Of a DNA stretch of 64,000 nt, positions 1 to 64,000 are shown in pieces. The DNA lies in assembly GCA_947372355.1 (NCBI GenBank), contig CANBTI010000001.1, positions 18,296 to 82,295 on the forward strand. The letters run 5' to 3'. This DNA is from Bdellovibrionales bacterium. Lineage in GTDB: Bacteria > Bdellovibrionota > UBA1018 > CAIMNF01. Positions within the stretch are counted from its first letter, which is position 1. The number at the start of each line of letters is the position of its first letter. Under the pieces are notes generated by a model. That model made no database searches, had not been told where the DNA came from, and worked only from the letters and a program-made list of their open reading frames with translations. The position numbers and the translations under genes were made by a program.

Positions 1-1
1 T

Positions 2-1420
2 GCGGGATTGAATTTCGATCAAGACACTAACCATAATCTTTATACTGCTTTTAAATGGGTTCACATGTTGATCGTTTTAGGTTTTTCAATTTACATTCCT
101 GGCTCTAAGCACTTACACATCGTTGCTGCTGGGCCAAATACTTTTTTGAAAAAACTGAAACGCGAAAAGGGAATCACTTCCATTAATTTTGAAGATGAAT
201 CCACCACTCAATATGGTGCCGCAAAAGTAACCGACATGAGTTGGAAAGACTCCTTAGATCTTTACTCTTGTACTGAATGTGGAAGATGTGAAGAACTTTG
301 TCCTGCATGGAATACACAAAAACCACTTTCTCCAAAAAACCTAATCGTAGATCTAAAGAAAAATCTTCATAGAAACAAAGAGCTTATTTTGGCAGGGAAA
401 ACCGAAGAAGTCTCCCATGTTATTGATGATCATGTTACAGAAGATGTGATTTGGGCTTGTACCACTTGTCGAGCATGTGAGATTGCTTGTCCTGTTTTTA
501 TTGAACACACAGATAAAATTTACGATATTCGTAAAAATCTAGTGATGATGGAATCAAAATTTCCAGCAGAAGTTCAAGCTGTATTTAAAAATATGGAAAC
601 CAATGCATCTCCTTGGGCGTTTAGTCCTTCCGAGCGCGCTAACTGGGCTGATGGTTTAGATGTTAAAAAGATGGCCGATGTAGGATCTGCTGAAAACCTC
701 GATGTACTACTTTGGGTTGGATGTGCAGGATCTTACGACGATAGAAATAAATCCGTTGTGAAGTCCTTTGTGAGTTTACTCAATAAGGCTGGAGTTAAGT
801 TTGCTATTCTTGGAACTGAAGAACAGTGTACCGGAGATTCCGCTCGAAGAATTGGTAATGAATATTTATTTCAAACGTTAGCAAAAGCAAACGTTGAAAC
901 CCTTAATCGTTATCAGGTGAAAAGAATCGTAACTGCATGTCCACATTGCTTTAACACTCTTAAAAATGAGTACGGCGAGATGGGCGGCCAATACGAAGTG
1001 ATTCATCACTCTCAATACATTGCAAATATGATTGCTGAGGGAAAACTCAAATCAACAAAACCAATAAATGAAACCATTACTTTCCACGATAGTTGCTATC
1101 TAGGAAGATGGAACAACGTTTACTCCGAACCTAGAGCTGCAATTGAATCCATTCCACAAGTAAAAATTGTGGAAATGCGCCTCAACCACGACAAGGGAAT
1201 GTGTTGTGGAGCTGGTGGCGGACGCATGTGGATGGAAGAACATCTAGGTAAACGCATTAACGTTACCCGCACAGAGCAAGCTCTTGAAACAGGGGCCACC
1301 ACTGTTGCAACCGCATGTCCATTTTGTATCACCATGATCAATGATGGAATGAAAGAGAAAGACATGGTTGGTAAAGTTAAGGTTAAAGATATTTCTGAAT
1401 TAATCGACGAAACCACTTAA
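2..1420 (+). CDS. Fe-S oxidoreductase, HdrD/GlpC/LutA-like (2x[4Fe-4S] plus 2 CCG domains); 5' end probably outside window
   Basis: Two ferredoxin motifs (CTECGRCEELCP, CTTCRACEIACP) and two cysteine-rich CCG-type motifs (CPHCF...; MCCGAGGG...ACPFC). The reading frame is open to the window edge, and the TTG at 8 is probably not the true start. The stop overlaps the next gene's ATG (TAATG). Confidence 0.6.
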   Translation, partial: AGLNFDQDTNHNLYTAFKWVHMLIVLGFSIYIPGSKHLHIVAAGPNTFLKKLKREKGITSINFEDESTTQYGAAKVTDMSWKDSLDLYSCTECGRCEELCPAWNTQKPLSPKNLIVDLKKNLHRNKELILAGKTEEVSHVIDDHVTEDVIWACTTCRACEIACPVFIEHTDKIYDIRKNLVMMESKFPAEVQAVFKNMETNASPWAFSPSERANWADGLDVKKMADVGSAENLDVLLWVGCAGSYDDRNKSVVKSFVSLLNKAGVKFAILGTEEQCTGDSARRIGNEYLFQTLAKANVETLNRYQVKRIVTACPHCFNTLKNEYGEMGGQYEVIHHSQYIANMIAEGKLKSTKPINETITFHDSCYLGRWNNVYSEPRAAIESIPQVKIVEMRLNHDKGMCCGAGGGRMWMEEHLGKRINVTRTEQALETGATTVATACPFCITMINDGMKEKDMVGKVKVKDISELIDETT

Positions 1421-2400
1421 TGACGAATTCAAAGTCAATTTTCTTAAATGGAAATGTTCTAAACATCATTCAAGCACCCATTGCATTGGGGCAAACGCTG
1501 AACGGTGTGGAACAAGGTCCAGAAATATTGATTCAAAATGGACTCATCGAGCAGATTAATGATCTAGGTTGGACGATTGGTAAAAATTCAAACATTAATA
1601 TTCACGATCTAAAGTGGAACTCACCCAAAGCAAACCTTCCGGCTCATCAACATGGACTTAAAATTAAATTTCCACTTGAGCTTGGTGATGCTTGCCGTGA
1701 GCTTTCTGAAATTTCTAAAAAATCAAATGATGATCGCGAATTTACTCTTACGTTGGGTGGAGATCACAGTGTTGCCATTGGATCAATTGGTGGCGCGCTT
1801 CTCTCTAGACCAAATCTAGGCGTAATTTGGGTCGATGCACACGGAGATTTCAACACACCCGAAACTTCACCCAGTGGAAATATTCATGGAATGCCTCTAT
1901 CGTTTCTAACGGGTTTAATGAAACATTATTCCATTCCTAGTTTTGATTGGTTAAAAAATTTTTTAACTCCCAATCAACTTATATTAGTGGGTATTCGTTC
2001 AATTGATCCCGAAGAAAAGGCCTTAATGAAGTCTTGGGGTGTTCATGTTTTTTCCATGACTGAGGTTGATCGCTTAGGGATTGGTAAAGTTATGGAACAA
2101 ACTTTTGATATTCTCTTTAAATCTGGAAAAAGACCTCTGCACATTAGCTATGATATCGATGCTGTGGATCCGCACTTCGCACCCAGCACTGGAACTAGAG
2201 TGAGAGGGGGCTTGAACTATCGCGAAGCTCACTTTATCGCAGAAGCTACTGCCGAAACTGGGGCGCTAGTAGGAATGGACTTAGTAGAAATCAATCCTAA
2301 TCTCGGTTATGTTGATCCCGCTCATCGAGAAGAAAAAAACATTACTGTTGAAATCGGGCTTGAACTGATTACTTCTGCTCTCGGTAAAAAAATTTACTAA
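1420..2400 (+). CDS. Arginase/agmatinase-family ureohydrolase
   Basis: Mn-binding signature motifs GGDHSVAIGS, DAHGDFNTPETSPSGNIHGMP and SYDIDAVDP. About 326 aa. Translationally coupled to the upstream Fe-S gene. Confidence 0.6.
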   Translation: MTNSKSIFLNGNVLNIIQAPIALGQTLNGVEQGPEILIQNGLIEQINDLGWTIGKNSNINIHDLKWNSPKANLPAHQHGLKIKFPLELGDACRELSEISKKSNDDREFTLTLGGDHSVAIGSIGGALLSRPNLGVIWVDAHGDFNTPETSPSGNIHGMPLSFLTGLMKHYSIPSFDWLKNFLTPNQLILVGIRSIDPEEKALMKSWGVHVFSMTEVDRLGIGKVMEQTFDILFKSGKRPLHISYDIDAVDPHFAPSTGTRVRGGLNYREAHFIAEATAETGALVGMDLVEINPNLGYVDPAHREEKNITVEIGLELITSALGKKIY

Positions 2401-2406
2401 ATTTTA

Positions 2407-2586
2407 TTATTTTTTAGGTTGAAAATCACTATGTACAGCGATGAAACGCTTTACGGCAGTGTTCACAATCTCAGATTCAGAAAGTTTTGAATAAGCTGAC
2501 ATTTTTTTCAATGTTTCAGCCACTTCAGTCTCTAAATTAATGGTTACTGGCTTACTCTCACCTTTTAATTGATAATCGTCTTTCAT
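2407..2586 (-). CDS. Small hypothetical protein, possibly ribbon-helix-helix (CopG/ParD-like) DNA-binding
   Basis: ATG at 2586 (the ORF track starts it at a TTG at 2607). N-terminal beta-strand-like KPVTINLETEVAETLKK followed by a helix LSESEIVNTAVKRF fits an RHH pattern. No obvious SD. Convergent with the arginase gene. Confidence 0.25.
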   Translation of the reverse strand: MKDDYQLKGESKPVTINLETEVAETLKKMSAYSKLSESEIVNTAVKRFIAVHSDFQPKK

Positions 2587-2754
2587 AGATTTTGAATTTA
2601 CAACCAAATCAATTGAGTGTCGATATCATTTACACCAGCGCCCAAATCTAACACACGGTATAATTAAACTCCGCGTAATCACTATGCTTTTATACGAAAA
2701 TAAGTGGCCCCCTCCTTGCTTTACATAACAGTAGAGAGAAAAGAGGAACTGTTT

Positions 2755-4281
2755 ATGAAAAAGTCTATATTAGTATTATCGATCCTGATTCCGATGATTG
2801 CACATGCTGGCCCAGGTAAACCCAAGCATAAAAAATCACACACCAAGACACACGCTAAAGTGAAAGCAACTAAGGCAACTGAAGAAGTAGCCCCAGTAGT
2901 TGTTTCTGCACCAGTTGAAGCGAATCCATCAACAGGATTTAAAACACTTTCATCACTTGATCTTAAAGATGCAAACTTAACTTTAGGATTATCAGCCGAC
3001 CAACTACAAATTAGCGGAAATTTACCAAAAGAATGCGCCGACCACATCAGCATTAGTAACATTGAACGTTTTTCTTCATCAAAATCTGCTGATGATTTAA
3101 AAGGTGTTGATTCAGATAAATCTGTAGATTTAAAAGAATACTCTTCTACCATTCAAGCACAAATTACTTTTTGCACTGATGTAAAAACACCTACTTTAAA
3201 AGATTGTATTGCCAATGCAAAAAGTGGTTCAGAAATGGTTGATCTTTCCAAAGATCCAAACTTCTCTAGAACGGTATCGTTAAGCCCGGAACTCGCAATA
3301 GCCGGAATAGTTGGTGAACCAATGACCCTCAAATCTCCTGAATTCATCAAAATGGAAAAAGAGTTACAAAAATTAGATTGTAAAGAATGTAATTCAGATT
3401 GGAAACTTTTAAGCTCTCACCTTTCAGAAGCAAAAGAATTAAATTCACCTCTACTTGCCTCCATGATGAATAAACTTTTTGATGGTGCTCTTGTAGATAT
3501 GGATAAGAAAATTTCTGATAGCAACACCCTTAATTCTTTAGAAAAGATGAGAGATCAACTTTTAGAGATGAGCGCATATGCCACTACAGAAGAACAACGC
3601 GAGTTAGCTCTTAGTTTATTTGATAAAATTTCAGAAAAGAACCTAGCGCTTGCTGGTTCTGGATTCAAAACAGCTTCAATGGCAACAAAGCATGCAGATT
3701 TCGCAAAACAAACTTACTCAAAAGTAGCTAAGTTAGCTGGATTGTCTGCTGAAAAACGTGATGAATATAATGCAAAAGCAGCTGAGTTCACTATGGGAAA
3801 TGAAAAAAGAGTTCAATTTATCGCTTCCATTGATGGTGATCATCCGGAAGTTCGTCAGTATCTTAAAAATTCAGACAACGAACAGCTAGCATTGCAATAT
3901 CAAATTCAAAAAACCTGTTCAGGTTACATGAATCAATATAAATTTACACAATGCGGCGAACTTCAGAACAAATACTCTTCCAACCAACAAGCGGTTCAAG
4001 GTTTGCAAACTCAATTCAATCTTGCAGACAACAAAAACTGGAACGGAATTTTCTCTTACTGGGACAAGAAAAACATCTCTTACGATCAACAATGGAAAAC
4101 ATCCTTCATTCATCCAACTAATACAATTTCAACGAATTCCTTGCCTGTAATGTATGATCCTCGTGATCCTAAATATGCAAACTTCGATGCATCTAAACTT
4201 TATCAACCAAATATGATGATGCCTCAAGTGAACAGCGCTTATAACGAACAAACTTTTACAGTTACACCTTCGATTCATTAG
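2755..4281 (+). CDS. Secreted hypothetical protein (signal peptide, Lys-rich N-terminal region)
   Basis: ATG at 2755 preceded by the SD AAAAGAGGAA. Signal peptide MKKSILVLSILIPMIAHA. No recognisable domain. Followed by a strong terminator. Confidence 0.55.
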   Translation: MKKSILVLSILIPMIAHAGPGKPKHKKSHTKTHAKVKATKATEEVAPVVVSAPVEANPSTGFKTLSSLDLKDANLTLGLSADQLQISGNLPKECADHISISNIERFSSSKSADDLKGVDSDKSVDLKEYSSTIQAQITFCTDVKTPTLKDCIANAKSGSEMVDLSKDPNFSRTVSLSPELAIAGIVGEPMTLKSPEFIKMEKELQKLDCKECNSDWKLLSSHLSEAKELNSPLLASMMNKLFDGALVDMDKKISDSNTLNSLEKMRDQLLEMSAYATTEEQRELALSLFDKISEKNLALAGSGFKTASMATKHADFAKQTYSKVAKLAGLSAEKRDEYNAKAAEFTMGNEKRVQFIASIDGDHPEVRQYLKNSDNEQLALQYQIQKTCSGYMNQYKFTQCGELQNKYSSNQQAVQGLQTQFNLADNKNWNGIFSYWDKKNISYDQQWKTSFIHPTNTISTNSLPVMYDPRDPKYANFDASKLYQPNMMMPQVNSAYNEQTFTVTPSIH

Positions 4282-4308
4282 AATCTTTACTGTAATAAAT
4301 ATCCTTCG

Positions 4309-4350
4309 GTGCGCTTTAGTATGAGAATACTAGAGCGCACTGTTTTTTTT
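4309..4350 (+). terminator. Rho-independent terminator
   Basis: GTGCGCTTTAGTA-loop-TACTAGAGCGCAC stem followed by T8. Confidence 0.7.
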
Positions 4351-4435
4351 GTTTGACGTTCAACCCACTTAGCCGTTATTCCTATATATACAACGTTGCA
4401 ATAGATGCACAGTAATACAGCAAAGGGGATTTTTT

Positions 4436-4672
4436 ATGGCAGCTTCATCTAGTCAGCAGGCAAAAGGTACAGTTAAATGGTTCAACGACGCAAAAGGTTT
4501 CGGTTTTATTCAAACTGAAGTTTTAACGGGCGATATTTTCGTTCATTATAGCGCTATTCAAGGCGATGGTTTCAAAACCTTGTCTGAAGGACAAGCGGTT
4601 GATTTCGAACTAGTTACAGGTCCTAAAGGTCCACAAGCTTTCAATGTAATGAAAGCAGAATCAAACAACTAA
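4436..4672 (+). CDS. cspA: Cold-shock protein, CspA family
   Basis: [15 protein letters not shown] ... FVHYSAI ... RNP1/RNP2 motifs typical of the CSD fold. SD AAAGGGGA upstream. Confidence 0.9.
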
Positions 4673-4715
4673 TAACTTAAATCTGTGGTTTAAAAACAGA
4701 TGATTTTCGTTTTTA

Positions 4716-4750
4716 TAAAAAAGGCTTGTTCTTCGGAACAAGCCTTTTTT
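4716..4750. terminator. Bidirectional Rho-independent terminator between convergent csp and the M20-like gene
   Basis: A7-GGCTTGTTC-TTCG-GAACAAGCC-T6, flanked by A-run and T-run. A second hairpin ATCTGT..ACAGAT lies at 4681-4701. Confidence 0.7.
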
Positions 4751-4772
4751 GTTTATATTTTTTAATAAAAAA

Positions 4773-6215
4773 TCAGCCGCTCATGGCAAATATTAGATCT
4801 TGGTAATAATGGATCGCTTTTTGTAATTCTTCCCAAGTCACTTGCTCGTTAGGACCCTTTGGATGAGTGTTCATAGAACCCATACCCACAATCGATGTTG
4901 GAAACTTTGCTTTAACAAATAAACCTGCATCGCTCAGGTAATTAATGTTTTTTGAGCTGAGCACAAATTCCGATAAAGCACCCGGTACAGAATAGTTTTT
5001 CATCATTTGAAAATGAAGGTGTGGATAGTGAACTAAAGATTTAGAAACTATTTCTTTCCATTCCTTTTCAACAACATTTAGCAGGTGATTCGGCATTAAT
5101 CTTAGTTCAAATGAAAGTGAAATTTTCCCAGGACTCTTCATTTGAACGCGGGTAATTGAACCTTGGCTATTGGGTTGATCAAAACTTAAATTAGGTTGAA
5201 GATTCAACTTTTCAATAAATTGTTTCCACTCATAATCAAGGCGCAAAATTACTTCAACTAACTGTTGAGGGATAAAGCTTGCTCCAGTATCCGTGGCGTT
5301 AGAGTATTCAACCCTGAATGTACGCTCTAGATTTCCGTGACTAAGATGTGTTTTGATGAATTGTTTAAAGTCTTCGAATTGAAAAGTAGTTAGATATATT
5401 TTTACTTTTGCTAAATCAGGAACTGCACCCTCTGCACCCTTTACAGATAAAGATCCCCACTGGAAATCAAACCCTGCATCCGTTGCATCCAATAATAAGT
5501 TCATGAGTAAATCAAAAGAATTGGATGCATGATTTTTTTGTGCAAGATCTAAACTTAATCCTGTGGTTAAAATTTCCACACATCGATTATAACCCTTTGA
5601 ATCTCGCTCTTTTCCAGCAGCATCAACTTCAATTTGAAAAACAAGTTGCCCTGGTGATTGGTTGGTTTGTAAAAGTTGAGTGGGTGCAAATGTGTAAACT
5701 GATTTTGGATTTACAGAAAGGGATTCAACTAAATATTTAGAACCCAGCATTCCAAATTGGGATGCGCATGTCCCCACTAAATATATTGGTGTTTTGTGGC
5801 TTCTCTTTGGCAAATCTGCGGCACCAAATATCCTACACAGAAAATCGAGTTTGCCTTGTACGGCTCCAGCACCAACAATTTTATTCTCATCTACATAAGC
5901 TGCAAAAGGATTACCTTGTGTGAGAGTCCATTGAGCGGGAATGCTTCCGCTAGTAACATCCAATGGATTTACAAATAAAACTCCGTTACGCGTTGATCGA
6001 TCCACTAGCGTGTCTGAACTAAATCCAATTAAATTAGACTGACGTTTTGAAAGTCGCTCTACCGAATGACCTACGGGTTGAATTTGAGTTTTAAATCCAA
6101 ACTCGGTCATGAGTGCACGTAAATATAAAACTAATTCATCATTCCCATTTTCTTCATGAGAAGGAATACTAAGTACTTTTTTTGCACATTCTTTAAAATA
6201 ACTGAAATTTGGCAT
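4773..6215 (-). CDS. M20/ArgE/DapE-like family protein; catalytic metal-ligand motifs not evident
   Basis: N-terminal region (LSIPSHEENGNDELVLYLRALMTEFGF) and overall length resemble M20 peptidases. The usual H-x-D, GxxD and EE motifs are not recognisable. ATG at 6215 chosen (ORF track TTG at 6233). Confidence 0.3.
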   Translation of the reverse strand: MPNFSYFKECAKKVLSIPSHEENGNDELVLYLRALMTEFGFKTQIQPVGHSVERLSKRQSNLIGFSSDTLVDRSTRNGVLFVNPLDVTSGSIPAQWTLTQGNPFAAYVDENKIVGAGAVQGKLDFLCRIFGAADLPKRSHKTPIYLVGTCASQFGMLGSKYLVESLSVNPKSVYTFAPTQLLQTNQSPGQLVFQIEVDAAGKERDSKGYNRCVEILTTGLSLDLAQKNHASNSFDLLMNLLLDATDAGFDFQWGSLSVKGAEGAVPDLAKVKIYLTTFQFEDFKQFIKTHLSHGNLERTFRVEYSNATDTGASFIPQQLVEVILRLDYEWKQFIEKLNLQPNLSFDQPNSQGSITRVQMKSPGKISLSFELRLMPNHLLNVVEKEWKEIVSKSLVHYPHLHFQMMKNYSVPGALSEFVLSSKNINYLSDAGLFVKAKFPTSIVGMGSMNTHPKGPNEQVTWEELQKAIHYYQDLIFAMSG

Positions 6216-6283
6216 CTTACTTATAAATATCAAATACTTATTTTTCTTGCAATGTCATAGGCAAAATCGTTTAATGAAACAAA

Positions 6284-6982
6284 ATGAGTGCATTTTCAGA
6301 CTTAGAAGCAGCGGGAAAGTATAAAGAGGCAATAGCCCTCCTTCAACAAAATCCCACTTACGATGCTAATTACTTTTTTAATTTAGGGGTATTATTTGGC
6401 AAGGATCAACAAGCAGGTCTAGCTGTGGCTTATTTGGAAAAATCTAACCATCTCAGACCACATGACCCTGAAATTCTTAAAAATCTTAAGATTGCTCAAC
6501 CTCAACTTAAACAGCAACTGTTGGACAATAAGGCGCAAATCACCGAATTAGACGGCGCATCCAACTCACTTGAAAAGTTTGCAGATCGAATACAGCAGGA
6601 TGAAATTCTAGGGGTCATCGGGCTGGTGATGCTCATTGTTTCGTTGCTATGGATACGTGCATATTTAAAGACACGCAACATCACAAAAACCTTTTTAAAA
6701 CCATCTGGCTGGTTTGGCGCACTGGCCGTAGTTCTCTCTTTTGCTTTTTATGGTGTTCATAGAGCTGGCAGCTCAAACCCACCGGCACTACTTTTAATGA
6801 AACAACCACTCAGGAGCGGTCCGGGTATGAATTATCCAGAAATTGTCTCACTTGATGCTGGAATCAAGGTAAGAATGGTTGGCTCATCCATTACCCTAAA
6901 TGAAACAGAGGGTTGGCAAAAAATTCGTTACAATCATGATTTAACAGCCTGGATTCCGCTCTCCAGTTTACTCCCACTGTAG
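6284..6982 (+). CDS. Membrane protein with TPR-like N-terminus, two TM helices and a C-terminal SH3b-like domain
   Basis: Hydrophobic segments GVIGLVMLIVSLLWI and WFGALAVVLSFAFYGV. C-terminal GWQKIRYNHDLTAWIP resembles bacterial SH3. Confidence 0.4.
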   Translation: MSAFSDLEAAGKYKEAIALLQQNPTYDANYFFNLGVLFGKDQQAGLAVAYLEKSNHLRPHDPEILKNLKIAQPQLKQQLLDNKAQITELDGASNSLEKFADRIQQDEILGVIGLVMLIVSLLWIRAYLKTRNITKTFLKPSGWFGALAVVLSFAFYGVHRAGSSNPPALLLMKQPLRSGPGMNYPEIVSLDAGIKVRMVGSSITLNETEGWQKIRYNHDLTAWIPLSSLLPL

Positions 6983-6991
6983 TATAAAGGT

Positions 6992-7636
6992 ATGATGAAA
7001 AAACATATGAGATTAATTCCAATTTTTATTCTAAGTCTCGCGCTTGTTTTTCAAGCTGGCTGTTCATCAAAAAAAGTAAATGAGAACGATCCAAAAGAAA
7101 TGTTTAATGATGCAGAAGCCGACATTAAAAATGATCGCTATCTTCTGGCCTTGGATAAACTAAGAGTTATCAAAAGTAAATTTGCTTACTCTAGTTATGG
7201 TGCATTAGCTCAATTAAAAATTGCAGATGTTTTTTTCTTACAAGAATCTTATCCAGAAGCTGCTTCATCTTTTGAAACTTTTGTTGAACTCTTTCCAAAG
7301 CATGAGAAGGCATCGTACGCGCTTTTTAAAGCTGGTGAATCTCAATTCTTGGATATTCCTTCAAATATTGCTCGCGATCTAAAATCTGCAGAAAGTGCAA
7401 TTCAAACTTTAGATCTATACGCCAGTAAATATCCAACAGGAGAACACCTTCAAAAAGCCCTCCAAATGAGACAACTGGCTTTTGATCGTTTAGCAGAAAA
7501 AGAACTGAGTATCGCAGAATTTTACATCAAAAGAAAAAAACCAGATTCCGCTAGATTAAGACTTAATAAAATTCTAGATAATTTCAGCAAATCTTCTTCA
7601 GCAGAAAAAGCCAAAGAACTTTTAAAATCACTTTAA
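6992..7636 (+). CDS. TPR lipoprotein, BamD (YfiO)-like outer-membrane assembly factor
   Basis: Lipobox LVFQAGC. TPR-like repeats with a BamD-like pattern (YALFKAGESQF..., AEFYIKRKKPDSA). Confidence 0.45.
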   Translation: MMKKHMRLIPIFILSLALVFQAGCSSKKVNENDPKEMFNDAEADIKNDRYLLALDKLRVIKSKFAYSSYGALAQLKIADVFFLQESYPEAASSFETFVELFPKHEKASYALFKAGESQFLDIPSNIARDLKSAESAIQTLDLYASKYPTGEHLQKALQMRQLAFDRLAEKELSIAEFYIKRKKPDSARLRLNKILDNFSKSSSAEKAKELLKSL

Positions 7637-7641
7637 ACACT

Positions 7642-8331
7642 ATGATCTCTATTGATGAAATTCATCAGAAAATAAAAGATCGCGATTATCACGGAGCTGA
7701 TTCGTTGATTGCTCTCGGCATTAAGCATGAGCCTGATAATGCAGATCTATATTATCTTCGAGGTTTACTTCGGAGCTATCAGGGAAAACTAACTCTCTCC
7801 ATTGAAGATCTTAAATATTGCCTTAAAACGGATTCTAAACACACAGACGCAGCAGTGTGTTTAAGCATCATTTTAAATGATATTGGTCATTATGAAGAAG
7901 CAAAAGTTATTTTTGATCGAGCAAACCAAAGTGTATTTTTAAAACAAACTGGCGATGACACTCAAGTTGACCAAAAGTTTGCTGTTAAACATTTTGAACT
8001 TGGAGATTTATATTTTCGTCATCGACGCTTTGATGAAGCAATTGAAGAGTACAATAAGGCAATTATTTTAGATCCTGCCAGTACAGAGACTAGAGTGAAA
8101 CGGGCAAAGGCTTTTGCTAAAAAAGGTTTTCTCACCAGAGCCATTCAAGATTTGCAGCAATTAAAAATTGAGCGTCCAAATAGTACGATGGTTGGAGTTC
8201 AGCTGGGCTTATTACACTACAGCCAAGGAAATGTACTTGATGCTCAAATTGAATGGGATTCGGTTTTAGAAAACGATCCTGTAAATCGCGAAGCCATTGC
8301 CTACTTAGAGCTGATTAAAAAATTAGATTAA
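7642..8331 (+). CDS. TPR-repeat protein
   Basis: Multiple TPR-like helical repeats (YYLRGLL..., AIEEYNKAIILDP...). Confidence 0.45.
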   Translation: MISIDEIHQKIKDRDYHGADSLIALGIKHEPDNADLYYLRGLLRSYQGKLTLSIEDLKYCLKTDSKHTDAAVCLSIILNDIGHYEEAKVIFDRANQSVFLKQTGDDTQVDQKFAVKHFELGDLYFRHRRFDEAIEEYNKAIILDPASTETRVKRAKAFAKKGFLTRAIQDLQQLKIERPNSTMVGVQLGLLHYSQGNVLDAQIEWDSVLENDPVNREAIAYLELIKKLD

Positions 8332-8853
8332 TTCTACGCGAGCGTGAACTGGAAGTTCTTTTACTTCTAGTGCAGCCAAAGCAGACTTTTCTGTACTCTT
8401 TGAAGGATTCGCAATTAAGTGAGTGCGAAGTTCTTTAAACATTGGATGTTTGATTGGTTGATCATTCTCTTGAAGTACAATTTGTTTTGCAGTTTTTTCG
8501 CGAACATTGATTACCAGAGGAGCCTTTAGATTAGCGGTCATTTCTGACATCACAGCAGGAATGGTAAGAATGGTAAACACACTTGCATCTTTAATCGATG
8601 AAAGACGAAGCTCGCGCAATTCAGCAGCTGACAATCTTACAATGTATTCTGGTTTAAATATTTTTGGTTCTAAAACTGGAAATGCTAGATGAGGCTTACT
8701 TAATGATTGCAGCCATAGGATCAAGGTATCGTCACCTGGATCTACCAAGCAAAAATTCTGATCTTCTGGAAAACCTAATACACCACTTGGAATGGAAATT
8801 ATTTCTTCAGAAGAAACTTCGATCTGTCCAAAACGTCCTGTTTTTACGATCAC
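8323..8853 (-). CDS. fliW: Flagellar assembly factor FliW (CsrA antagonist)
   Basis: N-terminus MIVKTGRFGQIEVSSEEIISIPSGVLGFPE...WLQSL matches the FliW family pattern. Lies downstream of csrA in the flagellar operon. Confidence 0.75.
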   Translation of the reverse strand: MIVKTGRFGQIEVSSEEIISIPSGVLGFPEDQNFCLVDPGDDTLILWLQSLSKPHLAFPVLEPKIFKPEYIVRLSAAELRELRLSSIKDASVFTILTIPAVMSEMTANLKAPLVINVREKTAKQIVLQENDQPIKHPMFKELRTHLIANPSKSTEKSALAALEVKELPVHARVELI

Positions 8854-8988
8854 AAATACCTCCAGGATAAATTTACCCTAGTAATACAATACCTTGTTTT
8901 TCAAAGAGAGCAATAGCGTTATTCGCTAAAACGAAGAAATTGTCAAAATAATGACAATTTAACATTTGGGCCGATGGGTGGGATTTGA

Positions 8989-9210
8989 TTAATCTTTTAG
9001 GATTTTAGATAATTGCTGTAGTTCTGGTGCTGCTCCAGCCTCTTTATTGGAGTCCTGAATGGCTGAGTAAACTTCTTCGCGGTGAATTTTGGTCTCTTTG
9101 GGTGCTTGAATCCCTAAACGGACTTGCTTGCCCTTGATCTGCACTACGGTGATCTTAATGTGATCATCTATCGCAATGCTTTCACCCAATTTACGGGTTA
9201 AAACTAACAT
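8989..9210 (-). CDS. csrA: Carbon storage regulator CsrA
   Basis: MLVLTRKLGESIAIDDHIKITVVQIKGKQVRLGIQAPKETKIHREEVY is a canonical CsrA. Confidence 0.9.
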   Translation of the reverse strand: MLVLTRKLGESIAIDDHIKITVVQIKGKQVRLGIQAPKETKIHREEVYSAIQDSNKEAGAAPELQQLSKILKD

Positions 9211-9310
9211 CTTTACTCTCCATAGTTTTTAAATAACCGTCTTAATTACTTTTAATAATCCATGACGATACCGCATTAATTAGCTTAATCTTAAGGCTTT
9301 CACAAGAAAA

Positions 9311-10327
9311 TTATCTTAAAAAGTCTAACAAAGTGGGTTGAATCAAATGTTTCGAACTAGCAAGACTGCTCTTAAAAACAGTCTCTTCTTTTGCCAAATC
9401 GCTTACAATTTGCGTCATGTCTGCATCTTCAATACTTGAACTTAACTGAGCATTGGCGATGTTGTGTCGATCCATCGTGTTGATATTACCTTGGATTCCT
9501 TGAACCCTTGAACCGATTTTAGAGCGGGTTGAAACCACTTTTCCCAAAAGATCGTCAAAACGCTCCAAAGTTCCGCGGATCGTTGATTGATCTCCGGTTA
9601 ATAATCCAATCCGCAAAGACTTCAACTCTTCAAATAAATTTACATTTGGTGAGGCGCCCGACTTTTCTTCCATGCCCTCAGTGGCAAGACGTCTAACGGG
9701 ATCAGGTTTTTTATCATCTAATGGTTTTGTCTGATCAAGCGTTCTTTGATTTAACTCTCTTTGATCGGTTGAGTTTTCTGGATTCGTATTAAAAATTTGA
9801 TGACCAGGAATATTCATCCCAATAAATACTTCTCGACCAATCTCTACCATCATCTCACCAGCATCACCGTGATAATTTCCGTCTGAATCTACAGGATTGG
9901 TTGTGTTCTTATAACCCCCAAAAAGAAATCGATCGCCGACTCTTCTGTTTGAAGTGGCGATGGCTCTTTGAAAAAGTTGATTCACTTCTTCGGAAACACC
10001 CAATCTTGTCTCTTTAGTAGAACTCGCGCTACTGGATTGGCCGATAGCAATTTCCTTTGCTCTCATCACAATCTCACTTAAATCCTCAAGAGCGGCATCA
10101 GTATTCTCTAAAAATGCTTGAGCTAATTTTGCATTAGACTGGAATTGTTCATTGTTCACTTTGTCGGTCCTCACTTCAAGAATTTTAGCCGATCCGACTG
10201 GATCATCTGAGGGCTTATTTAGTTTTTTTAGCGTAGAGTTTTTTAATTGAAGATCATCCATACGTGACTTTGATCTAGTCATGTTGTCTCGAACCACCCC
10301 AAAATTAGTGTTATCGCTGATTCTCAA
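9311..10327 (-). CDS. flgL: Flagellar hook-associated protein 3, FlgL
   Basis: Flagellin-like N- and C-terminal helices. Position immediately after flgK. Confidence 0.7.
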   Translation of the reverse strand: MRISDNTNFGVVRDNMTRSKSRMDDLQLKNSTLKKLNKPSDDPVGSAKILEVRTDKVNNEQFQSNAKLAQAFLENTDAALEDLSEIVMRAKEIAIGQSSSASSTKETRLGVSEEVNQLFQRAIATSNRRVGDRFLFGGYKNTTNPVDSDGNYHGDAGEMMVEIGREVFIGMNIPGHQIFNTNPENSTDQRELNQRTLDQTKPLDDKKPDPVRRLATEGMEEKSGASPNVNLFEELKSLRIGLLTGDQSTIRGTLERFDDLLGKVVSTRSKIGSRVQGIQGNINTMDRHNIANAQLSSSIEDADMTQIVSDLAKEETVFKSSLASSKHLIQPTLLDFLR

Positions 10328-10331
10328 TTAG

Positions 10332-11759
10332 TTACCCTCTTAACCTTAGTACAGTATCTAGCATTTCATCTGCCGTTTTAATTACTTTTGCTGAAGCATC
10401 AAATGCATGCTGAAATTGCATTAAATTCGTAGTTTCCTCATCGATCGAAACACCTGAAGTTTGTTCTCTCACTTTTCCAAGCTGAGCCATAATGCTTCTA
10501 TTTTGAGATAGAGTTTCGTTATTACGGGCATTCGTTACACCAATATCACTTACGATCGAGTTATAAAAATCGTCTGCAGTAGTGCGCCCGCCATTGAACA
10601 AATGAACATTTTGAAGGTTTGAAATTGCAAGTGCGTTGCGATTATCTCCCGGAGCATCTGGCTGAAGTGCGATTGCGATGTTTCCTACCGAGGAATGAAT
10701 GTCTTGTGACAATGCAAGTCTCTGAGCTGCTCCCTCTGGTCCATCCATTGGAGCAAAAAAACTGATTCCAGTTTTGCCGTCTGCCGTAAATCCCTTTTCA
10801 TGAAGTTCATTCACCGAACTGGCAACCGAAAATGCAAGTTGATCTAAACGATCTAAAACCATTGAAATGGATTTATCACGAGTTTCAATCAATGCACCTA
10901 ATTTACCATTTTTAAAACGATCAGTAAGATATTGAGTGCTGTGAGGTGAGCGAGCAATTTGTAATGAATTTGCAACACTTCCTTGATCCTCTTGAGCTGG
11001 TGCACGTCCCACATGATAAGATTCAAAATTTACACCCGTTACAATTGGTCCAACACCGCGAATGTCTACGTTCACCATTCCGCTGTTATCTTTAGTTACA
11101 TTTAAATCAACTAGTGTATTCATTTTTTTGATCACCATATCTCGGCGATCTTGTAAATCGTTGGCATCATTGCCTTGAATTTCAGCTACATGAATACGGT
11201 TATTCAATTCTGCTAGTTCTTTACCAAATGAAGTGAGCTCCTTCATGTTTCCATCAACACGGTTATCAACATGATTACGAATTTGTTCAACTTCTGTGCG
11301 AATTCTTCTAAAATCACCCACCATCGCTTGAGAAGATTCACGCACCGCTTGTCTTACTGCTTCACTAGATGGTTCACTAGAGAGCTTTCTAAAATCGTTA
11401 AAAAACTTTGCGACCAAGCGATTGAGTCCATCACCATTCATTTCATTGAAAACATCTTCAACTTGTCCTAAAAAAACTTGTTTTTCTTCGTTATAGGAAA
11501 GATCTCTCCCACCTTCACGAAGTTGTTTTTCAATATAATTATCGTTAATTCTTTCAATGCGAGAAAGCTTAGAGCCTTGGCCGTAGTAAGGACCACCTTG
11601 TCCAGCAATTTGATTTGTTACTTGAGCTTCAGAAACCGCACGTTGACGTGAAAATCCCTCAGTACCAGCATTCGAGATATTATGACCAGCGGTTGCGATT
11701 CCTGCTTTCGCAGTCGTCATTCCCGATTTTCCTGATTGAAAAACATTCAACAAGGCCAT
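10332..11759 (-). CDS. flgK: Flagellar hook-associated protein 1, FlgK
   Basis: N-terminus MALLNVFQSGKSGM...NISNAGTEGFSRQRA. C-terminal conserved helix. Confidence 0.8.
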   Translation of the reverse strand: MALLNVFQSGKSGMTTAKAGIATAGHNISNAGTEGFSRQRAVSEAQVTNQIAGQGGPYYGQGSKLSRIERINDNYIEKQLREGGRDLSYNEEKQVFLGQVEDVFNEMNGDGLNRLVAKFFNDFRKLSSEPSSEAVRQAVRESSQAMVGDFRRIRTEVEQIRNHVDNRVDGNMKELTSFGKELAELNNRIHVAEIQGNDANDLQDRRDMVIKKMNTLVDLNVTKDNSGMVNVDIRGVGPIVTGVNFESYHVGRAPAQEDQGSVANSLQIARSPHSTQYLTDRFKNGKLGALIETRDKSISMVLDRLDQLAFSVASSVNELHEKGFTADGKTGISFFAPMDGPEGAAQRLALSQDIHSSVGNIAIALQPDAPGDNRNALAISNLQNVHLFNGGRTTADDFYNSIVSDIGVTNARNNETLSQNRSIMAQLGKVREQTSGVSIDEETTNLMQFQHAFDASAKVIKTADEMLDTVLRLRG

Positions 11760-11765
11760 TTAAGT

Positions 11766-12308
11766 TTATACCTCTCTCGAAATTAATCTTGGACCATGCT
11801 CGTTCGCTGATGCTGTATTTTTTTGTCCCTGTTGGTTATAGGTTCTTGCTTGATGTGTGGTTTCACCGAAAATGTTTCTCTTCATATTATCAATATGCTG
11901 AAGAGACGCATTCACAAGGTTTCCATTCACTTCGTTTTGTTTTTTAATTCTTTCTACTAATAAAATTAAAACACTCAAATCAGATTGAAGTCTGCTCGAA
12001 ATTTCAAGATCATTGGATTGAAAGTGCAAAATTAATTCACGTAAGGACGGAGTTTTTGTTTCTAAATTTTGTTCTTGTGCTATTGCATACACAATCGACT
12101 GACGACTCATTTCAGATTGATGAATCCAATGAATCAAAGCTTCTTTTGCTGCTGCTGCTTCATAAGTAGCCTTAACGTCTGCATTGGTAATTGCTTCGTT
12201 TTCTGATTTAACTACATCGTTCAATTGTCGGTGTAACCCAATCAAATCCTGTAAGGATCCGTGAAGTTTTTCCGATAATTTTTCCGATAATTTTTTTTCT
12301 GTTTCCAT
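11766..12308 (-). CDS. FlgN-like flagellar chaperone (putative)
   Basis: Helical coiled-coil protein of about 180 aa directly upstream of flgK. Start taken at METEKK. Contains a KLSEKLSEKL duplicated motif. Confidence 0.4.
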   Translation of the reverse strand: METEKKLSEKLSEKLHGSLQDLIGLHRQLNDVVKSENEAITNADVKATYEAAAAKEALIHWIHQSEMSRQSIVYAIAQEQNLETKTPSLRELILHFQSNDLEISSRLQSDLSVLILLVERIKKQNEVNGNLVNASLQHIDNMKRNIFGETTHQARTYNQQGQKNTASANEHGPRLISREV

Positions 12309-12359
12309 TTTCATCCTCACCCGCATCCTGCTCGGAGGTTAATTGGTTTTGTTAAAAAC

Positions 12360-12686
12360 TTATGCGCCAGCTAAACGAATGTGATCATCCACTAGTTTAT
12401 CAGCAATTGCATCTGCTCCAACATTGTATTTTTTATTTTGAATGCGCTCTTTGAGTTCAGCGATTTTTGCTTCGCGCACATCAGGAGTATCTGCCGCGAT
12501 TTGCTTTGCTTTCGCCATATCTTTTGCTTTTGAAGAAATCTCTGCGTTTGCAGATTCACTCTTCGGAGCTGAAATAGATTCTTCTGATTTATTTTCATAA
12601 CCAGAGATTTTTGACTTTTCTATTTTTTTGGTATCTGAACTTTGAATGCCTGAACTACCGGCTGCAATGTTTGAATTAATCTTCAT
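12360..12686 (-). CDS. flgM: Anti-sigma-28 factor FlgM
   Basis: C-terminus KIAELKERIQNKKYNVGADAIADKLVDDHIRLAG matches the FlgM sigma-28-binding region. Start taken at MKINSNIAAG (the ORF track's upstream extension is unlikely). Confidence 0.65.
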   Translation of the reverse strand: MKINSNIAAGSSGIQSSDTKKIEKSKISGYENKSEESISAPKSESANAEISSKAKDMAKAKQIAADTPDVREAKIAELKERIQNKKYNVGADAIADKLVDDHIRLAGA

Positions 12687-13035
12687 GTGTACCTCCTGTA
12701 CCTTGAGACCTATTATTATTATACTTTGGCTGTGGTTGTGAGCGCAACCAATAATCAATAATTTGTTGAGAAAGTCCTAAAGAATTGCCCTTTGCTGAAA
12801 TATCCGCATACTCTTGGTCAAGCATTCCCTGATAAATATCTGACGCTGAATTATGCAATGAAAACTCGTTTGGTTCGCCTTGTGTTTTTTTCATCGCGTC
12901 CATCATCATAGAAGTGAATTGAGCCTCTAAACCCTCGGCAGCCTTACGCATTTCCGGTGAGATCCTAGGATCGTCATTATTTTGATGCTGCGTTTTAATC
13001 GGTGGAATTTGGGGGGGGGTTGAGGAGGGTTTCAT
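12676..13035 (-). CDS. Flagellar rod-binding protein (FlgJ N-terminal-domain-like)
   Basis: AEGLEAQFTSMMMDAMKKT...SDIYQGMLDQEYADISAKGNSLGLSQQI matches the rod-binding (FlgJ N-terminal) family. No muramidase domain. Overlaps flgM by 11 nt. Confidence 0.6.
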   Translation of the reverse strand: MKPSSTPPQIPPIKTQHQNNDDPRISPEMRKAAEGLEAQFTSMMMDAMKKTQGEPNEFSLHNSASDIYQGMLDQEYADISAKGNSLGLSQQIIDYWLRSQPQPKYNNNRSQGTGGTHED

Positions 13036-13062
13036 TACAAAACCCCCCTCAACCCGTGAATC
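13008..13062 (-). promoter_or_regulatory. Stable stem-loop sequestering the SD and start codon of the flgJ-like gene; contains a G9/C9 tract
   Basis: mRNA sense: GGGUUGAGGGGGGUU-[UUGUAAUGA]-AACCCUCCUCAACCC. The stem is 15 bp with one G.U pair, the AUG sits in the loop, and the SD GAGGGGGG lies in the 5' arm. Confidence 0.5.
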
Positions 13063-13231
13063 GATGGCTCTATCGACGAGAACATCTTGTTCTTTAAGCC
13101 GGGCCGTGAATTTTCAGTTTCATGATAACCCACCATCCTAGCAGGTCGTTGCTGATTGACTGTTTCCTGGTTCACGTCCACATTTATCCTTCCTTGGATT
13201 AGCTTTGTCTTCTTCCCTTCGTTCACAATTG

Positions 13232-14257
13232 TTACAACAACTCCAGTTCCGCTTGAAGCGCACCGGTTGCCTTGATGGTTTGAAAAATCGCTGTAAGATC
13301 TTTCGGTTGAACACCAAGGGTGTTGAGTAATTTTACTAAATCAGAAACGGTTGCGCCCTTCACCTCATAGAGACGATCGCCTTTTCCCGCATTTCCTTTA
13401 ACTTGAATTGAAAGATCACCGTGAGCAATCGCAACGGGAGTAATACTCACATGATCACCCATCACTACCGTGCCGGTTCTTTCGTTTAATACAACTTTTG
13501 CTTTTGAATCTACAACCACTCGAACATTTTCAATTCGAGCCATAAGTTCTACTGTATTTCCGTCATAATTGAACGGCACTACTACGTCTACTGTTGCGCT
13601 GTCTCTTGCTGATGCAAACTTTCCGCCTAATTCCGCGTTTACTAGTGATACTAGACGGGCTGCGGTGGTGAAGTCTGGATTGTTGAGCGAGAGACGAAAG
13701 CTCTTTTTTCCGGAGAAATTCGTATCAACGTCCTTTTCAATCATCGCGCCAGAAACAATTCTACCCACTGTAGGAAAAGTAGATTTTCCATCGGCTAACG
13801 ATCCTAAAGTTACCGTACCTTGAGCAACGGCATAAGTTTGCTGATCACCAGCACGTAGTGGTGTCACCAAAAGAACTCCGCCCTCTAATGATGTTGCATC
13901 TCCGATAGAGCTAACAGTGATATCAATTTGAACACCTGATCGTGCAAACGGAGGAAGTTTTGCGGTAACAATAACAGCTGCTGCATTTTTAGAATTAATT
14001 TTTTCATTCTTTGTTACGTCTAAGCCTAGCTTACTAAAAAGCTTACCCAAAGATCTTGCAGTAACATCGGCACTAGAATCTCCGGTTCCTTTTAATCCAA
14101 CAATCACTCCGTATCCGATAAGAATATTCTCGCGAACACCCTTCACAGAAGCGATATCTTTTAATCTAGCTCCGGAATTTTCTGCGCGTGATGCAGAAGA
14201 AACCAAAAGCATCGTCACCAGTAATGAACTAGCGAGCAACGCGTACTTTATATTCAT
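13232..14257 (-). CDS. flgI: Flagellar P-ring protein FlgI
   Basis: Signal peptide plus KDIASVKGVRENILIGYGVIVGLKGTGDS, the canonical FlgI motif. Confidence 0.9.
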   Translation of the reverse strand: MNIKYALLASSLLVTMLLVSSASRAENSGARLKDIASVKGVRENILIGYGVIVGLKGTGDSSADVTARSLGKLFSKLGLDVTKNEKINSKNAAAVIVTAKLPPFARSGVQIDITVSSIGDATSLEGGVLLVTPLRAGDQQTYAVAQGTVTLGSLADGKSTFPTVGRIVSGAMIEKDVDTNFSGKKSFRLSLNNPDFTTAARLVSLVNAELGGKFASARDSATVDVVVPFNYDGNTVELMARIENVRVVVDSKAKVVLNERTGTVVMGDHVSITPVAIAHGDLSIQVKGNAGKGDRLYEVKGATVSDLVKLLNTLGVQPKDLTAIFQTIKATGALQAELELL

Positions 14258-15122
14258 ATAATTTCCCCGATTTTATTAAGTCTGCATCATCAAAATCTGT
14301 TGCCGGCGCAACCGCTACTAATGAAACAAGTTTTGAAGATCCTCTAAACATCACACGCTTTACCGCTCTGATTTTATAATTCCCATTTTGGTATCGATCT
14401 ATAATTTCAGCACGAAATTCTTCACTAGGAAGCACACCAATTGATTTACTTAAATCAACTTGGGACCATCTCACCGCTTTTTCCATTTTGGTTTTAATGA
14501 TTTCAGCATCATTAGTTTTTAAATCTTCGGCTGCTACGTTACGGTAAGCTTGCAAATCTTTGTCGTCTTTAGCTCCAGAATTATTCTTGAGATAAAGCGC
14601 CATTTCAACTTCTTGCTCAGCAGGAGAAAGGCTTTTTTTGATTTCTTCGCCTATGTGTTTCACCATTTCTTCTTCTACTTTAATTGAAATAATATCTCCC
14701 ATGGCACGCACTTTAGTTTTGGAATAGAAATAATTTGAATCATTCTCTCCTGTCCAAAGCGATCCATCACCAGGAGCTCGATCAATAAAATCAGCTTTAG
14801 TTGCACGATCACCTCTCGCATATTGAGATACATATGCGCCGCGATTAGTTTCAATTTTTCCACGAACTTGTTCGTCTGTTGGATCTAAAGCATCACTTTG
14901 TCCAGTTTCAGATACACTTGCAACTTCTCTAGTTTGGCTTTCATAAGATGAATTTTCACGAGTTGTTTCAACAGGAGTTCTCGCCGCGCCCCAGTTTGGA
15001 TGTTGATCGCCATAAGTGAGCTTATTGTAATCTTCGCTTTCTGCACCACTGAACACACTATGAAAAGTTGAACAACCAGTGAGAATAAAAATGAAAGTCA
15101 GTACTAAAAAATATACTTTCAT
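14229..15122 (-). CDS. flgH: Flagellar L-ring lipoprotein FlgH (with an extended low-complexity N-terminal linker)
   Basis: Lipobox LTGCS. Conserved DGSLW...AMGDIISIKVEE core. About 70 extra residues lie between the lipobox and the core. Overlaps flgI by 29 nt. Confidence 0.8.
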   Translation of the reverse strand: MKVYFLVLTFIFILTGCSTFHSVFSGAESEDYNKLTYGDQHPNWGAARTPVETTRENSSYESQTREVASVSETGQSDALDPTDEQVRGKIETNRGAYVSQYARGDRATKADFIDRAPGDGSLWTGENDSNYFYSKTKVRAMGDIISIKVEEEMVKHIGEEIKKSLSPAEQEVEMALYLKNNSGAKDDKDLQAYRNVAAEDLKTNDAEIIKTKMEKAVRWSQVDLSKSIGVLPSEEFRAEIIDRYQNGNYKIRAVKRVMFRGSSKLVSLVAVAPATDFDDADLIKSGKLYEYKVRVAR

Positions 15123-15859
15123 AATCTCACCTCAACTGAATGATCTTCAAGTACTTTACCCACTAAATCTTTTTTGGATTTTGTGGTTAGAATATGAACC
15201 CTTTCTCCAATAGATGCATTTTCCAAAATGGTTGCTGCAGTAGTCAGCGAAAGATCTCCCGAAGTCAGTTCAAGTTTAACTGTTTCACCTTTGCGTACAT
15301 CTGGTTGCTTTTGAACCGCATTGGTCACAACAAACTGTCCCTCTAAAATAGATTGTTTGGTTTCCATTTGCTCAAGTTTAGATTCATCAAAAATAATTGC
15401 TGATCGATAATCACGAGCATTTCCAGTGGCTACGTTTAGATTTTCAATTCTAAAATCTTCTTTTTTTAATCTTGTATTTGGATATATTCTTCGAATCGCT
15501 ACCGGAGTTTTCACCATCGCCTGGTAAGGGGTTTGAATTCTTATGCTTGTACCCTCTGCAGATGTTAACTCTAACAACACCACTCCATTTGCACGATCTT
15601 CGATGATTCGAACATTGGCTAATTCATTTATTGAAGAAATTTCGGGTGATTTTACTAATTTTTCTAAATTAGGTAATTTTATTTCTGCGTATGGAAGTTT
15701 TTCACTTAAGATTTTATGAATGCGTGACGAAAGGAGATTAGCATCATCCAGCGCGTAAGAACTAGTAGAACAAAATGAAATCGCAATTGCTGCTAAGTTC
15801 AGAACTCTATTCACTGCTTCCCTCCTTGGGATAAAACCAGTTCTCTTCCTGAGAACCAC
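15119..15859 (-). CDS. flgA: Flagellar basal-body P-ring formation protein FlgA
   Basis: C-terminal SAF-like segment GETVKLELTSGDLSLTTAATILENASIGERVHIL. Position upstream of flgH and flgI. Confidence 0.7.
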   Translation of the reverse strand: MVLRKRTGFIPRREAVNRVLNLAAIAISFCSTSSYALDDANLLSSRIHKILSEKLPYAEIKLPNLEKLVKSPEISSINELANVRIIEDRANGVVLLELTSAEGTSIRIQTPYQAMVKTPVAIRRIYPNTRLKKEDFRIENLNVATGNARDYRSAIIFDESKLEQMETKQSILEGQFVVTNAVQKQPDVRKGETVKLELTSGDLSLTTAATILENASIGERVHILTTKSKKDLVGKVLEDHSVEVRL

Positions 15860-15885
15860 ACCTCTCTTCAGAGGTATTTATTAAA

Positions 15886-16671
15886 CTATCTCACAATATT
15901 CGTAGTTGCTTCAAGCATTTTATCAGCCACACCCATAACTCTTGTATTCATTTCATAAGCTCGTTGGGCACCAATCATCTCAATCATACTGTTGGCAACA
16001 TTGACGTTTGAAGATTCAATCGCGCCCTGAAGAACCGTACCGGTTCCAGCCTCTCCAGGAACACCTAATTTAGGCTGTCCACTTCCAACCGTTGGTTTAT
16101 AAAAGTTATTTCCGATTGCCATTAATCCTTGCGGATTAACAAAATTAGCAACCTGAATATTTCCGATTACCGATTCGCCCTCATTAGTAATTGCTTTTAC
16201 TTCTCCAGTTGGCGAAATAATGACGGCATTTGCTTCATTGGGAATAATTAATTGCGGCTCTAAGAGAGCGCCATTACTTAGACTCACTCTTCCCTGAGAA
16301 TCCAGTTTAAAATTACCCGCGCGAGTAAACACCACTTCACCAGTATTGGGCAACTTAACAGGCAAAAATCCTTTGCCTTCAATCATCATATCGTAGGGAG
16401 CATTCGTTACTTTAGTAGATCCTTGTTCAAAAATTTTATGAGTCGCTCCAACCTTTACTCCCATCCCCTTTTGAATTCCAACAGGAGTAACGCTTGAGGC
16501 ACCTTGGCGCGCACCCGGTTCTTTCACGGTTTCATACATAAGATCATGAAATTCAGTTACGTCTCTTTTATATCCGTCCGTGTTCACATTGGCTAAATCA
16601 TTGGCAATACGATCAATATTTGCTTGCTGTGCCTCTAACCCAGTAGACGAAGTATTGAGTGCTCTTAACAT
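15886..16671 (-). CDS. flgG: Flagellar distal rod protein FlgG
   Basis: N-terminus MLRALNTSSTGLEAQQANIDRIANDLANVNTDGYKRD. C-terminus IESSNVNVANSMIEMIGAQRAYEMNTRV. Confidence 0.85.
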   Translation of the reverse strand: MLRALNTSSTGLEAQQANIDRIANDLANVNTDGYKRDVTEFHDLMYETVKEPGARQGASSVTPVGIQKGMGVKVGATHKIFEQGSTKVTNAPYDMMIEGKGFLPVKLPNTGEVVFTRAGNFKLDSQGRVSLSNGALLEPQLIIPNEANAVIISPTGEVKAITNEGESVIGNIQVANFVNPQGLMAIGNNFYKPTVGSGQPKLGVPGEAGTGTVLQGAIESSNVNVANSMIEMIGAQRAYEMNTRVMGVADKMLEATTNIVR

Positions 16672-16692
16672 GATTGATTACCTCTCATAAAA

Positions 16693-17514
16693 TTACATTT
16701 TTCCAATTTCATTTACTTCCTTAGAAAGCATTTCGTTCACGGTTTTCATTGCTTTCAAATCTTGCTCAAACATCCGGTTTGCGCGAATTAAATTACTAAT
16801 TTCTTGAACTGGATTTACGTTTGATGTTTCAACCATCCCTTGTTTCGCTTGTGTATTCACAGCTTCAAGACCTGGATTTTTTGCTAAGTTTTTATTTTCA
16901 AAGTTTGAACTACCCACTTTTCTGATTTGATTAAGATCAGCAAATTCAACAATACTCAGTTGAGCTATTTTTTCATCTCCAACGTAAATATCTCCACGGT
17001 CATTTACATGTAATGCGCCTTCGTGTTCACTCACATTAATTTCTCTGCCTGCAGGATCAGAAACTTCTCCCTCTGCTCCTTTTGATAAAACGGGATAACC
17101 TTCAGAAGTTACAATTTTTCCTTCTGAGGAAAGCTTAAAACTACCTGCTTTTGTATATCTTACGCCGTTTGGTGTGGCGATTTCGTAAAAGCCAGGTCCA
17201 CTTAATGCGATATCCAGTGGGTTATCTGTTACCTTAAAACCACCGGTTGAAAATTTTGTTTGTGTACCACTCACCACCACAAATGATTGATCTTTTCCAT
17301 CTAGTGGATACAAATCTTTATCCTTAATCGGTGATCTCGGAATTTCTTCACCTTCAGCAGTCATTTTTTCATTTTTGGAGAGGTATTCTTTAAAGGTAAT
17401 GTCGTCGCGCTTAAAACCATTGGTATTCACGTTGGCAAGATTATTGGAAATCACCTCGATCTGATGATCTCGTGCCATTGCTCCTGAAACGGCTGGCCAA
17501 AGTGGTTTAGACAT
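16693..17514 (-). CDS. flgF: Flagellar proximal rod protein FlgF
   Basis: Rod-protein N- and C-terminal motifs (ISNNLANVNTNGFKRD; ETSNVNPVQEISNLIRANRMFE). First gene of the minus-strand flagellar operon. Confidence 0.75.
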   Translation of the reverse strand: MSKPLWPAVSGAMARDHQIEVISNNLANVNTNGFKRDDITFKEYLSKNEKMTAEGEEIPRSPIKDKDLYPLDGKDQSFVVVSGTQTKFSTGGFKVTDNPLDIALSGPGFYEIATPNGVRYTKAGSFKLSSEGKIVTSEGYPVLSKGAEGEVSDPAGREINVSEHEGALHVNDRGDIYVGDEKIAQLSIVEFADLNQIRKVGSSNFENKNLAKNPGLEAVNTQAKQGMVETSNVNPVQEISNLIRANRMFEQDLKAMKTVNEMLSKEVNEIGKM

Positions 17515-17655
17515 CTTGTACTTACCTTTCGCGCATCCTGCGACTCAACTCTTATATTTTACGATAGAGTGTGACTCGGATGCAAAAGAAATAGATTAGT
17601 CAAATCTTTGGTGTAGGCACATTTTGCCGTTAAATATCGATTCTAATATGATACG

Positions 17656-18516
17656 TTGATAACACTCATGATTTTAATGAATGCAAAACCTCTTATTGAG
17701 AAAAGAAGAGAATTTCTAAAAGAAAAAACGAATGCGCTTGTGCATACTTTAGGTCGCGCACCAGCACTTGCCGTTATTCTCGTTGGTAGCAACCCTGCTA
17801 GCCAAATCTATGTTTCAAATAAATCAAAAGCAGCAGAGTCGGTCGGTTTCACCAGTGAAACATTTCAATTTGAAGAATCTACACCACCGCAAAAAGTATA
17901 TGAACTTGTTCAACAACTAAATGAAGATCCTGCTATTGATGGAATATTAATTCAACGCCCACTACCTAATTCATTTTCAAATCAAGAAGTAATGTTTTGG
18001 GTACTGCCCGAAAAAGATGTGGACTGCTTGCATCCTGAGAATATTGGACTATTAACTTCAGGACTCCCTCGCTTTAATCCCTGTACTCCAGCGGGTGTTT
18101 TGTTGTTGTTAGATTTTTATCAACTTACCGTTGATGGAAAAATCGCATGTGTGATCGGCAGAAGCAACATTGTTGGAAAACCACTTGCAAGCATGTTGCT
18201 CGCAAGAAACGCTTCTGTGATTCAAATTCATCGAGGAACTAAGAATCCCTCTGCGCTATGTAAACAAGCCGACTTTATATTTGCAGCAGCCGGCTCTAAA
18301 AAATTAGTTCAAAGCGATTGGGTTAAACCGGGCGCAGTCATTGTTGATATAGGAATCCATCGCGAAGAGAATGGAAAGCTCTGTGGCGATGTCGATTTTG
18401 AATCAACCTCACCAATCGCTTCCGCAATGACACCTGTTCCCGGTGGAGTTGGCCCCATGACCATTCAAGTTTTACTAGAAAACACTTATCAAGCAGCAAT
18501 CAATCAAGGATCATAA
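17656..18516 (+). CDS. folD: Bifunctional methylene-THF dehydrogenase/cyclohydrolase FolD
   Basis: LAVILVGSNPASQIYVSNKSKAAESVGF and GVGPMT motifs. The true start may be the MNAKPL Met at about 17680. Confidence 0.85.
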   Translation: MITLMILMNAKPLIEKRREFLKEKTNALVHTLGRAPALAVILVGSNPASQIYVSNKSKAAESVGFTSETFQFEESTPPQKVYELVQQLNEDPAIDGILIQRPLPNSFSNQEVMFWVLPEKDVDCLHPENIGLLTSGLPRFNPCTPAGVLLLLDFYQLTVDGKIACVIGRSNIVGKPLASMLLARNASVIQIHRGTKNPSALCKQADFIFAAAGSKKLVQSDWVKPGAVIVDIGIHREENGKLCGDVDFESTSPIASAMTPVPGGVGPMTIQVLLENTYQAAINQGS

Positions 18517-18520
18517 TCGC

Positions 18521-19630
18521 ATGCTAAAGAAAACAGCACTTAATGAAGAACATCGTAAAATCGGCGGTAAAATGGTTGATTTCGGGGGATGGGATTTACC
18601 CGTTCAATATAGTGGTCTCATGGCCGAACACACCGCGGTCAGAAATGACTGTGGAATTTTTGATGTAAGTCACATGGGCGAAATTATGATTGAGGGAAAT
18701 GGTTCTCTTGATTTTGTAAACTTTCTCACTACCAATGATGCATCAAAACTAGCAATTGAGCAGGCGCAATATTCTGCTCTTTGTAATTCTGAAGGGGGAA
18801 TTGTTGATGATTTGGTTGTTTATCGTTTAGGAAATGAAAAATTTTTTTTGGTGGTTAACGCATCTAATACCGATAAAGATTTTGAACACATTAAAAAAAC
18901 CCTTCAAAATTATTCGGGAATTAAACCTTCCGTAAAAAATCTTTCAACTGAATTCTCACAAATTGCAATTCAAGGCAGAAAAGCCGAATCTATTCTTCAA
19001 AATTTAACGGATACAAAATTAGAAGAAATTAAAACCTACTGGTGCAAAGAGGGAAAAGTTTTAGGATCCAATGCCGTGATTGCAAGAACCGGATATACAG
19101 GTGAAGATGGTTTTGAAATTTACATCCCTTGGAATGATGCTCCAAAAATATGGAATGCACTTCTTGAGGTGGGTAAACCCGTTGGCCTACTCCCTTGTGG
19201 TTTAGGCGCTCGCGACACTCTAAGATTAGAAATGAAATATGCGCTTTATGGACACGAGCTCAATGATTCCACTAATCCTCTTGAGGTTGGTTTGGGCTGG
19301 GTAACTAAACTTAACAAATCTGGTGATTTTATTGGCAAAGATAAAATAGCTGCACTAAAAGAAAGCGGAACAAAAAAATCTTTAGTCGGTGTAAAATCTT
19401 TAGGTCGTGGAATTCCTAGACAAGGATATGAGGTTTATAGCAGCGACCAAAGCAAGTTAATTGGAAATATTACCAGTGGAACATCTTCACCGAGTTTAAA
19501 GTATCCAATAGGCGTTGCTTTTATCGATAAAAACTTTGAAAATGTGGGTACACATTTATGGGTTAAAGTAAGAGAAGACTTTCATGAATTTGAAGTGGTA
19601 AAAACACCATTTTATAAAAAGGAACAATAA
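18521..19630 (+). CDS. gcvT: Glycine cleavage system T protein (aminomethyltransferase)
   Basis: DFGGWDLPVQYSGLMAEHTAVRNDCGIFDVSHMGEI is canonical for GcvT. Confidence 0.9.
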   Translation: MLKKTALNEEHRKIGGKMVDFGGWDLPVQYSGLMAEHTAVRNDCGIFDVSHMGEIMIEGNGSLDFVNFLTTNDASKLAIEQAQYSALCNSEGGIVDDLVVYRLGNEKFFLVVNASNTDKDFEHIKKTLQNYSGIKPSVKNLSTEFSQIAIQGRKAESILQNLTDTKLEEIKTYWCKEGKVLGSNAVIARTGYTGEDGFEIYIPWNDAPKIWNALLEVGKPVGLLPCGLGARDTLRLEMKYALYGHELNDSTNPLEVGLGWVTKLNKSGDFIGKDKIAALKESGTKKSLVGVKSLGRGIPRQGYEVYSSDQSKLIGNITSGTSSPSLKYPIGVAFIDKNFENVGTHLWVKVREDFHEFEVVKTPFYKKEQ

Positions 19631-20016
19631 TGAACTATCCAAATAATTTTAAATACACCAAAGAACACGAATGGGCTGAGTTGATTTCTTCAAATCAAAT
19701 TAGAGTGGGCATTACTGATCATGCTCAATCAAGCTTAGGGGACATTGTTTATCTTGATTTACCAAAAGTTGGAAAAGAACTTAAGGCTCACGATACCTTT
19801 GGTGTAGTAGAAAGCATTAAGGCTGTTTCTGACCTTTATTCTCCCGTGAGTGGTAAAGTTGCTTTAGCCAATACTGATCTCATTACGGATCCAGGAAAGA
19901 TCAATTTAAATGCTCATGGGGAATGGCTCCTCGTGATTGAGTCTTCAGATGCAAAATCTCAATATGATGGCCTAATGAATTCTGATGATTACACAAATTA
20001 CGTCAATTCCATCTAA
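19630..20016 (+). CDS. gcvH: Glycine cleavage system H protein
   Basis: Lipoyl-lysine motif VESIKAVSDLYSPVSG. About 128 aa. Confidence 0.9.
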   Translation: MNYPNNFKYTKEHEWAELISSNQIRVGITDHAQSSLGDIVYLDLPKVGKELKAHDTFGVVESIKAVSDLYSPVSGKVALANTDLITDPGKINLNAHGEWLLVIESSDAKSQYDGLMNSDDYTNYVNSI

Positions 20017-20890
20017 TCAAAATCAATTCAAATGGATTGATATTGGTGATCCCACTCCTGAAAATTTAGAGAATATTTCAAATGAATTTGGAATTCACCC
20101 TCTTTCTTTACAAGATAGTCTAGAGCCTTACCATCTTCCCAAATATGAACGTAACGAAGAGTATGTTTTTATTATACTCCGTTCAGTAGATCCAAATCGA
20201 TCAAAAGACACTTCTGATATAAATGAGTTAACTAGAAAAGTAGCAATTTTTCTTGGAAAAGATTTTATCATTACCACTCATCACTCCGATGTGACATTCA
20301 TAAAAAACTTACGTGAAAAATGGACTAAGAAGCTTTCTACTTATGTGGGTGATCCAAAACTTCATTTGTGTTTAGATATTTTAAATCAAGGATTTAACAG
20401 TTTTGATCAGCCCATTGATGAATCTTTGGCCCTACTCAATGGGTTTGAACAAGAAAGCATTATTCACTTAAAAAAGGTTTACACACTCCGAAAACAATCT
20501 TCAACCTTTAATCGTTTATTAAGATTATCTCATGATATCTGTGTAAAGCTAAATGCGGATAGCGATCCCTCATCTAGAATTTATGTACAGGATCTAAAAG
20601 ATGATCTTGAGAACACCATTTTTTTCTCGGAAGATCTAAATGAAAATATTCATAATTTCATCAATCTTCAACTTTCTCTGCAATCACAAAAAACAAATGA
20701 AACCATGAGAGTGATGGCAATTTTTTCAGCATTTTTTATGCCTATTACATTTATTGTAGGCTTATATGGCATGAACTTTAAGCACATGCCTGAGCTAGAA
20801 TGGCAGTATGGTTATTTATTTTCACTCATACTTATGTTTTGTTCTTCTCTGGCAATTTACATTTGGTTTAAAAACAAGAAATGGCTTTAA
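19985..20890 (+). CDS. corA: CorA-family Mg2+/Co2+ transporter
   Basis: C-terminal two TM helices with the YGMNF (GMN) motif. Overlaps the gcvH 3' end by 32 nt. Confidence 0.8.
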   Translation: MITQITSIPSNQNQFKWIDIGDPTPENLENISNEFGIHPLSLQDSLEPYHLPKYERNEEYVFIILRSVDPNRSKDTSDINELTRKVAIFLGKDFIITTHHSDVTFIKNLREKWTKKLSTYVGDPKLHLCLDILNQGFNSFDQPIDESLALLNGFEQESIIHLKKVYTLRKQSSTFNRLLRLSHDICVKLNADSDPSSRIYVQDLKDDLENTIFFSEDLNENIHNFINLQLSLQSQKTNETMRVMAIFSAFFMPITFIVGLYGMNFKHMPELEWQYGYLFSLILMFCSSLAIYIWFKNKKWL

Positions 20891-21555
20891 TTTCCATGAT
20901 TAAATATATTTTTTTTAGTCTTACTTTCATCTCTAATTCGTTTGCCGCTGAACCCTCGTGGGAAACCATCAAAACCACAAAGGACGGAATTAAGGCTGAA
21001 AAACGTGAGGTTCCAGGCAGTTCTGTATTAGCATTTCGGGGTGAAGGCATTATCGATGCTCCGATCACTAAAGTTGCGACTATCATTTTTGATACTAAAC
21101 GCGCACCTGAATGGATTGTTGATTTAGTTTCATCTAAAATTATTCGTTGGACCTCTAAAGATGAATACATTGAATACGATCACGTATCCACTCCTCCCAT
21201 CATCATGAAAGATCGAGACTTTGTTTCTAAAGTTAAACTCTCGATTGATCCCGCTACTAAAGTAATTAAGTTTTTGTATTTAAACACCCTCGATCCAGAT
21301 GCTCCAGAGACGAGCTATATTCGTGGTGATTTAATGAATACAACTTTTACCCTAAAATCAATTGATCAAGATAAGAGAACCAGCGTAGTTGGTGAAATCC
21401 ATTGTGATCCAAAGGGCTCTGTGGCTAAATGGATCGTAAATTTTTTTCAATCCGACTGGCCAATTGATACGATTAGAAATCTTCGCAAGCAAGCCTCTAA
21501 AGCAGATGTAAAGGATGACCAGAAAATTCTAGAGCTTTTCTCTAATCATTTATAG
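20881..21555 (+). CDS. Secreted hypothetical protein, possible START/SRPBCC-like lipid-binding fold
   Basis: Signal peptide [13 protein letters not shown]. About 200-aa mixed alpha/beta domain. The assignment rests on weak pattern resemblance only. Confidence 0.3.
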
Positions 21556-24443
21556 TTTTCAATCGGCGCACAAGTGCACATCAGATTTCGATCACCGTAA
21601 ACATTATCTATCCGAGAAACGGAAGGCCAAAACTTCTTTTCCCTTACAAATGATAGTGGGTAAATTGCCTGTTCTCTTGAATATGGGTAAATCCATTCAG
21701 TAGAAGTTGCGACAATTGCAGTGTGTGGTGCATTTTTTAATACATTATTTTTAGGATCAGCTTTTTTTAATCTGATTTCTTCAATTTCACCACGAATTGA
21801 AATCATGGCATCAATGAAACGATCCATTTCGGCTTTAGTTTCACTTTCAGTTGGCTCAATCATCAACGTTCCCGAAACTGGAAATGAAACCGTTGGGGCG
21901 TGAAAACCGTAATCCATTAATCTTTTTGCAATATCTTCTACTTCAACACCTGTTTCAGCTTTAAGTGGCCTTAAATCTAAAATGCATTCATGTGCAACTC
22001 GACCTGAAAACCCTTTATATAGAACCGGAAAATAAGATTCCAATCTTTTAGCAATATAATTTCCATTCATGATTGCAACTTCAGTTGCATTTTTGAGTCC
22101 CTCTGCACCCATTAACTTCATATATACCCATGAAATGGTAAGAATGCTTGCACTACCCCAAGGAGCGGAAGAGACGGCTCCAAAAGATTTTTCACCACCC
22201 ATTTTTGCAAGAACATGATTTGGCAGAAATGGAGCAAGTTGTTTTTTTACTGCAATTGGTCCCATACCTGGTCCGCCACCACCGTGTGGAATACAAAAAG
22301 TTTTATGTAAGTTTAGATGACAAACATCTGGGCCAAAATCGCCTGGTCTACAGAGACCAACTTGTGCATTCATGTTGGCACCATCCATATACACTTGACC
22401 GCCATTGGAGTGAATAATTTCGCAAATCTCTCCAATTTTCATTTCAAAAACACCATGTGTAGATGGGTAAGTAACCATCAATGCAGCCAATACATTTTTA
22501 TGAAGGTCAGCTTGTTTTTTTAAATCATCAACATCTACGTTTCCATCGCGATCGCATTCAACAACCACGACCTTAAATCCTGCCATCACCGCTGAAGCTG
22601 GATTGGTTCCATGGGCTGATTTTGGAATCAAACAAACTTCCCTATGATGATCGCCTCTAGATTCGTGATATGCGCGAATTGCTAATAATCCCGCATATTC
22701 TCCTTGAGATCCGGCGTTTGGTTGTAATGATACAGCATCAAAACCGGTCACTTCAGCAAGCATTTTTTCTAAATCATCAAACATCTCTAAATAACCTAAT
22801 GTTTGAACTCTTGGCGCTGCTGGATGCATTTTTCCAAACTCAGGCCAAGTTACTGGCATCATCTCAGTAGAAGCATTTAGCTTCATCGTACAAGATCCAA
22901 GTGGGATCATGGAGAAATTTAGTGAAAGATCTTTTCTTTCTAGCGAAGCCATATAGCGAAGCATTTCATGTTCAGAGTGATAACGATGAAACACCGGATG
23001 AGTGAGAAAATCATCCGTTCTCACTAACGATTCATGAAATGAAATCCGAGAACCTAGGCTTGCACGATCTGAAATATTTTTAATGGAGCCTGAAGAAAAA
23101 GCATCCAACAAAATTTGAAGTTCAAGAAGTGTGCTCGACTCATCAAAATTAACTGAAACCTTAGTTTCGTTAATTTGGTAAACATTTATTTTGTTTTCAT
23201 CTAATTTAGAAATTATTTTTTTTAATAGTATTGGATCTTTAAGATTAACGGCCACGGTATCAAAAAAATTTTCCGTTAAAATTTCAAATCCAAGTGATTT
23301 TAACTCAGTGGCAAATAAGTTTGCAATTCCGTGAATCTTTTTTGCAATTTGAGTTAGCCCTTTTGGTCCATGGTAAATTGCATACATCGATGCCATTACC
23401 GCGAGTAAAACCTGAGAAGTACAAATGTTACTCGTCGCTTTCTCTCTTCGAATGTGTTGCTCACGAGTTTGAAGCGCCAAACGAATTGCAGGATTTCCTC
23501 GCACATCTTTAGAAAGACCAACTATTCTTCCTGGTAAACTTCTTTTAAACTCATCCTTACAAGCCATATAGGCCGCACTTGGTCCGCCAAATCCCATCGG
23601 AACTCCAAAGCGTTGAAAGCTTCCGATTGCAATATCAGCACCAATTGCTCCGGGACTTTTAAGCAAAGTTAATGCAAGCGGATCGGCCACAACCGTTACC
23701 AGCAAACCCTTATCTTTTGCACTTTTGATTTTTTCTTCAATTTTAGAATCGATTTCTCCCAGTGTATCCGGATATTGAAAAATAACTCCAAACATAGATT
23801 CATCAGGTGCGTATTCGTTTGCTGAAAATATCTTAATGTTAATTTTTAAAGGCTTTGCACGCGTTTGGATCACGGCAATGTTTTGAGGATGCAATCGTTC
23901 AGAAACATAAAAAGTATTTCGATCACTTCCTGCCTTACTCATTGCCATTGCTTCTGCACTAGCAGTTGCTTCATCTAATAATGAAGCATTAGAAATGGGC
24001 AATCCAGTAAGATCAGCTGTCATGGTTTGAAAATTAAGAAGCGCCTCTAATCTACCTTGAGCAATCTCTGCTTGATAGGGTGTATACTGAGTATACCAAC
24101 CTGGGTTTTCAAAAATATTTCTTTGAATCACGGCAGGAGTAATTGTGTCGTGAAAACCCAAACCAATTAATGATCGATAAACACTATTTTTGGAAGCAAT
24201 TTTTTTTAGTACATTTAAAACTTCTACTTCACTCTCAATCGTTTCAATATTGATTGGCTTTTTTACCCGAATCGATTCAGGAATGGTTTCACTAATAAGT
24301 TGGTCAAGGGATTTTACGTCAAGATTTTTTAAAATTTCTTTTCTTTCACTCTCATTAGGTCCTATATGGCGCATTGGAAAGGAATGGTAATCAGACAATA
24401 TATATTTTTCTAAAATTTCTGCCTTTTTTGTAGGGTTTTGCAT
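21546..24443 (-). CDS. gcvP: Glycine dehydrogenase (decarboxylating), single-chain GcvP
   Basis: 965 aa. Segments [20 protein letters not shown] and the PLP region of P-protein. Convergent with the START-like gene. Confidence 0.9.
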
Positions 24444-24550
24444 AAAATAATTTTACACGATGATTTTATTTTCAGAAAGGACTTCCAAAAATTATTTTAT
24501 TATAATAGCTTCTCGACTCGTTCAGCATCAGGATATTGGGATCATTGATT

Positions 24551-24862
24551 ATGCAACTTACAGAACCAACAACTTCATACGTGTCAGAAACTAAATTAAA
24601 TACAGTAGATTGGTCTAGAGCATTTAATACATCAATTCTTTCTACTGTGATTGAGTCTAAGAGCCTAGACTCTGAGATTGAAACTCTATTAAGTACTCCA
24701 GAGTACTCAGCTATTCTTCTTGCCGCACAAAGCCTATCTTCTAACTTAAATATTAGTCCAGAAGCCGCAACTGAAAGATTAATTGAAACATTTCGCAGCA
24801 TTGATCATTGTTGGGAAAAAATACTTCTTAAAAAGGGTGCTCAGTCTCTATTAGGATTGTAA
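24551..24862 (+). CDS. Small acidic hypothetical protein
   Basis: Third-position A/T bias matches the genome's codon usage, better than the overlapping minus-strand ORF 24472-24801. Weak SD. Confidence 0.3.
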   Translation: MQLTEPTTSYVSETKLNTVDWSRAFNTSILSTVIESKSLDSEIETLLSTPEYSAILLAAQSLSSNLNISPEAATERLIETFRSIDHCWEKILLKKGAQSLLGL

Positions 24863-24866
24863 TCGA

Positions 24867-25697
24867 TTAGGTTTTTAAAACGAAATCCCATCTAATTTGA
24901 GCATTTCCGCTATCATCTAATAATCCCTTAGGTGGATTTGGATAAGGTCCAGCTTTATTCAAAGCACCAACTGCTGCAGAATCAAGATCAAGAGCTCCTG
25001 ATTCTTGTAATAACTGAACCCTCACAATTTCACCCTTAACGTTGATCGTAATCAGGGTTCTTGTTGTAAAATCGGTTTGAGTGGCAAGGTGCCTTCCAGT
25101 CTTATATATTCTTTCAATTTGAGACCGAACCATAGGTTGCCAGGTTTGATCTAACTGTTTACGAACTCTTTCAAAATAAGAAAAGAATACATACTCTTTT
25201 GTATTCAGGGCAGAGGTTTCTCCCTGCTTAAGTCCTTGTATATATTGTCCGCCGTGTACATCTTCCCCCAAAGAGTTTGATGCCCAGTTTTTTTCCTTTT
25301 CGTAAGGCTCTGTTTTTTGAGTATTGATTTTTACTCCTAAATCGCTCACCGTTACGGGCTTTGATCTAGCCTGAGGGGTCACCTTAGGTTGGCCGGCAGG
25401 TTGAACGCTTCCAACTTTTACCGCAGATTTTTCTTCTTTCACGACTCTATTTTTATCACTTAAATATGAATCTTTTTTAGCAACTTTCGCAATTTCTCCC
25501 TGAGAAGGTTGCACTATACTTTTATTTTGATCTTTTTCAGTCTTTTTATCAATAAAACTAATTGAAATTGGTTCGTCTTGCGTTTTGATTTTAGGCGCAA
25601 TGGTGGCGTAAAGAGCGATCAATATGATCAGCATCAAGTGTAGACTTAAGGACCTGGAAAAAGGATTTTGAAAAACTCGAATACTCACAGTTTTCAT
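24867..25697 (-). CDS. TonB-family protein (C-terminal TonB domain)
   Basis: N-terminal TM anchor, a Lys/Pro-rich linker, and a C-terminus ...VKGEIVRVQLLQESGALDLDSAAVGALNKAGPYPNPP with a TonB_C-like pattern. Confidence 0.55.
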   Translation of the reverse strand: MKTVSIRVFQNPFSRSLSLHLMLIILIALYATIAPKIKTQDEPISISFIDKKTEKDQNKSIVQPSQGEIAKVAKKDSYLSDKNRVVKEEKSAVKVGSVQPAGQPKVTPQARSKPVTVSDLGVKINTQKTEPYEKEKNWASNSLGEDVHGGQYIQGLKQGETSALNTKEYVFFSYFERVRKQLDQTWQPMVRSQIERIYKTGRHLATQTDFTTRTLITINVKGEIVRVQLLQESGALDLDSAAVGALNKAGPYPNPPKGLLDDSGNAQIRWDFVLKT

Positions 25698-25804
25698 ATC
25701 GGCTACTTCTGTCAGTAAATTAACAATGTCTTAAAAAAACTTTGTTAAAATGATTACCAATATGATTTTGAATGCAATTAGCAGACCCTATACCTACTTA
25801 TAGT

Positions 25805-26548
25805 CTAGTTTCGGATGATAAAACTAAGGGGCAATAAGGCATTTCCATTTTTATCGATCATGCCTTTTGGCGGATTTGGGTAAGGACCAGCTTTATTTAG
25901 AGCAACGACATCTGCCTGATCTAATTCCAAGTTTCCAGACTCTTGTAATAATTGAACTTTTAACACTTCACCCTTACCGCTCAAAGTAACCATAGTACGA
26001 GTTACAAAAGAATCTTCTGTGGAAAATTTGCGCCCAGCAGCATATTGCAACTCTATTTGCTTACGGATAATCGGAACCCAGGCTCCATAAAGCTGATTAT
26101 ATATTCGACCAAAGTAACTATAAAATATTGATTCTTGAGTGTTTAGCTCGGATGTTTCGGTTTCCCTTAGACCCCGAACATAATCTCCACCCTTTTCGGC
26201 TTCACCCAAAACATGGGAAGTCCAATTGCTTTCATTTTCAACGGGTGCCCTTTGATCAGTGTTAATTTTTACACCAAGATCGCTCACTTTAACTGTGGAT
26301 ATTGATTTGGGTAAACCACCACTTCCAAACTCTCTTGATGATTTTTGCTCTTTAAAATCCCTGTTTTTGTTGCTTAATATTGCTTTAGATTTATTTTTAA
26401 ACTTTGGCTCCATCAACTGAATGGTCAGTGGACCCTCTTGTTCTTTAGTTTTTGGTGCCACCATCAAATACATCACCACCATCAGCGATAAGAGCAGATG
26501 AAGTGCTATGGATCTAGAAATTGGCTTATCAAGATAACTAATATTCAC
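25805..26548 (-). CDS. TonB-family protein, tandem paralog of 24867-25697
   Basis: Same architecture with a clear paralogous C-terminus (GKGEVLKVQLLQESGNLELDQADVVALNKAGPYPNPPKG). The two also share a VSDLGVKINT block. Confidence 0.55.
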   Translation of the reverse strand: MNISYLDKPISRSIALHLLLSLMVVMYLMVAPKTKEQEGPLTIQLMEPKFKNKSKAILSNKNRDFKEQKSSREFGSGGLPKSISTVKVSDLGVKINTDQRAPVENESNWTSHVLGEAEKGGDYVRGLRETETSELNTQESIFYSYFGRIYNQLYGAWVPIIRKQIELQYAAGRKFSTEDSFVTRTMVTLSGKGEVLKVQLLQESGNLELDQADVVALNKAGPYPNPPKGMIDKNGNALLPLSFIIRN

Positions 26549-26627
26549 GTCTTATGATTAATATCTTTTACTGACAAAATAGTCAAAAATTGGACTAACG
26601 CCACAAGTTATAATATGACCATGTTCC

Positions 26628-27830
26628 ATGGATTTACAATTCCGGCTTGCCACTACAGAAGATATTTTTAGACTAATTGAGTTATATCATGTGGTTTATC
26701 GCGGAACATACCCTGAACCTCTCATGAATCAATTTGGGGTGATGAAAAAGTTTTTAGAAGAACCGGGCTCTTATTGGTTCATAGCCGAAAACTCTAATTC
26801 AATTAAAAGCTCGCCCATCGTTGCTTCCGTTGCGGTAAGGTATGATGCAGAAAATCGTTTAGCAAAAGCATTTGGTGCTGCCGTACTAGATCAGCATAGA
26901 AGAGCTGGGCTCATGGAAAAACTTCTTTCCCATTGCATTGAATACATGCAAAAAAATACTGCCGGAGCTGATGTGGTCTATGCAACCACCAGAACCGTTC
27001 ACGAAGGAGCTCAGGCAGTTACTGATAAATTAGGTTTTAAAAAATTGGGAATTTTTCCCAACTCACACAAAAGCATCGATTACGAAACACATTGTCTTAC
27101 GGCTGCATTTTATAGAAATGCGATAGAAAACAGATTTCAAAATTACTCCCTACACGAAAAGCTTCGCGGTTTAGTAAAAATTGTTACTGAAGAAGTTTCA
27201 CAGATGGGTGAACTTAAGTTTATCATCCCTGATTTACCCAGCAAAATCTTAATCGAACCTCCTCATTTAGAACTAGTGACTTCAGAACATTTTGTAAAAT
27301 ATCGATATGAAAAACTGAAAAAGGAAAAGGAGTTACAGTTTGCTTTCTTTCCTTTTCACGAGCCAAACACATTGATCCTTAGTCCTGATCAATCAATTGA
27401 AATTTTTTGCTACCACTCTCCCGGTGATGCTTATTCAGTTATCGTTGGGGGTAAGGTAGACAATTCGATTAACTATAGTTCTCTTTTTAATACAATCGCC
27501 AACCTACTGAGAGATCATCAAGCGAGATATGTAGAAATTTTAGTTCGTGCAGATAAACCAAAGATTATTGATTCATTTTTAAAAGCAAAATTTATTCCAA
27601 GCGCATTTTTCCCTGCGTTTCAACTCCATGAAGGCAAAAGATATGACTATGTGGTGATGAATAAAACTTTTGAAATTTTTGATTTTCAGAATATTAGTTT
27701 AAAAGGTCTAAATCAAAAATATTTAGAAGAATATTTTAATCACTGGAAACAAAGTTCTTTAAACCCAAAAATGCTTCAACAACTCTCTACTCATCCTCTC
27801 GAAGCGTATCATCATCGGTCTCAGGAATAG
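26628..27830 (+). CDS. GNAT-family N-acetyltransferase-like protein (about 400 aa, probably two domains)
   Basis: The N-terminal 150 aa have a GNAT-like pattern (FRLATTEDIFRLIELYH ... AENSN...VASVAV...RRAGLMEKLL). Confidence 0.4.
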   Translation: MDLQFRLATTEDIFRLIELYHVVYRGTYPEPLMNQFGVMKKFLEEPGSYWFIAENSNSIKSSPIVASVAVRYDAENRLAKAFGAAVLDQHRRAGLMEKLLSHCIEYMQKNTAGADVVYATTRTVHEGAQAVTDKLGFKKLGIFPNSHKSIDYETHCLTAAFYRNAIENRFQNYSLHEKLRGLVKIVTEEVSQMGELKFIIPDLPSKILIEPPHLELVTSEHFVKYRYEKLKKEKELQFAFFPFHEPNTLILSPDQSIEIFCYHSPGDAYSVIVGGKVDNSINYSSLFNTIANLLRDHQARYVEILVRADKPKIIDSFLKAKFIPSAFFPAFQLHEGKRYDYVVMNKTFEIFDFQNISLKGLNQKYLEEYFNHWKQSSLNPKMLQQLSTHPLEAYHHRSQE

Positions 27831-30330
27831 CCGTTTGAGTAGTTACACCAGCAGCGTCTGTTCCTGTGGTAATTGATCTTGTGCTTCCAGGTTCAGTTCC
27901 GGCGATAAAAGCTTCTTTAATTGAGCGTGCTCCATCAGATCTTTTTCCTGTTTTTGAATCAATATTTACAAATGTAATTCCATCAGGAATTGCAAAGTCA
28001 TCCATGGGATAATCTTTCAAAACATTTTGCATATATTTTGTCCAAATAGGTAAGGCTGTTCCAGCGCCGGTTTCACCGTGACCCATTGAACGTTGATCAT
28101 CGTAACCCACCCAAACACCTGTCACTACTCGAGGTGAAAATCCAATAAACCAACCATCTCGGAAATCTTGAGTCGTTCCAGTTTTTCCAGCAACAGGTCT
28201 ACCCAACACATTTGCTTTTGCAGCTGTACCGAACTGAACCACTTCTTTCATTAAGTGAGTCATGACATAGGCAACTCTTGGATCGAGTCTTTGTCCTTCG
28301 ATCATTGGATAGTATTGAGCTTGATCCTTTTTAACTTCCTTTTTCTCTCCCTCGGGAGTGGGCGTAGCTACTGCAACTTTTTCAGAGTTTGTTTCTAAAA
28401 CTCTTCCGTCACGATCTAGAATTTTTTCAAACATGACTCCTTGGAAGTTTTTTCCCTGAAGTGGAAATGCTGTAAAAGCCTGAACCATATCTTGAACGGA
28501 TGCGTTTGCTGAACCCAGTGAAATAGATAAATCAGCATTAAATGGACCCTCAAGCCCCAATCTTTTAGCAGATTCAATTACAGTAGAAACTCTTACGTCC
28601 TGAACAATTTTAATCGTTGGAATATTTCTAGAGTTAATTAATGCTTGTCTAAAAGTAGTGTCTCCATAAAATTTTTCTTCGTAATTTTCTGGTCTCCAAG
28701 TTCCATTTTCTGCATCTTCAAAAACCACAGGAGAATCAACAATAATACTTGCTGGAGTGAATCCTTTCTCTAAGGCTGTTGCATAAATAATGGGTTTAAA
28801 TGTAGAACCCACTTGCCGTTTTGCTTGAATCGCACGATTAAATTGTGATTGTCCGTAATCATAACCACCAACCATTGCTAAAATTTGTCCTGTTTGAACA
28901 TCGACAGAATACAAAGCGCCTTGAATTTCAGGAATTTGAATTAATCTAGCCTTCCACCCATCTCTACTATTTGAAATTGCCTTAACCCAAACAACATCAC
29001 CCTCGTGAAGAACGTCGGATATTTGTTTGGGAATTTTAGAAATTGCATCAGCAGGATGCGCCCAAAGAACCTGATCAAATGGGATATATACTTGAGTTAA
29101 TCCAATGTTTGCATAGGCCATTTTTTTATCTGGCAACACCTGGGTAACTACTGCTTTAAATTTTTTTCCTGCAATTGTCTTTTCATAATTTGGATCAAAT
29201 TCCTGAATTGCCGACTCTAAATCCAAAGTTCCTTCTTCAATTAAATATCGATAAGGAAATAATTCGTGAGTTAACTCTTTCTTTGCATCCGCCTTAAAAA
29301 CTTCTCGTTCTTTTGGATTGAGATTTTTAATGGGGCCTCGGTAACCTTTTCTTTGATCAAAATCCTCAAGACCCTCTTCCATCGCTGAAGTTGCATATTC
29401 GTAATACTTTATTCCCGCGGGTACCACTACAGTGAGTGCCTCTTCATATAGCGCTTTTTCACCATACTTTTGAGATAAGTGTCTGCGTAAATGCTCTACA
29501 AAATGGGGCGCAAGCTTTTGTTCGGTTCCATCATTGACATAAATCTTTACGCGTTCCGTGCCGGCTTTTTTCTGTTCCGCTTCATTGATGTATTTGTTTT
29601 CTCGCATTCTTTTTAAAACATAAAGTTGTCGTTCTTTAGCTTTTTTCGGATTGAGAAGGGGGGAGTACTTTCCAGGAGCCGTTGGCAATCCTGCAATTAA
29701 TGCCATTTCTGCGATGGAAAGTTTTTTTACATCCTTATGAAAATATGTTCTTGCTGCTGCCTGAACGCCATAAGATCCACTACCAAGATAAATCTGATTT
29801 AAATACAGATACAAAATCTCTTCTTTGGTAAGTGCTTTTTCTAATTGAAACGCTACAAAAAGCTCTCTTACCTTTCTAATGATATTCCTATCTGGACTAA
29901 GATATAATGATTTTGCAATTTGTTGTGTAATGGTACTTCCACCTTGAACCACTTGTCCTGCTAAAAAGTTTGCAACGGCTGCTCTTGCAATAGCTAAAAA
30001 ATTTACGCCCTGATGTTCAAAAAAAGTTGAATCTTCTGCCGATAAAAAAGCTTGAACCAATTTTTGTGGAATTTGATCGTACGGAGTGAGGTATCTTTTT
30101 TCTTTATAGAACTCCGCCATCACTTTTGTTTGTCCGTTTTCGATGGAGACAATTTGAGTTACTCCGAGTGGTCGATAATCTGAAACTTTATTAATTTCTG
30201 GCGAGTCTTGAGAAATCTTTTTATATACATAAAAAGCTGCACCAACGCCAACAACAGCTAGACACATTCCAATAAATATAATGGATTTGAGACTTACTTT
30301 AATTGAGAACTTTTTCTTTAGTCGAGCCAT
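27787..30330 (-). CDS. mrcA: Penicillin-binding protein 1A (bifunctional glycosyltransferase/transpeptidase)
   Basis: GT51 motifs (EDSTFFEHQGVN, GGSTITQQIAKS). Transpeptidase motifs STFKP, SRN, KTGTT. Confidence 0.9.
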   Translation of the reverse strand: MARLKKKFSIKVSLKSIIFIGMCLAVVGVGAAFYVYKKISQDSPEINKVSDYRPLGVTQIVSIENGQTKVMAEFYKEKRYLTPYDQIPQKLVQAFLSAEDSTFFEHQGVNFLAIARAAVANFLAGQVVQGGSTITQQIAKSLYLSPDRNIIRKVRELFVAFQLEKALTKEEILYLYLNQIYLGSGSYGVQAAARTYFHKDVKKLSIAEMALIAGLPTAPGKYSPLLNPKKAKERQLYVLKRMRENKYINEAEQKKAGTERVKIYVNDGTEQKLAPHFVEHLRRHLSQKYGEKALYEEALTVVVPAGIKYYEYATSAMEEGLEDFDQRKGYRGPIKNLNPKEREVFKADAKKELTHELFPYRYLIEEGTLDLESAIQEFDPNYEKTIAGKKFKAVVTQVLPDKKMAYANIGLTQVYIPFDQVLWAHPADAISKIPKQISDVLHEGDVVWVKAISNSRDGWKARLIQIPEIQGALYSVDVQTGQILAMVGGYDYGQSQFNRAIQAKRQVGSTFKPIIYATALEKGFTPASIIVDSPVVFEDAENGTWRPENYEEKFYGDTTFRQALINSRNIPTIKIVQDVRVSTVIESAKRLGLEGPFNADLSISLGSANASVQDMVQAFTAFPLQGKNFQGVMFEKILDRDGRVLETNSEKVAVATPTPEGEKKEVKKDQAQYYPMIEGQRLDPRVAYVMTHLMKEVVQFGTAAKANVLGRPVAGKTGTTQDFRDGWFIGFSPRVVTGVWVGYDDQRSMGHGETGAGTALPIWTKYMQNVLKDYPMDDFAIPDGITFVNIDSKTGKRSDGARSIKEAFIAGTEPGSTRSITTGTDAAGVTTQTAIPETDDDTLREDE

Positions 30331-30350
30331 TAAATGATTCTAACTTTAAT

Positions 30351-31103
30351 TCAATTTTTTATCCAATGGATGAGGTATTCATGATTCCCATCTGTGCCCA
30401 AAATTGGTGATGGAATCATTCCTTTGACGCTTAATCCAATTTCTTTTTCGGCCCAAGCAACCGTTTCACTCATCACGCTTTGTGCTATTTCTTGATCTCT
30501 AACAATTCCACCCTCTTGAACCCATTCTTTAGCCACTTCAAATTGTGGCTTAAATAAAACCACCAATTCTGTTCCAACTTTCATCACTTTTTGCAGTGCA
30601 GGCAAAATCAATTTTATGGAGATGAATGAAACATCCATCACCATAATGTCAAAGTAGGTATTAAAATGATCAAATTCTAGATATCTAGCATTATAGTTTT
30701 CTCTTGAATCTACTCTTGGATCTGATCTTATTTTCCAAGCAAGCTGATTGGTACCAACATCAATGGTGAATACTTTTGTAACTCCAGAATCTAAGAGTAT
30801 CTCAGTAAACCCACCTGTAGACGCTCCTACATCTAATGCCATCTTGTTTTTTACATCGATCTTAAACTCTTCTAATGCTTTTTTTAATTTAAGTGCCCCA
30901 CGTGACACGTATTTTATCTCAGGTTCCCTTAGTCTAAAATTTCCCTCTTTTGAAACCAACGTTCCAGGTTTTAATATGGGTTCATCATTTAGAAGTACAT
31001 GACCTGCTAATATCATCGCCTGTGCTTTTGCCTGAGTTGAAATGATTCCCAACTCAACCAAAACTTTATCAATTCGATCTAATTGTTTTTTTTTAGTCGC
31101 CAA
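30351..31103 (-). CDS. tlyA: TlyA-family rRNA 2'-O-methyltransferase
   Basis: S4-like N-terminus (RIDKVLVELGIISTQAKAQAMI) and a FtsJ-like methyltransferase core (ALDVGASTGGFTE). Confidence 0.8.
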   Translation of the reverse strand: MATKKKQLDRIDKVLVELGIISTQAKAQAMILAGHVLLNDEPILKPGTLVSKEGNFRLREPEIKYVSRGALKLKKALEEFKIDVKNKMALDVGASTGGFTEILLDSGVTKVFTIDVGTNQLAWKIRSDPRVDSRENYNARYLEFDHFNTYFDIMVMDVSFISIKLILPALQKVMKVGTELVVLFKPQFEVAKEWVQEGGIVRDQEIAQSVMSETVAWAEKEIGLSVKGMIPSPILGTDGNHEYLIHWIKN

Positions 31104-31108
31104 GATAT

Positions 31109-31339
31109 TTATTCAGGATTAAACGGCTTTGTTTCAACCGTGTCTGCGTTTGCTTTTGTAAGTATTTCAACCTTTTGCTCGGCTTGAGACAATAAGGTTT
31201 GGCACTGTTTAACTAGGCCTACGCCTTCTTGAAAAGCGGTGAGTGCATCTTCGAGTGGCAGCGTTCCTGTTTCTAGATTTTTTACGAGAGTTTCTAGTTT
31301 TTGTAAGGATTCTTCAAAATTTGCAGATGATTTACTCAT
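31109..31339 (-). CDS. xseB: Exodeoxyribonuclease VII small subunit
   Basis: NFEESLQKLETLVKNLETGTLPLEDALTAFQEGVGLVKQC is canonical for XseB. Confidence 0.85.
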   Translation of the reverse strand: MSKSSANFEESLQKLETLVKNLETGTLPLEDALTAFQEGVGLVKQCQTLLSQAEQKVEILTKANADTVETKPFNPE

Positions 31340-31342
31340 GTA

Positions 31343-33346
31343 CTACTCAGATAACACATTGATCACTCGCGGGGAAACGGGAATCAATGTTGATTTTATT
31401 ATATCTTTATTTTCATTCATTAATTGTGCTTGAACAAGTCCTTCCGGAACCTGAACGGATAAAAACCTTGGACAGAGTCCCTCTAGTGGGTAATCCAAAC
31501 TTAGTTTTTGATCACATAACACTGAATAGCTTTTAGATTCTAAACCAAATTTTTCAGTTAGATTTTCGATCTTTGCGATGTAGTGATTTCTGAATGCATC
31601 AATCTTTTTTGTATTGAACTCGCCCAAAATCATTCCACTTTGGTCATTTAAGTTTATGTTTACCTGTTTTAGCCAAGTGTAAATTAACTTTTCTGGATAT
31701 TGCTTTAATATAAACACACCCTTGCGAGTACGTTTATTTAATTGGTATCGGTATTGGTAGCTTTTTTCACCGTTTAATTTAGATGAAACATCAACAAAAA
31801 CTGGATATCCAGGAATTACGTTTATGTTTCTTAGGATTGCTAAGCCGTTTGAGTTTGTTTTAGTTTGAACTTCCGTTTGTGTTGAAATACCAACCGTCAG
31901 TCCACTTATATCATTTTGAGAATCTTTTTGTTCTCCTTTTACAATTTTGATGGGCACATTAATTGTTATTGGAGCAACTAAATCTAAATAGGTAACTGTT
32001 CCGCTTAAAACGGGTGTAAATATGGTTGTGTTTTCATCTTGTTTCTTTTGTGAAACTAACTCAACTACACCGGCACCCGGTTCTACATTTAGGATGATGA
32101 AATATTTTTTTGCATTCAATTCAAAATATTCAACCTCTTCTGATCTACCAGAAAATTCAATTTTGTATCCGTCTGGAAGTTTACCTAAGATCATTCCCAT
32201 TTCGCTCGAATAATGAACTCCAGATTTGATTGCTAAAAGTGCTACTGAGTTTTGATCTAATAATAGTGTACCGTTTGAACTAACTTGTGGGTAGTAACTC
32301 AACAGAGGGAAATATCCTTCTGTTTCCACCTTTACCCAGCCTTCTTCGTTCCCGTTTTTGGATATCCATGTTTTGCGCGTTGGGCAAATTTGAGTAGCCT
32401 CTTGGATTTCATTTTGTATAGGCTTTAATAAATTCATCTTAGGAAGCAAACTGCATTCTTTAGAGTCTTTAGTAAAACTTTGTTGATCACTATTGGTATC
32501 GTTTTGAACGTCGTTGTTGTGATCGATTTCATCCTCGACTGGAGTTGCCGTCGGCTTTTTATAGTTTGTTACTACAGGAGTTTTAATTTTATTATTCGAT
32601 ACATAGGATTCAATATGCTTCTCTAAAAGTGCATTTTCAATTTTTTTACCTAAATCAATATCGTTATTTTCAGTTATTTTTATTGGTTCTACTCTCACTT
32701 GAGCTGAGCTTTGTTCAATATTTACTTTGATTGAATCTTTTTCTATCGGCTTATTAATAATAGGTTCATTTATTTTTGCATTGCTCGATTGTAATTGTAT
32801 ATTTGGTTTTGTTTTTTGAGTATTCAAGTGGTGAGTACTCATTTTATATTTAGTCGCAATAGCTTGTAATGGCATTTTAGTCGCCGAAGAAGATGCAATC
32901 ACAATTGACTCTGTTTTTAACGGAGTATTGTTCATCACCATGATAAAATTGTTGCTCAATTTTTTTGATGCGATTTGGTAATCTTGAAATAAATCAGTGC
33001 TATTAATTTTTGCAACAACGTTTGCTAATTTATCAAAATTACTATGTTTGGTAGCTAGGCTAACTTTTCTATAGTTCTTGATGCTTTTTTCAAGATGAAA
33101 ATCTGCTAATTTTATTTCTTGGTTTCCAATATTTGAAGCGGGATAATCAACAGTAGCTAACGATACTTTTTCTTGATTAATTGCTGTCGAAATCCAGTTA
33201 ATTTTAGAGTAACTAATTTCTCTATTTGAAAAAATATTATCTATTTTTATAGTATTAAAATTTGCACCAGAGACAAAGCCTGAAAGAAGGCACGCCGAAG
33301 TAACAAGAGTAAAGCGTAATGCTTTTGGTGAAATGAATCCGTTCAT
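31343..33346 (-). CDS. Large secreted hypothetical protein (signal peptide, 667 aa)
   Basis: Signal peptide LVTSACLLSGFVSGA. No recognisable domains. Sits directly upstream of xseB with a 3-nt gap. Confidence 0.5.
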   Translation of the reverse strand: MNGFISPKALRFTLVTSACLLSGFVSGANFNTIKIDNIFSNREISYSKINWISTAINQEKVSLATVDYPASNIGNQEIKLADFHLEKSIKNYRKVSLATKHSNFDKLANVVAKINSTDLFQDYQIASKKLSNNFIMVMNNTPLKTESIVIASSSATKMPLQAIATKYKMSTHHLNTQKTKPNIQLQSSNAKINEPIINKPIEKDSIKVNIEQSSAQVRVEPIKITENNDIDLGKKIENALLEKHIESYVSNNKIKTPVVTNYKKPTATPVEDEIDHNNDVQNDTNSDQQSFTKDSKECSLLPKMNLLKPIQNEIQEATQICPTRKTWISKNGNEEGWVKVETEGYFPLLSYYPQVSSNGTLLLDQNSVALLAIKSGVHYSSEMGMILGKLPDGYKIEFSGRSEEVEYFELNAKKYFIILNVEPGAGVVELVSQKKQDENTTIFTPVLSGTVTYLDLVAPITINVPIKIVKGEQKDSQNDISGLTVGISTQTEVQTKTNSNGLAILRNINVIPGYPVFVDVSSKLNGEKSYQYRYQLNKRTRKGVFILKQYPEKLIYTWLKQVNINLNDQSGMILGEFNTKKIDAFRNHYIAKIENLTEKFGLESKSYSVLCDQKLSLDYPLEGLCPRFLSVQVPEGLVQAQLMNENKDIIKSTLIPVSPRVINVLSE

Positions 33347-33393
33347 TTTTAAATCTAACTTAATGATGAAGTATTAATCTTCAATTCACAAAT

Positions 33394-33426
33394 AAAAAAA
33401 GGACCAACGATTAGTCAGTCCTTTTT
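33394..33426 (-). terminator. Rho-independent terminator after atpC
   Basis: A7-GGAC-loop-GTCC-T5. Reads as hairpin plus U-run on the minus strand. Confidence 0.6.
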
Positions 33427-33453
33427 AAATTTTTGAATAGCCAAAAAATTGAA

Positions 33454-33858
33454 TTAATTGTCAATGCTTTGACGGATAATAGATCTTTGTAGTTTCAATT
33501 GGTATTTTTTGAATGCATGTTCATCAAGACCTGCTTCGCTTAGCATTTTTTCTGCTTTTGCTTGAGCGTGTTTTGCACGAACCTTATCAATCTCACCAGC
33601 CAGCTCAATAGTTTCAGCAATTACTTTCACGGTTCCATTTTCAATATTCAGGAACCCAGTAGAAATCACTCCTACTACCTTCACTGATTTAGATGACGTA
33701 TAAACAAAACGTCCTGTATCTAAAGTGGAGATCATGTCGGCATGCCCAGGGAGAACTTCAATCTCACCTTCAACCGTAGTAATGATTAACGATTGAATTG
33801 GTTCGTCTTGAAGTAATTTTCTCTCTGGAGCTAAAATGCTGAGATTAAAAGTATTCAT
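33454..33858 (-). CDS. atpC: F1 ATP synthase epsilon subunit
   Basis: N-terminal beta-sandwich pattern (LSILAPERKLLQDEPIQSLIITTVEGEIEVLPGH). Confidence 0.85.
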   Translation of the reverse strand: MNTFNLSILAPERKLLQDEPIQSLIITTVEGEIEVLPGHADMISTLDTGRFVYTSSKSVKVVGVISTGFLNIENGTVKVIAETIELAGEIDKVRAKHAQAKAEKMLSEAGLDEHAFKKYQLKLQRSIIRQSIDN

Positions 33859-33859
33859 A

Positions 33860-35284
<1,425 letters not shown>

Positions 35285-35310
35285 CTAATTCTCCTTCGAT
35301 TATTTATAAC

Positions 35311-36174
35311 TTAAACTGTTTTTTGGGACTCACTACCCGCAATAATTTCTAACAATTCTTTAGTGATTCCGGCTTGGCGTTGTTTGTTGTATTGCAATGT
35401 CAACTTCCGGATCATGTCACCAGCGTTTTTAGTCGCGTTCTCCATAGCACCCATACGAGCACCATGTTCAGAAGCTTGCGCCTCTAAGAAAGCTTTAAAA
35501 ATTTGGATGGTAAAATACTTTGAAGCTAAAGAATCATACAATTCTTTTTTGCTCGGAACAAAAATAGCAAGGTCACGATTCTTAGCTGCATCAGCTCCAG
35601 TTGCTTCAGCGAGGGGAAGCACTTTATCTGTTTTAATTTCTTGGGTAATCGCGTTTTTGAACTCATTAAACACGAAGTAAACTTCATCCACTTCACCTTT
35701 GTCGTATAAAGGAGAAATTACTTTTGCTAATTCCGTTGCTCTACGAAATGTGATTTTTTGACCAAATTCTTCATAATGAGCAATATCGGCTTTAAATCTA
35801 AGTTTGATAATTTCTTGAACTTTTTTACCTACGAAAACACATTTTACTGCATTTCCTTGGGCTTGCTTATCAGTCAAAAACTGAGAAGCAGCGCGGATCA
35901 CAGTAGCATTGTAACCACCGCAAAGACCACGGTCTGAACTAAAGGCAACCAATAAACTTACTGGTTTGCGGTTTATGCTTCCAGTGTCTTCAGAGTTTCC
36001 TTCGGAGAGAGCGCTCATTAAGTTGGCAATTTCTCGCGCATACGGACGCTGACTTAAGATCGCATCAGTAGCTCGGCGAAGTTTTGCCGCAGAAACCATC
36101 TTCATTGCTTTAGTGGTTTGCTGAGTATTCTTCGTAGAAGTAATTCGTTTTTTGAGGTCTTTGATACTAGCCAT
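35311..36174 (-). CDS. atpG: F1 ATP synthase gamma subunit
   Basis: N-terminus MASIKDLKKRITSTKNTQQTTKAMKMVSAAKLRRA. Confidence 0.9.
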   Translation of the reverse strand: MASIKDLKKRITSTKNTQQTTKAMKMVSAAKLRRATDAILSQRPYAREIANLMSALSEGNSEDTGSINRKPVSLLVAFSSDRGLCGGYNATVIRAASQFLTDKQAQGNAVKCVFVGKKVQEIIKLRFKADIAHYEEFGQKITFRRATELAKVISPLYDKGEVDEVYFVFNEFKNAITQEIKTDKVLPLAEATGADAAKNRDLAIFVPSKKELYDSLASKYFTIQIFKAFLEAQASEHGARMGAMENATKNAGDMIRKLTLQYNKQRQAGITKELLEIIAGSESQKTV

Positions 36175-36182
36175 TTTTTTTC

Positions 36183-37688
36183 CTAGTTAAAAGTCTTCAT
36201 GAAAGCTTTGATCGCTTCTTCTAGTTTTGCCTTAGTTGCATCATCAATTTTTTGTGTTTTCACAATTGATTCAGTCACTTCTGGGCTGTTTTTAGCAAGA
36301 TAAGCTTGGAATTGATCTTCAAAATCAGCAATTTTATCTAGTGGAACGCTGTCTATAAAACCATTCACACCTGCGAAAATAGAAGTAATTTGTTTTTCAA
36401 CAGCAAATGGAGTGTATTGAGCTTGCTTCAACAGTTCTACCAATCGTTGACCACGCGCCAACTGACGTTGAGTTGCAGGATCAAGATCAGAACCAAATTG
36501 TGCGAATGCTGCCTTCTCGCGATATTGCGCAAGATCAAGACGAAGCGTACCGGCAACTTGTTTCATCGCTTTAATTTGAGCAGATCCACCCACACGAGAA
36601 ACTGATAAACCCACGTTTACTGCTGGACGAACACCACTGTTAAATAAATCTGAATCCAAGAAAATTTGTCCGTCGGTGATGGAGATCACGTTCGTAGGAA
36701 TATAACCAGAAACGTCACCCGCTTGAGTTTCAATAATTGGAAGCGCAGTAATACTTCCAGCACCTTTTTTATCGCTCAACTTTGCGGCGCGCTCTAACAA
36801 GCGAGAGTGAATGTAGAACACGTCTCCTGGGTAAGCTTCGCGTCCTGGAGGACGGCGAAGTAAAAGTGATAATTGACGATAAGCTTGAGCTTGTTTTGTT
36901 AAATCATCATAAACAATGAGTGCATGCATTCCGTTATCACGGAAATACTCAGCCATAGTTACTCCAGTGTATGGAGCTAAAAATTGAAGTGGAGCTTGAT
37001 CAGAAGCGCCTGCTGTCACAACGATTGTATATTCCATTGCTCCAGCTTTTTTCAAACGATCTACCACTTGTGCAACTGTAGATTGTTTTTGTCCGATCGC
37101 TACATATACACAATAAACATTTTTGCCTTTTTGATTGATGATTGTATCAATCGCAATAGCGGTTTTACCCGTTTGGCGGTCACCAATGATTAACTCGCGT
37201 TGTCCGCGTCCGATTGGAATCATCGCATCGATGGCTTTAATTCCAGTTTGTAGAGGCTCATGTACCGATTTACGATCAATGATTCCTGGGGCCTTCACTT
37301 CAATGAGGCGAGTTTCTTTTGCTTTTAAATCACCTTGTCCATCAATCGCTTGTCCAAGAGCATTCACAACGCGACCAAGTAGTTCTTTACCAACTGGCAC
37401 TTGAACAATTTTTCCAGTACGTTTAACAATTGAACCTTCACGAATTTGAGTTTCATCACCCAAAATTACAGCACCAACAGAAAGCTCCTCTAAGTTAAGA
37501 ATCATTCCTGAAACGTTGTTACCGAAATCAACTAACTCTCCGGCCATTACTTTATCTAAACCGTAAATTTTTGCTACACCATCACCTACCGCTAATACTG
37601 TTCCTGTCTCAGAAACATCAAGACGGCTGTCTAGGTTGGAAAGTTGGCTCTTGAGTACTTCTGCAATTTCGTTGGCTTTTAAGCTCAT
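36183..37688 (-). CDS. atpA: F1 ATP synthase alpha subunit
   Basis: Walker [10 protein letters not shown]. About 500 aa. Confidence 0.95.
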
Positions 37689-37743
37689 TTTCTTTTTCCT
37701 TCTTTTAGTTCAAGCAACCACCGCCAGGTGGTGCATTTAATTT

Positions 37744-38280
37744 TTACTGAAAACTGTCTTTAACTTTATTTAACTTGGTGCGAACTGTGCCATCGTAGGT
37801 TTTTTCACCTACAGTTACTCTTAATCCTGCAATTAAACTTGGATCTACTTTTTCTTTTAAATGAACTTTTTTATTCATTTTTTTAGAAATTGCCATTTCA
37901 ATTGAATTCACTGTTCCTGCGTCCAATGGAATCGCACTAACAACTTCGCCAATTAATCCACCGCTTTTTTGAACTTGGATCGATTCAACTTCAGCTAAAA
38001 TAGAACCAAGAATCCCTAATCTATTGCGCTTAATTAACATCGAAATAAATTTTTCAGAAATCGGAGATAAATTCATTTTTTGAGAAAACAATTTTAGAGC
38101 ACCTTGTTTTTCGTCGTCACCCAAAACAGGGTTATCAAAAACTTTAATCATCAATGGAGATTCAACTGCTAGCTTTGAAAAGGCATCAAGCTCTTTAATT
38201 ACGGATTCCATCGAAAACTTAGATCCCGGAGCGGATAAAACATCCACTAATACCTGTGAATAAAGTCTAATCGCCTTCAT
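37744..38280 (-). CDS. atpH: F1 ATP synthase delta subunit (OSCP)
   Basis: 178 aa. Position between atpF and atpA. Typical delta C-terminal pattern. Confidence 0.8.
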   Translation of the reverse strand: MKAIRLYSQVLVDVLSAPGSKFSMESVIKELDAFSKLAVESPLMIKVFDNPVLGDDEKQGALKLFSQKMNLSPISEKFISMLIKRNRLGILGSILAEVESIQVQKSGGLIGEVVSAIPLDAGTVNSIEMAISKKMNKKVHLKEKVDPSLIAGLRVTVGEKTYDGTVRTKLNKVKDSFQ

Positions 38281-38744
38281 GCTGAAACCTCTTTCACAAA
38301 CTGCTCATTAATTCCTTTATGAGTTTGTTCATTAAGTCCTGCTTTAACTTTTTCTTCTACTAAGCCAATGATTTGTCCTGCAATGCTTTTGGTCACTTGC
38401 TCGCGGATTTGAACTTCTAAAGATTTTCTATTTAGCTCTGCTTCAGTATTCATTTGGGCAATAATTTTAACTGAAGAATCTTTAATCTCTTTTACCTGAG
38501 ATGCTTCGCGCTCTTTCCAATCAGAAAATACAATCTCTTTTTCTTTTTGAAGGTTTGCAAATCTAGCTTCAATCTCTTGTTTTTTACTGTTTGCAGTAGC
38601 CGTTTGTACTTTAGCTTTATTTAATCCTTCGCTCACTTCTTCAAAGCGAGTTTTCATAAACTTCACAAAAGAATCTTTTGTTTTATAAATAATAAAAGCG
38701 AGAAGCCCAAAAAGATGAATAGCCGGGAGTAATAGTTTTTCCAT
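38277..38744 (-). CDS. atpF: Fo ATP synthase b subunit
   Basis: Single N-terminal TM helix followed by a long charged helix. Start taken at MEKLLLPAIHLF. Confidence 0.7.
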   Translation of the reverse strand: MEKLLLPAIHLFGLLAFIIYKTKDSFVKFMKTRFEEVSEGLNKAKVQTATANSKKQEIEARFANLQKEKEIVFSDWKEREASQVKEIKDSSVKIIAQMNTEAELNRKSLEVQIREQVTKSIAGQIIGLVEEKVKAGLNEQTHKGINEQFVKEVSA

Positions 38745-38745
38745 T

Positions 38746-39186
38746 TTATTTTCCTGCCAATACCTTTTGAGTAATTGTTTCTGCCATTGAAGCAACTTGA
38801 GTTTTTAACTCTGATTCAACCTTTGTTGCATCACCTTGAAGTTGATCAAAAACTTTTTTATATTCTTTTTTAAGCTCTTCTTTGTGCTTTAAAAGAGCCG
38901 CATCCTCTTGTGATCTTGCATTAGTTAACGCTTGATCGTGTTGAGATTTTGCCTCTGTACGAATTTGTGAAAGTGTTTTTTCGTATTCACTTATTTTTAG
39001 CTCTACTGCTTTTAAAAGTTCAGTAGCTCCTTCAACATCATTTTTTAAACTTTGGTTACGTTTTTCGATGATTTTTTGAAAGGGCTTTAAATAGATGGCG
39101 GAGAGTGCAACAAAAAAAATCGCAAAAAGTGCGAATTGAATTAGAAATGTATTATTAACTTCAAGCTGCTCAAGTATTTCGTTCAT
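38746..39186 (-). CDS. Fo ATP synthase b' subunit (second b-type subunit)
   Basis: Same architecture as atpF (TM helix plus charged helix) but a distinct sequence. Confidence 0.65.
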   Translation of the reverse strand: MNEILEQLEVNNTFLIQFALFAIFFVALSAIYLKPFQKIIEKRNQSLKNDVEGATELLKAVELKISEYEKTLSQIRTEAKSQHDQALTNARSQEDAALLKHKEELKKEYKKVFDQLQGDATKVESELKTQVASMAETITQKVLAGK

Positions 39187-39293
39187 GTTGGTTCAACCAT
39201 GCTATCAGCTCTTATTTATTGAGCTTTTTTTATTAAAAAATTGAATAGGTTGTCCAGTTAGTTATCATGGGCTCTCAGAAGCGGTCAAGAAAG

Positions 39294-39656
39294 TTATCTC
39301 ATTTTGTTGGTGCCTTCAAAGATCACACCCTCTTCAACCTTTAAACTTGGCGTACTCATTTCACCGCGAAATATTGCAGGCTTTCTGATTTCAACACGGT
39401 ACTTTGCGTTAATTTCTGCCTCAACTCTGCCATAGATAATGACCACGCCTGCGTGAATTTGTCCCTCAACGCGCCCAGACTCTCCAACCACAAGTACATC
39501 TGGTGTTTCAATTTTTCCTCGCAGCGTTCCATTAATATGAAAGCAACCGCTGTAAGCCAAAGTTCCTTCGAACACTGCATTAGAGTCCAAAACTCCAGTG
39601 ACCTGATCAGCAACAACTTCTGGAACGATGAAATTTTCTAGCTTAAAATTTGCCAT
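39294..39656 (-). CDS. Bactofilin-family cytoskeletal protein
   Basis: 120 aa with a beta-helical repeat pattern (FEGTLAYSGCFHINGTLRGKIETPDVLVVGESGRVEGQIHAGVVIIYGRVEAEINAKYRVEIRKPAIFRGEM), typical of DUF583/bactofilin. Lies 4 nt downstream of parB. Confidence 0.7.
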   Translation of the reverse strand: MANFKLENFIVPEVVADQVTGVLDSNAVFEGTLAYSGCFHINGTLRGKIETPDVLVVGESGRVEGQIHAGVVIIYGRVEAEINAKYRVEIRKPAIFRGEMSTPSLKVEEGVIFEGTNKMR

Positions 39657-39659
39657 GAC

Positions 39660-40658
39660 CTATCGAGCATCTCCTAAAAGCAAAGATACAATTCGATTCA
39701 TTTCCTCTAAAGATGAAAAGTGAATTTTCACTTCTCCTGATTTTTCACCCTTCACTTCAACTTTGGTCATATATTTACGAGTTAATAATTGAGTGAGACG
39801 CATGGTATCTGGATTAATTCCAATTCCAGCACTTTTTTTGGTTTCTTGTTTTTTAGGTGCGATAGCAGCCTTTTTTTCTTGGGCTGTTTTTTCAGTTTGT
39901 CTTACGCTTAGATTTTTTTCTAAAATCTCTTTCGCTAATCCTTCACGCTCACTGGTGTCTTCGATAGATAAAAGCGCCTTAGCGTGTCCGCGAGATAGGT
40001 TGCCTTTTTTTAATTGTAATAAAATGAAATCAGAAAGTTTTAGAATACGTAATGCATTTGCAATTGTTGCACGATCTTTACCCATTCTTTTCGCGAGATC
40101 TTCTTGAGACAATTGAAATTCTTGCATCAATTGAAAATAGGCAAGTCCTTCATCTACACAATTTAAATCTTCGCGTTGAATGTTCTCAACAATTGCTAGC
40201 TCTAAAGCCTCACGATCCGTGCTTTTTCTCATCACTACAGGCACTGTTTTTAGTCCTGCAATTTTTGAAGCTCTCAATCGACGCTCGCCCGCAATCAACT
40301 CATACTGCTCACCGTTTTTTCTAACGATGAGTGGTTGAATTAATCCGTTTTCACGAATGGATTGAGCAAGCTCTTGAAGTGCAGTTTCATCAAATTCGCG
40401 ACGTGGCTGAAATTCATTTGCTTTAATTTCATCTACACCAATCACCGAAATGCCCATGTGACGATCACGGTTTAAACCCGGTTGTTCGTTAGGATCAACA
40501 TTCGGTCTGCCGAGTGGGGTGGAATTTAAAATCACTGAAGCTGAATTCATAGAATTCGGACTAGTTGCGCTTGTGGATCCAGGAAATAAAGACGCTAATC
40601 CCTTACCTAGAACTGATTTGTTTTGATTTAAATTATTATTTTGTTTTGGAGTTTCCAT
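39660..40658 (-). CDS. parB: Chromosome partitioning protein ParB (Spo0J)
   Basis: ParB box LIQPLIVRKNGEQYELIAGERRLRAS plus an HTH region. Confidence 0.9.
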   Translation of the reverse strand: METPKQNNNLNQNKSVLGKGLASLFPGSTSATSPNSMNSASVILNSTPLGRPNVDPNEQPGLNRDRHMGISVIGVDEIKANEFQPRREFDETALQELAQSIRENGLIQPLIVRKNGEQYELIAGERRLRASKIAGLKTVPVVMRKSTDREALELAIVENIQREDLNCVDEGLAYFQLMQEFQLSQEDLAKRMGKDRATIANALRILKLSDFILLQLKKGNLSRGHAKALLSIEDTSEREGLAKEILEKNLSVRQTEKTAQEKKAAIAPKKQETKKSAGIGINPDTMRLTQLLTRKYMTKVEVKGEKSGEVKIHFSSLEEMNRIVSLLLGDAR

Positions 40659-40663
40659 ACTGC

Positions 40664-41473
40664 TTAAGCCCCTAATTCAGGTGTAAATGTTGATTTTTGA
40701 ATTTCATGCGTTTTAGTCAGAACTTCGCGCGCAAGATCTAGGTAAGCCGTGCAGCCCTTTGAGTTCACATCATAAAGAATGATTGGTTTACCAAACGAAG
40801 TGCATTCGCTGAGTTTAATATTTCTAGGAATTACCGTTTTAAAAACGAGCTCACTAAAATGAGTTCTCACTTCTTTTTCTACTTCATGACTTAATTTTAA
40901 TTGAGAGTTAAACATGGTTAAAACAATGCCTTCAATTTCAAGTGTAGGATTTACACTTTGGCGAATTAATCCAATGGTAGTCATCAGTTGCCCCAAGCCT
41001 TCTAATGCAAAGTATTCTGCTTGTAGTGGAATAAGAACTGAATCCGCTGCGGTTAAAGCATTTACAGTGAGAAGCCCTAAAGTTGGGGGGCAATCAATAA
41101 AAATGTAATCGTATTTGCTTTTCACTTCTTGAAGTGCAGCTTTTAATTTTCCTTCTCTCGCAAACGCGCCTACCAATTCAACTTCGGCTCCTGCTAAGTG
41201 TGGGTTGGCTGGCAATAAATCTAAGTGATCAATTTCAGTGGCACGGATTGCATTCGCAATTGCAACCTCACCCATCAACACATGGTAAGTGGTTGCTCCT
41301 CCGTCTTCAATATTTGGACTCACTCCAACCGATGAAGACGCATTTCCTTGTGGATCAAAATCTACGAGCAAAACTTTTTTATCTGCGAGTGAAAGTGATG
41401 CGGCTAAATTTACTGTGGTGGTTGTTTTTCCCACTCCGCCCTTTTGATTTACGACTGCAATAATTTTTCCCAT
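40664..41473 (-). CDS. parA: Chromosome partitioning ATPase ParA (Soj)
   Basis: Deviant Walker A KGGVGKTTT. About 269 aa. Confidence 0.9.
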   Translation of the reverse strand: MGKIIAVVNQKGGVGKTTTTVNLAASLSLADKKVLLVDFDPQGNASSSVGVSPNIEDGGATTYHVLMGEVAIANAIRATEIDHLDLLPANPHLAGAEVELVGAFAREGKLKAALQEVKSKYDYIFIDCPPTLGLLTVNALTAADSVLIPLQAEYFALEGLGQLMTTIGLIRQSVNPTLEIEGIVLTMFNSQLKLSHEVEKEVRTHFSELVFKTVIPRNIKLSECTSFGKPIILYDVNSKGCTAYLDLAREVLTKTHEIQKSTFTPELGA

Positions 41474-41554
41474 GCTTTACCTCTGTATATATATGAGCCG
41501 GGCGTATATTCCGGAGAACCGTTTCTACATCTAATTGCTCATAATCTAAATCAC

Positions 41555-41601
41555 AAAAACAAAAAGGGGGCTGGCTTGTCATATAGACGAGCTCAAGCCC
41601 C
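41555..41601 (-). terminator. Rho-independent terminator after rsmG
   Basis: Minus-strand sense: GGGGCTTGAGCTCGTCTATATGACAAGCCAGCCCCC followed by TTTTTGTTTTTG. Confidence 0.5.
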
Positions 41602-41760
41602 GATTGATATTGTCCATCGCATTATTGTGACTCCCAGGAAAATCTTCAATAATTAAGTGTGGTTGCGGTGAGGATCAATATTGCTAACCAAATTTTTTAC
41701 TGCTTATGGGAAAATTCTACCTATTATTTTATGGATATCAATAGAAAAGATTATCCATTA

Positions 41761-42429
41761 TTACTTTTTTTTAAGATTAATCAAAATTCTGTATTTGTCG
41801 CCGGAAGAGTACTCTTGTGAATGACTAACCGTCAATTTTTTGCCGAATCTACTTAATTGAGCTTCTTTCCACTCTTCAGACCAGCCCTTACTCTTAAATA
41901 AAATGAAATTGTTCCACGTGGAACAATTAGAAATCCATCCTGCTATCTTCTCTACCGTACCTACAGCTCTAGCAATAATAGTGTCAGGCTCAATTTCGTT
42001 AATGACCAGTTCCACCCTTGAGGAAGAAACTAATACATTTTTCAATCCCAACTCTGCGGCCGCATTTACCAAAAATTCAGCCTTCTGAGTTTCAGAATCA
42101 CACAAAAACCACTCTCTACCCTCTTCTAAATCAATAGAGGCCGCCAAAAGGCCAGGAACACCACAACCAGAGCCGATATCTAGAACAGCATCACCTAAAG
42201 TTTCCATTTTAAATAGCTCTAATACATCGATCAAATGGCCATCTATAAAATCATTTACACCCAAAATTCTTGTTAAATTTTGTATCTCATTTTCTCGGTG
42301 TAAAATTTCAGCAAATTTACTTGCACGAAAAACCTGCTCCGGCGTCAGGCTGAATTGTTTTTGATCAATTCTAGTTTGGATAGCCTTTGAAAACTGTTCT
42401 TGAGACGGGGTACTTGATTCAGTAATCAT
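41761..42429 (-). CDS. rsmG: 16S rRNA m7G527 methyltransferase RsmG (GidB)
   Basis: SAM motif VLDIGSGCGVPGLLAA. Overlaps the mnmG stop. Confidence 0.85.
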   Translation of the reverse strand: MITESSTPSQEQFSKAIQTRIDQKQFSLTPEQVFRASKFAEILHRENEIQNLTRILGVNDFIDGHLIDVLELFKMETLGDAVLDIGSGCGVPGLLAASIDLEEGREWFLCDSETQKAEFLVNAAAELGLKNVLVSSSRVELVINEIEPDTIIARAVGTVEKIAGWISNCSTWNNFILFKSKGWSEEWKEAQLSRFGKKLTVSHSQEYSSGDKYRILINLKKK

Positions 42430-44342
42430 GACTTAATTTGCTCGATCCTATTTATGTGCTTATTTTTAATGAAAATCATCAAATTTGCTACTGCAGCGGG
42501 AGTTACTCCGGATATACGAGACGCTTGGCCAATATTTTCAGGGCGTGTTTCTAATAATTTACTTTTAATCTCGTTTGATAAACCAGGAACAATTTTATAA
42601 TCAAATGAAGTTGGTATTTTCATGAGTTCAGCGTTACGAACTCCTTCAAGCAACTGAAGATCCTTTTCGATATATCCATTATACTTAATTTGAATTTCAA
42701 CTTGCTCAAGAACTGAAAAATTAATTTCATCAGTTACAAACCCAAGCTTAGCAAGAATTGAAAAATTAACTTCTGGACGTCTTAACAAGGCCTCAGCGGA
42801 AATGCGGTCTTTAATTTCTGTTAGTCCTAGGCCAGTAAAAAGTACATTAGTGGCAAGAGTTGGATAAAAGTAAAAACTAGAAATTTCTGATTTCAGCTTT
42901 TCAATTTTAGAAAATTTAATATCAAAAATATTCTTTTCACGATCACCCAACATTCCAACCTGAATGGCGCGAGGTGAAAGTCTTAGATCTGCATTATCTT
43001 CACGAAGAAGAAGTCTATATTCTGCGCGCGACGTAAACATGCGATAAGGTTCATCTGAACCCTTCAAAATAAGATCATCAATCATGACCCCAATGTATCC
43101 CTCATGACGCGATAAGATAAATTCTGGTAAACCCAAAGTATAATGAGCTGCATTAATTCCTGCAATAATCCCCTGACCCGCCGCTTCCTCATAACCAGAA
43201 GTTCCATTCACTTGGCCTGCGAAGAAAAGACCAGGAACGTCCTTGCATTCTAGAGTTCCCTTTAGCTGCCTTGCGTCAACAGAGTCATACTCTACTGCAT
43301 ATGCATATCTAATAAATACGGCTTTTTCTAAACCAGGAATTGAATGAACAAACTCTTCCTGCACTTCAATCGGGAGAGAAGTAGAAATTCCATTTACATA
43401 AATTTCATCCACATCTAAACCCTCAGGCTCTAAAAAAAGCTGATGGCGATCTTTATCTTTAAAACGTGAAATTTTATCTTCTATAGAAGGACAATAACGT
43501 GGACCAATGCCAGTAATTGCTCCGCTATACATTGCCGACAAACCAATATTTTTTTCAATAATGTCGTGTGTAGTTTGATTGGTATAAGTTAAATAACAAT
43601 TTACTTGAGGAAGCGCAGGGTAAACATCTGCTCCATGGTAAAAAGAAAAAGGAAGTAAAACTTCATCACCTGGTTGTGGAGTGGTAACGGTCCAATCGAT
43701 TGAATCTTTATGCAGTCTTGGTGGTGTGCCTGTTTTAAGACGACGAAGACTTAACCCTAAGATTTTTAAATCTTCACTCAGAGTTTTAGAAGATTTATCT
43801 CCTAGTCGTCCGCCCTCTTCTTGCTCTTTCCCCCTGTGCATGATCGCACGTAAAAAAGTTCCTGAAGTGATGACCACTGATTTTGCGCGAATTTCACCTG
43901 TATATTCTGTGCTAGAAATTTTAACGCCTAAAACTTGTTTTATACCCAAATCATTATTTTCAATGATGAGACCACTCACTTCTCCCTCAATAATCTCCAA
44001 ACCAGGAAGAGACTTCAAAAGAGATTGCATATTTTCAGCGTAAAGTTTTTTATCGCACTGGGCGCGCGAAGAGCGAACGGCCGGACCTTTGCTAGAATTC
44101 AATCTTCTAAATTGGATGGTTGATAGATCGGTGATTCTTCCCATCACGCCACCAAGTGCATCAACTTCTTTTACCATTTGGCCTTTAGCTAATCCGCCGA
44201 TGGCTGGGTTACAAGACATTGCACCAATCTTGTTTTGATCAAGTGTGATCATAGCAGTGCGCGCACCTAATGTAGCGGCAGCATTTGCAGCTTCACATCC
44301 AGCGTGACCGCCTCCAATAACAATAACATCGTAATATTTCAT
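42426..44342 (-). CDS. mnmG: tRNA uridine-5-carboxymethylaminomethyl modification enzyme MnmG (GidA)
   Basis: FAD motif YDVIVIGGGHAGCEAA. 638 aa. Confidence 0.95.
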   Translation of the reverse strand: MKYYDVIVIGGGHAGCEAANAAATLGARTAMITLDQNKIGAMSCNPAIGGLAKGQMVKEVDALGGVMGRITDLSTIQFRRLNSSKGPAVRSSRAQCDKKLYAENMQSLLKSLPGLEIIEGEVSGLIIENNDLGIKQVLGVKISSTEYTGEIRAKSVVITSGTFLRAIMHRGKEQEEGGRLGDKSSKTLSEDLKILGLSLRRLKTGTPPRLHKDSIDWTVTTPQPGDEVLLPFSFYHGADVYPALPQVNCYLTYTNQTTHDIIEKNIGLSAMYSGAITGIGPRYCPSIEDKISRFKDKDRHQLFLEPEGLDVDEIYVNGISTSLPIEVQEEFVHSIPGLEKAVFIRYAYAVEYDSVDARQLKGTLECKDVPGLFFAGQVNGTSGYEEAAGQGIIAGINAAHYTLGLPEFILSRHEGYIGVMIDDLILKGSDEPYRMFTSRAEYRLLLREDNADLRLSPRAIQVGMLGDREKNIFDIKFSKIEKLKSEISSFYFYPTLATNVLFTGLGLTEIKDRISAEALLRRPEVNFSILAKLGFVTDEINFSVLEQVEIQIKYNGYIEKDLQLLEGVRNAELMKIPTSFDYKIVPGLSNEIKSKLLETRPENIGQASRISGVTPAAVANLMIFIKNKHINRIEQIKS

Positions 44343-44359
44343 AAAACTGAAGCGATTAA

Positions 44360-44770
44360 CTACCGCTGAGGTGCATTTTTGTCGATGTAATTGATTATTT
44401 CTTCGAGAGTAGTTCCGGGAGTAAAAATCATATGAGCTCCGGCTTCTTTCAGAGAATCAAAATCTTCTTCGGGAATAATTCCACCCACTAAAAAGAGAGT
44501 GTCATTCATACCTGCGGATCTTACCCCATTGATCACTTCTGGGACGAGGGCATTATGGGCACCAGAAAGTACACTGATTCCAACTACATGGGCGTCTTCT
44601 TGAATGGCAGCCTGAACGATCATTTCGGGCGTTTGGTGTAATCCAGTATAAATCACTTCAAATCCGGCATCTCTCAAAGCTCTGGCAATCACTTTGGCGC
44701 CTCGATCATGCCCATCTAGGCCTGGTTTAGCGATTAAAACTCTGATTTGGTTGCGTTTATTCATTTCCAT
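44360..44770 (-). CDS. Acyl-CoA mutase B12-binding small subunit (IcmB/MutA-like)
   Basis: 136 aa. Contains the DxHxxG cobalamin-binding motif ([10 protein letters not shown]), SVLSGAH and GGIIP. Confidence 0.75.
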
Positions 44771-44806
44771 AACCTACCGAAATCTTTAGGAAAAATCAAT
44801 TTTAAC

Positions 44807-44851
44807 AAAAAAATAGGTTAAGTATATGTAATTATTACACAAACTTAACCT
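44807..44851 (-). terminator. Rho-independent-terminator-like hairpin between the mutase large- and small-subunit genes
   Basis: Minus-strand sense: AGGTTAAGT-loop-ACTTAACCT followed by TATTTTTTT. Confidence 0.45.
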
Positions 44852-45121
44852 ATATTAGTCTCCCCTGAATTTCTGGAGGAGAGCCTGAGCCAATGGCAGC
44901 AATAATAGGAAAAGTAATAACTCACCCATTGTTCCCCACTTTCTCTGTGGCAAAACTAAACCATCAACACATTATTATAATTCTTAATCAGCAATGCTTA
45001 TGCCAAAGAGTAAAAAAATATTTCGGAAACATTACAATTGTTTTATGAGGTGCGTAACGAGTTATCCAATTAAGAGACGTTTAAATAACTATTATGCACC
45101 AGTGCGATTTGAACTAATGAC

Positions 45122-46777
45122 TTAGAATTTACCGTCTTCTCGATATTCTCCATACACACCACGAAGAGTGTCGCAAACTTCTTGGAGGGTAGAATAAACT
45201 TTAACCGCTTCTAAAATTGAAGGCATCAAATTCACACCTTTTTCAGCTGCTTCTTTCACATCGGAAAGACACTTTTTAACAGCAACGTTATCGCGACGAG
45301 CTTTAAGCTCTTTTAGTTTTTGAATCTGCTTTTCTCCAACAGTGCGATCAATGTACAATGTTCCCATTGTTCTTTTCGCTTCTTGTTGTTGAAATTTATT
45401 CACTCCAACCATTACCTTTTCTTTACTCTCTAATTGCCTTTGAAAACGATAAGCACTATTTGCGATTTCAGATTGAGGATAACCATTTTCAACTGCTTTA
45501 ACCATTCCACCCATTTCATCGATTTTATCAATATAGGCGAGAGCATCTTTTTCAACTTTATTGGTGAGATATTCAACCAGATAAGAACCACCTAGTGGAT
45601 CTGCAAAATTAGCTACCCCACTTTCTTCAGCAATGATTTGTTGTGTACGAAGCGCAATCACCACGGCTTCATCGGTAGGTAGGGCTAAGGTTTCATCCAT
45701 TGAATTTGTATGAAGTGAATTTACACCTCCCAAAACACCTGCCATTGCTTGAACAGCAACACGAACAATATTGTTCATTGGTTGTTGAGCCGTTAAAGAA
45801 ACTCCTGCTGTTTGAGCGTGAGTGCGAAGCATCCATGATTTTGGATTTTTAGCTCCGTATTTATCTTTCATTTTTCTAGCCCAAATTCTGCGAGCTGCAC
45901 GAAATTTAGCAATCTCTTCAAAAAAATCATTATGAACATCAAAAAAGAAACTTAATCTTGGAGCGAATTCATCAATATCCATTCCACGCTTTACTGACTC
46001 TTCAACATAAGCCAATCCATCTGCCAACGTGAAGGCTAGTTCTTGGACAGCTGTCGCTCCGGCTTCACGAATATGGTAACCAGAAATTGAAACTGTATTC
46101 CAATTTGAATAATGTTTTGTTCCATATTCAATTGTATCAATCACACATTTAACTGCTGGAGCAATTGGGAAAAGCCACTCTTTTTGAGCAATGTATTCTT
46201 TTAAAATATCATTTTGAAGAGTTCCGCGAACCTTTTCTTTTGGAACACCTTGTTTTTCAGCCATTGCATAGTACATGGCAAGAATTACAATTGCTGGTCC
46301 GTTGATGGTCATCGATGTAGTCACATCACCAAGCGGAATACCCGCAAATAACCTTTCCATATCTTCTAAAGAAGAAACAGAAACACCACATTTGCCTACT
46401 TCTCCCAGTGATTTTGAGGAATCACAATCGTATCCCATTAATGTTGGCATATCAAAAGCAGTGGATAAGCCTGTTTGACCTTGTTCTAATAGCAATTTAA
46501 AGCGTTTATTGGTTTCATCTGGAGATGCAAAACCTGCAAATTGGCGCATCGTCCAGAGTTTTCCACGATACATATTATGCTGAACACCGCGAGTAAAAGG
46601 AAACTCGCCTGGCAAACCAAGATCCTGATCAACATTGAAATTAATTTTTTCTAAATCTTCCGGAGTGCAAAGAAGTGGAACTTCCATGTCGCTCAAGGTG
46701 GTAAACCGCTCAGGGCGTGGCGGAGATTTTTTTTCAATTTCAGCTTTTTTCTTTTCCCACTCTGCACGCTTACTCAT
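45122..46777 (-). CDS. Acyl-CoA mutase catalytic (large) subunit; isobutyryl-CoA-mutase-like signature
   Basis: Methylmalonyl-CoA-mutase-family TIM barrel ([25 protein letters not shown]...). The positions that align to MCM Tyr89/Arg207 appear to be Phe (RQFAGF) and Gln (YIAQKEW). No C-terminal B12 domain (it is split). Confidence 0.7.
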
Positions 46778-46802
46778 AGTTCATCCTTAAAAAATTAGTT
46801 TA

Positions 46803-47990
46803 TTACTTTTTTGCAAGTTCATTTGCTGCGATCACAAGTTTTTGAATTTCACTTGTTCCTTCGTAAATTTCAGTAATTTTTGCATCACGAAAATTTCTCT
46901 CCACAACATATTCCTTTGTATAGCCGTAACCACCATGAACCTGAATGGCTTTTGTTGCTATCCACATTGCAGCTTCGGAAGCTGCAAGTTTTGCCATGGC
47001 CGCTTCACGCGCAAAGGGAAGACCTAAATCTTTTCTTTGAGCTGCAAACCAAGTCAACAAGCGAGCTCCTTGTAATCGGGTTGCCATTTCAGCAATATAA
47101 AATTGAATTGCTTGTAATTTTGCAATAGGAGCTCCGAACTGTTCGCGTTCTGATGCGAATTTTTTGGAAGCCTCAAGAGCACATGTTGCAATACCAAGAG
47201 CCTGAGATGCAATTCCAATTCTTCCGCCATCCAGTGTGCTCATAGCAATTTTAAAGCCTTCACCTTCTTTTCCTAATAAACACTCATCAGGAACAATCAT
47301 GTCATCAAAAAACAATGATGCGGTTGAGGACGCGGTAATTCCAAGTTTATCCTCTAGCTTATTAACACTGAAACCTTTTGTTTTTGTATCAACAACAAAT
47401 GCACAAATCCCTTTATGTTTTAATTCAGGATTAATAGTTGCAAGTAAAATGCAGTAATCTGCTTCGCGTCCATTGGTGATCCAGTTTTTTGAACCATTAA
47501 TTTTATATCCACCTGGAACTTTTTCAGCGCGACACTTGAGGCCGGCGGGATCAGATCCATGACCTGGTTCAGATAAAGCAAAGCAACCTAGCTTGCTACC
47601 GCTTGCGAGCGGCTTTAAAAATTTTTCTTTTTGAAGATCATTACCAAACGCCTGAATTGGATAGCAAACTAACGAGTTGTTTACCGACATGATCACGCCA
47701 GTAGAGGCACAAGCAGCAGAAATAGATTCCATCGCCATTGCGTAGGTAACTGTATCTAGCCCAGCACCGCCCCACTTCTCTTCAACCATGATTCCCATCA
47801 AACCCATTTCAGCCATTTGCTTTACATTTTCAGTGGGAAACTCGCCCGATTGATCATGATGAGAGGCAACTGGTGCCACTGTTTTTTGAGCAAACTGATT
47901 AATTTGATCCATCATCATTATTTGTGATTCATCGAGATTTGGCCAAGTTTTTGAGTAGTCCATAATTTTTCCTTTCATCAATTTGATCAC
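46803..47990 (-). CDS. Acyl-CoA dehydrogenase (short/branched-chain type)
   Basis: ACAD motifs (GCFALSEPGHGSDPAG; YEGTSEIQKLVIA). The true start may be the MDYSKTW Met at 47963. Confidence 0.85.
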   Translation of the reverse strand: MIKLMKGKIMDYSKTWPNLDESQIMMMDQINQFAQKTVAPVASHHDQSGEFPTENVKQMAEMGLMGIMVEEKWGGAGLDTVTYAMAMESISAACASTGVIMSVNNSLVCYPIQAFGNDLQKEKFLKPLASGSKLGCFALSEPGHGSDPAGLKCRAEKVPGGYKINGSKNWITNGREADYCILLATINPELKHKGICAFVVDTKTKGFSVNKLEDKLGITASSTASLFFDDMIVPDECLLGKEGEGFKIAMSTLDGGRIGIASQALGIATCALEASKKFASEREQFGAPIAKLQAIQFYIAEMATRLQGARLLTWFAAQRKDLGLPFAREAAMAKLAASEAAMWIATKAIQVHGGYGYTKEYVVERNFRDAKITEIYEGTSEIQKLVIAANELAKK

Positions 47991-48088
47991 GATTTACAAA
48001 AAAAGTTAATTCAAAAAGACACTTAGCTGAGCTTGACAAAATTACAACGGAGTAAAAAACTAGAGACTATAAATTTTAAGGCAAAACT

Positions 48089-49477
48089 ATGAAAAAAATT
48101 GATCTAAAACTATTCAGTGTTCTGATGCTCCTTGCTTTTGTAATTTACTTTGCTCAAACCAGAGATTTCGGATTGATGTTTGACGGTCTTACTTATTCAA
48201 CTCTTGCTAAAAATATTTTAAGAACTGGGGATTGGAAAGTTCTTCATTATGACCTTAGGCAATATCCTGATGCATATTACCACCCACCCCTAGCAATGTG
48301 GATTCAGGCATTGATCTATAAGTACTTCGGGAGCGCTGAACCGATCTCTCGCATTTTTCCTGCAACATGTGCACTCCTCACTACAGGTATTTTGTTTTTA
48401 TTTACTCGCGCTCGTTTTGGAATAACAGCGGCGTTTTGGGCAACGATCGCACTCATCACTTCAACTCGATTCATTAAATGGGGAACTAATTTCTATCTTG
48501 ATGGAATTGCAGGATTCTTTAATTTTACAGGCTTTATTATTTGGATGTGGATGATCACTAAAACATCAAAAAACAATAAAACAGATCCATTGATTGCTGG
48601 ATTTGCAGGTGTATTTTTAGGATTAGGATTCATGACGAAAGGTGTTGTGGCATTTCCTATTTTAGTGGCGGTATTGGTTTCAACTCTACTTTTTTTAAGC
48701 TTAAGAAACCTAATATTAATGTGTGTTTTTACTATAGGTGCCCTATTACCCATACTTGCCTGGATTCAACTCGGTGATGGATTGCATTACTTAGAAATGT
48801 ATTTTAAAACATCTGCTTTTGGTCGCTCAAGTGAGTTGAATTTTCGACCATGGCAAAACATTCGAAACATTTGGATCCCATGGTGGCCTATTTTTGCCAT
48901 TAGTATATTCACAGCTTTTAGAAAATTTATAAAAAGAGAAATGATCATCCCTTCGCTTTGTGCTGCTGCATTAGCAATGCCTTCGGCACTCACCTTTAGT
49001 GCTAATTATTTCGAACATTACATTACACCATTTTTTCCTTTTGCGTCTCTTCTGGTTGGAATTCAAATTTCAAATTGGATAAGAAAAGATTACGTAGAGA
49101 AATACTTAAAGTTTACCTTTGGTGCTGCCGTTGTTCTTGCTGTATTACTCGCTACCATTGCGCCGAATGTAAACAAACAAAAAGACATCCCTTCGATGTT
49201 ATGGATTCGTGAAATAAACACTCTTCCAAAAGAGAAGTTAATCACAATTAGAAAAATCGTCTTCACCGAAAAAAGTGCTGAAATATGGCTAAATTTAGCA
49301 ACAATTCTTGCTAAAACTAATTGGCAAGCAATTGGATTGTTTGGGGTGAATGAAAAGGCTGAGGCAAACACTATTCTAGTTACAAAAGCTGGTGAAATTC
49401 CTGATTCTTCTTGGAAAAAAATTCCTTACCTTTATGTAGAAGGAAATGATTTTTATTCTTCTGAAAATAATTTTTAG
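48089..49477 (+). CDS. Polytopic membrane glycosyltransferase, GT39/GT83 (ArnT/PMT_2)-like
   Basis: Multiple TM helices. N-terminal pattern FAQTRDFGLMFDGLTYSTLAKNILRTGDW...YYHPPLAMWIQAL is typical of ArnT/PMT-family enzymes. Confidence 0.5.
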   Translation: MKKIDLKLFSVLMLLAFVIYFAQTRDFGLMFDGLTYSTLAKNILRTGDWKVLHYDLRQYPDAYYHPPLAMWIQALIYKYFGSAEPISRIFPATCALLTTGILFLFTRARFGITAAFWATIALITSTRFIKWGTNFYLDGIAGFFNFTGFIIWMWMITKTSKNNKTDPLIAGFAGVFLGLGFMTKGVVAFPILVAVLVSTLLFLSLRNLILMCVFTIGALLPILAWIQLGDGLHYLEMYFKTSAFGRSSELNFRPWQNIRNIWIPWWPIFAISIFTAFRKFIKREMIIPSLCAAALAMPSALTFSANYFEHYITPFFPFASLLVGIQISNWIRKDYVEKYLKFTFGAAVVLAVLLATIAPNVNKQKDIPSMLWIREINTLPKEKLITIRKIVFTEKSAEIWLNLATILAKTNWQAIGLFGVNEKAEANTILVTKAGEIPDSSWKKIPYLYVEGNDFYSSENNF

Positions 49478-50325
49478 GAATACGTGTAAAAACCACGTCC
49501 AGATTTTTTACCCATCCATCCGGCTGCAACATATTGTTTCAACAAAGGGCAAGGACGATACTTAGAGTCGCCTAGTCCTTGATGAAGAATTTCCATAATC
49601 GCTAAACATGTATCAAGGCCAATAAAATCGGCTAAGGTGAGTGGTCCCATGGGTTGATTTGTTCCAAGCTTCATCGCAATATCAATATCTTCAACTGATG
49701 CAATTCCCTCATAAAGGGTGTAAACAGCTTCATTAATCATGGGCATTAAAATTCGGTTCACGGCAAATCCTGGAATATCGCGGGCTTCAATAAAAGTTTT
49801 TCCCATTTTTTCAGCCGTCGCACGAATCGTGGCAAAAGTTTCCTTTGAGGTTTGAATCGCACTAATTCCCTCAACCAACTTCATCACAGGAACTGGATTC
49901 ATAAAATGCATTCCAGCAAACTGGGTTGGGCGCTTAGTTGCTGCAGCAAGTTCTGTAATACTAATTGAAGAAGTATTTGAGGCAAAAAGAGCAGAAGCTT
50001 TTGTAGTTAAATCCAGCTCTTTCCATATTTTTTTCTTCAGTTCAATATTTTCTGAAACTGCCTCGATGATTAAATCACAATCTTTTAAATCGGAGAGCGC
50101 ATTCACACCCTTCAACCGAGATGTCGTGTTAGAAACCTCTTCTGCTGTGAGTTTTTGTTTTTGAACGGCTTTATCCAGTTGGGCTTTTATCTTCTCTATA
50201 CCCACATTTGCACTTGATAGATTTTGATCTGCTATTAGTACTTCAAAACCATTTTGGGCAGCAACTTGTGCAATTCCTTGTCCCATTTGACCAGCGCCCA
50301 CTACACCTATTAATTTTATATTCAT
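49474..50325 (-). CDS. hbd: 3-hydroxybutyryl-CoA/3-hydroxyacyl-CoA dehydrogenase
   Basis: NAD Rossmann motif IGVVGAGQMGQGIAQV. About 283 aa. Confidence 0.85.
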   Translation of the reverse strand: MNIKLIGVVGAGQMGQGIAQVAAQNGFEVLIADQNLSSANVGIEKIKAQLDKAVQKQKLTAEEVSNTTSRLKGVNALSDLKDCDLIIEAVSENIELKKKIWKELDLTTKASALFASNTSSISITELAAATKRPTQFAGMHFMNPVPVMKLVEGISAIQTSKETFATIRATAEKMGKTFIEARDIPGFAVNRILMPMINEAVYTLYEGIASVEDIDIAMKLGTNQPMGPLTLADFIGLDTCLAIMEILHQGLGDSKYRPCPLLKQYVAAGWMGKKSGRGFYTYS

Positions 50326-50346
50326 CGTTATCCCCTAATGTAATTC

Positions 50347-51849
50347 TTATTTACCAATACAAAAATCAGAAAAAATTTTACCCAAAACATCATCAGGTAA
50401 AGTTTCACCTATTAATGCACCCAATTCACCCATTCCATGCCTAATGCCGGTAGCAAACATCACTAAATCTGAAGAATCTTTTGCTTCTCTTAAACATTTG
50501 AGCGATTTTTGTATCGCTTGAAGATGTTCAATTTGTGTAATCACCACTTCCCCCGGAGCTCGCTCAAGGAGTGTTTCTGCGATTGAAGCCATTTTTTCTG
50601 CTACTGGGGTAATTCCTTCTAAAGTGACTGATGAAATCCATGTCCAGTTACTGACTTCCGGAAATTCTTTTATTAATTGTTCTGTTATTAAATTTTGGTT
50701 TTTTGTTTCAACTTTATCTTTTTTCGTGATCACACCTAAAAAGTTTTTGTCTTTAACTGAATTTAAAAATGTTCTGATCTGATTTAGATTAGGATCGATA
50801 CCGTCTACTACGACTAAAACTAGATCAGATTTTTGGGCTGCTTGAATGGTGCGTTCAATACCTATTTGTTCGATTTTGTCAGCATCATGATTTACGACCA
50901 CACCCCTAAGGCCCGCGGTATCTGAAAGACGGAATGTAACATAACCTTTTTTTCCATGTAAATTCAGCTTTTCACGAACCACATCTCGAGTTGTGCCGGC
51001 AATGTCTGAAACAATGGATCGATCTTCGCCTAAAAGAGCATTAAAAAAAGAAGATTTTCCTGCATTAGGTAATCCGAATAAACTTACTGGAACTCCATCA
51101 GTAAACTTTTTTCCTCGATCAAAGCTTCCATTTAATCGCTCTAGTAATAAAACAATAGAATCAAGACGTTGATTTAAACGAGGAAGACTCACTTCATCTA
51201 TATCTTGATCTGAAAAATCAATTCCAACTTCAGATAAAGTTGCAAGCTGCATGAGATCGGTACGAATTTTTTCAATCAGCTCATGTTGTGATCCAGAAAG
51301 TTTTTCTAGAGCCAGATCTAATGCAAAATCATTTTCTGCAATAATTAATTCCTTAATTGCTTCCGCTTGAGATAATTGCAATTTTCCATTTTTCACAGCC
51401 CGAAAAGAAAACTCGCCCGGTAAAGCCAATCGAACATCGTTTTCGAATAAAAGATCTAGGGTTTTTTGCGCGATGATTGGACTTCCGTGAAGAAAAAACT
51501 CTACTACATTTTCCCCTGTAAATGATTTGGGTTCAAAATAAGGAATCATGATCGCATCATCAATTTTTTTTGATTGATCACTGATCCAAATTCTTTTTGC
51601 CTTACGATCATCTGAGGGCAATAGTTCTGAATTAGAAATTTTTTCTGCTATTTTAATAGCTTGAGAACCAGAAACTCTCAAAACACACAATGCGCCACCG
51701 GTAGGTGTGCAGAGTGCAGCTATCGTTTTATTGGATAAATATCCTGCTGAATCAATATGCTTTTGCTTCTTAGGATCAGAAGCCTGTTGCAATACCTGCG
51801 GCACCCGATACTCCAAGTTTTTTGTTAAGATATTGTTGTTGAGCAACAC
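50347..51849 (-). CDS. mnmE: tRNA modification GTPase MnmE (TrmE)
   Basis: G-domain GLPNAGKSS, a TIAALCTPTGGALCVLRVSG N-domain, and the C-terminal FCIGK. The 5' end is uncertain. The ORF-track GTG start at 51849 overlaps yidC by 74 nt. Confidence 0.85.
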   Translation of the reverse strand: MLLNNNILTKNLEYRVPQVLQQASDPKKQKHIDSAGYLSNKTIAALCTPTGGALCVLRVSGSQAIKIAEKISNSELLPSDDRKAKRIWISDQSKKIDDAIMIPYFEPKSFTGENVVEFFLHGSPIIAQKTLDLLFENDVRLALPGEFSFRAVKNGKLQLSQAEAIKELIIAENDFALDLALEKLSGSQHELIEKIRTDLMQLATLSEVGIDFSDQDIDEVSLPRLNQRLDSIVLLLERLNGSFDRGKKFTDGVPVSLFGLPNAGKSSFFNALLGEDRSIVSDIAGTTRDVVREKLNLHGKKGYVTFRLSDTAGLRGVVVNHDADKIEQIGIERTIQAAQKSDLVLVVVDGIDPNLNQIRTFLNSVKDKNFLGVITKKDKVETKNQNLITEQLIKEFPEVSNWTWISSVTLEGITPVAEKMASIAETLLERAPGEVVITQIEHLQAIQKSLKCLREAKDSSDLVMFATGIRHGMGELGALIGETLPDDVLGKIFSDFCIGK

Positions 51850-53185
51850 TCACGATTGAATTCACGAGCATGTACACACATAATCCTGCTGGAGTGGTAA
51901 GCATGAAAGCTCCAAAAATAAGTGGCATAAACTTCATCATCTTTTGTTGAGCAGGATCCATTCCTGGTGATGGCGGTGTGAGTTTTTGTTGTAAAAACAT
52001 CACTAATGACATCAACACTGGTGTGATGAAATAAGGATCTTTTGCAGCAAGATCTTGCAGCCAAAAAATGAATGGTGCGTGCTTTAACTCAACCGCAGTA
52101 TCAAGTGCTCTATATAATGCGAAGAAAATCGGCATTTGAAGAAGCATTGGGAAACATCCCGCCATTGGGTTGTAACCCGACTCCTTCATTACTTTCATCA
52201 TTTCTTGATTAAAAGCCTGTTTGTCGTCCTTATGCTTTTCTTTAAGAGCATTCATTTTTGGCTGGAAATCAGCCATTTTTCTCATACTTTTCATGCTCTT
52301 CAATACGAGTGGAAAGGTAAGAAGTTTAATCAAAATAGTGAGTAAAATGATGGCTACACCATAGTTACCAACATATTTGTAAATGAATTTTAGAGTCCAA
52401 AGAATGGGATAAGCTAAAAAAGCAAAGAAACCCAAATCAACTGTTGTATCTAATGATTTTTCAATGGAGCGAAGAAGGTCTAGGTGTTTTGGAGCAAAAA
52501 CAGCTTTAAACTTTAAGCTCAATTGATTGTTGCTCACTGGATACTGCAATGATGCCTGAACATTCTCTTGTGCTGTTTTTTCTAAAAGAACTTTTTGGGG
52601 TGTTGTTTCAGGAATAACGGTAAATACAAAATAATGACTTCCGGCACCCACCCATTTTACTGGCGTACCAACACTAATGGCATCAATGCTTTTGTTCACC
52701 AAGTGGCGTTCAATTTTACTATCAGTAAAATAAAAAATTTCACGGTAGCGAGCTTCGGGATCGTCTTTATATCCATGGGAAACTACATTTAAAAATGCAC
52801 TTTCTGGTGCTTTTTCTTTAAACTGAACAAATACACTGATATCAGCAACGTGATCATGGATATCATAAACACGCTTATACAGTACTTTACTGTCTTCAAA
52901 CGACCATTCAAAAACATTATTTCCAAGTGATTTAAATTGAGTAGCAGCCTGTTGGTTAAGGTAAGCGTAATCCGCACCTGAAAAAGTAAGCAGTAATGAA
53001 CTTTCGTAACCAGTGATGGTTTTTAAATCTACGTTTTCTTTTTGGTCATTCATCGCCCAATTACGAATCCAAAATGAACCTGAATCAACATTCAATGAAG
53101 AGCTAGGAAGATTTACTATTTCAGCAAATGAAGCGGGATTAAAAAAAGAAAATAACAATGTGGCTCTTAGAATAATTTTTTTCAT
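51776..53185 (-). CDS. yidC: Membrane protein insertase YidC
   Basis: Periplasmic domain plus five TM helices. Conserved GNYGVAIILLTILIKLLTFPL. Confidence 0.9.
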   Translation of the reverse strand: MKKIILRATLLFSFFNPASFAEIVNLPSSSLNVDSGSFWIRNWAMNDQKENVDLKTITGYESSLLLTFSGADYAYLNQQAATQFKSLGNNVFEWSFEDSKVLYKRVYDIHDHVADISVFVQFKEKAPESAFLNVVSHGYKDDPEARYREIFYFTDSKIERHLVNKSIDAISVGTPVKWVGAGSHYFVFTVIPETTPQKVLLEKTAQENVQASLQYPVSNNQLSLKFKAVFAPKHLDLLRSIEKSLDTTVDLGFFAFLAYPILWTLKFIYKYVGNYGVAIILLTILIKLLTFPLVLKSMKSMRKMADFQPKMNALKEKHKDDKQAFNQEMMKVMKESGYNPMAGCFPMLLQMPIFFALYRALDTAVELKHAPFIFWLQDLAAKDPYFITPVLMSLVMFLQQKLTPPSPGMDPAQQKMMKFMPLIFGAFMLTTPAGLCVYMLVNSIVSVAQQQYLNKKLGVSGAAGIATGF

Positions 53186-53412
53186 ACAGGATCATAACCT
53201 CCAGATCGGGAAAACGGATGACAACGTAAAACTCTTAAAATTGTTTTAAAACTTCCTTGAACAATCCCATACTTCTCAATCGATTGTTCGCAATAACAAG
53301 AACAGGTTGGCTCAAACTTGCAGCCAGAGTAAGGATTACCACTGATTGTTCGTGAAAAACCATGAAGAAGTGGAGATAAAACACGATGGTATAACTTAAG
53401 AATGATTTTCAT
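53182..53412 (-). CDS. yidD: Membrane protein insertion efficiency factor YidD
   Basis: GCKFEPTCSCYCEQSIEKYG ... HPFSRSGGYDPV is the canonical DUF37 pattern. Confidence 0.85.
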   Translation of the reverse strand: MKIILKLYHRVLSPLLHGFSRTISGNPYSGCKFEPTCSCYCEQSIEKYGIVQGSFKTILRVLRCHPFSRSGGYDPV

Positions 53413-53735
53413 GCAGGTAAGAGCTTTTCTAATGTTGCTCTAACTTGACTACCTGTGCGGAAATTAACTTTCACATAACCAGGTACAACAATATTATAAT
53501 CTGCTGGTTTAAAAGTTAATTGATGAAGTCTAAAGTGTTCTCTAATTTGTCTTTTGATTTTATTGCGTAAAACACTATTTGTTTTTGCTTTAACCGTAAC
53601 ACCAATGCGGGCAAAACCTAATGAGTTGGGAATGCGAAAAATTACGCAATTCTCCAATTTCTTTACATTGCTTTGATGAAAGAATTTTAAATACTCTTGT
53701 CTCTTTCGAACGCGAACGTTCTTGGGAAACTTCAT
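53409..53735 (-). CDS. rnpA: RNase P protein component
   Basis: RNR-like motif RNKIKRQIRE. Position between rpmH and yidD. Confidence 0.85.
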   Translation of the reverse strand: MKFPKNVRVRKRQEYLKFFHQSNVKKLENCVIFRIPNSLGFARIGVTVKAKTNSVLRNKIKRQIREHFRLHQLTFKPADYNIVVPGYVKVNFRTGSQVRATLEKLLPA

Positions 53736-53768
53736 TGATAAAGCCTTCTGTGAGAAAGTTTAAACCGA

Positions 53769-53918
53769 TTATTTACCAGCAACAGTAGGAACGAGGCGTT
53801 TACGGCCGCGAGCACGACGACGAGCTAATATTTTTTTTCCACCGGCAGTCGCTAAACGAGTGCGGAAGCCATGGGTGTTAGTTCTCTTCTTACGAGATGG
53901 TTGATACGTACGTTTCAT
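53769..53918 (-). CDS. rpmH: 50S ribosomal protein L34
   Basis: Manually translated (below the ORF-track size cutoff): [49 protein letters not shown]. Confidence 0.9.
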
Positions 53919-54002
53919 AGTCGTAATGACTTATCGGATAAGTGGCCTCATTGTCAATCCCACAAGTTCATGTTAGTTAAGTACGTCGCAGGTAGTATAA
54001 CC

Positions 54003-55466
54003 ATGAATGATTTAAATCTTTGGGCAACAGCATATCGTCAGATTCTCCAAAACCACGCAAATCCAACCGAAATGAAGTTTTGGCTTGATGCGTTAAATTG
54101 GGGTAAGCTCGAACCTATGGCTTCTGGTAAGGTGCATATATTTCTCACAGCACCCAGCGTATTTTATGCAAACTTTATTAATCAACAATTTAAGGCCGAA
54201 ATCGAGAGCGCTACCTCTCAAATTTTAGGTAAATCCTGTGAAGTTTCAATCGCCGTATTAGAATCTAAGCCCGCTGAAGAAGTAGAAGAAGCAATTATAT
54301 CTATCAGTAATACTTCAGTAAATAACACTTTTGAAAACCCTTTGTCTCCACCTACCGCTTCTGATTTTACTCCAGCAATGGCTCAATCTAATCAAAGTTC
54401 CCCTTCTCCAGGTTTTGTGAATCGTGGATCTCATAAATCAAATGTAATCATTAATGATTTTTTAGACCCAACTTTAACCTTTGATAACTACATCATGGGG
54501 CCTTCAAATCAATTTGCTTATGCATCCGCTTTTTCAACTTCAGAAAAACCAGCCGTTCAATACAATCCACTTTTTATTTATGGCCCTCCAGGAGTTGGAA
54601 AAACCCATCTATTGCATGCTTTAGGTAATCAAATAAAAAAGAAAAATCCTCATATTCGGGCTTATTTTGTTTCGGCTGAAAAATTTGTGAACGAATTTAT
54701 CGAAAGCATACAACATAAAAATCCAGGCGATTTTAGGGCTAAATACCGCGATAATGTTGATCTTCTTCTCATCGACGATATTCAATTTATCGTGGGTAAG
54801 GATCGTTCAGAAGAAGAGTTTATCCATACCTTCAATACATTACACAGTCTTAAAAAAATGATTGTTCTTACTTCTGATAAAGCGCCAAAAGACATCGATG
54901 GTTTAGAGGACCGAATTCGTACTCGTTTTGAAATGGGACTGGTTGCTGATATTCGCCCGCCAGAAATTGAAACTCGCATTGCAATTTTAAAAGCAAAAGC
55001 GGAAGCAGACGACATGTATTTGCCAGATGATGTTGCAACATTTTTAGGTACCTATGTAAAAGATACGGTCAGAAACCTTCATGGTGCTTTAGTAAAGCTT
55101 CAACAATATGCTTCACTCACAGGCTCAGAAATAACTTTAGATTTAGCTAAGCAAGTTTTACAAAACTCCATTCCTGAAGAAGGACAAGAATACACAGTTG
55201 AAATAATACTCAATGCTGTTTGTAAGCACTTTAATCTTAAGATGAAAGAACTAAAGGGAACATCCAGAGCAAAACAGTTTTCTATGCCTCGCCAAATTGC
55301 CATGTATCTGATTAGAAAATACGCAAATTTAGGATTTAGAGAAGTAAGTCAGATTTTTGACAAAGATCACTCCACCGCAGTTCATGCTTATCAAAAAATC
55401 GAACTGGAGATGGAATCTGACCCTGAACTAAAGAGAAATGTGGAAACCATTAGAGAGCAGCTGTAA
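54003..55466 (+). CDS. dnaA: Chromosomal replication initiator DnaA
   Basis: AAA+ Walker A GPPGVGKTHLLHA, sensor motifs, and a C-terminal DNA-binding domain. Start taken at MNDLNLW. The ORF-track N-terminal extension runs antisense through rpmH and is rejected. Confidence 0.9.
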   Translation: MNDLNLWATAYRQILQNHANPTEMKFWLDALNWGKLEPMASGKVHIFLTAPSVFYANFINQQFKAEIESATSQILGKSCEVSIAVLESKPAEEVEEAIISISNTSVNNTFENPLSPPTASDFTPAMAQSNQSSPSPGFVNRGSHKSNVIINDFLDPTLTFDNYIMGPSNQFAYASAFSTSEKPAVQYNPLFIYGPPGVGKTHLLHALGNQIKKKNPHIRAYFVSAEKFVNEFIESIQHKNPGDFRAKYRDNVDLLLIDDIQFIVGKDRSEEEFIHTFNTLHSLKKMIVLTSDKAPKDIDGLEDRIRTRFEMGLVADIRPPEIETRIAILKAKAEADDMYLPDDVATFLGTYVKDTVRNLHGALVKLQQYASLTGSEITLDLAKQVLQNSIPEEGQEYTVEIILNAVCKHFNLKMKELKGTSRAKQFSMPRQIAMYLIRKYANLGFREVSQIFDKDHSTAVHAYQKIELEMESDPELKRNVETIREQL

Positions 55467-55596
55467 AAAGCGTCAAATTAGCCACATTAATCAAATAAAC
55501 TATAATAAAATAAAATAATTTCATTTAAATTTCTTACAAAACGTAAGAACCTATTATTAGGCCTGGGGCGCAAGGATGCTTCACGGGAGGATAATT

Positions 55597-58500
55597 TTGG
55601 TTTCAAGGATGAAGATTTTTAAAAAAGTTTCTACACTTTTCTCAGTGTTATTCATAACTCTGAGCCCTTCTACGTCCTTTGCTAACTGGACACGTTATCA
55701 AAATTATAAAATAAAATTAGACGTTCCAACAGGCTGGAAAATTGAGCGTGATCTTTTTGGAATGCCAATTACCGTATTGGGTCCTGAAAGAAATGGAGAG
55801 CGTGCAGTACTGAGTGTTCAGCACACCCCCGTTTTTGGTTTAGAATTTAATCATCAAAATATAGTTAAAACTAAAAATCAATACTATGAAGGAAGAAAAA
55901 AATGGGTTGATTCACTTGAAGACGCTTCTTTTTTAAGTGAAATTCCATACCAACACATAAAGCAAGAAAATGGGAACGACGGCTTTGAAATGGGTTTTAG
56001 ATACCATGTCAGAAACCTCGACTTAGAAGAAAAAAGTATTCAATTGAATTGTGGAAATCGACTTTTTTTAATTAAAACTCTTTCAAGCAATAAAATTCCT
56101 GAAGCAGATACCGCTCAATTAGCAAAATTAGTGAATGAGTTAGATTGCGTTTCTACCACTTCAAAAGATGGCGCTTATGAACCAAGCGTTCTTCAAGATT
56201 TTGATCGTAAATTTAAGGATCAAATATCTGGAACTTCACCTTGGCCTACAAAAGAGCAAATTAAAGATTCTGGCACACCTGAAAAAGCAGTCATGCTTGA
56301 AGCATTGGTAGAGTTCTATAAAAATTACGAAAATTCTGGAGGAGAAGATTCTTATTCATACAATCGTAATCCAGTTAAAGATCAATATTTTGCAAAAATT
56401 AAAGATAGAACAGATCAAATTTTTTCAATCTTCTTATCTAAAGCGTCTGCAAAAGATGGTTATGATTGTTTTTTTGGTGGTTGGCCAAGTAAATTTATAA
56501 AAAAGAATGGTGTAGCTACCTGTGGTTATCCATGGGAAACAAATTCAGATTATTCAAAAAACAATTCTGGCTGTGGAGAAGGAAAACTAGGCTGTAACCC
56601 TTCTCTATTTGGATCAAATATTTGTGTTGATGTAAGCAATAGCGGCGAACGATCACATGCTACTCTTTCTTGCGAAATGGGTTTTCGCTCTAGTGGTAAA
56701 AGTTACGAAGATGTTGTTAAATCAGCTGATTTTGATCAATCCGTTCTAAATAACACTCTAAACTCAGCAAAAGAAGTGTGCAGTCAGGAACCATATACCT
56801 CAGCAAATTATGGTTTATGTTCAACCCTTAAAGAAAAATTAGGAATCAGTATCTCATCCGGAAAACATGCTCAAGATGAATCCGATGTAAAATTTATTAA
56901 TGGCATGGAAGAAATGAAGCCAGAAAATTTTGATGAATATGTAAAGGCTACAGAAAAAAACTATAAAGAATTTGAAGCTCGATGCATCGACGAAAAGGGT
57001 GATCTTAAAACAAATGTTGAAGGATGTTTAGAGGATCATTTAGCCATTTTAAATGACTTAGAAAAAATTGATAAAAGATCAAAAGATATTGGGCAAGAAT
57101 TACAAGAAGAAGATGCACCAAACTCAATCAATAATGGAAATTGTTCAAAGGCAGACTGTAGTTCACCCACTGTTGAAAGTGTTCAACCTAAAAAGGATGA
57201 ACCATCAAATGGTAAGTGTTCAGTTCAAGAGGAAAAAAGAAAAAAAGAAAAAGAATGTAATTGGTCTAAGGGTATGTTCATGGCAGGAAGTTGTGCTTGG
57301 AATGTAATCACTTCAATGGTGAGTTCATTGTGGGGAACAATCAAAGCAATAGGTGAGCTTGCGTGGGATGGTGTGAAGTGGGTTGGGAATAAATCTGTTC
57401 AGGGTGCCAAATGGCTTGCTAGTTTGGTTGGTTATGAAGATGAATCATCTAAAAAATTAAATACAGCTGCACAAACGAGTAATAGCGCAATTGAATCTTT
57501 CAAAAAAGATCCAATGGGATCTGCTATCAATTTTTTCAAAAGTATCTATGATGGTGTTGTAAATTTTGTTTCTACTGATGTTGCCTGCGAAAAATGGTCT
57601 GGCGTTCCACACAATTCAACATGTTTATTGCCTGCAAGTGGTTGGAAATGTATGCCTTGCATGGATCGAATGGATACCGTTTGTTCAACAGTAGGATATG
57701 TTGCGGCTGAATTTCTACCTGCTTTCTTCACCGGTGGAGCAACTTCTGCTTTAAAAGGATCTGCAATCGCTGCAAAAGTAGGTGGATATCTTGGTAAAGT
57801 GAGTAAGCTGGGGAAACTCACTCGACTAGAAGCTGATATTATAAAACTTACGAGTAAAGCAACTAAAGTAGAAAGATACGGCTTAAGAGCAGCTAAATAT
57901 GAATCAGAAGTTTTAAAAGCAGAAATCGGTATTGCTGGAAATTTAAGTAAAACACAAAAAATTATTGGAAAAGTTTATAATGTAAGCCGCTGGCCAGTTA
58001 AACAATTCAATAAAATAAAGAGTGCATATACCCGTGCAAAAAATGTATTAACTGGGTTTAAATCTAAGGCCTTTGGTTCTGTTAAAAATACAATTGAAGG
58101 ATTACAGAGACTACGAAAAAAATATTATGTTGTTAAAGCTGGTTCATGGGTAGTTGAAAACACTGTTGTTCAACCATTAAAATTAGCAGCAAAAATAGCA
58201 ACCGCTCCTATTCGTTATCCAATGAGATGGACAAATAGTTATGTCAGGACACAAGCGAAGATATATAAGGTAGGACTAAGATTTGGAGAAAAAAGATTTA
58301 ATGATGTGTTGGTAAAATCAGCAAGCATGAGTAAGTATCCAACCTTAGCTAAAAACATAGCTTTATATAGCTCTATTTCTAAATATCCTGCATTTGGCTC
58401 TCATATGTTGGATGAGTTTAGAGAAAGACTCAGCATGAAAGATGATAACAATCCAAATATGTTTTGGAAATCATCCCATGAAATTGAAGTACAAGCTAAA

Positions 58501-59121
58501 CTTGATGGTAAAAATCCTGAGGAAGTAAAATCAATTCTAAAGAAAAACAGGATCGATTTAATGACTAATACAATCGTTATGGATGCCTTAAATGCGGGTA
58601 AAGATCCAAAAGAAGTGGATTTAAAATACCTTTCAAAAATTAGAGGGATTTCCAATGAAGAAATTCGTGTGGAATCAATCGATTCAAGACTTCAAGCAAT
58701 TGCCAATGGAACTTTGCCAACTTTCACTCAAAGTGATTATGATGCAATAGCAAAAATTAATAAGATCAGTTCAACAGAAGCAAAAAATCAAATTCAAAAT
58801 GAAGTTAAAATTCAAGTTGCTTCATCAAAGGTAATCAATCTTTTGAATGAGGGTAAAAAACCAGAAGATGAGGCATTGAAAAATCTAGCATCACTCAAAA
58901 AAGTGAACGTTGATGAACTGGTAATTGAATCCATTGATTATAGAATTAATTCTGTATTGGGCGGAGTAAAACCAAAGTTTTCTAGTTTTGATTATGAAAC
59001 ATGGGCAAGAGTAAATCATGTCTCTATTGAAGAGGCTAAAAAGTATATCGATTCTGAAGTGCAGGATTCATTAAATATGATTTCTGATCCTTCATCAACT
59101 AATGGAGCAAAAACGCAATGA
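55597..59121 (+). CDS. Large secreted Cys-rich hypothetical protein (cassette gene A, about 1175 aa)
   Basis: Probable TTG start at 55597, 6 nt after the SD GGGAGGA. Signal peptide ...LFITLSPSTSFA. The N-terminal domain carries a DVPTGWK motif. The middle is cysteine-rich. The C-terminus carries two tandem repeats of about 70 aa. Confidence 0.55.
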   Translation: MVSRMKIFKKVSTLFSVLFITLSPSTSFANWTRYQNYKIKLDVPTGWKIERDLFGMPITVLGPERNGERAVLSVQHTPVFGLEFNHQNIVKTKNQYYEGRKKWVDSLEDASFLSEIPYQHIKQENGNDGFEMGFRYHVRNLDLEEKSIQLNCGNRLFLIKTLSSNKIPEADTAQLAKLVNELDCVSTTSKDGAYEPSVLQDFDRKFKDQISGTSPWPTKEQIKDSGTPEKAVMLEALVEFYKNYENSGGEDSYSYNRNPVKDQYFAKIKDRTDQIFSIFLSKASAKDGYDCFFGGWPSKFIKKNGVATCGYPWETNSDYSKNNSGCGEGKLGCNPSLFGSNICVDVSNSGERSHATLSCEMGFRSSGKSYEDVVKSADFDQSVLNNTLNSAKEVCSQEPYTSANYGLCSTLKEKLGISISSGKHAQDESDVKFINGMEEMKPENFDEYVKATEKNYKEFEARCIDEKGDLKTNVEGCLEDHLAILNDLEKIDKRSKDIGQELQEEDAPNSINNGNCSKADCSSPTVESVQPKKDEPSNGKCSVQEEKRKKEKECNWSKGMFMAGSCAWNVITSMVSSLWGTIKAIGELAWDGVKWVGNKSVQGAKWLASLVGYEDESSKKLNTAAQTSNSAIESFKKDPMGSAINFFKSIYDGVVNFVSTDVACEKWSGVPHNSTCLLPASGWKCMPCMDRMDTVCSTVGYVAAEFLPAFFTGGATSALKGSAIAAKVGGYLGKVSKLGKLTRLEADIIKLTSKATKVERYGLRAAKYESEVLKAEIGIAGNLSKTQKIIGKVYNVSRWPVKQFNKIKSAYTRAKNVLTGFKSKAFGSVKNTIEGLQRLRKKYYVVKAGSWVVENTVVQPLKLAAKIATAPIRYPMRWTNSYVRTQAKIYKVGLRFGEKRFNDVLVKSASMSKYPTLAKNIALYSSISKYPAFGSHMLDEFRERLSMKDDNNPNMFWKSSHEIEVQAKLDGKNPEEVKSILKKNRIDLMTNTIVMDALNAGKDPKEVDLKYLSKIRGISNEEIRVESIDSRLQAIANGTLPTFTQSDYDAIAKINKISSTEAKNQIQNEVKIQVASSKVINLLNEGKKPEDEALKNLASLKKVNVDELVIESIDYRINSVLGGVKPKFSSFDYETWARVNHVSIEEAKKYIDSEVQDSLNMISDPSSTNGAKTQ

Positions 59122-59654
59122 AAACAATACTGTCAATTTTATTAGTCATCTGTGGTGCAAAAGCATTTGGTGAATCTAAAAATTACAACATTCAAAATCA
59201 AAAAATTACGATTGATGTGCCAACAGGATGGAAAGATGTTGAAGATTTTGCTGGCAGTCCACTCACCTTTTTTGGGCCTGAAAATAAAGACGGACCAAGA
59301 ACAGTAGTAACCATTTCACCAACTGGACAAGAAGATAAAAATCATTTTTTCGCTGATATGAAAAAAAATATCGCTGGTTATAAAGTTGGACGTGAGGATT
59401 GGTTAAAAGGGAATTTTGGAACCTCCATTTCTTACGATAAATATAAGGAAGAAAAATGGACTGGGATAGAAGTAGCTCGCGAATTTGGTTATCATTACGA
59501 ACTACCAAGCGGAAAGTTTTATGAAAGATCCGTTTATGTGATGTGCGGTGGTAATAAACTTGTGTACATCAAATCATTAGTTCCAGAACAGTTTGAATCA
59601 ACTCATAATTCGTTAGTAGAAAAATCAATTAAAAGCTTAGGGTGCGCAAAATGA
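59118..59654 (+). CDS. Secreted small protein paralogous to the N-terminal domain of cassette gene A (cassette gene B)
   Basis: Signal peptide MKTILSILLVICGAKAFG. Shares DVPTGWK..GPE..C-G-N-L..IK-L...LGC blocks with residues about 40-190 of gene A. Its start overlaps the gene A stop (ATGA). Confidence 0.55.
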   Translation: MKTILSILLVICGAKAFGESKNYNIQNQKITIDVPTGWKDVEDFAGSPLTFFGPENKDGPRTVVTISPTGQEDKNHFFADMKKNIAGYKVGREDWLKGNFGTSISYDKYKEEKWTGIEVAREFGYHYELPSGKFYERSVYVMCGGNKLVYIKSLVPEQFESTHNSLVEKSIKSLGCAK

Positions 59655-61762
59655 AAAATACAGATCAACAAAACGGAAAAATAATCATGAACTCATTATC
59701 AAAATTATTGGCTTTTGCAATTTGTTTACAGCTAACGGTAGGAATTTATCCAGTTCAAAACCACATGGCTTATGCGCAAGATGATCGTAGTATCAGTACT
59801 AATGAAAGTAAGGCAAATCGTGGGCCTGCTTCAGATAATTTGAATATGGATGCTAATGAAGCTAATGATCATTCTAAAAATTATATTAAATTATTTAATG
59901 ATCAATGTGTTGGTTCAAATGGAAAAATAAAAGGCAGTACTGCTTTTATGCATGATAAGGAAATCGGTTCTAGTGAAGAACCAAGAATGTATAATTGTTC
60001 TGAAGCGGCAACAATAATTCAAAAAATTATTATACCAGGAATGAATGATATTTCTGAAGAAGTAAAACATTCAAAAATAAATCCAAACTGCCCTACTTGT
60101 GGAATTCCAAACCAAGATGAAGATTCTGTTAAAAATGGTCAGCTGGTTTCGGGATCATGTTCTGCAGAAGAACAAAAGAAGTTTGCTAAACAAGATTGTT
60201 CCTTTGGTTGCAATATTTTATATACCATTGGTTCACAAGATAAAAGTTGCCCTAAATCTTCTGGTATTTCTGGAAAATGCGCACTTGAAATTTCAAAAGG
60301 CGTTTTAAAAGGTATTTATGATGTTCTTGCTTTTCCATTCATTATGGTAAAAGACGCCGGTGTTTGGACATATAATAAAATTTTTGGCAAATCCGAGAAT
60401 GAAACTACAGAAAAATCACAAGTTCTTAGTGGTTTAACAGATCAAGATATTAAGGATGGGGAAAAAAATCCTGAAAAATTAAAACAAACTTTACTTCAAA
60501 GATCTGCAAAATTCTTTAATGATCTTGGAAAAGCAATTATTGGTTATCCCGAGTATGAGGAAAAATCAAAATGTGCTGATTGTGCTGCTAAAGCAGATCT
60601 TATGTGCGGTGTTATAGGTAATACTAGCGGATTTTTAATCACAATGTTTGGTAATGGAGCAATTTTTGGTGCTACTGAAGGTATTGCTGAAAGAATTGCA
60701 TCAAAACTTGTTAAGGTATCAAAAGGTACAGGCAAATTTGCTAGTATTGCTAGTAAAACTATACTCGTAGCTGAAAAAACTAGTTTAGCTGCTACTAAAG
60801 TTGGTAAATTTGTTTCTAAGCCATTTATTCGTTTTGGTGAAGTTGTGGCGAGTGGAGCCTCAAAAGTTTCTGTTTCAAGTTTAAAATGGTGGGAGTCTTT
60901 TAAATCAAAAAAATTATATGAAAATTTAATTAAATTTAAAGATTCTAGATCTTTAAAAGTTGTATCTAACTCAATCCCAGGAAAAATAACACTTTCGATC
61001 GGGCGTGGAGTTAGTAATAGTTTTGAAAAAGCAGGTGTTTTCGTTAAAAAAATTGGTAAGGTTGCTAGTAATATTCAAGAAACTACTCATGATTTTGGTC
61101 TTGGATTAACTAATTCAAAGTTATTAAGAGCTCAAAAAATTAATAAACTTAGATCAGCTAAGGCTGCAGCTAATGCTACAAATGAAGCTCTTCGTGGAGT
61201 GGATGAACTTAAAGTAGTGAAAGATGCTTCTGAAGGCAGAACTGCTGAACAGTGGACTGATTTAAAACAAAAAGCTTCCAATGAACTTCAGGGCTTAAAA
61301 GTGAAACATTTGGATGATGTTGAAAATGCGGTGCCAGCCGAATTTGAAATTAATGCAGGAAAAGAAAAAAGTATTCTTGTTGAAACTTCAAAAGGAACGC
61401 GTGAATTAAAAATCGCAAAACCTGCTGATGTTGAAAGCATCCATACTTATCAAGATGGAAAATTAGCCATCGTTCAACATAGAGATGGTTCATACATCAT
61501 TCATGATATGGATGCCGGTTCTCACCTCACCCAAGTTCCAAAAGGAAAAGAAGAGTTTGTAGATGCTCTTCTTGGTAAGAAAACTAAGAACTTTGATGAT
61601 CTTGAAGGCATGTCTTACACACAAGTGAAGACAAACTTAAAAATCAACGGAACTAAGTTTACTGAAGAAGTAGATGCAACTGGAGCTAAAACAATGAAAA
61701 TTGAAACTCCAAATGGATGTAATCCGAAATCACTCAGTTTTGGTGTGGATAAAGCGATCTAA
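59642..61762 (+). CDS. Secreted Cys-rich hypothetical protein paralogous to the central module of cassette gene A (cassette gene C)
   Basis: Signal-like LSKLLAFAICLQLTVGIYPV (alternative start MNSL at 59687). Shares the blocks C-x2-C-x5-C-x2-(I/V)G...F..G(A/G)..G...I..K and C..G..G.CA...G.L.GIYDVLAFP with gene A. Overlaps gene B by 13 nt. Confidence 0.5.
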   Translation: MRKMKNTDQQNGKIIMNSLSKLLAFAICLQLTVGIYPVQNHMAYAQDDRSISTNESKANRGPASDNLNMDANEANDHSKNYIKLFNDQCVGSNGKIKGSTAFMHDKEIGSSEEPRMYNCSEAATIIQKIIIPGMNDISEEVKHSKINPNCPTCGIPNQDEDSVKNGQLVSGSCSAEEQKKFAKQDCSFGCNILYTIGSQDKSCPKSSGISGKCALEISKGVLKGIYDVLAFPFIMVKDAGVWTYNKIFGKSENETTEKSQVLSGLTDQDIKDGEKNPEKLKQTLLQRSAKFFNDLGKAIIGYPEYEEKSKCADCAAKADLMCGVIGNTSGFLITMFGNGAIFGATEGIAERIASKLVKVSKGTGKFASIASKTILVAEKTSLAATKVGKFVSKPFIRFGEVVASGASKVSVSSLKWWESFKSKKLYENLIKFKDSRSLKVVSNSIPGKITLSIGRGVSNSFEKAGVFVKKIGKVASNIQETTHDFGLGLTNSKLLRAQKINKLRSAKAAANATNEALRGVDELKVVKDASEGRTAEQWTDLKQKASNELQGLKVKHLDDVENAVPAEFEINAGKEKSILVETSKGTRELKIAKPADVESIHTYQDGKLAIVQHRDGSYIIHDMDAGSHLTQVPKGKEEFVDALLGKKTKNFDDLEGMSYTQVKTNLKINGTKFTEEVDATGAKTMKIETPNGCNPKSLSFGVDKAI

Positions 61763-62218
61763 TACTGGTTAATTAATATTATCTATAAGTAACAAATAGT
61801 TACGTTATAATTAATATTTCATCCCCCAGTTAGTGTTCTTTTATTTTCTTATAACCTGTTTTTGAACCATGAATTAACCGCTTATCCACATTCATTTGTG
61901 GATAGTTATGGTGGATAATTGTTTTATTGAACCTATTAAATTCAGTTTAATTATTATTTTATTTAGTAATTGGATACTTTTGGTGAATAAGCTGGTGAAT
62001 GACCATATGCTTCTTGGTTTTAATGGATTTTTCTTTTTTATCCCCAAACTTTGAATTAATATTCACCTTTGTTTTAAACCATTATAAAACATAGATTCAT
62101 GTTTAATTTTAATTAGTTAGAGGGTTTTCCACCTAATTCACACTACTATGACTACTATGATCTTTATATATAAATACTTCTATGAGAGTAATTTGAGATT
62201 CGAGGTTGTGGATAAGAT
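61763..62218. other. Candidate chromosomal replication origin (oriC): DnaA-box cluster plus AT-rich unwinding region
   Basis: TTATCCACA at 61882-61890. Reverse-orientation boxes TGTGGATAG (61897-61905), GTGGATAAT (61911-61919) and TGTGGATAA (62207-62215). Near-box TTATCCCCA at 62037-62045. Flanked by very AT-rich stretches. Confidence 0.7.
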
Positions 62219-63322
62219 ATGAAATTTAATATTCAAAGAGATCATCTTTTAAGTGCATTACAAAAAATTTCTTCAGTGATTGAAAAGAAACATACCATGG
62301 AGATTCTGGGTAATATTCTTTTTGAAGCAAAGAATGATCAACTCACTCTTTCAGGAACAGATCTTGAAGCAGGAATTCAAATCACTTTAGATGCACAAAT
62401 TCAAGAGCCAGGTAAGTTAACACTTTCTACAAAAAATATTACCGACATCACTAAAGAATTACCAAACCAAGTGATGCACTTTAATTTAAAGCCAAATCAT
62501 TGGGTTGAAATTACATGCTCTAAAGCTAGATTCAACGTTGTGAGTATTTCAGCAGAGGGTTATCCTAATCTTCCTCTCTTTGAAGAAAAAAATTATATCT
62601 ACGCTAATTCAGAACGATTAAATGAAATGATCGAAAAAACTGAGTTTGCAGTTTCAACCGATGCTACTCGTTATCATTTGAATGGAGTTTATTTTGAATT
62701 ACTTCCTTCTGGAATGATTCGAATGACAGCAACCGATGGTCATCGTCTTTCTTATATTGATCATGAAGTTTTTACTAAACCCATTGATTTAAAACGTGGA
62801 GTGGTAATTCCTAAAAAAGGATTAACAGAGCTTCATAAAATGCTTCAAGGAACTAAAAATATAGGAATCGCTTTTGAGAAGGGTTATTTATATGCCAAAT
62901 CAGAAGGTGCTTTTTTATTCATTCGTTTGATTGAAGCTGACTACCCTGATTACCGACAAGTCATTCCTCAAAATTTAGATAAAACTGCAATTCTAAAACG
63001 TGAAGATCTTTTAGGTGCTTTAAAAAGAGTTTCCCTCATGGCTCATGAAAAAAGCAAAGGGGTTAAAATCAGTGTTCAAAATGATTTAATGACCGTTGCT
63101 TCTTCAAATCCTGATATGGGTGAAGCCCGTGATGAAATTAGTATGAAATATCAAGGTGAAGCAGTTGAAATTGGATTCAATGCTAAATACATTATGGAAT
63201 GTCTTGAAGTGATGAAGGATCCAGAAATTGAATTACACTTTAAAGACAAAACCAAACCAGGTTTAATTCAATCGGTAGCGCATAAAAATCATTGTTATGT
63301 AATTATGCCGATGCGTATCTAG
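62219..63322 (+). CDS. dnaN: DNA polymerase III beta sliding clamp
   Basis: N-terminus MKFNIQRDHLLSALQKISSVIEKKHTMEILGNILFEA. Three-domain clamp of 367 aa. C-terminus ...VIMPMRI. Confidence 0.9.
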   Translation: MKFNIQRDHLLSALQKISSVIEKKHTMEILGNILFEAKNDQLTLSGTDLEAGIQITLDAQIQEPGKLTLSTKNITDITKELPNQVMHFNLKPNHWVEITCSKARFNVVSISAEGYPNLPLFEEKNYIYANSERLNEMIEKTEFAVSTDATRYHLNGVYFELLPSGMIRMTATDGHRLSYIDHEVFTKPIDLKRGVVIPKKGLTELHKMLQGTKNIGIAFEKGYLYAKSEGAFLFIRLIEADYPDYRQVIPQNLDKTAILKREDLLGALKRVSLMAHEKSKGVKISVQNDLMTVASSNPDMGEARDEISMKYQGEAVEIGFNAKYIMECLEVMKDPEIELHFKDKTKPGLIQSVAHKNHCYVIMPMRI

Positions 63323-63333
63323 TTAAAATAATT

Positions 63334-64000
63334 TTGAAAATAAAAAATATTCAGATTCGGAACATTCGAAATATTGAGGAAATGAATATTTCTTGTGAAC
63401 AAGGAATTCATTTTATTCATGGAGAGAACGGACAAGGTAAAACAACCGTTCTTGAATCTATTTATATTTTAAGTAACTTAAGATCTTTTAGAGATTCTGA
63501 TTTAGCATCCGCGTTAAAATATAATGAGCAGGCTGGCAAAATAAAAGGTTCTTTTGAAATTGATCCTAGTACTCAAGCTGAACTGAAAGTTGAGCTCATT
63601 CAGAATCCTCAGCGATTTGAGAAGCGTGCCTATGTAAACCACAAGCTCACAAGAAGCGCAGCGGATTACTATGGCGTTAAACTTCAACATTCACCGATTC
63701 AATTTCATGCAATCAATCTCAACCCAACCTCAACAGATTTAATTCGCGGAGAACCTGCGTTAAGAAGAAATTATTTTAATCAAGTAATCTCAAGTCAAAA
63801 TCCTCAGTACATGAATACGCTGAAGCGCTACCAAAAATTTGTAGATCAAAAGAATGCTTTTTTAAAAGATGAAGAAAGATGGGATAATTCCCTACTTAAA
63901 GTACTGAATGAGGGATTAATAAAAGAAGGTGCAATGATCCATTTTGAGAGAATAAAATATCTTTCAAAAATGACCAATCCAGTGCAGCAATTTTTATCCA
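63334..64000 (+). CDS. recF: DNA replication/repair protein RecF (3' end outside window)
   Basis: IKNIQIRNIRNIEEMNI...FIHGENGQGKTTVLESIY is the RecF N-terminus with Walker A. Probable TTG start at 63334. The frame stays open to the window end. Confidence 0.8.
   Translation, partial: MKIKNIQIRNIRNIEEMNISCEQGIHFIHGENGQGKTTVLESIYILSNLRSFRDSDLASALKYNEQAGKIKGSFEIDPSTQAELKVELIQNPQRFEKRAYVNHKLTRSAADYYGVKLQHSPIQFHAINLNPTSTDLIRGEPALRRNYFNQVISSQNPQYMNTLKRYQKFVDQKNAFLKDEERWDNSLLKVLNEGLIKEGAMIHFERIKYLSKMTNPVQQFLS

Follow-up and report, generated by a model that had tools for sequence, protein, structure and literature searches.

In B. bacteriovorus, B. exovorus and Halobacteriovorax marinus the genes dnaA and dnaN are adjacent with an oriC spacer of about 230–250 bp, and the BALO cluster reads rnpA-rpmH-dnaA-oriC-dnaN-recF-gyrB (PMC5124646). 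The window that we analysed, a stretch of 64,000 nucleotides from an uncultured relative of predatory Bacteriovorax bacteria, shows the same flanking genes and a DnaA-box cluster directly 5' of dnaN, but unlike the BALO cluster it carries a 6.2-kb operon of three genes (A, B and C) between dnaA and oriC. The conserved 6.2-kb operon of this uncultured clade interrupts a dnaA-oriC-dnaN order that is otherwise very conserved. The proteins of this operon recall further described systems. Polymorphic toxin systems combine a conserved N-terminal chassis with interchangeable C-terminal enzyme domains such as Fic, deamidase and kinases (Zhang et al. 2012, PMC3482391), and PsbP/MOG1-like genes beside T6SS toxins have been proposed as adaptors (PMC3482391). 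DUF1795/Eag proteins pair with T6SS effectors (EagT6-Tse6, SciW-Rhs1), and Tsi3, TplEi and Tli4 are periplasmic T6SS immunity proteins with a PsbP-like fold. To our knowledge, little has been described of how Bacteriovorax-like predators deliver proteins into their prey, and many genes specific to their lineages lack a predicted function.

According to the ORF list, A, B and C are co-directional on the + strand, and the locus is laid out as follows.

53871–55466, + strand: dnaA (flank), longest ORF start at 53871, Bac_DnaA Pfam domains on the orthologues in loci L001, L002 and L013
55479–55506, + strand: promoter-like site TAGCCA-16-TATAAT in the dnaA–A spacer, a consensus match only
55576–59121, + strand: gene A, 1181 aa at longest, with ATG 55609 (MKIFKK...) as likely start
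residues 12–36 of A, + strand: signal peptide of A
59118–59654, + strand: gene B, 178 aa, signal peptide followed by a single predicted PsbP/Mog1-fold domain
59651–61762, + strand: gene C, 703 aa from ATG 59651 or 706 aa from GTG 59642
about 59684–59776, + strand: signal peptide of C
61744–62215, no strand: oriC-like DnaA-box cluster in the AT-rich spacer from C to dnaN
62219–63322, + strand: dnaN (flank), DNA_pol3_beta domains on the orthologues

In one relative the dnaA call begins at the codon matching 53970, and in other relatives MN(D/E)LNLW is the start. The oriC-like cluster contains all three perfect TTATCCACA boxes of the 64-kb window together with three one-mismatch boxes; it is placed likewise in L013, L002, L003 and L001, and the cumulative GC-skew minimum lies at about 54–56 kb. 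The −35 element of the promoter-like site overlaps a one-mismatch DnaA box at 55478, which is not conserved in L001–L003 but in the close relative L013 alone. The stop of A overlaps the start of B in ATGA, as the stop of B does with the start of C, no + strand terminator was found inside A-B-C, and the three genes read as a translationally coupled operon. Each protein has a single N-terminal hydrophobic signal segment and no TM-like stretch beyond it, and all three are predicted to be exported on the strength of these segments. Sec-type signal peptides are the only export signals seen in the cassette and the family, and the cassette is not flanked by genes for secretion systems or translocation. 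A and C match no Pfam, NCBIfam or PADLOC family, no PDB relatives were found for them, neither has a detectable enzymatic or toxin domain, and tblastn revealed no further copies elsewhere in the window.

An earlier note on this DNA had described the three proteins as modular paralogues, B matching the N-terminal domain of A and C its central Cys-rich module. Pairwise and profile alignments of the three proteins confirmed both matches as significant and not compositional. The modules concerned are listed here.

55687–56160, + strand: A module 1, predicted PsbP/Mog1-fold domain, residues 38–195, homologous to the whole of B
56443–56871, + strand: A module 2, Cys-rich domain, residues 290–432, DCFFGGWPSK...CNPSLFG, with invariant cysteines
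57109–57879, + strand: A module 3, the helical Cys-containing 'Central' module, residues 512–768, homologous to C residues 139–390
57880–58455, + strand: basic, Cys-free region of A, residues 769–960
58576–59055, + strand: C-terminal tandem helical repeats of A, residues 1001–1075 and 1086–1160
60056–60811, + strand: Central module of C, residues 139–390 (706-aa numbering), homologous to A residues 512–768
60190–61200, + strand: hypervariable stretch of C, comprising part of the Central module and the basic region

The whole of B is homologous to residues ~37–195 of A, as seen by BLASTP (E 1e-19, 30% identity, B 1–176 with A 18–191), by hhalign of the family profiles (probability 99.4, E 9e-22) and by a Smith-Waterman score of 179 compared to 30 ± 4.8 for shuffles (z 31). 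In the structure models B and A residues 38–195 can be superposed on PsbP or Mog1 and show the alpha-beta-alpha sandwich around a central antiparallel sheet, which places both in the PsbP/Mog1 structural superfamily as far as models can tell. B itself has no match at E ≤ 1 to Pfam PsbP (PF01789), PsbP_2 or DcrB; among 20 family members PsbP is weakly matched by 14 (best E 1.7e-4), PsbP_2 by three and DcrB by one, and these matches stay below the gathering threshold that defines membership of the Pfam families. Sequence identity to PsbP, PsbP-like and PNSL lumenal proteins, LpqN, MTC28, Apa and DcrB is at most 15%, and in contrast to these proteins the module described here has no photosystem or mycobacterial context and goes together with one specific family of Cys-rich partners.

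About 235 residues of C are homologous to residues ~512–768 of A with the cysteines in register (BLASTP E 6e-8, 20% identity, A 512–768 with C 139–390; hhalign probability 99.5, E 2.5e-22, 215 columns; shuffle test z 18). Eight aligned cysteines are invariant or nearly so in the A and C families, and the two separate A/C blocks of the earlier note proved to be opposite ends of one continuous module. In A this module is predicted to be all-helical (pLDDT 50–80), and no structural match was found for the model. We see practically no chance that the similarities merely reflect a Lys/Gly/Ala-rich low complexity, and for the two modules this is already refuted: the BLASTP values given above are composition-adjusted, the profile-profile E values are about 1e-22 for both matches, the shuffle z for A and C is still 15 if shuffling is done inside 20-aa blocks, which keeps the local composition, and the aligned cysteines point the same way. 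It does describe the basic tails of A and C, which are alike in composition only, as C 391–706 and A 769–1181 have no significant similarity (score below the best shuffle). The same lack of significant similarity was found for C 41–138 against A 201–511 and for B against C; C has ~130 N-terminal and ~315 C-terminal residues without counterpart in A.

Regarding the remaining parts of A, module 2 has no counterpart in B or C, and in Bacteriovoracales the same module also stands at the head of proteins with an ATLF protease or a YkuD_2 L,D-transpeptidase. Residues 751–950 carry a net charge of +3 to +12 per 50 aa, and over most of residues 769–960 the model confidence is low. The two C-terminal repeats are 36% identical to each other (E 8e-18) and reach pLDDT 80–90 in the model, and module-HMM scans gave one to three repeat matches per family member. 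The earlier claim that B plus C look like a split second copy of A was not supported by this comparison: B and C together cover two of at least five modules of A, without its linker, its Cys-rich module (residues 290–432) and its C-terminal repeats. A recent origin is equally at odds with the data: the three genes are old lines of orthologues, distinct from one another, and every genome that bears the cassette has retained an orthologue of each, even where the identity of A drops to 30%. Although B and C follow the module order of A, lie next to A and are coupled by the ATGA overlaps, we therefore regard a duplication of an A-like gene with subsequent fission or re-partitioning inside the cassette as very unlikely. 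The identities are just 30% (A-B) and 20% (A-C), the nearest non-orthologues of B are stand-alone PsbP-like proteins of other loci (38–39% identity, compared to ~30% for A N-domains), the Central module of C is a divergent branch with another 'Central-first' protein as closest non-orthologue, and pairs of B-like and Central-first proteins occur at unrelated loci without A.

An exhaustive profile search resulted in 891 protein clusters (E ≤ 1e-3) that combine PsbP-like, Cys-rich and helical Central modules variously, so that the modular paralogy of A, B and C extends to a shuffling of modules across a large and previously undescribed family with three new sequence modules. Gene A has 18 full-length relatives. 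The architectures seen among 187 proteins include Central only (69), PsbP only (31), CysRich-Central (29), full A-type (18), CysRich only (15) and PsbP-CysRich-Central (13). The PsbP module is fused in cis at the N-terminus of A and of at least 35 other clusters, and members lacking it are adjoined by a B-like gene in all four loci tested (L010, L011, L016 and L012, with match probabilities of 99.2, 98.2, 99.3 and 97.2), this gene being upstream of its large partner gene in the stand-alone pairs. The fused forms P0056 and P0063, whose neighbours were judged by size and Pfam domains, have no neighbour of B-like size (about 170–190 aa) that is free of other Pfam domains. An N-terminal hydrophobic signal-like segment is present in 27 of the 31 stand-alone B-like proteins, as it is in B. 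The tails include Fic domains (P0096, P0107, P0113, P0136, P0166 and three more, several of these matches being near or below the Pfam gathering score), PI3_PI4_kinase (P0118), Gln_deamidase_2, RamC_N and GGDEF, while at least 31 of 41 scanned tails have no Pfam match. The median cysteine content of 94 proteins is 4.0% in the N-terminal modules compared to 0.0% in the tails. Judged from these sequences, the wider family resembles polymorphic effectors, with conserved Cys-rich N-terminal modules and variable Cys-free tails.

The explanation that we favour, to which we give an even chance when it is taken as a whole with the roles that it assigns, is that a single two-part unit, a PsbP partner plus an exported Central protein, exists here in two old paralogous forms, A and B-C. 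This unit is widely used in Bdellovibrionota/Oligoflexia-like bacteria, the taxonomic spread being based on MAG labels and GC content alone. Its first part would be the PsbP-fold partner module, and its second part a Sec-exported, disulfide-rich protein around the helical Central module, continued by a basic stretch and ending in a cysteine-free, lineage-variable cargo. In A the PsbP module is fused in cis and accompanied by an extra Cys-rich, envelope-associated module, and in B-C it is a separate protein whose translation is coupled to that of C. Following a Rosetta-stone logic the PsbP-like module may bind the Central module or its neighbourhood and might act as a periplasmic chaperone or adaptor, in parallel to DUF1795/Eag with T6SS effectors. 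The Cys-rich N-terminal parts would remain outside for targeting or translocation, and what is delivered, or acts, would be the Cys-free tail. The tails in this cassette, helical repeats in A and an alpha/beta region in C, may have non-enzymatic or undefined activities, aimed at the prey or at the predator's own envelope. As relatives carry toxin-like enzyme domains, the A-B-C family is probably a delivery or targeting system. Weighing against the favoured explanation are the lack of an enzymatic or toxin domain in A and C, the many tails of the family that match nothing in Pfam, the borderline scores of several Fic matches, the signal peptide of B and the absence of secretion genes next to the cassette.

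Compared to the DUF1795/Eag pairs, the B gene likewise adjoins the gene of its partner, but B and its partners have predicted Sec signal peptides and would therefore meet outside the cytoplasm, whereas Eag chaperones are cytoplasmic. Moreover, the partners have neither N-terminal TM helices nor PAAR or Rhs Pfam matches, no T6SS genes were seen in the cassette and B-like-pair loci read, and the PsbP module is fused to the effector in many members. With polymorphic toxin systems (PMC3482391) the family shares the conserved chassis with interchangeable enzyme domains, the adjacent PsbP/MOG1-like accessory gene and, at the locus in the window, intraspecific hypervariability with signs of recombination. 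It differs in that no known trafficking domain (T5SS/CDI, T6SS, T7SS, PVC, MuF) was seen beside the Sec-type signal peptides, and in the absence of an identifiable toxin domain from A and C of the window, and the cassette is a fixed, syntenic core locus. There are also no orphan toxin or immunity cassettes in the window and no immunity gene downstream, where oriC and dnaN follow C and nothing else, unless B, directly downstream of A, is read as one. In that case B would be a periplasmic immunity protein like Tsi3, TplEi or Tli4, and A and/or C would be toxins acting in the periplasm. B does have a signal peptide, as Tsi3-type proteins do, and B-like genes always abut a large gene, but we think this unlikely. 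In A and the at least 35 clusters mentioned above, the putative toxin itself carries the PsbP module in cis at its N-terminus, an arrangement unusual for an immunity domain, and the gene order at the stand-alone loci is partner-first, with the B-like gene upstream and not downstream. The Fic, kinase and deamidase tails act in the cytoplasm and not in the periplasm. Cognate immunity proteins usually co-vary with their toxin, whereas B varies least among the partners, with 92% identity compared to 76% for the adjacent C.

A more far-reaching version of the delivery idea, which we consider distinctly improbable, would see in the family a Sec-dependent system, so far undescribed, by which predatory or host-associated Bdellovibrionota deliver effectors. 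Here an adaptor with the PsbP fold, either free in the periplasm or fused, would pass a disulfide-locked helical translocation module together with its Cys-free cargo (Fic, kinase, deamidase or other) to prey or host cells, and the ancestral copy between dnaA and oriC would be expressed with the onset of replication, at the attack-to-growth switch.

About 900 clusters make up the family that this locus defines, and the family has three new sequence modules and follows a fusion/neighbour rule. This rule predicts a specific interaction of the PsbP-like partner with the Central module. The enzyme tails of the family (Fic, deamidase, kinases) can be tested directly for toxicity, and the theme of a PsbP-fold accessory protein with a modular effector is widened from cytoplasmic T6SS chaperones to the periplasm.

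The cassette evolves under purifying selection. A-B-C lies between dnaA and oriC in all six A-type related loci, and dN/dS is 0.05 for A, 0.13 for B and 0.22 for C, and 60-codon windows of A and C stay far from 1 throughout, with a maximum of about 0.37, so that the elevated dN/dS for which the earlier note proposed a test was not seen. Its picture of a fast-evolving secreted family such as adhesins, polymorphic toxins or predation-associated proteins holds in part: signal segments and the variable enzyme tails of relatives support it, and the middle of C is hypervariable between two genomes that are otherwise 98–99% identical, but as a general label 'fast-evolving' does not agree with the low dN/dS and the fixed synteny. 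Strong purifying selection, fixed synteny and the dnaA/oriC position are as compatible with housekeeping in the envelope as with a role in conflict. It is possible, though on the unlikely side, that the cassette encodes a lineage-specific housekeeping envelope complex without any conflict role, whose genes would merely profit from a high dosage and a stable inheritance near the origin. LpqN and DcrB, for instance, are PsbP-fold proteins with a role in cell-envelope biogenesis. Synteny in six of six loci down to 30% identity, the dN/dS range, translational coupling, the lack of a toxin domain in A and C and the co-occurrence of the Cys-rich module with peptidoglycan enzymes (YkuD_2) would all suit such a complex. 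However, in relatives the same N-terminal chassis is joined to classic effector domains, and cultured BALOs have no insertion at the dnaA-dnaN site (PMC5124646), and the cassette is therefore not universally essential. The variability of C also speaks against such a complex, and so does the 7.5-kb divergence island that holds the cassette when near-identical genomes are compared: the stretch 60190–61200 of C shows 40–75% amino acid identity, and the core has 55–67% nucleotide identity to a genome with 98–99% identical flanks. This divergence or recombination island coincides with the operon and extends into dnaA itself.

The three co-directional genes between dnaA (end 55466) and dnaN (start 62219) had been described in the earlier note as modular paralogs, with B matching the N-domain of A and C its central Cys-rich module, and this observation proved to be correct and statistically significant. 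The cassette consists of:

55576-59121, + strand: gene A, 1181 aa at longest, with ATG 55609 as the probable start
59118-59654, + strand: gene B, 178 aa
59651-61762, + strand: gene C, 703 aa, or 706 aa from GTG 59642

In a composition-adjusted BLASTP all of B aligns with A residues 18-191 (E 1e-19, 30% identity), and comparison of the family profiles (hhalign; 20 B-type and 19 A-type sequences) gave a probability of 99.4 with E 9e-22, while Smith-Waterman scored 179 for the real pair and 30 +/- 4.8 for shuffled sequences (z 31). For A and C, BLASTP aligned A 512-768 with C 139-390 (E 6e-8, 20% identity), the family profiles gave a probability of 99.5 with E 2.5e-22, and the shuffle test gave z 18, or z 15 with shuffling inside 20-aa blocks as a control that keeps local composition. 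The two blocks previously noticed between A and C are the opposite ends of one continuous module of ~235 residues, and eight invariant or near-invariant cysteines share alignment columns in the two families. As this shared module is continuous and the matches survive the shuffles, including those preserving local composition, the similarities are not merely compositional. No similarity was found between B and C, the basic tails of A and C scored under the best shuffle, the first 130 residues of C match nowhere in A, and no additional copy turned up in the remainder of the 64-kb window.

The suggestion that B plus C represent a split second copy of A is unsupported as an event within this cassette, since the nearest non-orthologous relatives of B and C lie elsewhere and separate orthologues of all three genes are present in each of the six cassette-bearing loci compared (the window, its close relative L013, and the related loci L002, L003, L001 and L004). 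The identity of A across these six loci goes down to 30%. The nearest non-orthologues of B are stand-alone PsbP-like proteins (38-39% identity) and any A N-domain reaches only ~30%, so that B is, judged by these identities, not a recent derivative of A. Likewise, the helical Central module of C forms a divergent branch, with another Central-first protein as best non-orthologue (26% identity, E 2e-11) and A-type modules at only ~E 1e-5; the Central module of A shows 30-37% identity to many family members. In L004 (1-6283), from an Oligoflexia MAG, an inversion affects only gene A, which converges on dnaA; the B-like and C-like genes keep the dnaA direction, showing that A and B-C are separable transcription units. 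These data fit better with A and B-C as paralogous forms of a two-part unit, fused in the one case and split in the other.

Within the window the A/B and B/C junctions are each a 4-nt ATGA overlap, the dnaA-A spacer carries the sole promoter-like site preceding A-B-C, and no + strand terminator-like site was found inside the three genes, which thus read as one operon with coupled translation. In each protein a single hydrophobic signal-like segment stands at the N-terminus and no further TM-like stretch follows, all 22 cysteines of A lie before residue 704, and 13 of the 14 cysteines of C lie before residue 351; together this points to export through Sec and to disulfide bonding. A reading of the hydrophobic-looking Central segments as TM helices or pore formers found no support, as the Kyte-Doolittle mean stays below 1.3 in every 19-aa window outside the signal peptides. 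Scans of A, B and C with Pfam, NCBIfam and PADLOC returned no usable family, with weak SdiA-regulated, WD40 and T7SS_Rv3446c matches below threshold taken as noise, an Rfam scan of the window gave no match, and literature searches found no description of the cassette.

An AlphaFold2 model of A from a 19-sequence alignment (mean pLDDT 64) divides the protein as follows:

residues 38-193: N-domain, alpha/beta, confident (pLDDT 80-90)
residues 296-430: Cys-rich domain (pLDDT 70-85)
residues 550-760: Central region, all-helical (pLDDT 50-80)
residues 760-960: basic stretch, model confidence mostly low
residues 1001-1075 and 1086-1160: C-terminal repeats, helical, confident

The C-terminal repeats are two tandem units with 36% identity (E 8e-18). 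The structural match list of the PsbP-like module is headed by cyanobacterial PsbP (13.0), followed by LpqN (11.8), the T6SS immunity protein TplEi (11.5), PA0094 (EagT6, 1tu1; 11.2), Tsi3 (11.0), Mog1 (9.9), DcrB (9.2), SciW (8.5) and Tli4 (8.2), and the list for the A N-domain names the identical proteins. In addition, 14 of the 20 B-family members show weak sub-threshold matches to Pfam PsbP. No credible structural or sequence relative was found in the PDB for the regions of A beyond the N-domain, and searching PDB sequences with each of the three family profiles gave no match.

The follow-up also revealed a large, uncharacterised modular family. Word-seeded searches with A, B and C had returned only metagenomic relatives, 18, 18 and 9 in number, and badly underestimated its size: in an exhaustive HMMER search of 1.84 billion cluster representatives, the A-family profile matched 891 clusters at E<=1e-3 (626 at E<=1e-10). 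Of 187 sequences scored with one HMM per module, each derived from the A alignment, 69 had Central only (C-type), 31 PsbP only (B-type), 29 CysRich-Central, 18 the full A-type architecture, 15 CysRich only and 13 PsbP-CysRich-Central with long extra tails. The CysRich module alone, which in A spans residues 290-432 (window positions 56443-56871) and carries the motif DCFFGGWPSK...C[NQ]P.LFG, forms the N-terminal head of secreted proteins from Bacteriovoracales MAGs whose C-termini are an ATLF-type Zn-metalloprotease or a YkuD_2 L,D-transpeptidase, and may target the envelope or peptidoglycan. In four such proteins (L005:714-2294, L006:9641-11812, L007:1924-3894 and L008:4050-5342) it directly follows the signal peptide. 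In proteins bearing the Central module the tails reach ~1970 residues, and the majority are unannotated; at least eight carry Fic domains, several of these near the Pfam threshold, and PI3_PI4_kinase, Gln_deamidase_2, RamC_N and GGDEF domains are found in others. About 85-90% of all family classes start with a signal-like hydrophobic segment. The wider family resembles polymorphic toxin families in its behaviour. Cysteines make up a median of 4.0% of the N-terminal modules and 0.0% of the tails (94 members of the P0051-P0187 subset with tails >300 aa), as would be expected of tails that have to pass through a membrane or are active in a reducing compartment.

Wherever DNA was readable (four loci), family members without a PsbP module have a B-like gene adjoining them:

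L010, 3140-3673: hhalign probability against the B family 99.2, E 8e-20; overlaps the start of a 1449-aa PI3_PI4_kinase protein
L011, 890-1423: hhalign 98.2; abuts a 1463-aa Fic protein
L016, 4468-5007: hhalign 99.3; overlaps a 943-aa member
L012, 5435-5998: hhalign 97.2; adjacent and divergent to a CysRich-Central member

On a fifth contig, available as a gene list only, a 173-aa gene adjoins a family member. Two fused long forms from unrelated loci have no neighbour of ~170-190 aa free of other Pfam domains, as judged by gene size and Pfam domain content. From these small numbers, the fused-or-neighbour pattern is a classic Rosetta-stone signature, which yields the testable prediction that the PsbP-like protein works physically with the Central-module protein. 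Within the window B would then be the predicted partner of C, and A has its own PsbP copy. One B-like/Central-first pair, that of L016, is flanked by a flagellin pair (2430-4308) and a Flp/Tad pilus cluster (9773-12832), a hint of surface-appendage association or a coincidence.

Starting from the directly established homology, fold, export signals, module combinatorics, neighbour rule, enzyme tails of relatives, translational coupling and conserved position, we propose a joint reading to which we give roughly even chances. The PsbP-fold module would assist the Central module in the periplasm, as its chaperone or adaptor; the Cys-rich N-terminal parts would form an extracytoplasmic targeting or translocation chassis, and the Cys-free tails would be what is delivered or active. 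The Eag chaperones later gave concrete form to such an adaptor concept, and the Eag(DUF1795)-effector pairs of T6SS are the closest analogue in logic, from which the cassette differs in localisation, TM/PAAR features and T6SS context. A parallel adaptor role had been proposed for PsbP/MOG1-like genes adjoining T6SS toxins (PMC3482391). A and C of the window themselves have no recognisable toxin, known trafficking domain or clear immunity gene. That B is itself an immunity protein seems quite improbable, because the PsbP module is also fused in cis, the gene order is partner-first, and B is more conserved than C. Across the clade, conservation is highest in B, with 64% identity where A and C have ~40%.

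A comparison of the window with L013 (414-kb scaffold) gave the following rates:

Identity and substitution rates, window versus L013
yidC: 99.6% amino acid identity, dS 0.056, dN/dS 0.032
rnpA: 99.1%, dS 0.061, dN/dS 0.065
dnaA: 98.4%, dS 0.39, dN/dS 0.019
gene A: 95%, dS 0.45, dN/dS 0.049
gene B: 92%, dS 0.32, dN/dS 0.13
gene C: 76%, dS 0.62, dN/dS 0.22
dnaN: 99.7%, dS 0.045, dN/dS 0.025

Every gene has a dN/dS below 1 and all 60-codon windows of A and C are far below 1; positive selection was thus rejected, and the description of the cassette as fast-evolving needs correction. The purifying selection, together with the fixed synteny, would also suit a housekeeping envelope complex, an explanation we regard as unlikely given that neither the effector tails of relatives nor the hypervariable part of C fit it. 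The divergence is confined to a 7.5-kb island (window ~54,000, inside dnaA, to ~61,400; L013 8400-15800) spanning part of dnaA, A, B and most of C, where nucleotide identity is only 85-95% and falls to 55-67% in the middle of C (60,300-61,200), whereas the flanks show 98-99% with dS about 0.05 and the last ~100 codons of C are near-identical again. As dS in the island is high (0.3-0.6 overall, and >1 for many stretches of 60 codons in A and C), the pattern argues against positive selection in situ and suggests recombination import of a divergent allele including part of dnaA, although MAG assembly chimerism could also have produced it.

The position of the cassette is an unusual and conserved interruption of the dnaA-oriC-dnaN core, with the layout rpmH-rnpA-yidC (leftward), then dnaA, A, B, C, oriC, dnaN, recF and gyrB (rightward from dnaA onwards). 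The AT-rich spacer between C and dnaN (61744-62215) contains all three perfect TTATCCACA boxes of the window and three one-mismatch boxes; by its DnaA-box cluster it is oriC-like, which puts the three-gene cassette between dnaA and oriC. The cumulative GC-skew minimum lies at ~54-56 kb. L013, L002, L003 and L001 likewise have the DnaA-box cluster between C and dnaN and at most one box in the dnaA-A spacer. In contrast, the cultured BALOs, including Halobacteriovorax marinus, have only an oriC spacer of ~230-250 bp between dnaA and dnaN (PMC5124646). A one-mismatch DnaA box, TTAGCCACA, in the 55478-55506 region overlaps the -35 element of the one promoter-like site preceding A. This box at 55478 is kept in L013, the closest relative, and not in L001-L003, for which reason control of the A promoter by DnaA was dismissed as a general trait. 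The longest dnaA ORF has a ~44-codon N-terminal extension (53871-54003) missing in the orthologues, which begin MN(D/E)LNLW, and the true start is probably near 54003. The matches from genome collections carry the MAG labels Oligoflexia, Bacteriovoracales and Bacteriovorax. L003 (CALPVV020000009.1), with full dnaA-A-B-C-dnaN-recF-gyrB synteny, is labelled as a 'Nitrosovibrio sp. Nv4' MAG; as it shares the gene order of the Bacteriovoracales-like window, this probably reflects an error of binning or labelling.

Follow-up and report, generated by a model that had tools for sequence, protein, structure and literature searches.

A conserved DnaA-box cluster and candidate unwinding module upstream of dnaN in an uncultured Bdellovibrionales bacterium

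A gap of 456 bp (positions 61763–62218) precedes the sliding-clamp gene dnaN in a 64,000-nucleotide stretch of DNA (the window) from an uncultured Bdellovibrionales/Oligoflexia-type bacterium. The AT content of the gap is 73.5%, compared with a window average of 62.7%, and three genes (orf1181, orf178 and orf706) separate it from dnaA, which encodes the initiator. Here, we describe the genes and DnaA boxes of this locus, compare them with those of related genomes and weigh the reading of the gap as a chromosomal origin of replication (oriC).

Gene neighbourhood of the gap

The genome carries a genuine dnaA, whose product scores 458 bits with the TIGR00362 equivalog model (cutoff 343.9) and also matches Pfam Bac_DnaA and Bac_DnaA_C, and the gene neighbourhood is of the oriC type: rpmH, on the strand opposite to dnaA, ends at 53918, and recF starts at 63334, after dnaN (gene calls in L023). 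No Rfam family or tRNA was found across the whole window. A palindrome resembling parS is present at 41910. Open reading frames of 51–52 amino acids within the gap (61892–62054) were rejected as genes because relatives carry insertions and deletions at those positions.

The proteins of the three-gene insert have no Pfam or NCBIfam matches and nothing significant in a PDB sequence search; the fold search of orf178 was the sole informative functional search among them. The insert is absent from the related loci L004, L005, L009, L012, L013 and L017, in which dnaA abuts the gap upstream of dnaN, and the number of inserted genes after dnaA in relatives is 0, 1, 2 or 3. The window departs from the B. 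bacteriovorus-type arrangement, with the origin inside the dnaA–dnaN intergenic region, in that the three genes intervene; since the presumed origin does lie in the dnaA–dnaN gap in the insert-free loci, the layout in the window is a derived variant. Judged by this gene order, dnaA was parted from the presumed origin by a recent insertion specific to this clade. Neither meaningful terminal repeats, direct or inverted, nor an integrase or transposase was found around the insert, and we therefore do not call it a mobile element. The insert of L006, considered as a homologue of the PMT_2-like membrane protein of the window, proved not to be homologous.

The DnaA-box cluster

The perfect DnaA box TTATCCACA occurs three times in the window, against 0.62 expected, and all three copies fall within the 472 bp from 61744 to 62215 (Table 1). 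When up to one mismatch is allowed, the window has 26 boxes, and 6 of these lie in the same segment. First-order Markov simulations (n = 400, 64 kb) reached a maximum per 480 bp of four one-mismatch boxes and one perfect box, compared with the six and three observed, and none of the 400 equalled the observed clustering. A weight matrix trained on intergenic regions of relatives only gave 31 matches scoring 10 bits or more across the window, 10 of them in 61743–62216 (a roughly 63-fold enrichment in density), and the other 500-bp bins of the window hold at most four matches each, even at 7 bits. The rpmH–dnaA gap (84 bp) contains no box and the dnaA–orf1181 gap (109 bp) no strong one; the single strong match near the start of dnaA, at 53834, is inside rpmH. 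A second cluster across dnaA, as in the two-part origins of the B. subtilis or H. pylori type, is thus absent from the window.

Related genomes keep this arrangement. The densest 500-bp box bin lies directly upstream of dnaN in 18 of 18 related loci, also in those outside the training set (L004, L012, L015, L017, L018 and L022) and independently of gene insertion after dnaA, and the positions of the boxes within the array are kept. Most boxes of the clade end in C (TTATCCACC); the copy of this form at 61910–61918 has one mismatch to TTATCCACA. At the two ends of the array, box 61744 is conserved in L015 and L019 and box-like in L022, and box 62207 is identical in L001, L015, L019 and L022, other relatives having GGTGAAT or GGTGGAT, overlapping AAGGTGG.

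A DnaA-box cluster upstream of dnaN had been proposed in an earlier sequence-only reading of the window, and every sequence quoted there is present and clustered beyond chance. That reading named a denser cluster elsewhere as evidence against itself; the cluster in the gap is the sole one in the 64-kb window. Several details are revised here. The three boxes described at 61882–61919 all exist, the third in a register one base away from the one given (GGTGGATAA rather than GTGGATAAT), and their orientations run +, −, − instead of alternating. The perfect reverse box before the dnaN ATG (TGTGGATAA) is confirmed at a spacing of 3 nt (GAT) rather than 4, and the one-mismatch box reported at 62037 is TTATCCCCA at 62038–62046. 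The AT content ascribed to the surroundings of the boxes, more than 75%, was slightly too high, both for the gap as a whole and for 61882–61919 (68%). The boxes at 61744–61752, 61819, 61982, 61994, 62125 and 62134 and the conserved core at 62125–62188 had gone unmentioned.

Table 1 Features of the dnaA–dnaN region, in window coordinates
Feature	Position	Strand	Remarks
dnaA, initiator gene	54003..55466	+	True ATG at 54003; 6.3 kb upstream of the proposed origin
orf1181, orf178, orf706 (insert)	55576..61762	+	Separates dnaA from the proposed origin; not origin machinery
Perfect DnaA box TTATCCACA	61744..61752	−	In the final codons of orf706; 11.5 bits
DnaA box variant TCATCCCCC	61819..61827	+	14.6 bits; TTATCCCCCAA aligned in nearly all relatives
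Perfect DnaA box TTATCCACA	61882..61890	+	Relatives align ATTCACC
DnaA box CTATCCACA (top strand TGTGGATAG)	61897..61905	−	1 mismatch; conserved column block TTGGTGGAT
DnaA box TTATCCACC (top strand GGTGGATAA)	61910..61918	−	Clade consensus; 14.7 bits; conserved block TTGGTGGATAA
DnaA box TTATTCACC	61982..61990	−	13.4 bits; conserved block TGGTGGATAA
DnaA box TCATTCACC	61994..62002	−	12.7 bits; conserved block GGTGGAAAAG
DnaA box TTATCCCCA	62038..62046	+	12.6 bits; conserved block GTTATCCCCAAAA
Degenerate box ATATTCACC	62058..62066	+	Positional match to TTTTTATCCCCC/TCCACC of relatives; below the matrix threshold in the window
Box TTTTCCACC, upstream member of same-direction pair	62125..62133	+	12.5 bits; T/C/C/C core invariant in 20 loci
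Box TAATTCACA, weaker downstream member of pair	62134..62142	+	2 mismatches to consensus; abuts TTTTCCACC with no gap
DnaA-trio-like array, CTACTATGA twice	62143..62160	−	9-bp perfect tandem repeat
AT-rich core TCTTTATATATAAATACTT, probable DNA unwinding element	62161..62179	.	Maxima of identity and AT across loci
Conserved motif CTATGAGAG	62180..62188	+	Directly past the AT core; nearly invariant TATGAGAG
Perfect DnaA box TGTGGATAA	62207..62215	−	13.0 bits; overlaps the spacer of the dnaN ribosome-binding site
dnaN, sliding clamp	62219..63322	+	Pfam DNA_pol3_beta, three domains; ATG at 62219

A conserved box pair, triplet array and AT-rich core

In the incC basal unwinding system (BUS) of Bacillus subtilis, DnaA-box 6/7, DnaA-trios and an AT-rich 27-mer lie upstream of dnaN; a BUS is defined by a box with at most two mismatches, preferably in a same-direction tandem pair, and by at least three consecutive trios (3′-NAN-5′, with 3′-GAT-5′ preferred) no more than 16 bp from the box (PMC6669920, PMC8287927, PMC10201434). 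In the window, TTTTCCACC and TAATTCACA, with two mismatches each, form such a gapless same-direction pair, which is conserved in 20 loci, and relatives have only box-compatible forms (ATTCACA, ATCAACA, GTCCACA, CTTCACA) at 62134. The + strand reads TTTTCCACC-TAATTCACA-CTACTA..., which is the strand and orientation of a BUS. The box orientation can be likened to that of E. coli R1.

The array that follows reads CTA CTA TGA CTA CTA TGA on the top strand and 3′-GAT GAT ACT GAT GAT ACT-5′ on the bottom strand, and is presumed to be the site at which a DnaA filament binds single-stranded DNA. It shares 14 of its 18 bases with 5′-CTACTATTACTTCTACTA-3′, the trio-complement strand of B. subtilis, and faces the boxes in the same way as there; at least four in-frame CTA triplets out of six occur at only two places in the window (both strands), of which the array is one. 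In the GAT register, TGA interrupts every third triplet, so that the longest trio run is two; uninterrupted trios in this register are found in L012 (six), L005, L004 and L026 (four each). In a shifted register, and only there, a run of four trios at a spacer of 14 agrees with the permissive trio rule. Because about 38% of the window's boxes with up to two mismatches agree with it as well, the published permissive rule has no discriminating power outside known origins.

Across 13 loci, column identity (0.91–0.99) and AT fraction (0.87–0.91) both reach their highest values in the AT core at 62161–62179; over 62147–62181 they are 0.94–0.99 and 0.87–0.91. Among the 24-mers of the gap, the core ranks as the least stable in 13 of 19 loci and among the top three in the other loci. 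The window belongs to the latter: two stretches elsewhere in its gap, at −20.6 and −20.8 kcal/mol, are slightly less stable than the core at −21.4 kcal/mol. A low-stability, AT-rich element thus flanks the boxes at the level of sequence, and the CTATGAGAG motif beside it may delimit the unwinding element on its right or act as a transcription-start element. The module of box pair, trio-like array and AT core is conserved in 20 loci and also in L026, whose DnaA is only 61% identical. A 21-mer from the core matched eight metagenome loci, seven of them about 66 bp upstream of dnaN; the lone match away from dnaN (L016) has no related genes nearby, looks non-bacterial and was set aside as a chance match. 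The whole gap is AT-rich here, and only the comparison with relatives singles out 62143–62181 as the probable unwinding site. For the AT-rich unwinding region that the earlier reading had described without locating an element, this block is now the candidate.

The gap might be an origin in which 62143–62188 is conserved mainly as the promoter or 5′ leader of dnaN, the (TA)n run being −10-like and TATGAGAG the start region, with unwinding in another AT-rich stretch of the gap such as 61920–61975 or 62082–62116; we consider this rather unlikely. dnaN needs a promoter, no terminator was found after orf706, and the block, 35–75 nt before the ATG, has a typical promoter position; the two less stable stretches of the window and the AT-rich spacers that recur at about −125 and about −420 in relatives would offer other places to unwind. 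However, no sigma-70 consensus (TTGACA, 16–18 nt, TATAAT-like) occurs in 61600–62300, compared with 4.0 ± 2.1 in shuffles, and ATGACT, which resembles a −35 element, makes a poor promoter match together with TAAATA. In the alignment, the AT-rich stretches other than the core are weakly conserved (identity 0.42–0.63), and in relatives of higher GC content they lose their AT-richness; the core, by contrast, is the stability minimum in 13 of 19 loci, and the abutting box pair and B. subtilis-like CTA array favour unwinding at the core. Promoter and unwinding roles of the block are, in any case, compatible with each other. The autoregulated dnaN promoter suggested by the sequence-only reading gains no support from 61600–62300, where promoters of non-consensus type could still be in use.

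Instead of or besides DnaA-trios, the 9-bp repeat (ACTACTATG, 2.1 perfect copies), the three CTATGA copies around the AT core (62146, 62155 and 62180, the third within the CTATGAGAG motif), or both, could bind an accessory or regulatory protein specific to the lineage. In favour of this, the trio-breaking TGA at every third triplet is the majority form in the clade, and the conservation exceeds what trios alone require. We nevertheless judge it unlikely: the TGA triplets are the most variable ones (TGA, CGA, ATA, CTA, AGA, ATG, CTC), the CTA triplets are invariant and several relatives have canonical trios in place of TGA, so that a trio-type constraint fits better than a fixed protein site, and no candidate factor turned up. 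Two further readings could be drawn from the unusual conservation and the missing terminator and consensus promoter, and are distinctly unlikely even when taken together. In one, the two copies of CTACTATGA and the third CTATGA past the AT run form a composite site for a lineage-specific factor; in the other, read-through from the inserted operon of secreted proteins, together with one perfect box in the operon's last codons and one at the ribosome-binding site of dnaN, would tie origin firing or dnaN expression to a life-cycle programme.

The proposed origin and its relation to known systems

GC skew stays negative over some 45 kb on the left and is positive over at least 14 kb on the right. 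Over the roughly 71 kb of the replicon that were covered, the cumulative minimum falls at 54,657, on the left of the proposed unwinding site and 7.5 kb away from it. Gene strand switches where the skew changes sign, so that the gap and the rpmH–dnaA junction, 8 kb apart, are inseparable by skew, and the three inserted genes have strongly positive skew although an origin in the gap would put them on the left arm. Per-gene skew at four-fold degenerate sites was discarded as a replication signal: the values scatter and mainly reflect codon preference.

The earlier interpretation of the locus as an origin is supported by the box cluster, the sole one in the window, by its conservation among relatives and by the candidate unwinding module; the skew also changes sign nearby, albeit together with gene strand. 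We think it highly likely that 61763–62218, with the addition of box 61744 in the final codons of orf706, is a single, undivided DnaA-dependent oriC. Judged from the roughly 71 kb covered of a fragmented metagenome-assembled genome, it is very improbable that the cluster only regulates dnaN or titrates DnaA (compare datA and the non-origin clusters of B. subtilis) while the origin lies elsewhere: although dnaA is not next door, a perfect box covers the dnaN ribosome-binding region and the dnaA–dnaN linkage is broken in the more distant relatives L025 and P0101 locus, so that the origin position in the group may be fluid, regulation needs neither some 12 boxes that keep their positions and point both ways nor an unvarying module of box pair, trio-like array and AT run, the skew and gene-orientation switches lie in the same neighbourhood, neither gap flanking dnaA has a strong box, and insert-free relatives show the classical dnaA–oriC–dnaN layout, mapped experimentally in B. 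bacteriovorus (PMC5124646).

The oriC of B. bacteriovorus (BdoriC) spans about 250 bp directly between dnaA and dnaN and has eight boxes of consensus NN(A/T)TCCACA, of which boxes 7 and 8 fall within the 3′-terminal part of the preceding gene and the box nearest the unwinding element is TTTTCCACG (Makowski et al. 2016, PMC5124646). Compared through that published box table and text, the proposed origin, from the same phylum-level group, is likewise single and undivided, with its candidate unwinding element at the end of the array; the array likewise extends into the last codons of the gene before it (orf706, box 61744), TTTTCCACC corresponds to TTTTCCACG beside the unwinding element, and boxes 61744, 61882, 61897 and 62207 match the BdoriC consensus. 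It differs in its size (456 bp, about 12 boxes), in the 6.2-kb insert that sets dnaA off and in the last base of its boxes, which is C in most boxes of this clade and A in BdoriC. The DnaA of strain HD100 (N-terminus MELNSSFW, from a primer in the paper) was absent among the 120 DnaA homologues listed.

Like the B. subtilis BUS, the core leads from a same-direction box pair through a CTA-type array of 18 nt, read on the strand of the boxes, and an AT-rich run to dnaN, and the 9 bp between the better box and the array are inside the published range. Unlike the BUS, it has no GC-rich spacer between boxes and array, and TGA at every third triplet makes the trios non-consecutive in the GAT register. 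The B. subtilis oriC consists of two parts, whereas the cluster upstream of dnaA is missing here; a DnaD or DnaB system is not to be expected in a Gram-negative lineage. In Synechococcus elongatus the origin is also directly upstream of dnaN and dnaA is not a neighbour; here, in contrast, dnaA is merely 6.3 kb away and in the same orientation.

By analogy with the B. subtilis BUS and the B. bacteriovorus oriC, DnaA would occupy about 12 nine-base boxes (clade consensus TTATCCACC, three perfect TTATCCACA), its gene lying 6.3 kb upstream. The abutting boxes at 62125–62142 would guide an ATP-DnaA filament onto the bottom-strand trio-like array at 62143–62160, the filament would stretch and melt the adjacent AT-rich core at 62161–62179, and the helicase would be loaded at the melted core, from which forks would depart both ways. 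The ancestral origin would have lain between dnaA and dnaN; a secreted-protein cassette may then have entered between dnaA and the origin, after which the origin would have remained with dnaN.

This is very probably an ordinary kind of origin, unusual in the few unrelated genes between it and dnaA, and the finding leaves current understanding unchanged. It gives an uncultured freshwater Bdellovibrionales/Oligoflexia lineage a well-supported origin annotation and a defined candidate unwinding module; the annotation can serve replichore analysis and the estimation of growth rates from metagenomes by peak-to-trough ratios. The genes inserted after dnaA, in at least two unrelated inserts, amount to a natural experiment in which the origin stays with dnaN. 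Furthermore, a Gram-negative, non-model clade with a strongly conserved Bacillus-type box pair, CTA array and AT run agrees with the proposal of an ancient unwinding system.

Gene neighbourhood and DnaA boxes ahead of dnaN

The gap between orf706 (59642-61762) and dnaN (62219-63322), exactly 61763-62218, is very probably the chromosomal origin. The window carries a classical origin gene neighbourhood. The minus strand carries, on the left side, parB, parA, rsmG and mnmG (39.6-44.3 kb), then mnmE, yidC, rnpA and rpmH. The plus-strand genes begin with dnaA (true start 54003; TIGR00362 equivalog at 458 bits, cutoff 343.9), which is followed by ORFs of 1181, 178 and 706 codons without family assignment (orf1181, orf178 and orf706), the gap, dnaN and recF; to the right of the window, contig CANCOA010000003.1 (GCA_947379695.1) carries gyrB, a FabH-like gene and gyrA. 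Because dnaA ends 6.3 kb upstream of the gap, the layout is not 'dnaA-oriC-dnaN', and since neither the rpmH-dnaA gap (84 bp) nor the dnaA-orf1181 gap (109 bp) holds a strong box, there is no sign of a two-part origin.

GC skew tentatively points to an origin in this neighbourhood. It is negative (-0.05 to -0.17) from about 9 to 55 kb and positive from 55 kb for at least 14 kb rightward, with a cumulative minimum at 54,657 over the roughly 71 kb of replicon covered. The sign change coincides with the gene-strand switch between rpmH and dnaA, and four-fold degenerate sites give no clean replication signal; the skew therefore cannot discriminate between gaps 8 kb apart. Within rsmG, beside parA/parB (39660-41473), a perfect 16-bp palindrome, TGTTCCACGTGGAACA (41910-41925), differs from the parS consensus by two symmetric changes. 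It is likely a parS site, centromere-like in function, with the origin some 20 kb away.

A sequence-only reading had proposed a DnaA-box cluster and origin here, and all its quoted boxes are present, with one string to be corrected (see table). Three of them, within 61882-61918, do not alternate in orientation as it described but run + - -, the gap is AT-rich at 73.5% rather than above 75%, and the perfect reverse box lies 3 rather than 4 nt before the ATG. The clustering at 61744-62215 exceeds chance: the 64-kb window contains three perfect boxes (0.62 expected), which all fall within 472 bp, a stretch that also includes 6 of the 26 one-mismatch boxes. No 480-bp window in 400 Markov simulations had more than four one-mismatch boxes or more than one perfect box.

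A box weight matrix trained on the relatives' intergenic regions only has T-T-A-T-C-C-A-C-C-A as its consensus. The positions that carry most information (4, 6 and 8) are among those named as conserved across phyla in the study that mapped the Bdellovibrio bacteriovorus oriC experimentally (Makowski et al. 2016, PMC5124646). Of the 31 window matches scoring 10 bits or more, ten fall within 61743-62216; this is a 63-fold enrichment that no other 500-bp bin approaches; a denser cluster at another locus, which the sequence-only reading named as evidence against an origin here, is thus absent from the 64-kb window. The over-represented box words of the clade (61743-62216 plus the gaps of L001-L022, the related loci) end in C (ATCCACC, TCCACCA, ATTCACC), and one, TATCCCC, has C at position 7, against canonical ...CCACA; the window itself retains three perfect TTATCCACA boxes. 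The domain IV motif of DnaA is KDHSTAVHA; its E. coli counterpart is RDHTTVLHA.

Elements of the probable origin region in the window
Element	Position	Strand	Remark
Perfect DnaA box	61744-61752		Last codons of orf706; overlooked by the sequence-only reading
DnaA box TTATCCACA, perfect	61882-61890	+	Quoted string present
DnaA box TGTGGATAG	61897-61905	-	One mismatch; quoted string present
DnaA box GGTGGATAA	61910-61918	-	One mismatch; quoted string off by one base
DnaA box TTATCCCCA	62038-62046		Quoted string present
Box TTTTCCACC	62125-62133	+	Upstream member of same-direction pair
Box TAATTCACA	62134-62142	+	Second member of pair
CTA CTA TGA CTA CTA TGA	62143-62160	read on +	Perfect 9-bp tandem repeat
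AT-rich run TCTTTATATATAAATACTT	62161-62179	read on +	
Motif CTATGAGAG	62180-62188	read on +	
DnaA box TGTGGATAA, perfect	62207-62215	reverse	3 nt ahead of dnaN ATG

Position of the probable origin region among relatives

A DnaN-based scan, with one genome per species, recovered 14 loci (DnaN identity 69-94%), all in Bdellovibrionales/Oligoflexia-type metagenome-assembled genomes. Between dnaA and the origin gap, related loci carry no gene (L004, L005, L009, L012, L013 and L017; gaps of 450-650 bp), homologues of orf178 and orf706 (L002, L007, L008, L010, L011 and L018/L020), all three genes (L001 and L015, like the window) or an unrelated 455-codon membrane protein (L006, 8188-9555); L022 has orf178 and orf706 homologues and, ahead of them at the locus start, the C-terminal part of a gene resembling orf1181. 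In 18 of 18 loci, box matches are densest in the 500-bp bin directly upstream of dnaN; insertions after dnaA, of whatever kind, thus leave the origin-like region beside dnaN. In an alignment of 13 gaps, mean identity is 52%, box positions are nonetheless kept and almost all window boxes correspond to a block of aligned columns; at two positions (61864-61880), the window sequence has decayed. Box cluster, gene neighbourhood and comparative position beside dnaN together support the origin reading.

Just downstream of dnaA, L026 has a pair of genes for 201 and 603 amino acids (5562-7989), and L025 (5585-9440) and the P0101 locus, whose DnaA is about 52% identical, carry a quite different set of genes and lack dnaN within 4 kb. 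In this group, insertions appear to recur at this position. The closest relative in the genome collection, L001 (CALPVV020000009.1), shares the three-gene insert, has a DnaN 94% identical and bears the title 'Nitrosovibrio sp. Nv4'. The labels of all the remaining relatives are Bdellovibrionales, Oligoflexia or Bdellovibrio, and the L001 title suggests that the bin is mis-assigned or contaminated.

The window's insert (55576-61762) comprises three co-directional genes, each with a signal peptide and without a match in Pfam, NCBIfam and PDB sequence searches, and is not recognisably a mobile element. The orf178 model adopts a PsbP/DcrB/LpqN/Eag-chaperone-like fold (pLDDT 75, Foldseek E ~1e-6). 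The same domain forms the N terminus of orf1181, whose middle part resembles orf706, which suggests that orf1181 is a duplicated and fused orf178-orf706 pair. Directly past the dnaA stop codon, a short inverted repeat (TTCTTAC-AAAAC-GTAAGAA, 55520-55545) may be the dnaA terminator.

A conserved core and putative unwinding module

With moderate confidence, we assign a putative unwinding module to 62125-62181. The AT-rich unwinding region of the sequence-only reading thus has a candidate in the gap, within a core (62125-62188) that it overlooked. Conservation and AT content are both maximal at 62147-62181 (column identity 0.94-0.99, AT 0.87-0.91) across loci whose gap GC ranges from 27% to 47%. 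In a 20-locus alignment, the CTA triplets and box cores are invariant, variants of the second box of the pair are all box-compatible and the variable triplets are the TGA ones. Canonical triplets run uninterrupted for six in L012 and four in L005, L004 and L026, the last with DnaA 61% identical and the same element order. Nearest-neighbour stability makes the core block the gap's least stable 24-mer in 13 of 19 loci and puts it in the top three in all others; its rank in the window is third, because the gap there is AT-rich throughout. What is directly observed in the origin region is the presence of boxes, the conservation and the low duplex stability.

A 21-mer from the core found eight metagenome loci. 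In seven it precedes dnaN by about 66 bp; the other match (L016, 761-781), in apparently non-bacterial sequence with no related genes around it, was taken as due to chance. At 62142-62188, the perfect 9-bp tandem repeat ACTACTATG (x2.1) is accompanied by CTATGA at 62146, 62155 and 62180, flanking the AT core, the downstream copy within the near-invariant TATGAGAG. About 20 nt past 62188 come a ribosome-binding site and the perfect reverse box, then the ATG.

A dnaN promoter or leader function, or an accessory factor, could also account for the extreme conservation, the tandem repeat and the CTATGA triplication; against a promoter, 61600-62300 contains no sigma-70 consensus promoter, which also leaves the proposed 'autoregulated dnaN promoter' without support, though dnaN may have a non-consensus one. 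The same interval contains no terminator, and dnaN may be transcribed by read-through from orf706. The perfect box at 62207-62215 overlaps an AAGGTGG ribosome-binding motif, and relatives carry box-like GGTGAAT or GGTGGAT there, so its conservation may reflect either DnaA binding or merely the ribosome-binding site.

Comparison with known DnaA-dependent origins

In the basal unwinding system (BUS) of Bacillus subtilis, a same-direction box pair guides ATP-DnaA onto adjoining DnaA-trios (3'-GAT-5'), and the resulting filament stretches and opens neighbouring AT-rich DNA; the trio-complement strand there is 5'-CTACTATTACTTCTACTA-3' (PMC6669920, PMC8287927, PMC10201434). The window core shows the same arrangement of box pair, trio-like array and AT-rich run, and 62143-62160 shares 14 of its 18 bases with that strand and lies on the corresponding strand with respect to the boxes. 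In B. bacteriovorus, the box adjoining the unwinding element is TTTTCCACG (PMC5124646), against TTTTCCACC in the window, and the gene upstream has two boxes within its 3' end, comparable to the window's 61744 box.

On the basis of these parallels, we propose that DnaA would fill an array of about 12 boxes, that the pair at 62125-62142 would nucleate a DnaA filament on the bottom strand of 62143-62160, and that the AT-rich 62161-62179 would melt and receive the helicase; DnaA binding, filament formation and melting at 62125-62179 are thus proposed by analogy. In the GAT register, the window array is interrupted at every third triplet, and the published criterion of at least three consecutive trios finds them only in a shifted register; that permissive criterion also accepts about 38% of all window boxes with up to two mismatches. 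Membership of the window core in the BUS class is thus likely rather than formally established.

The gap reads as a DnaA-dependent oriC of the already known Bdellovibrio/Bacillus 'next to dnaN' kind. It differs from known members in its longer box array, the clade's preference for C at box position 9, the lack of a GC spacer ahead of the trio-like array and a dnaA set apart by clade-specific gene insertions; these differences are modest.
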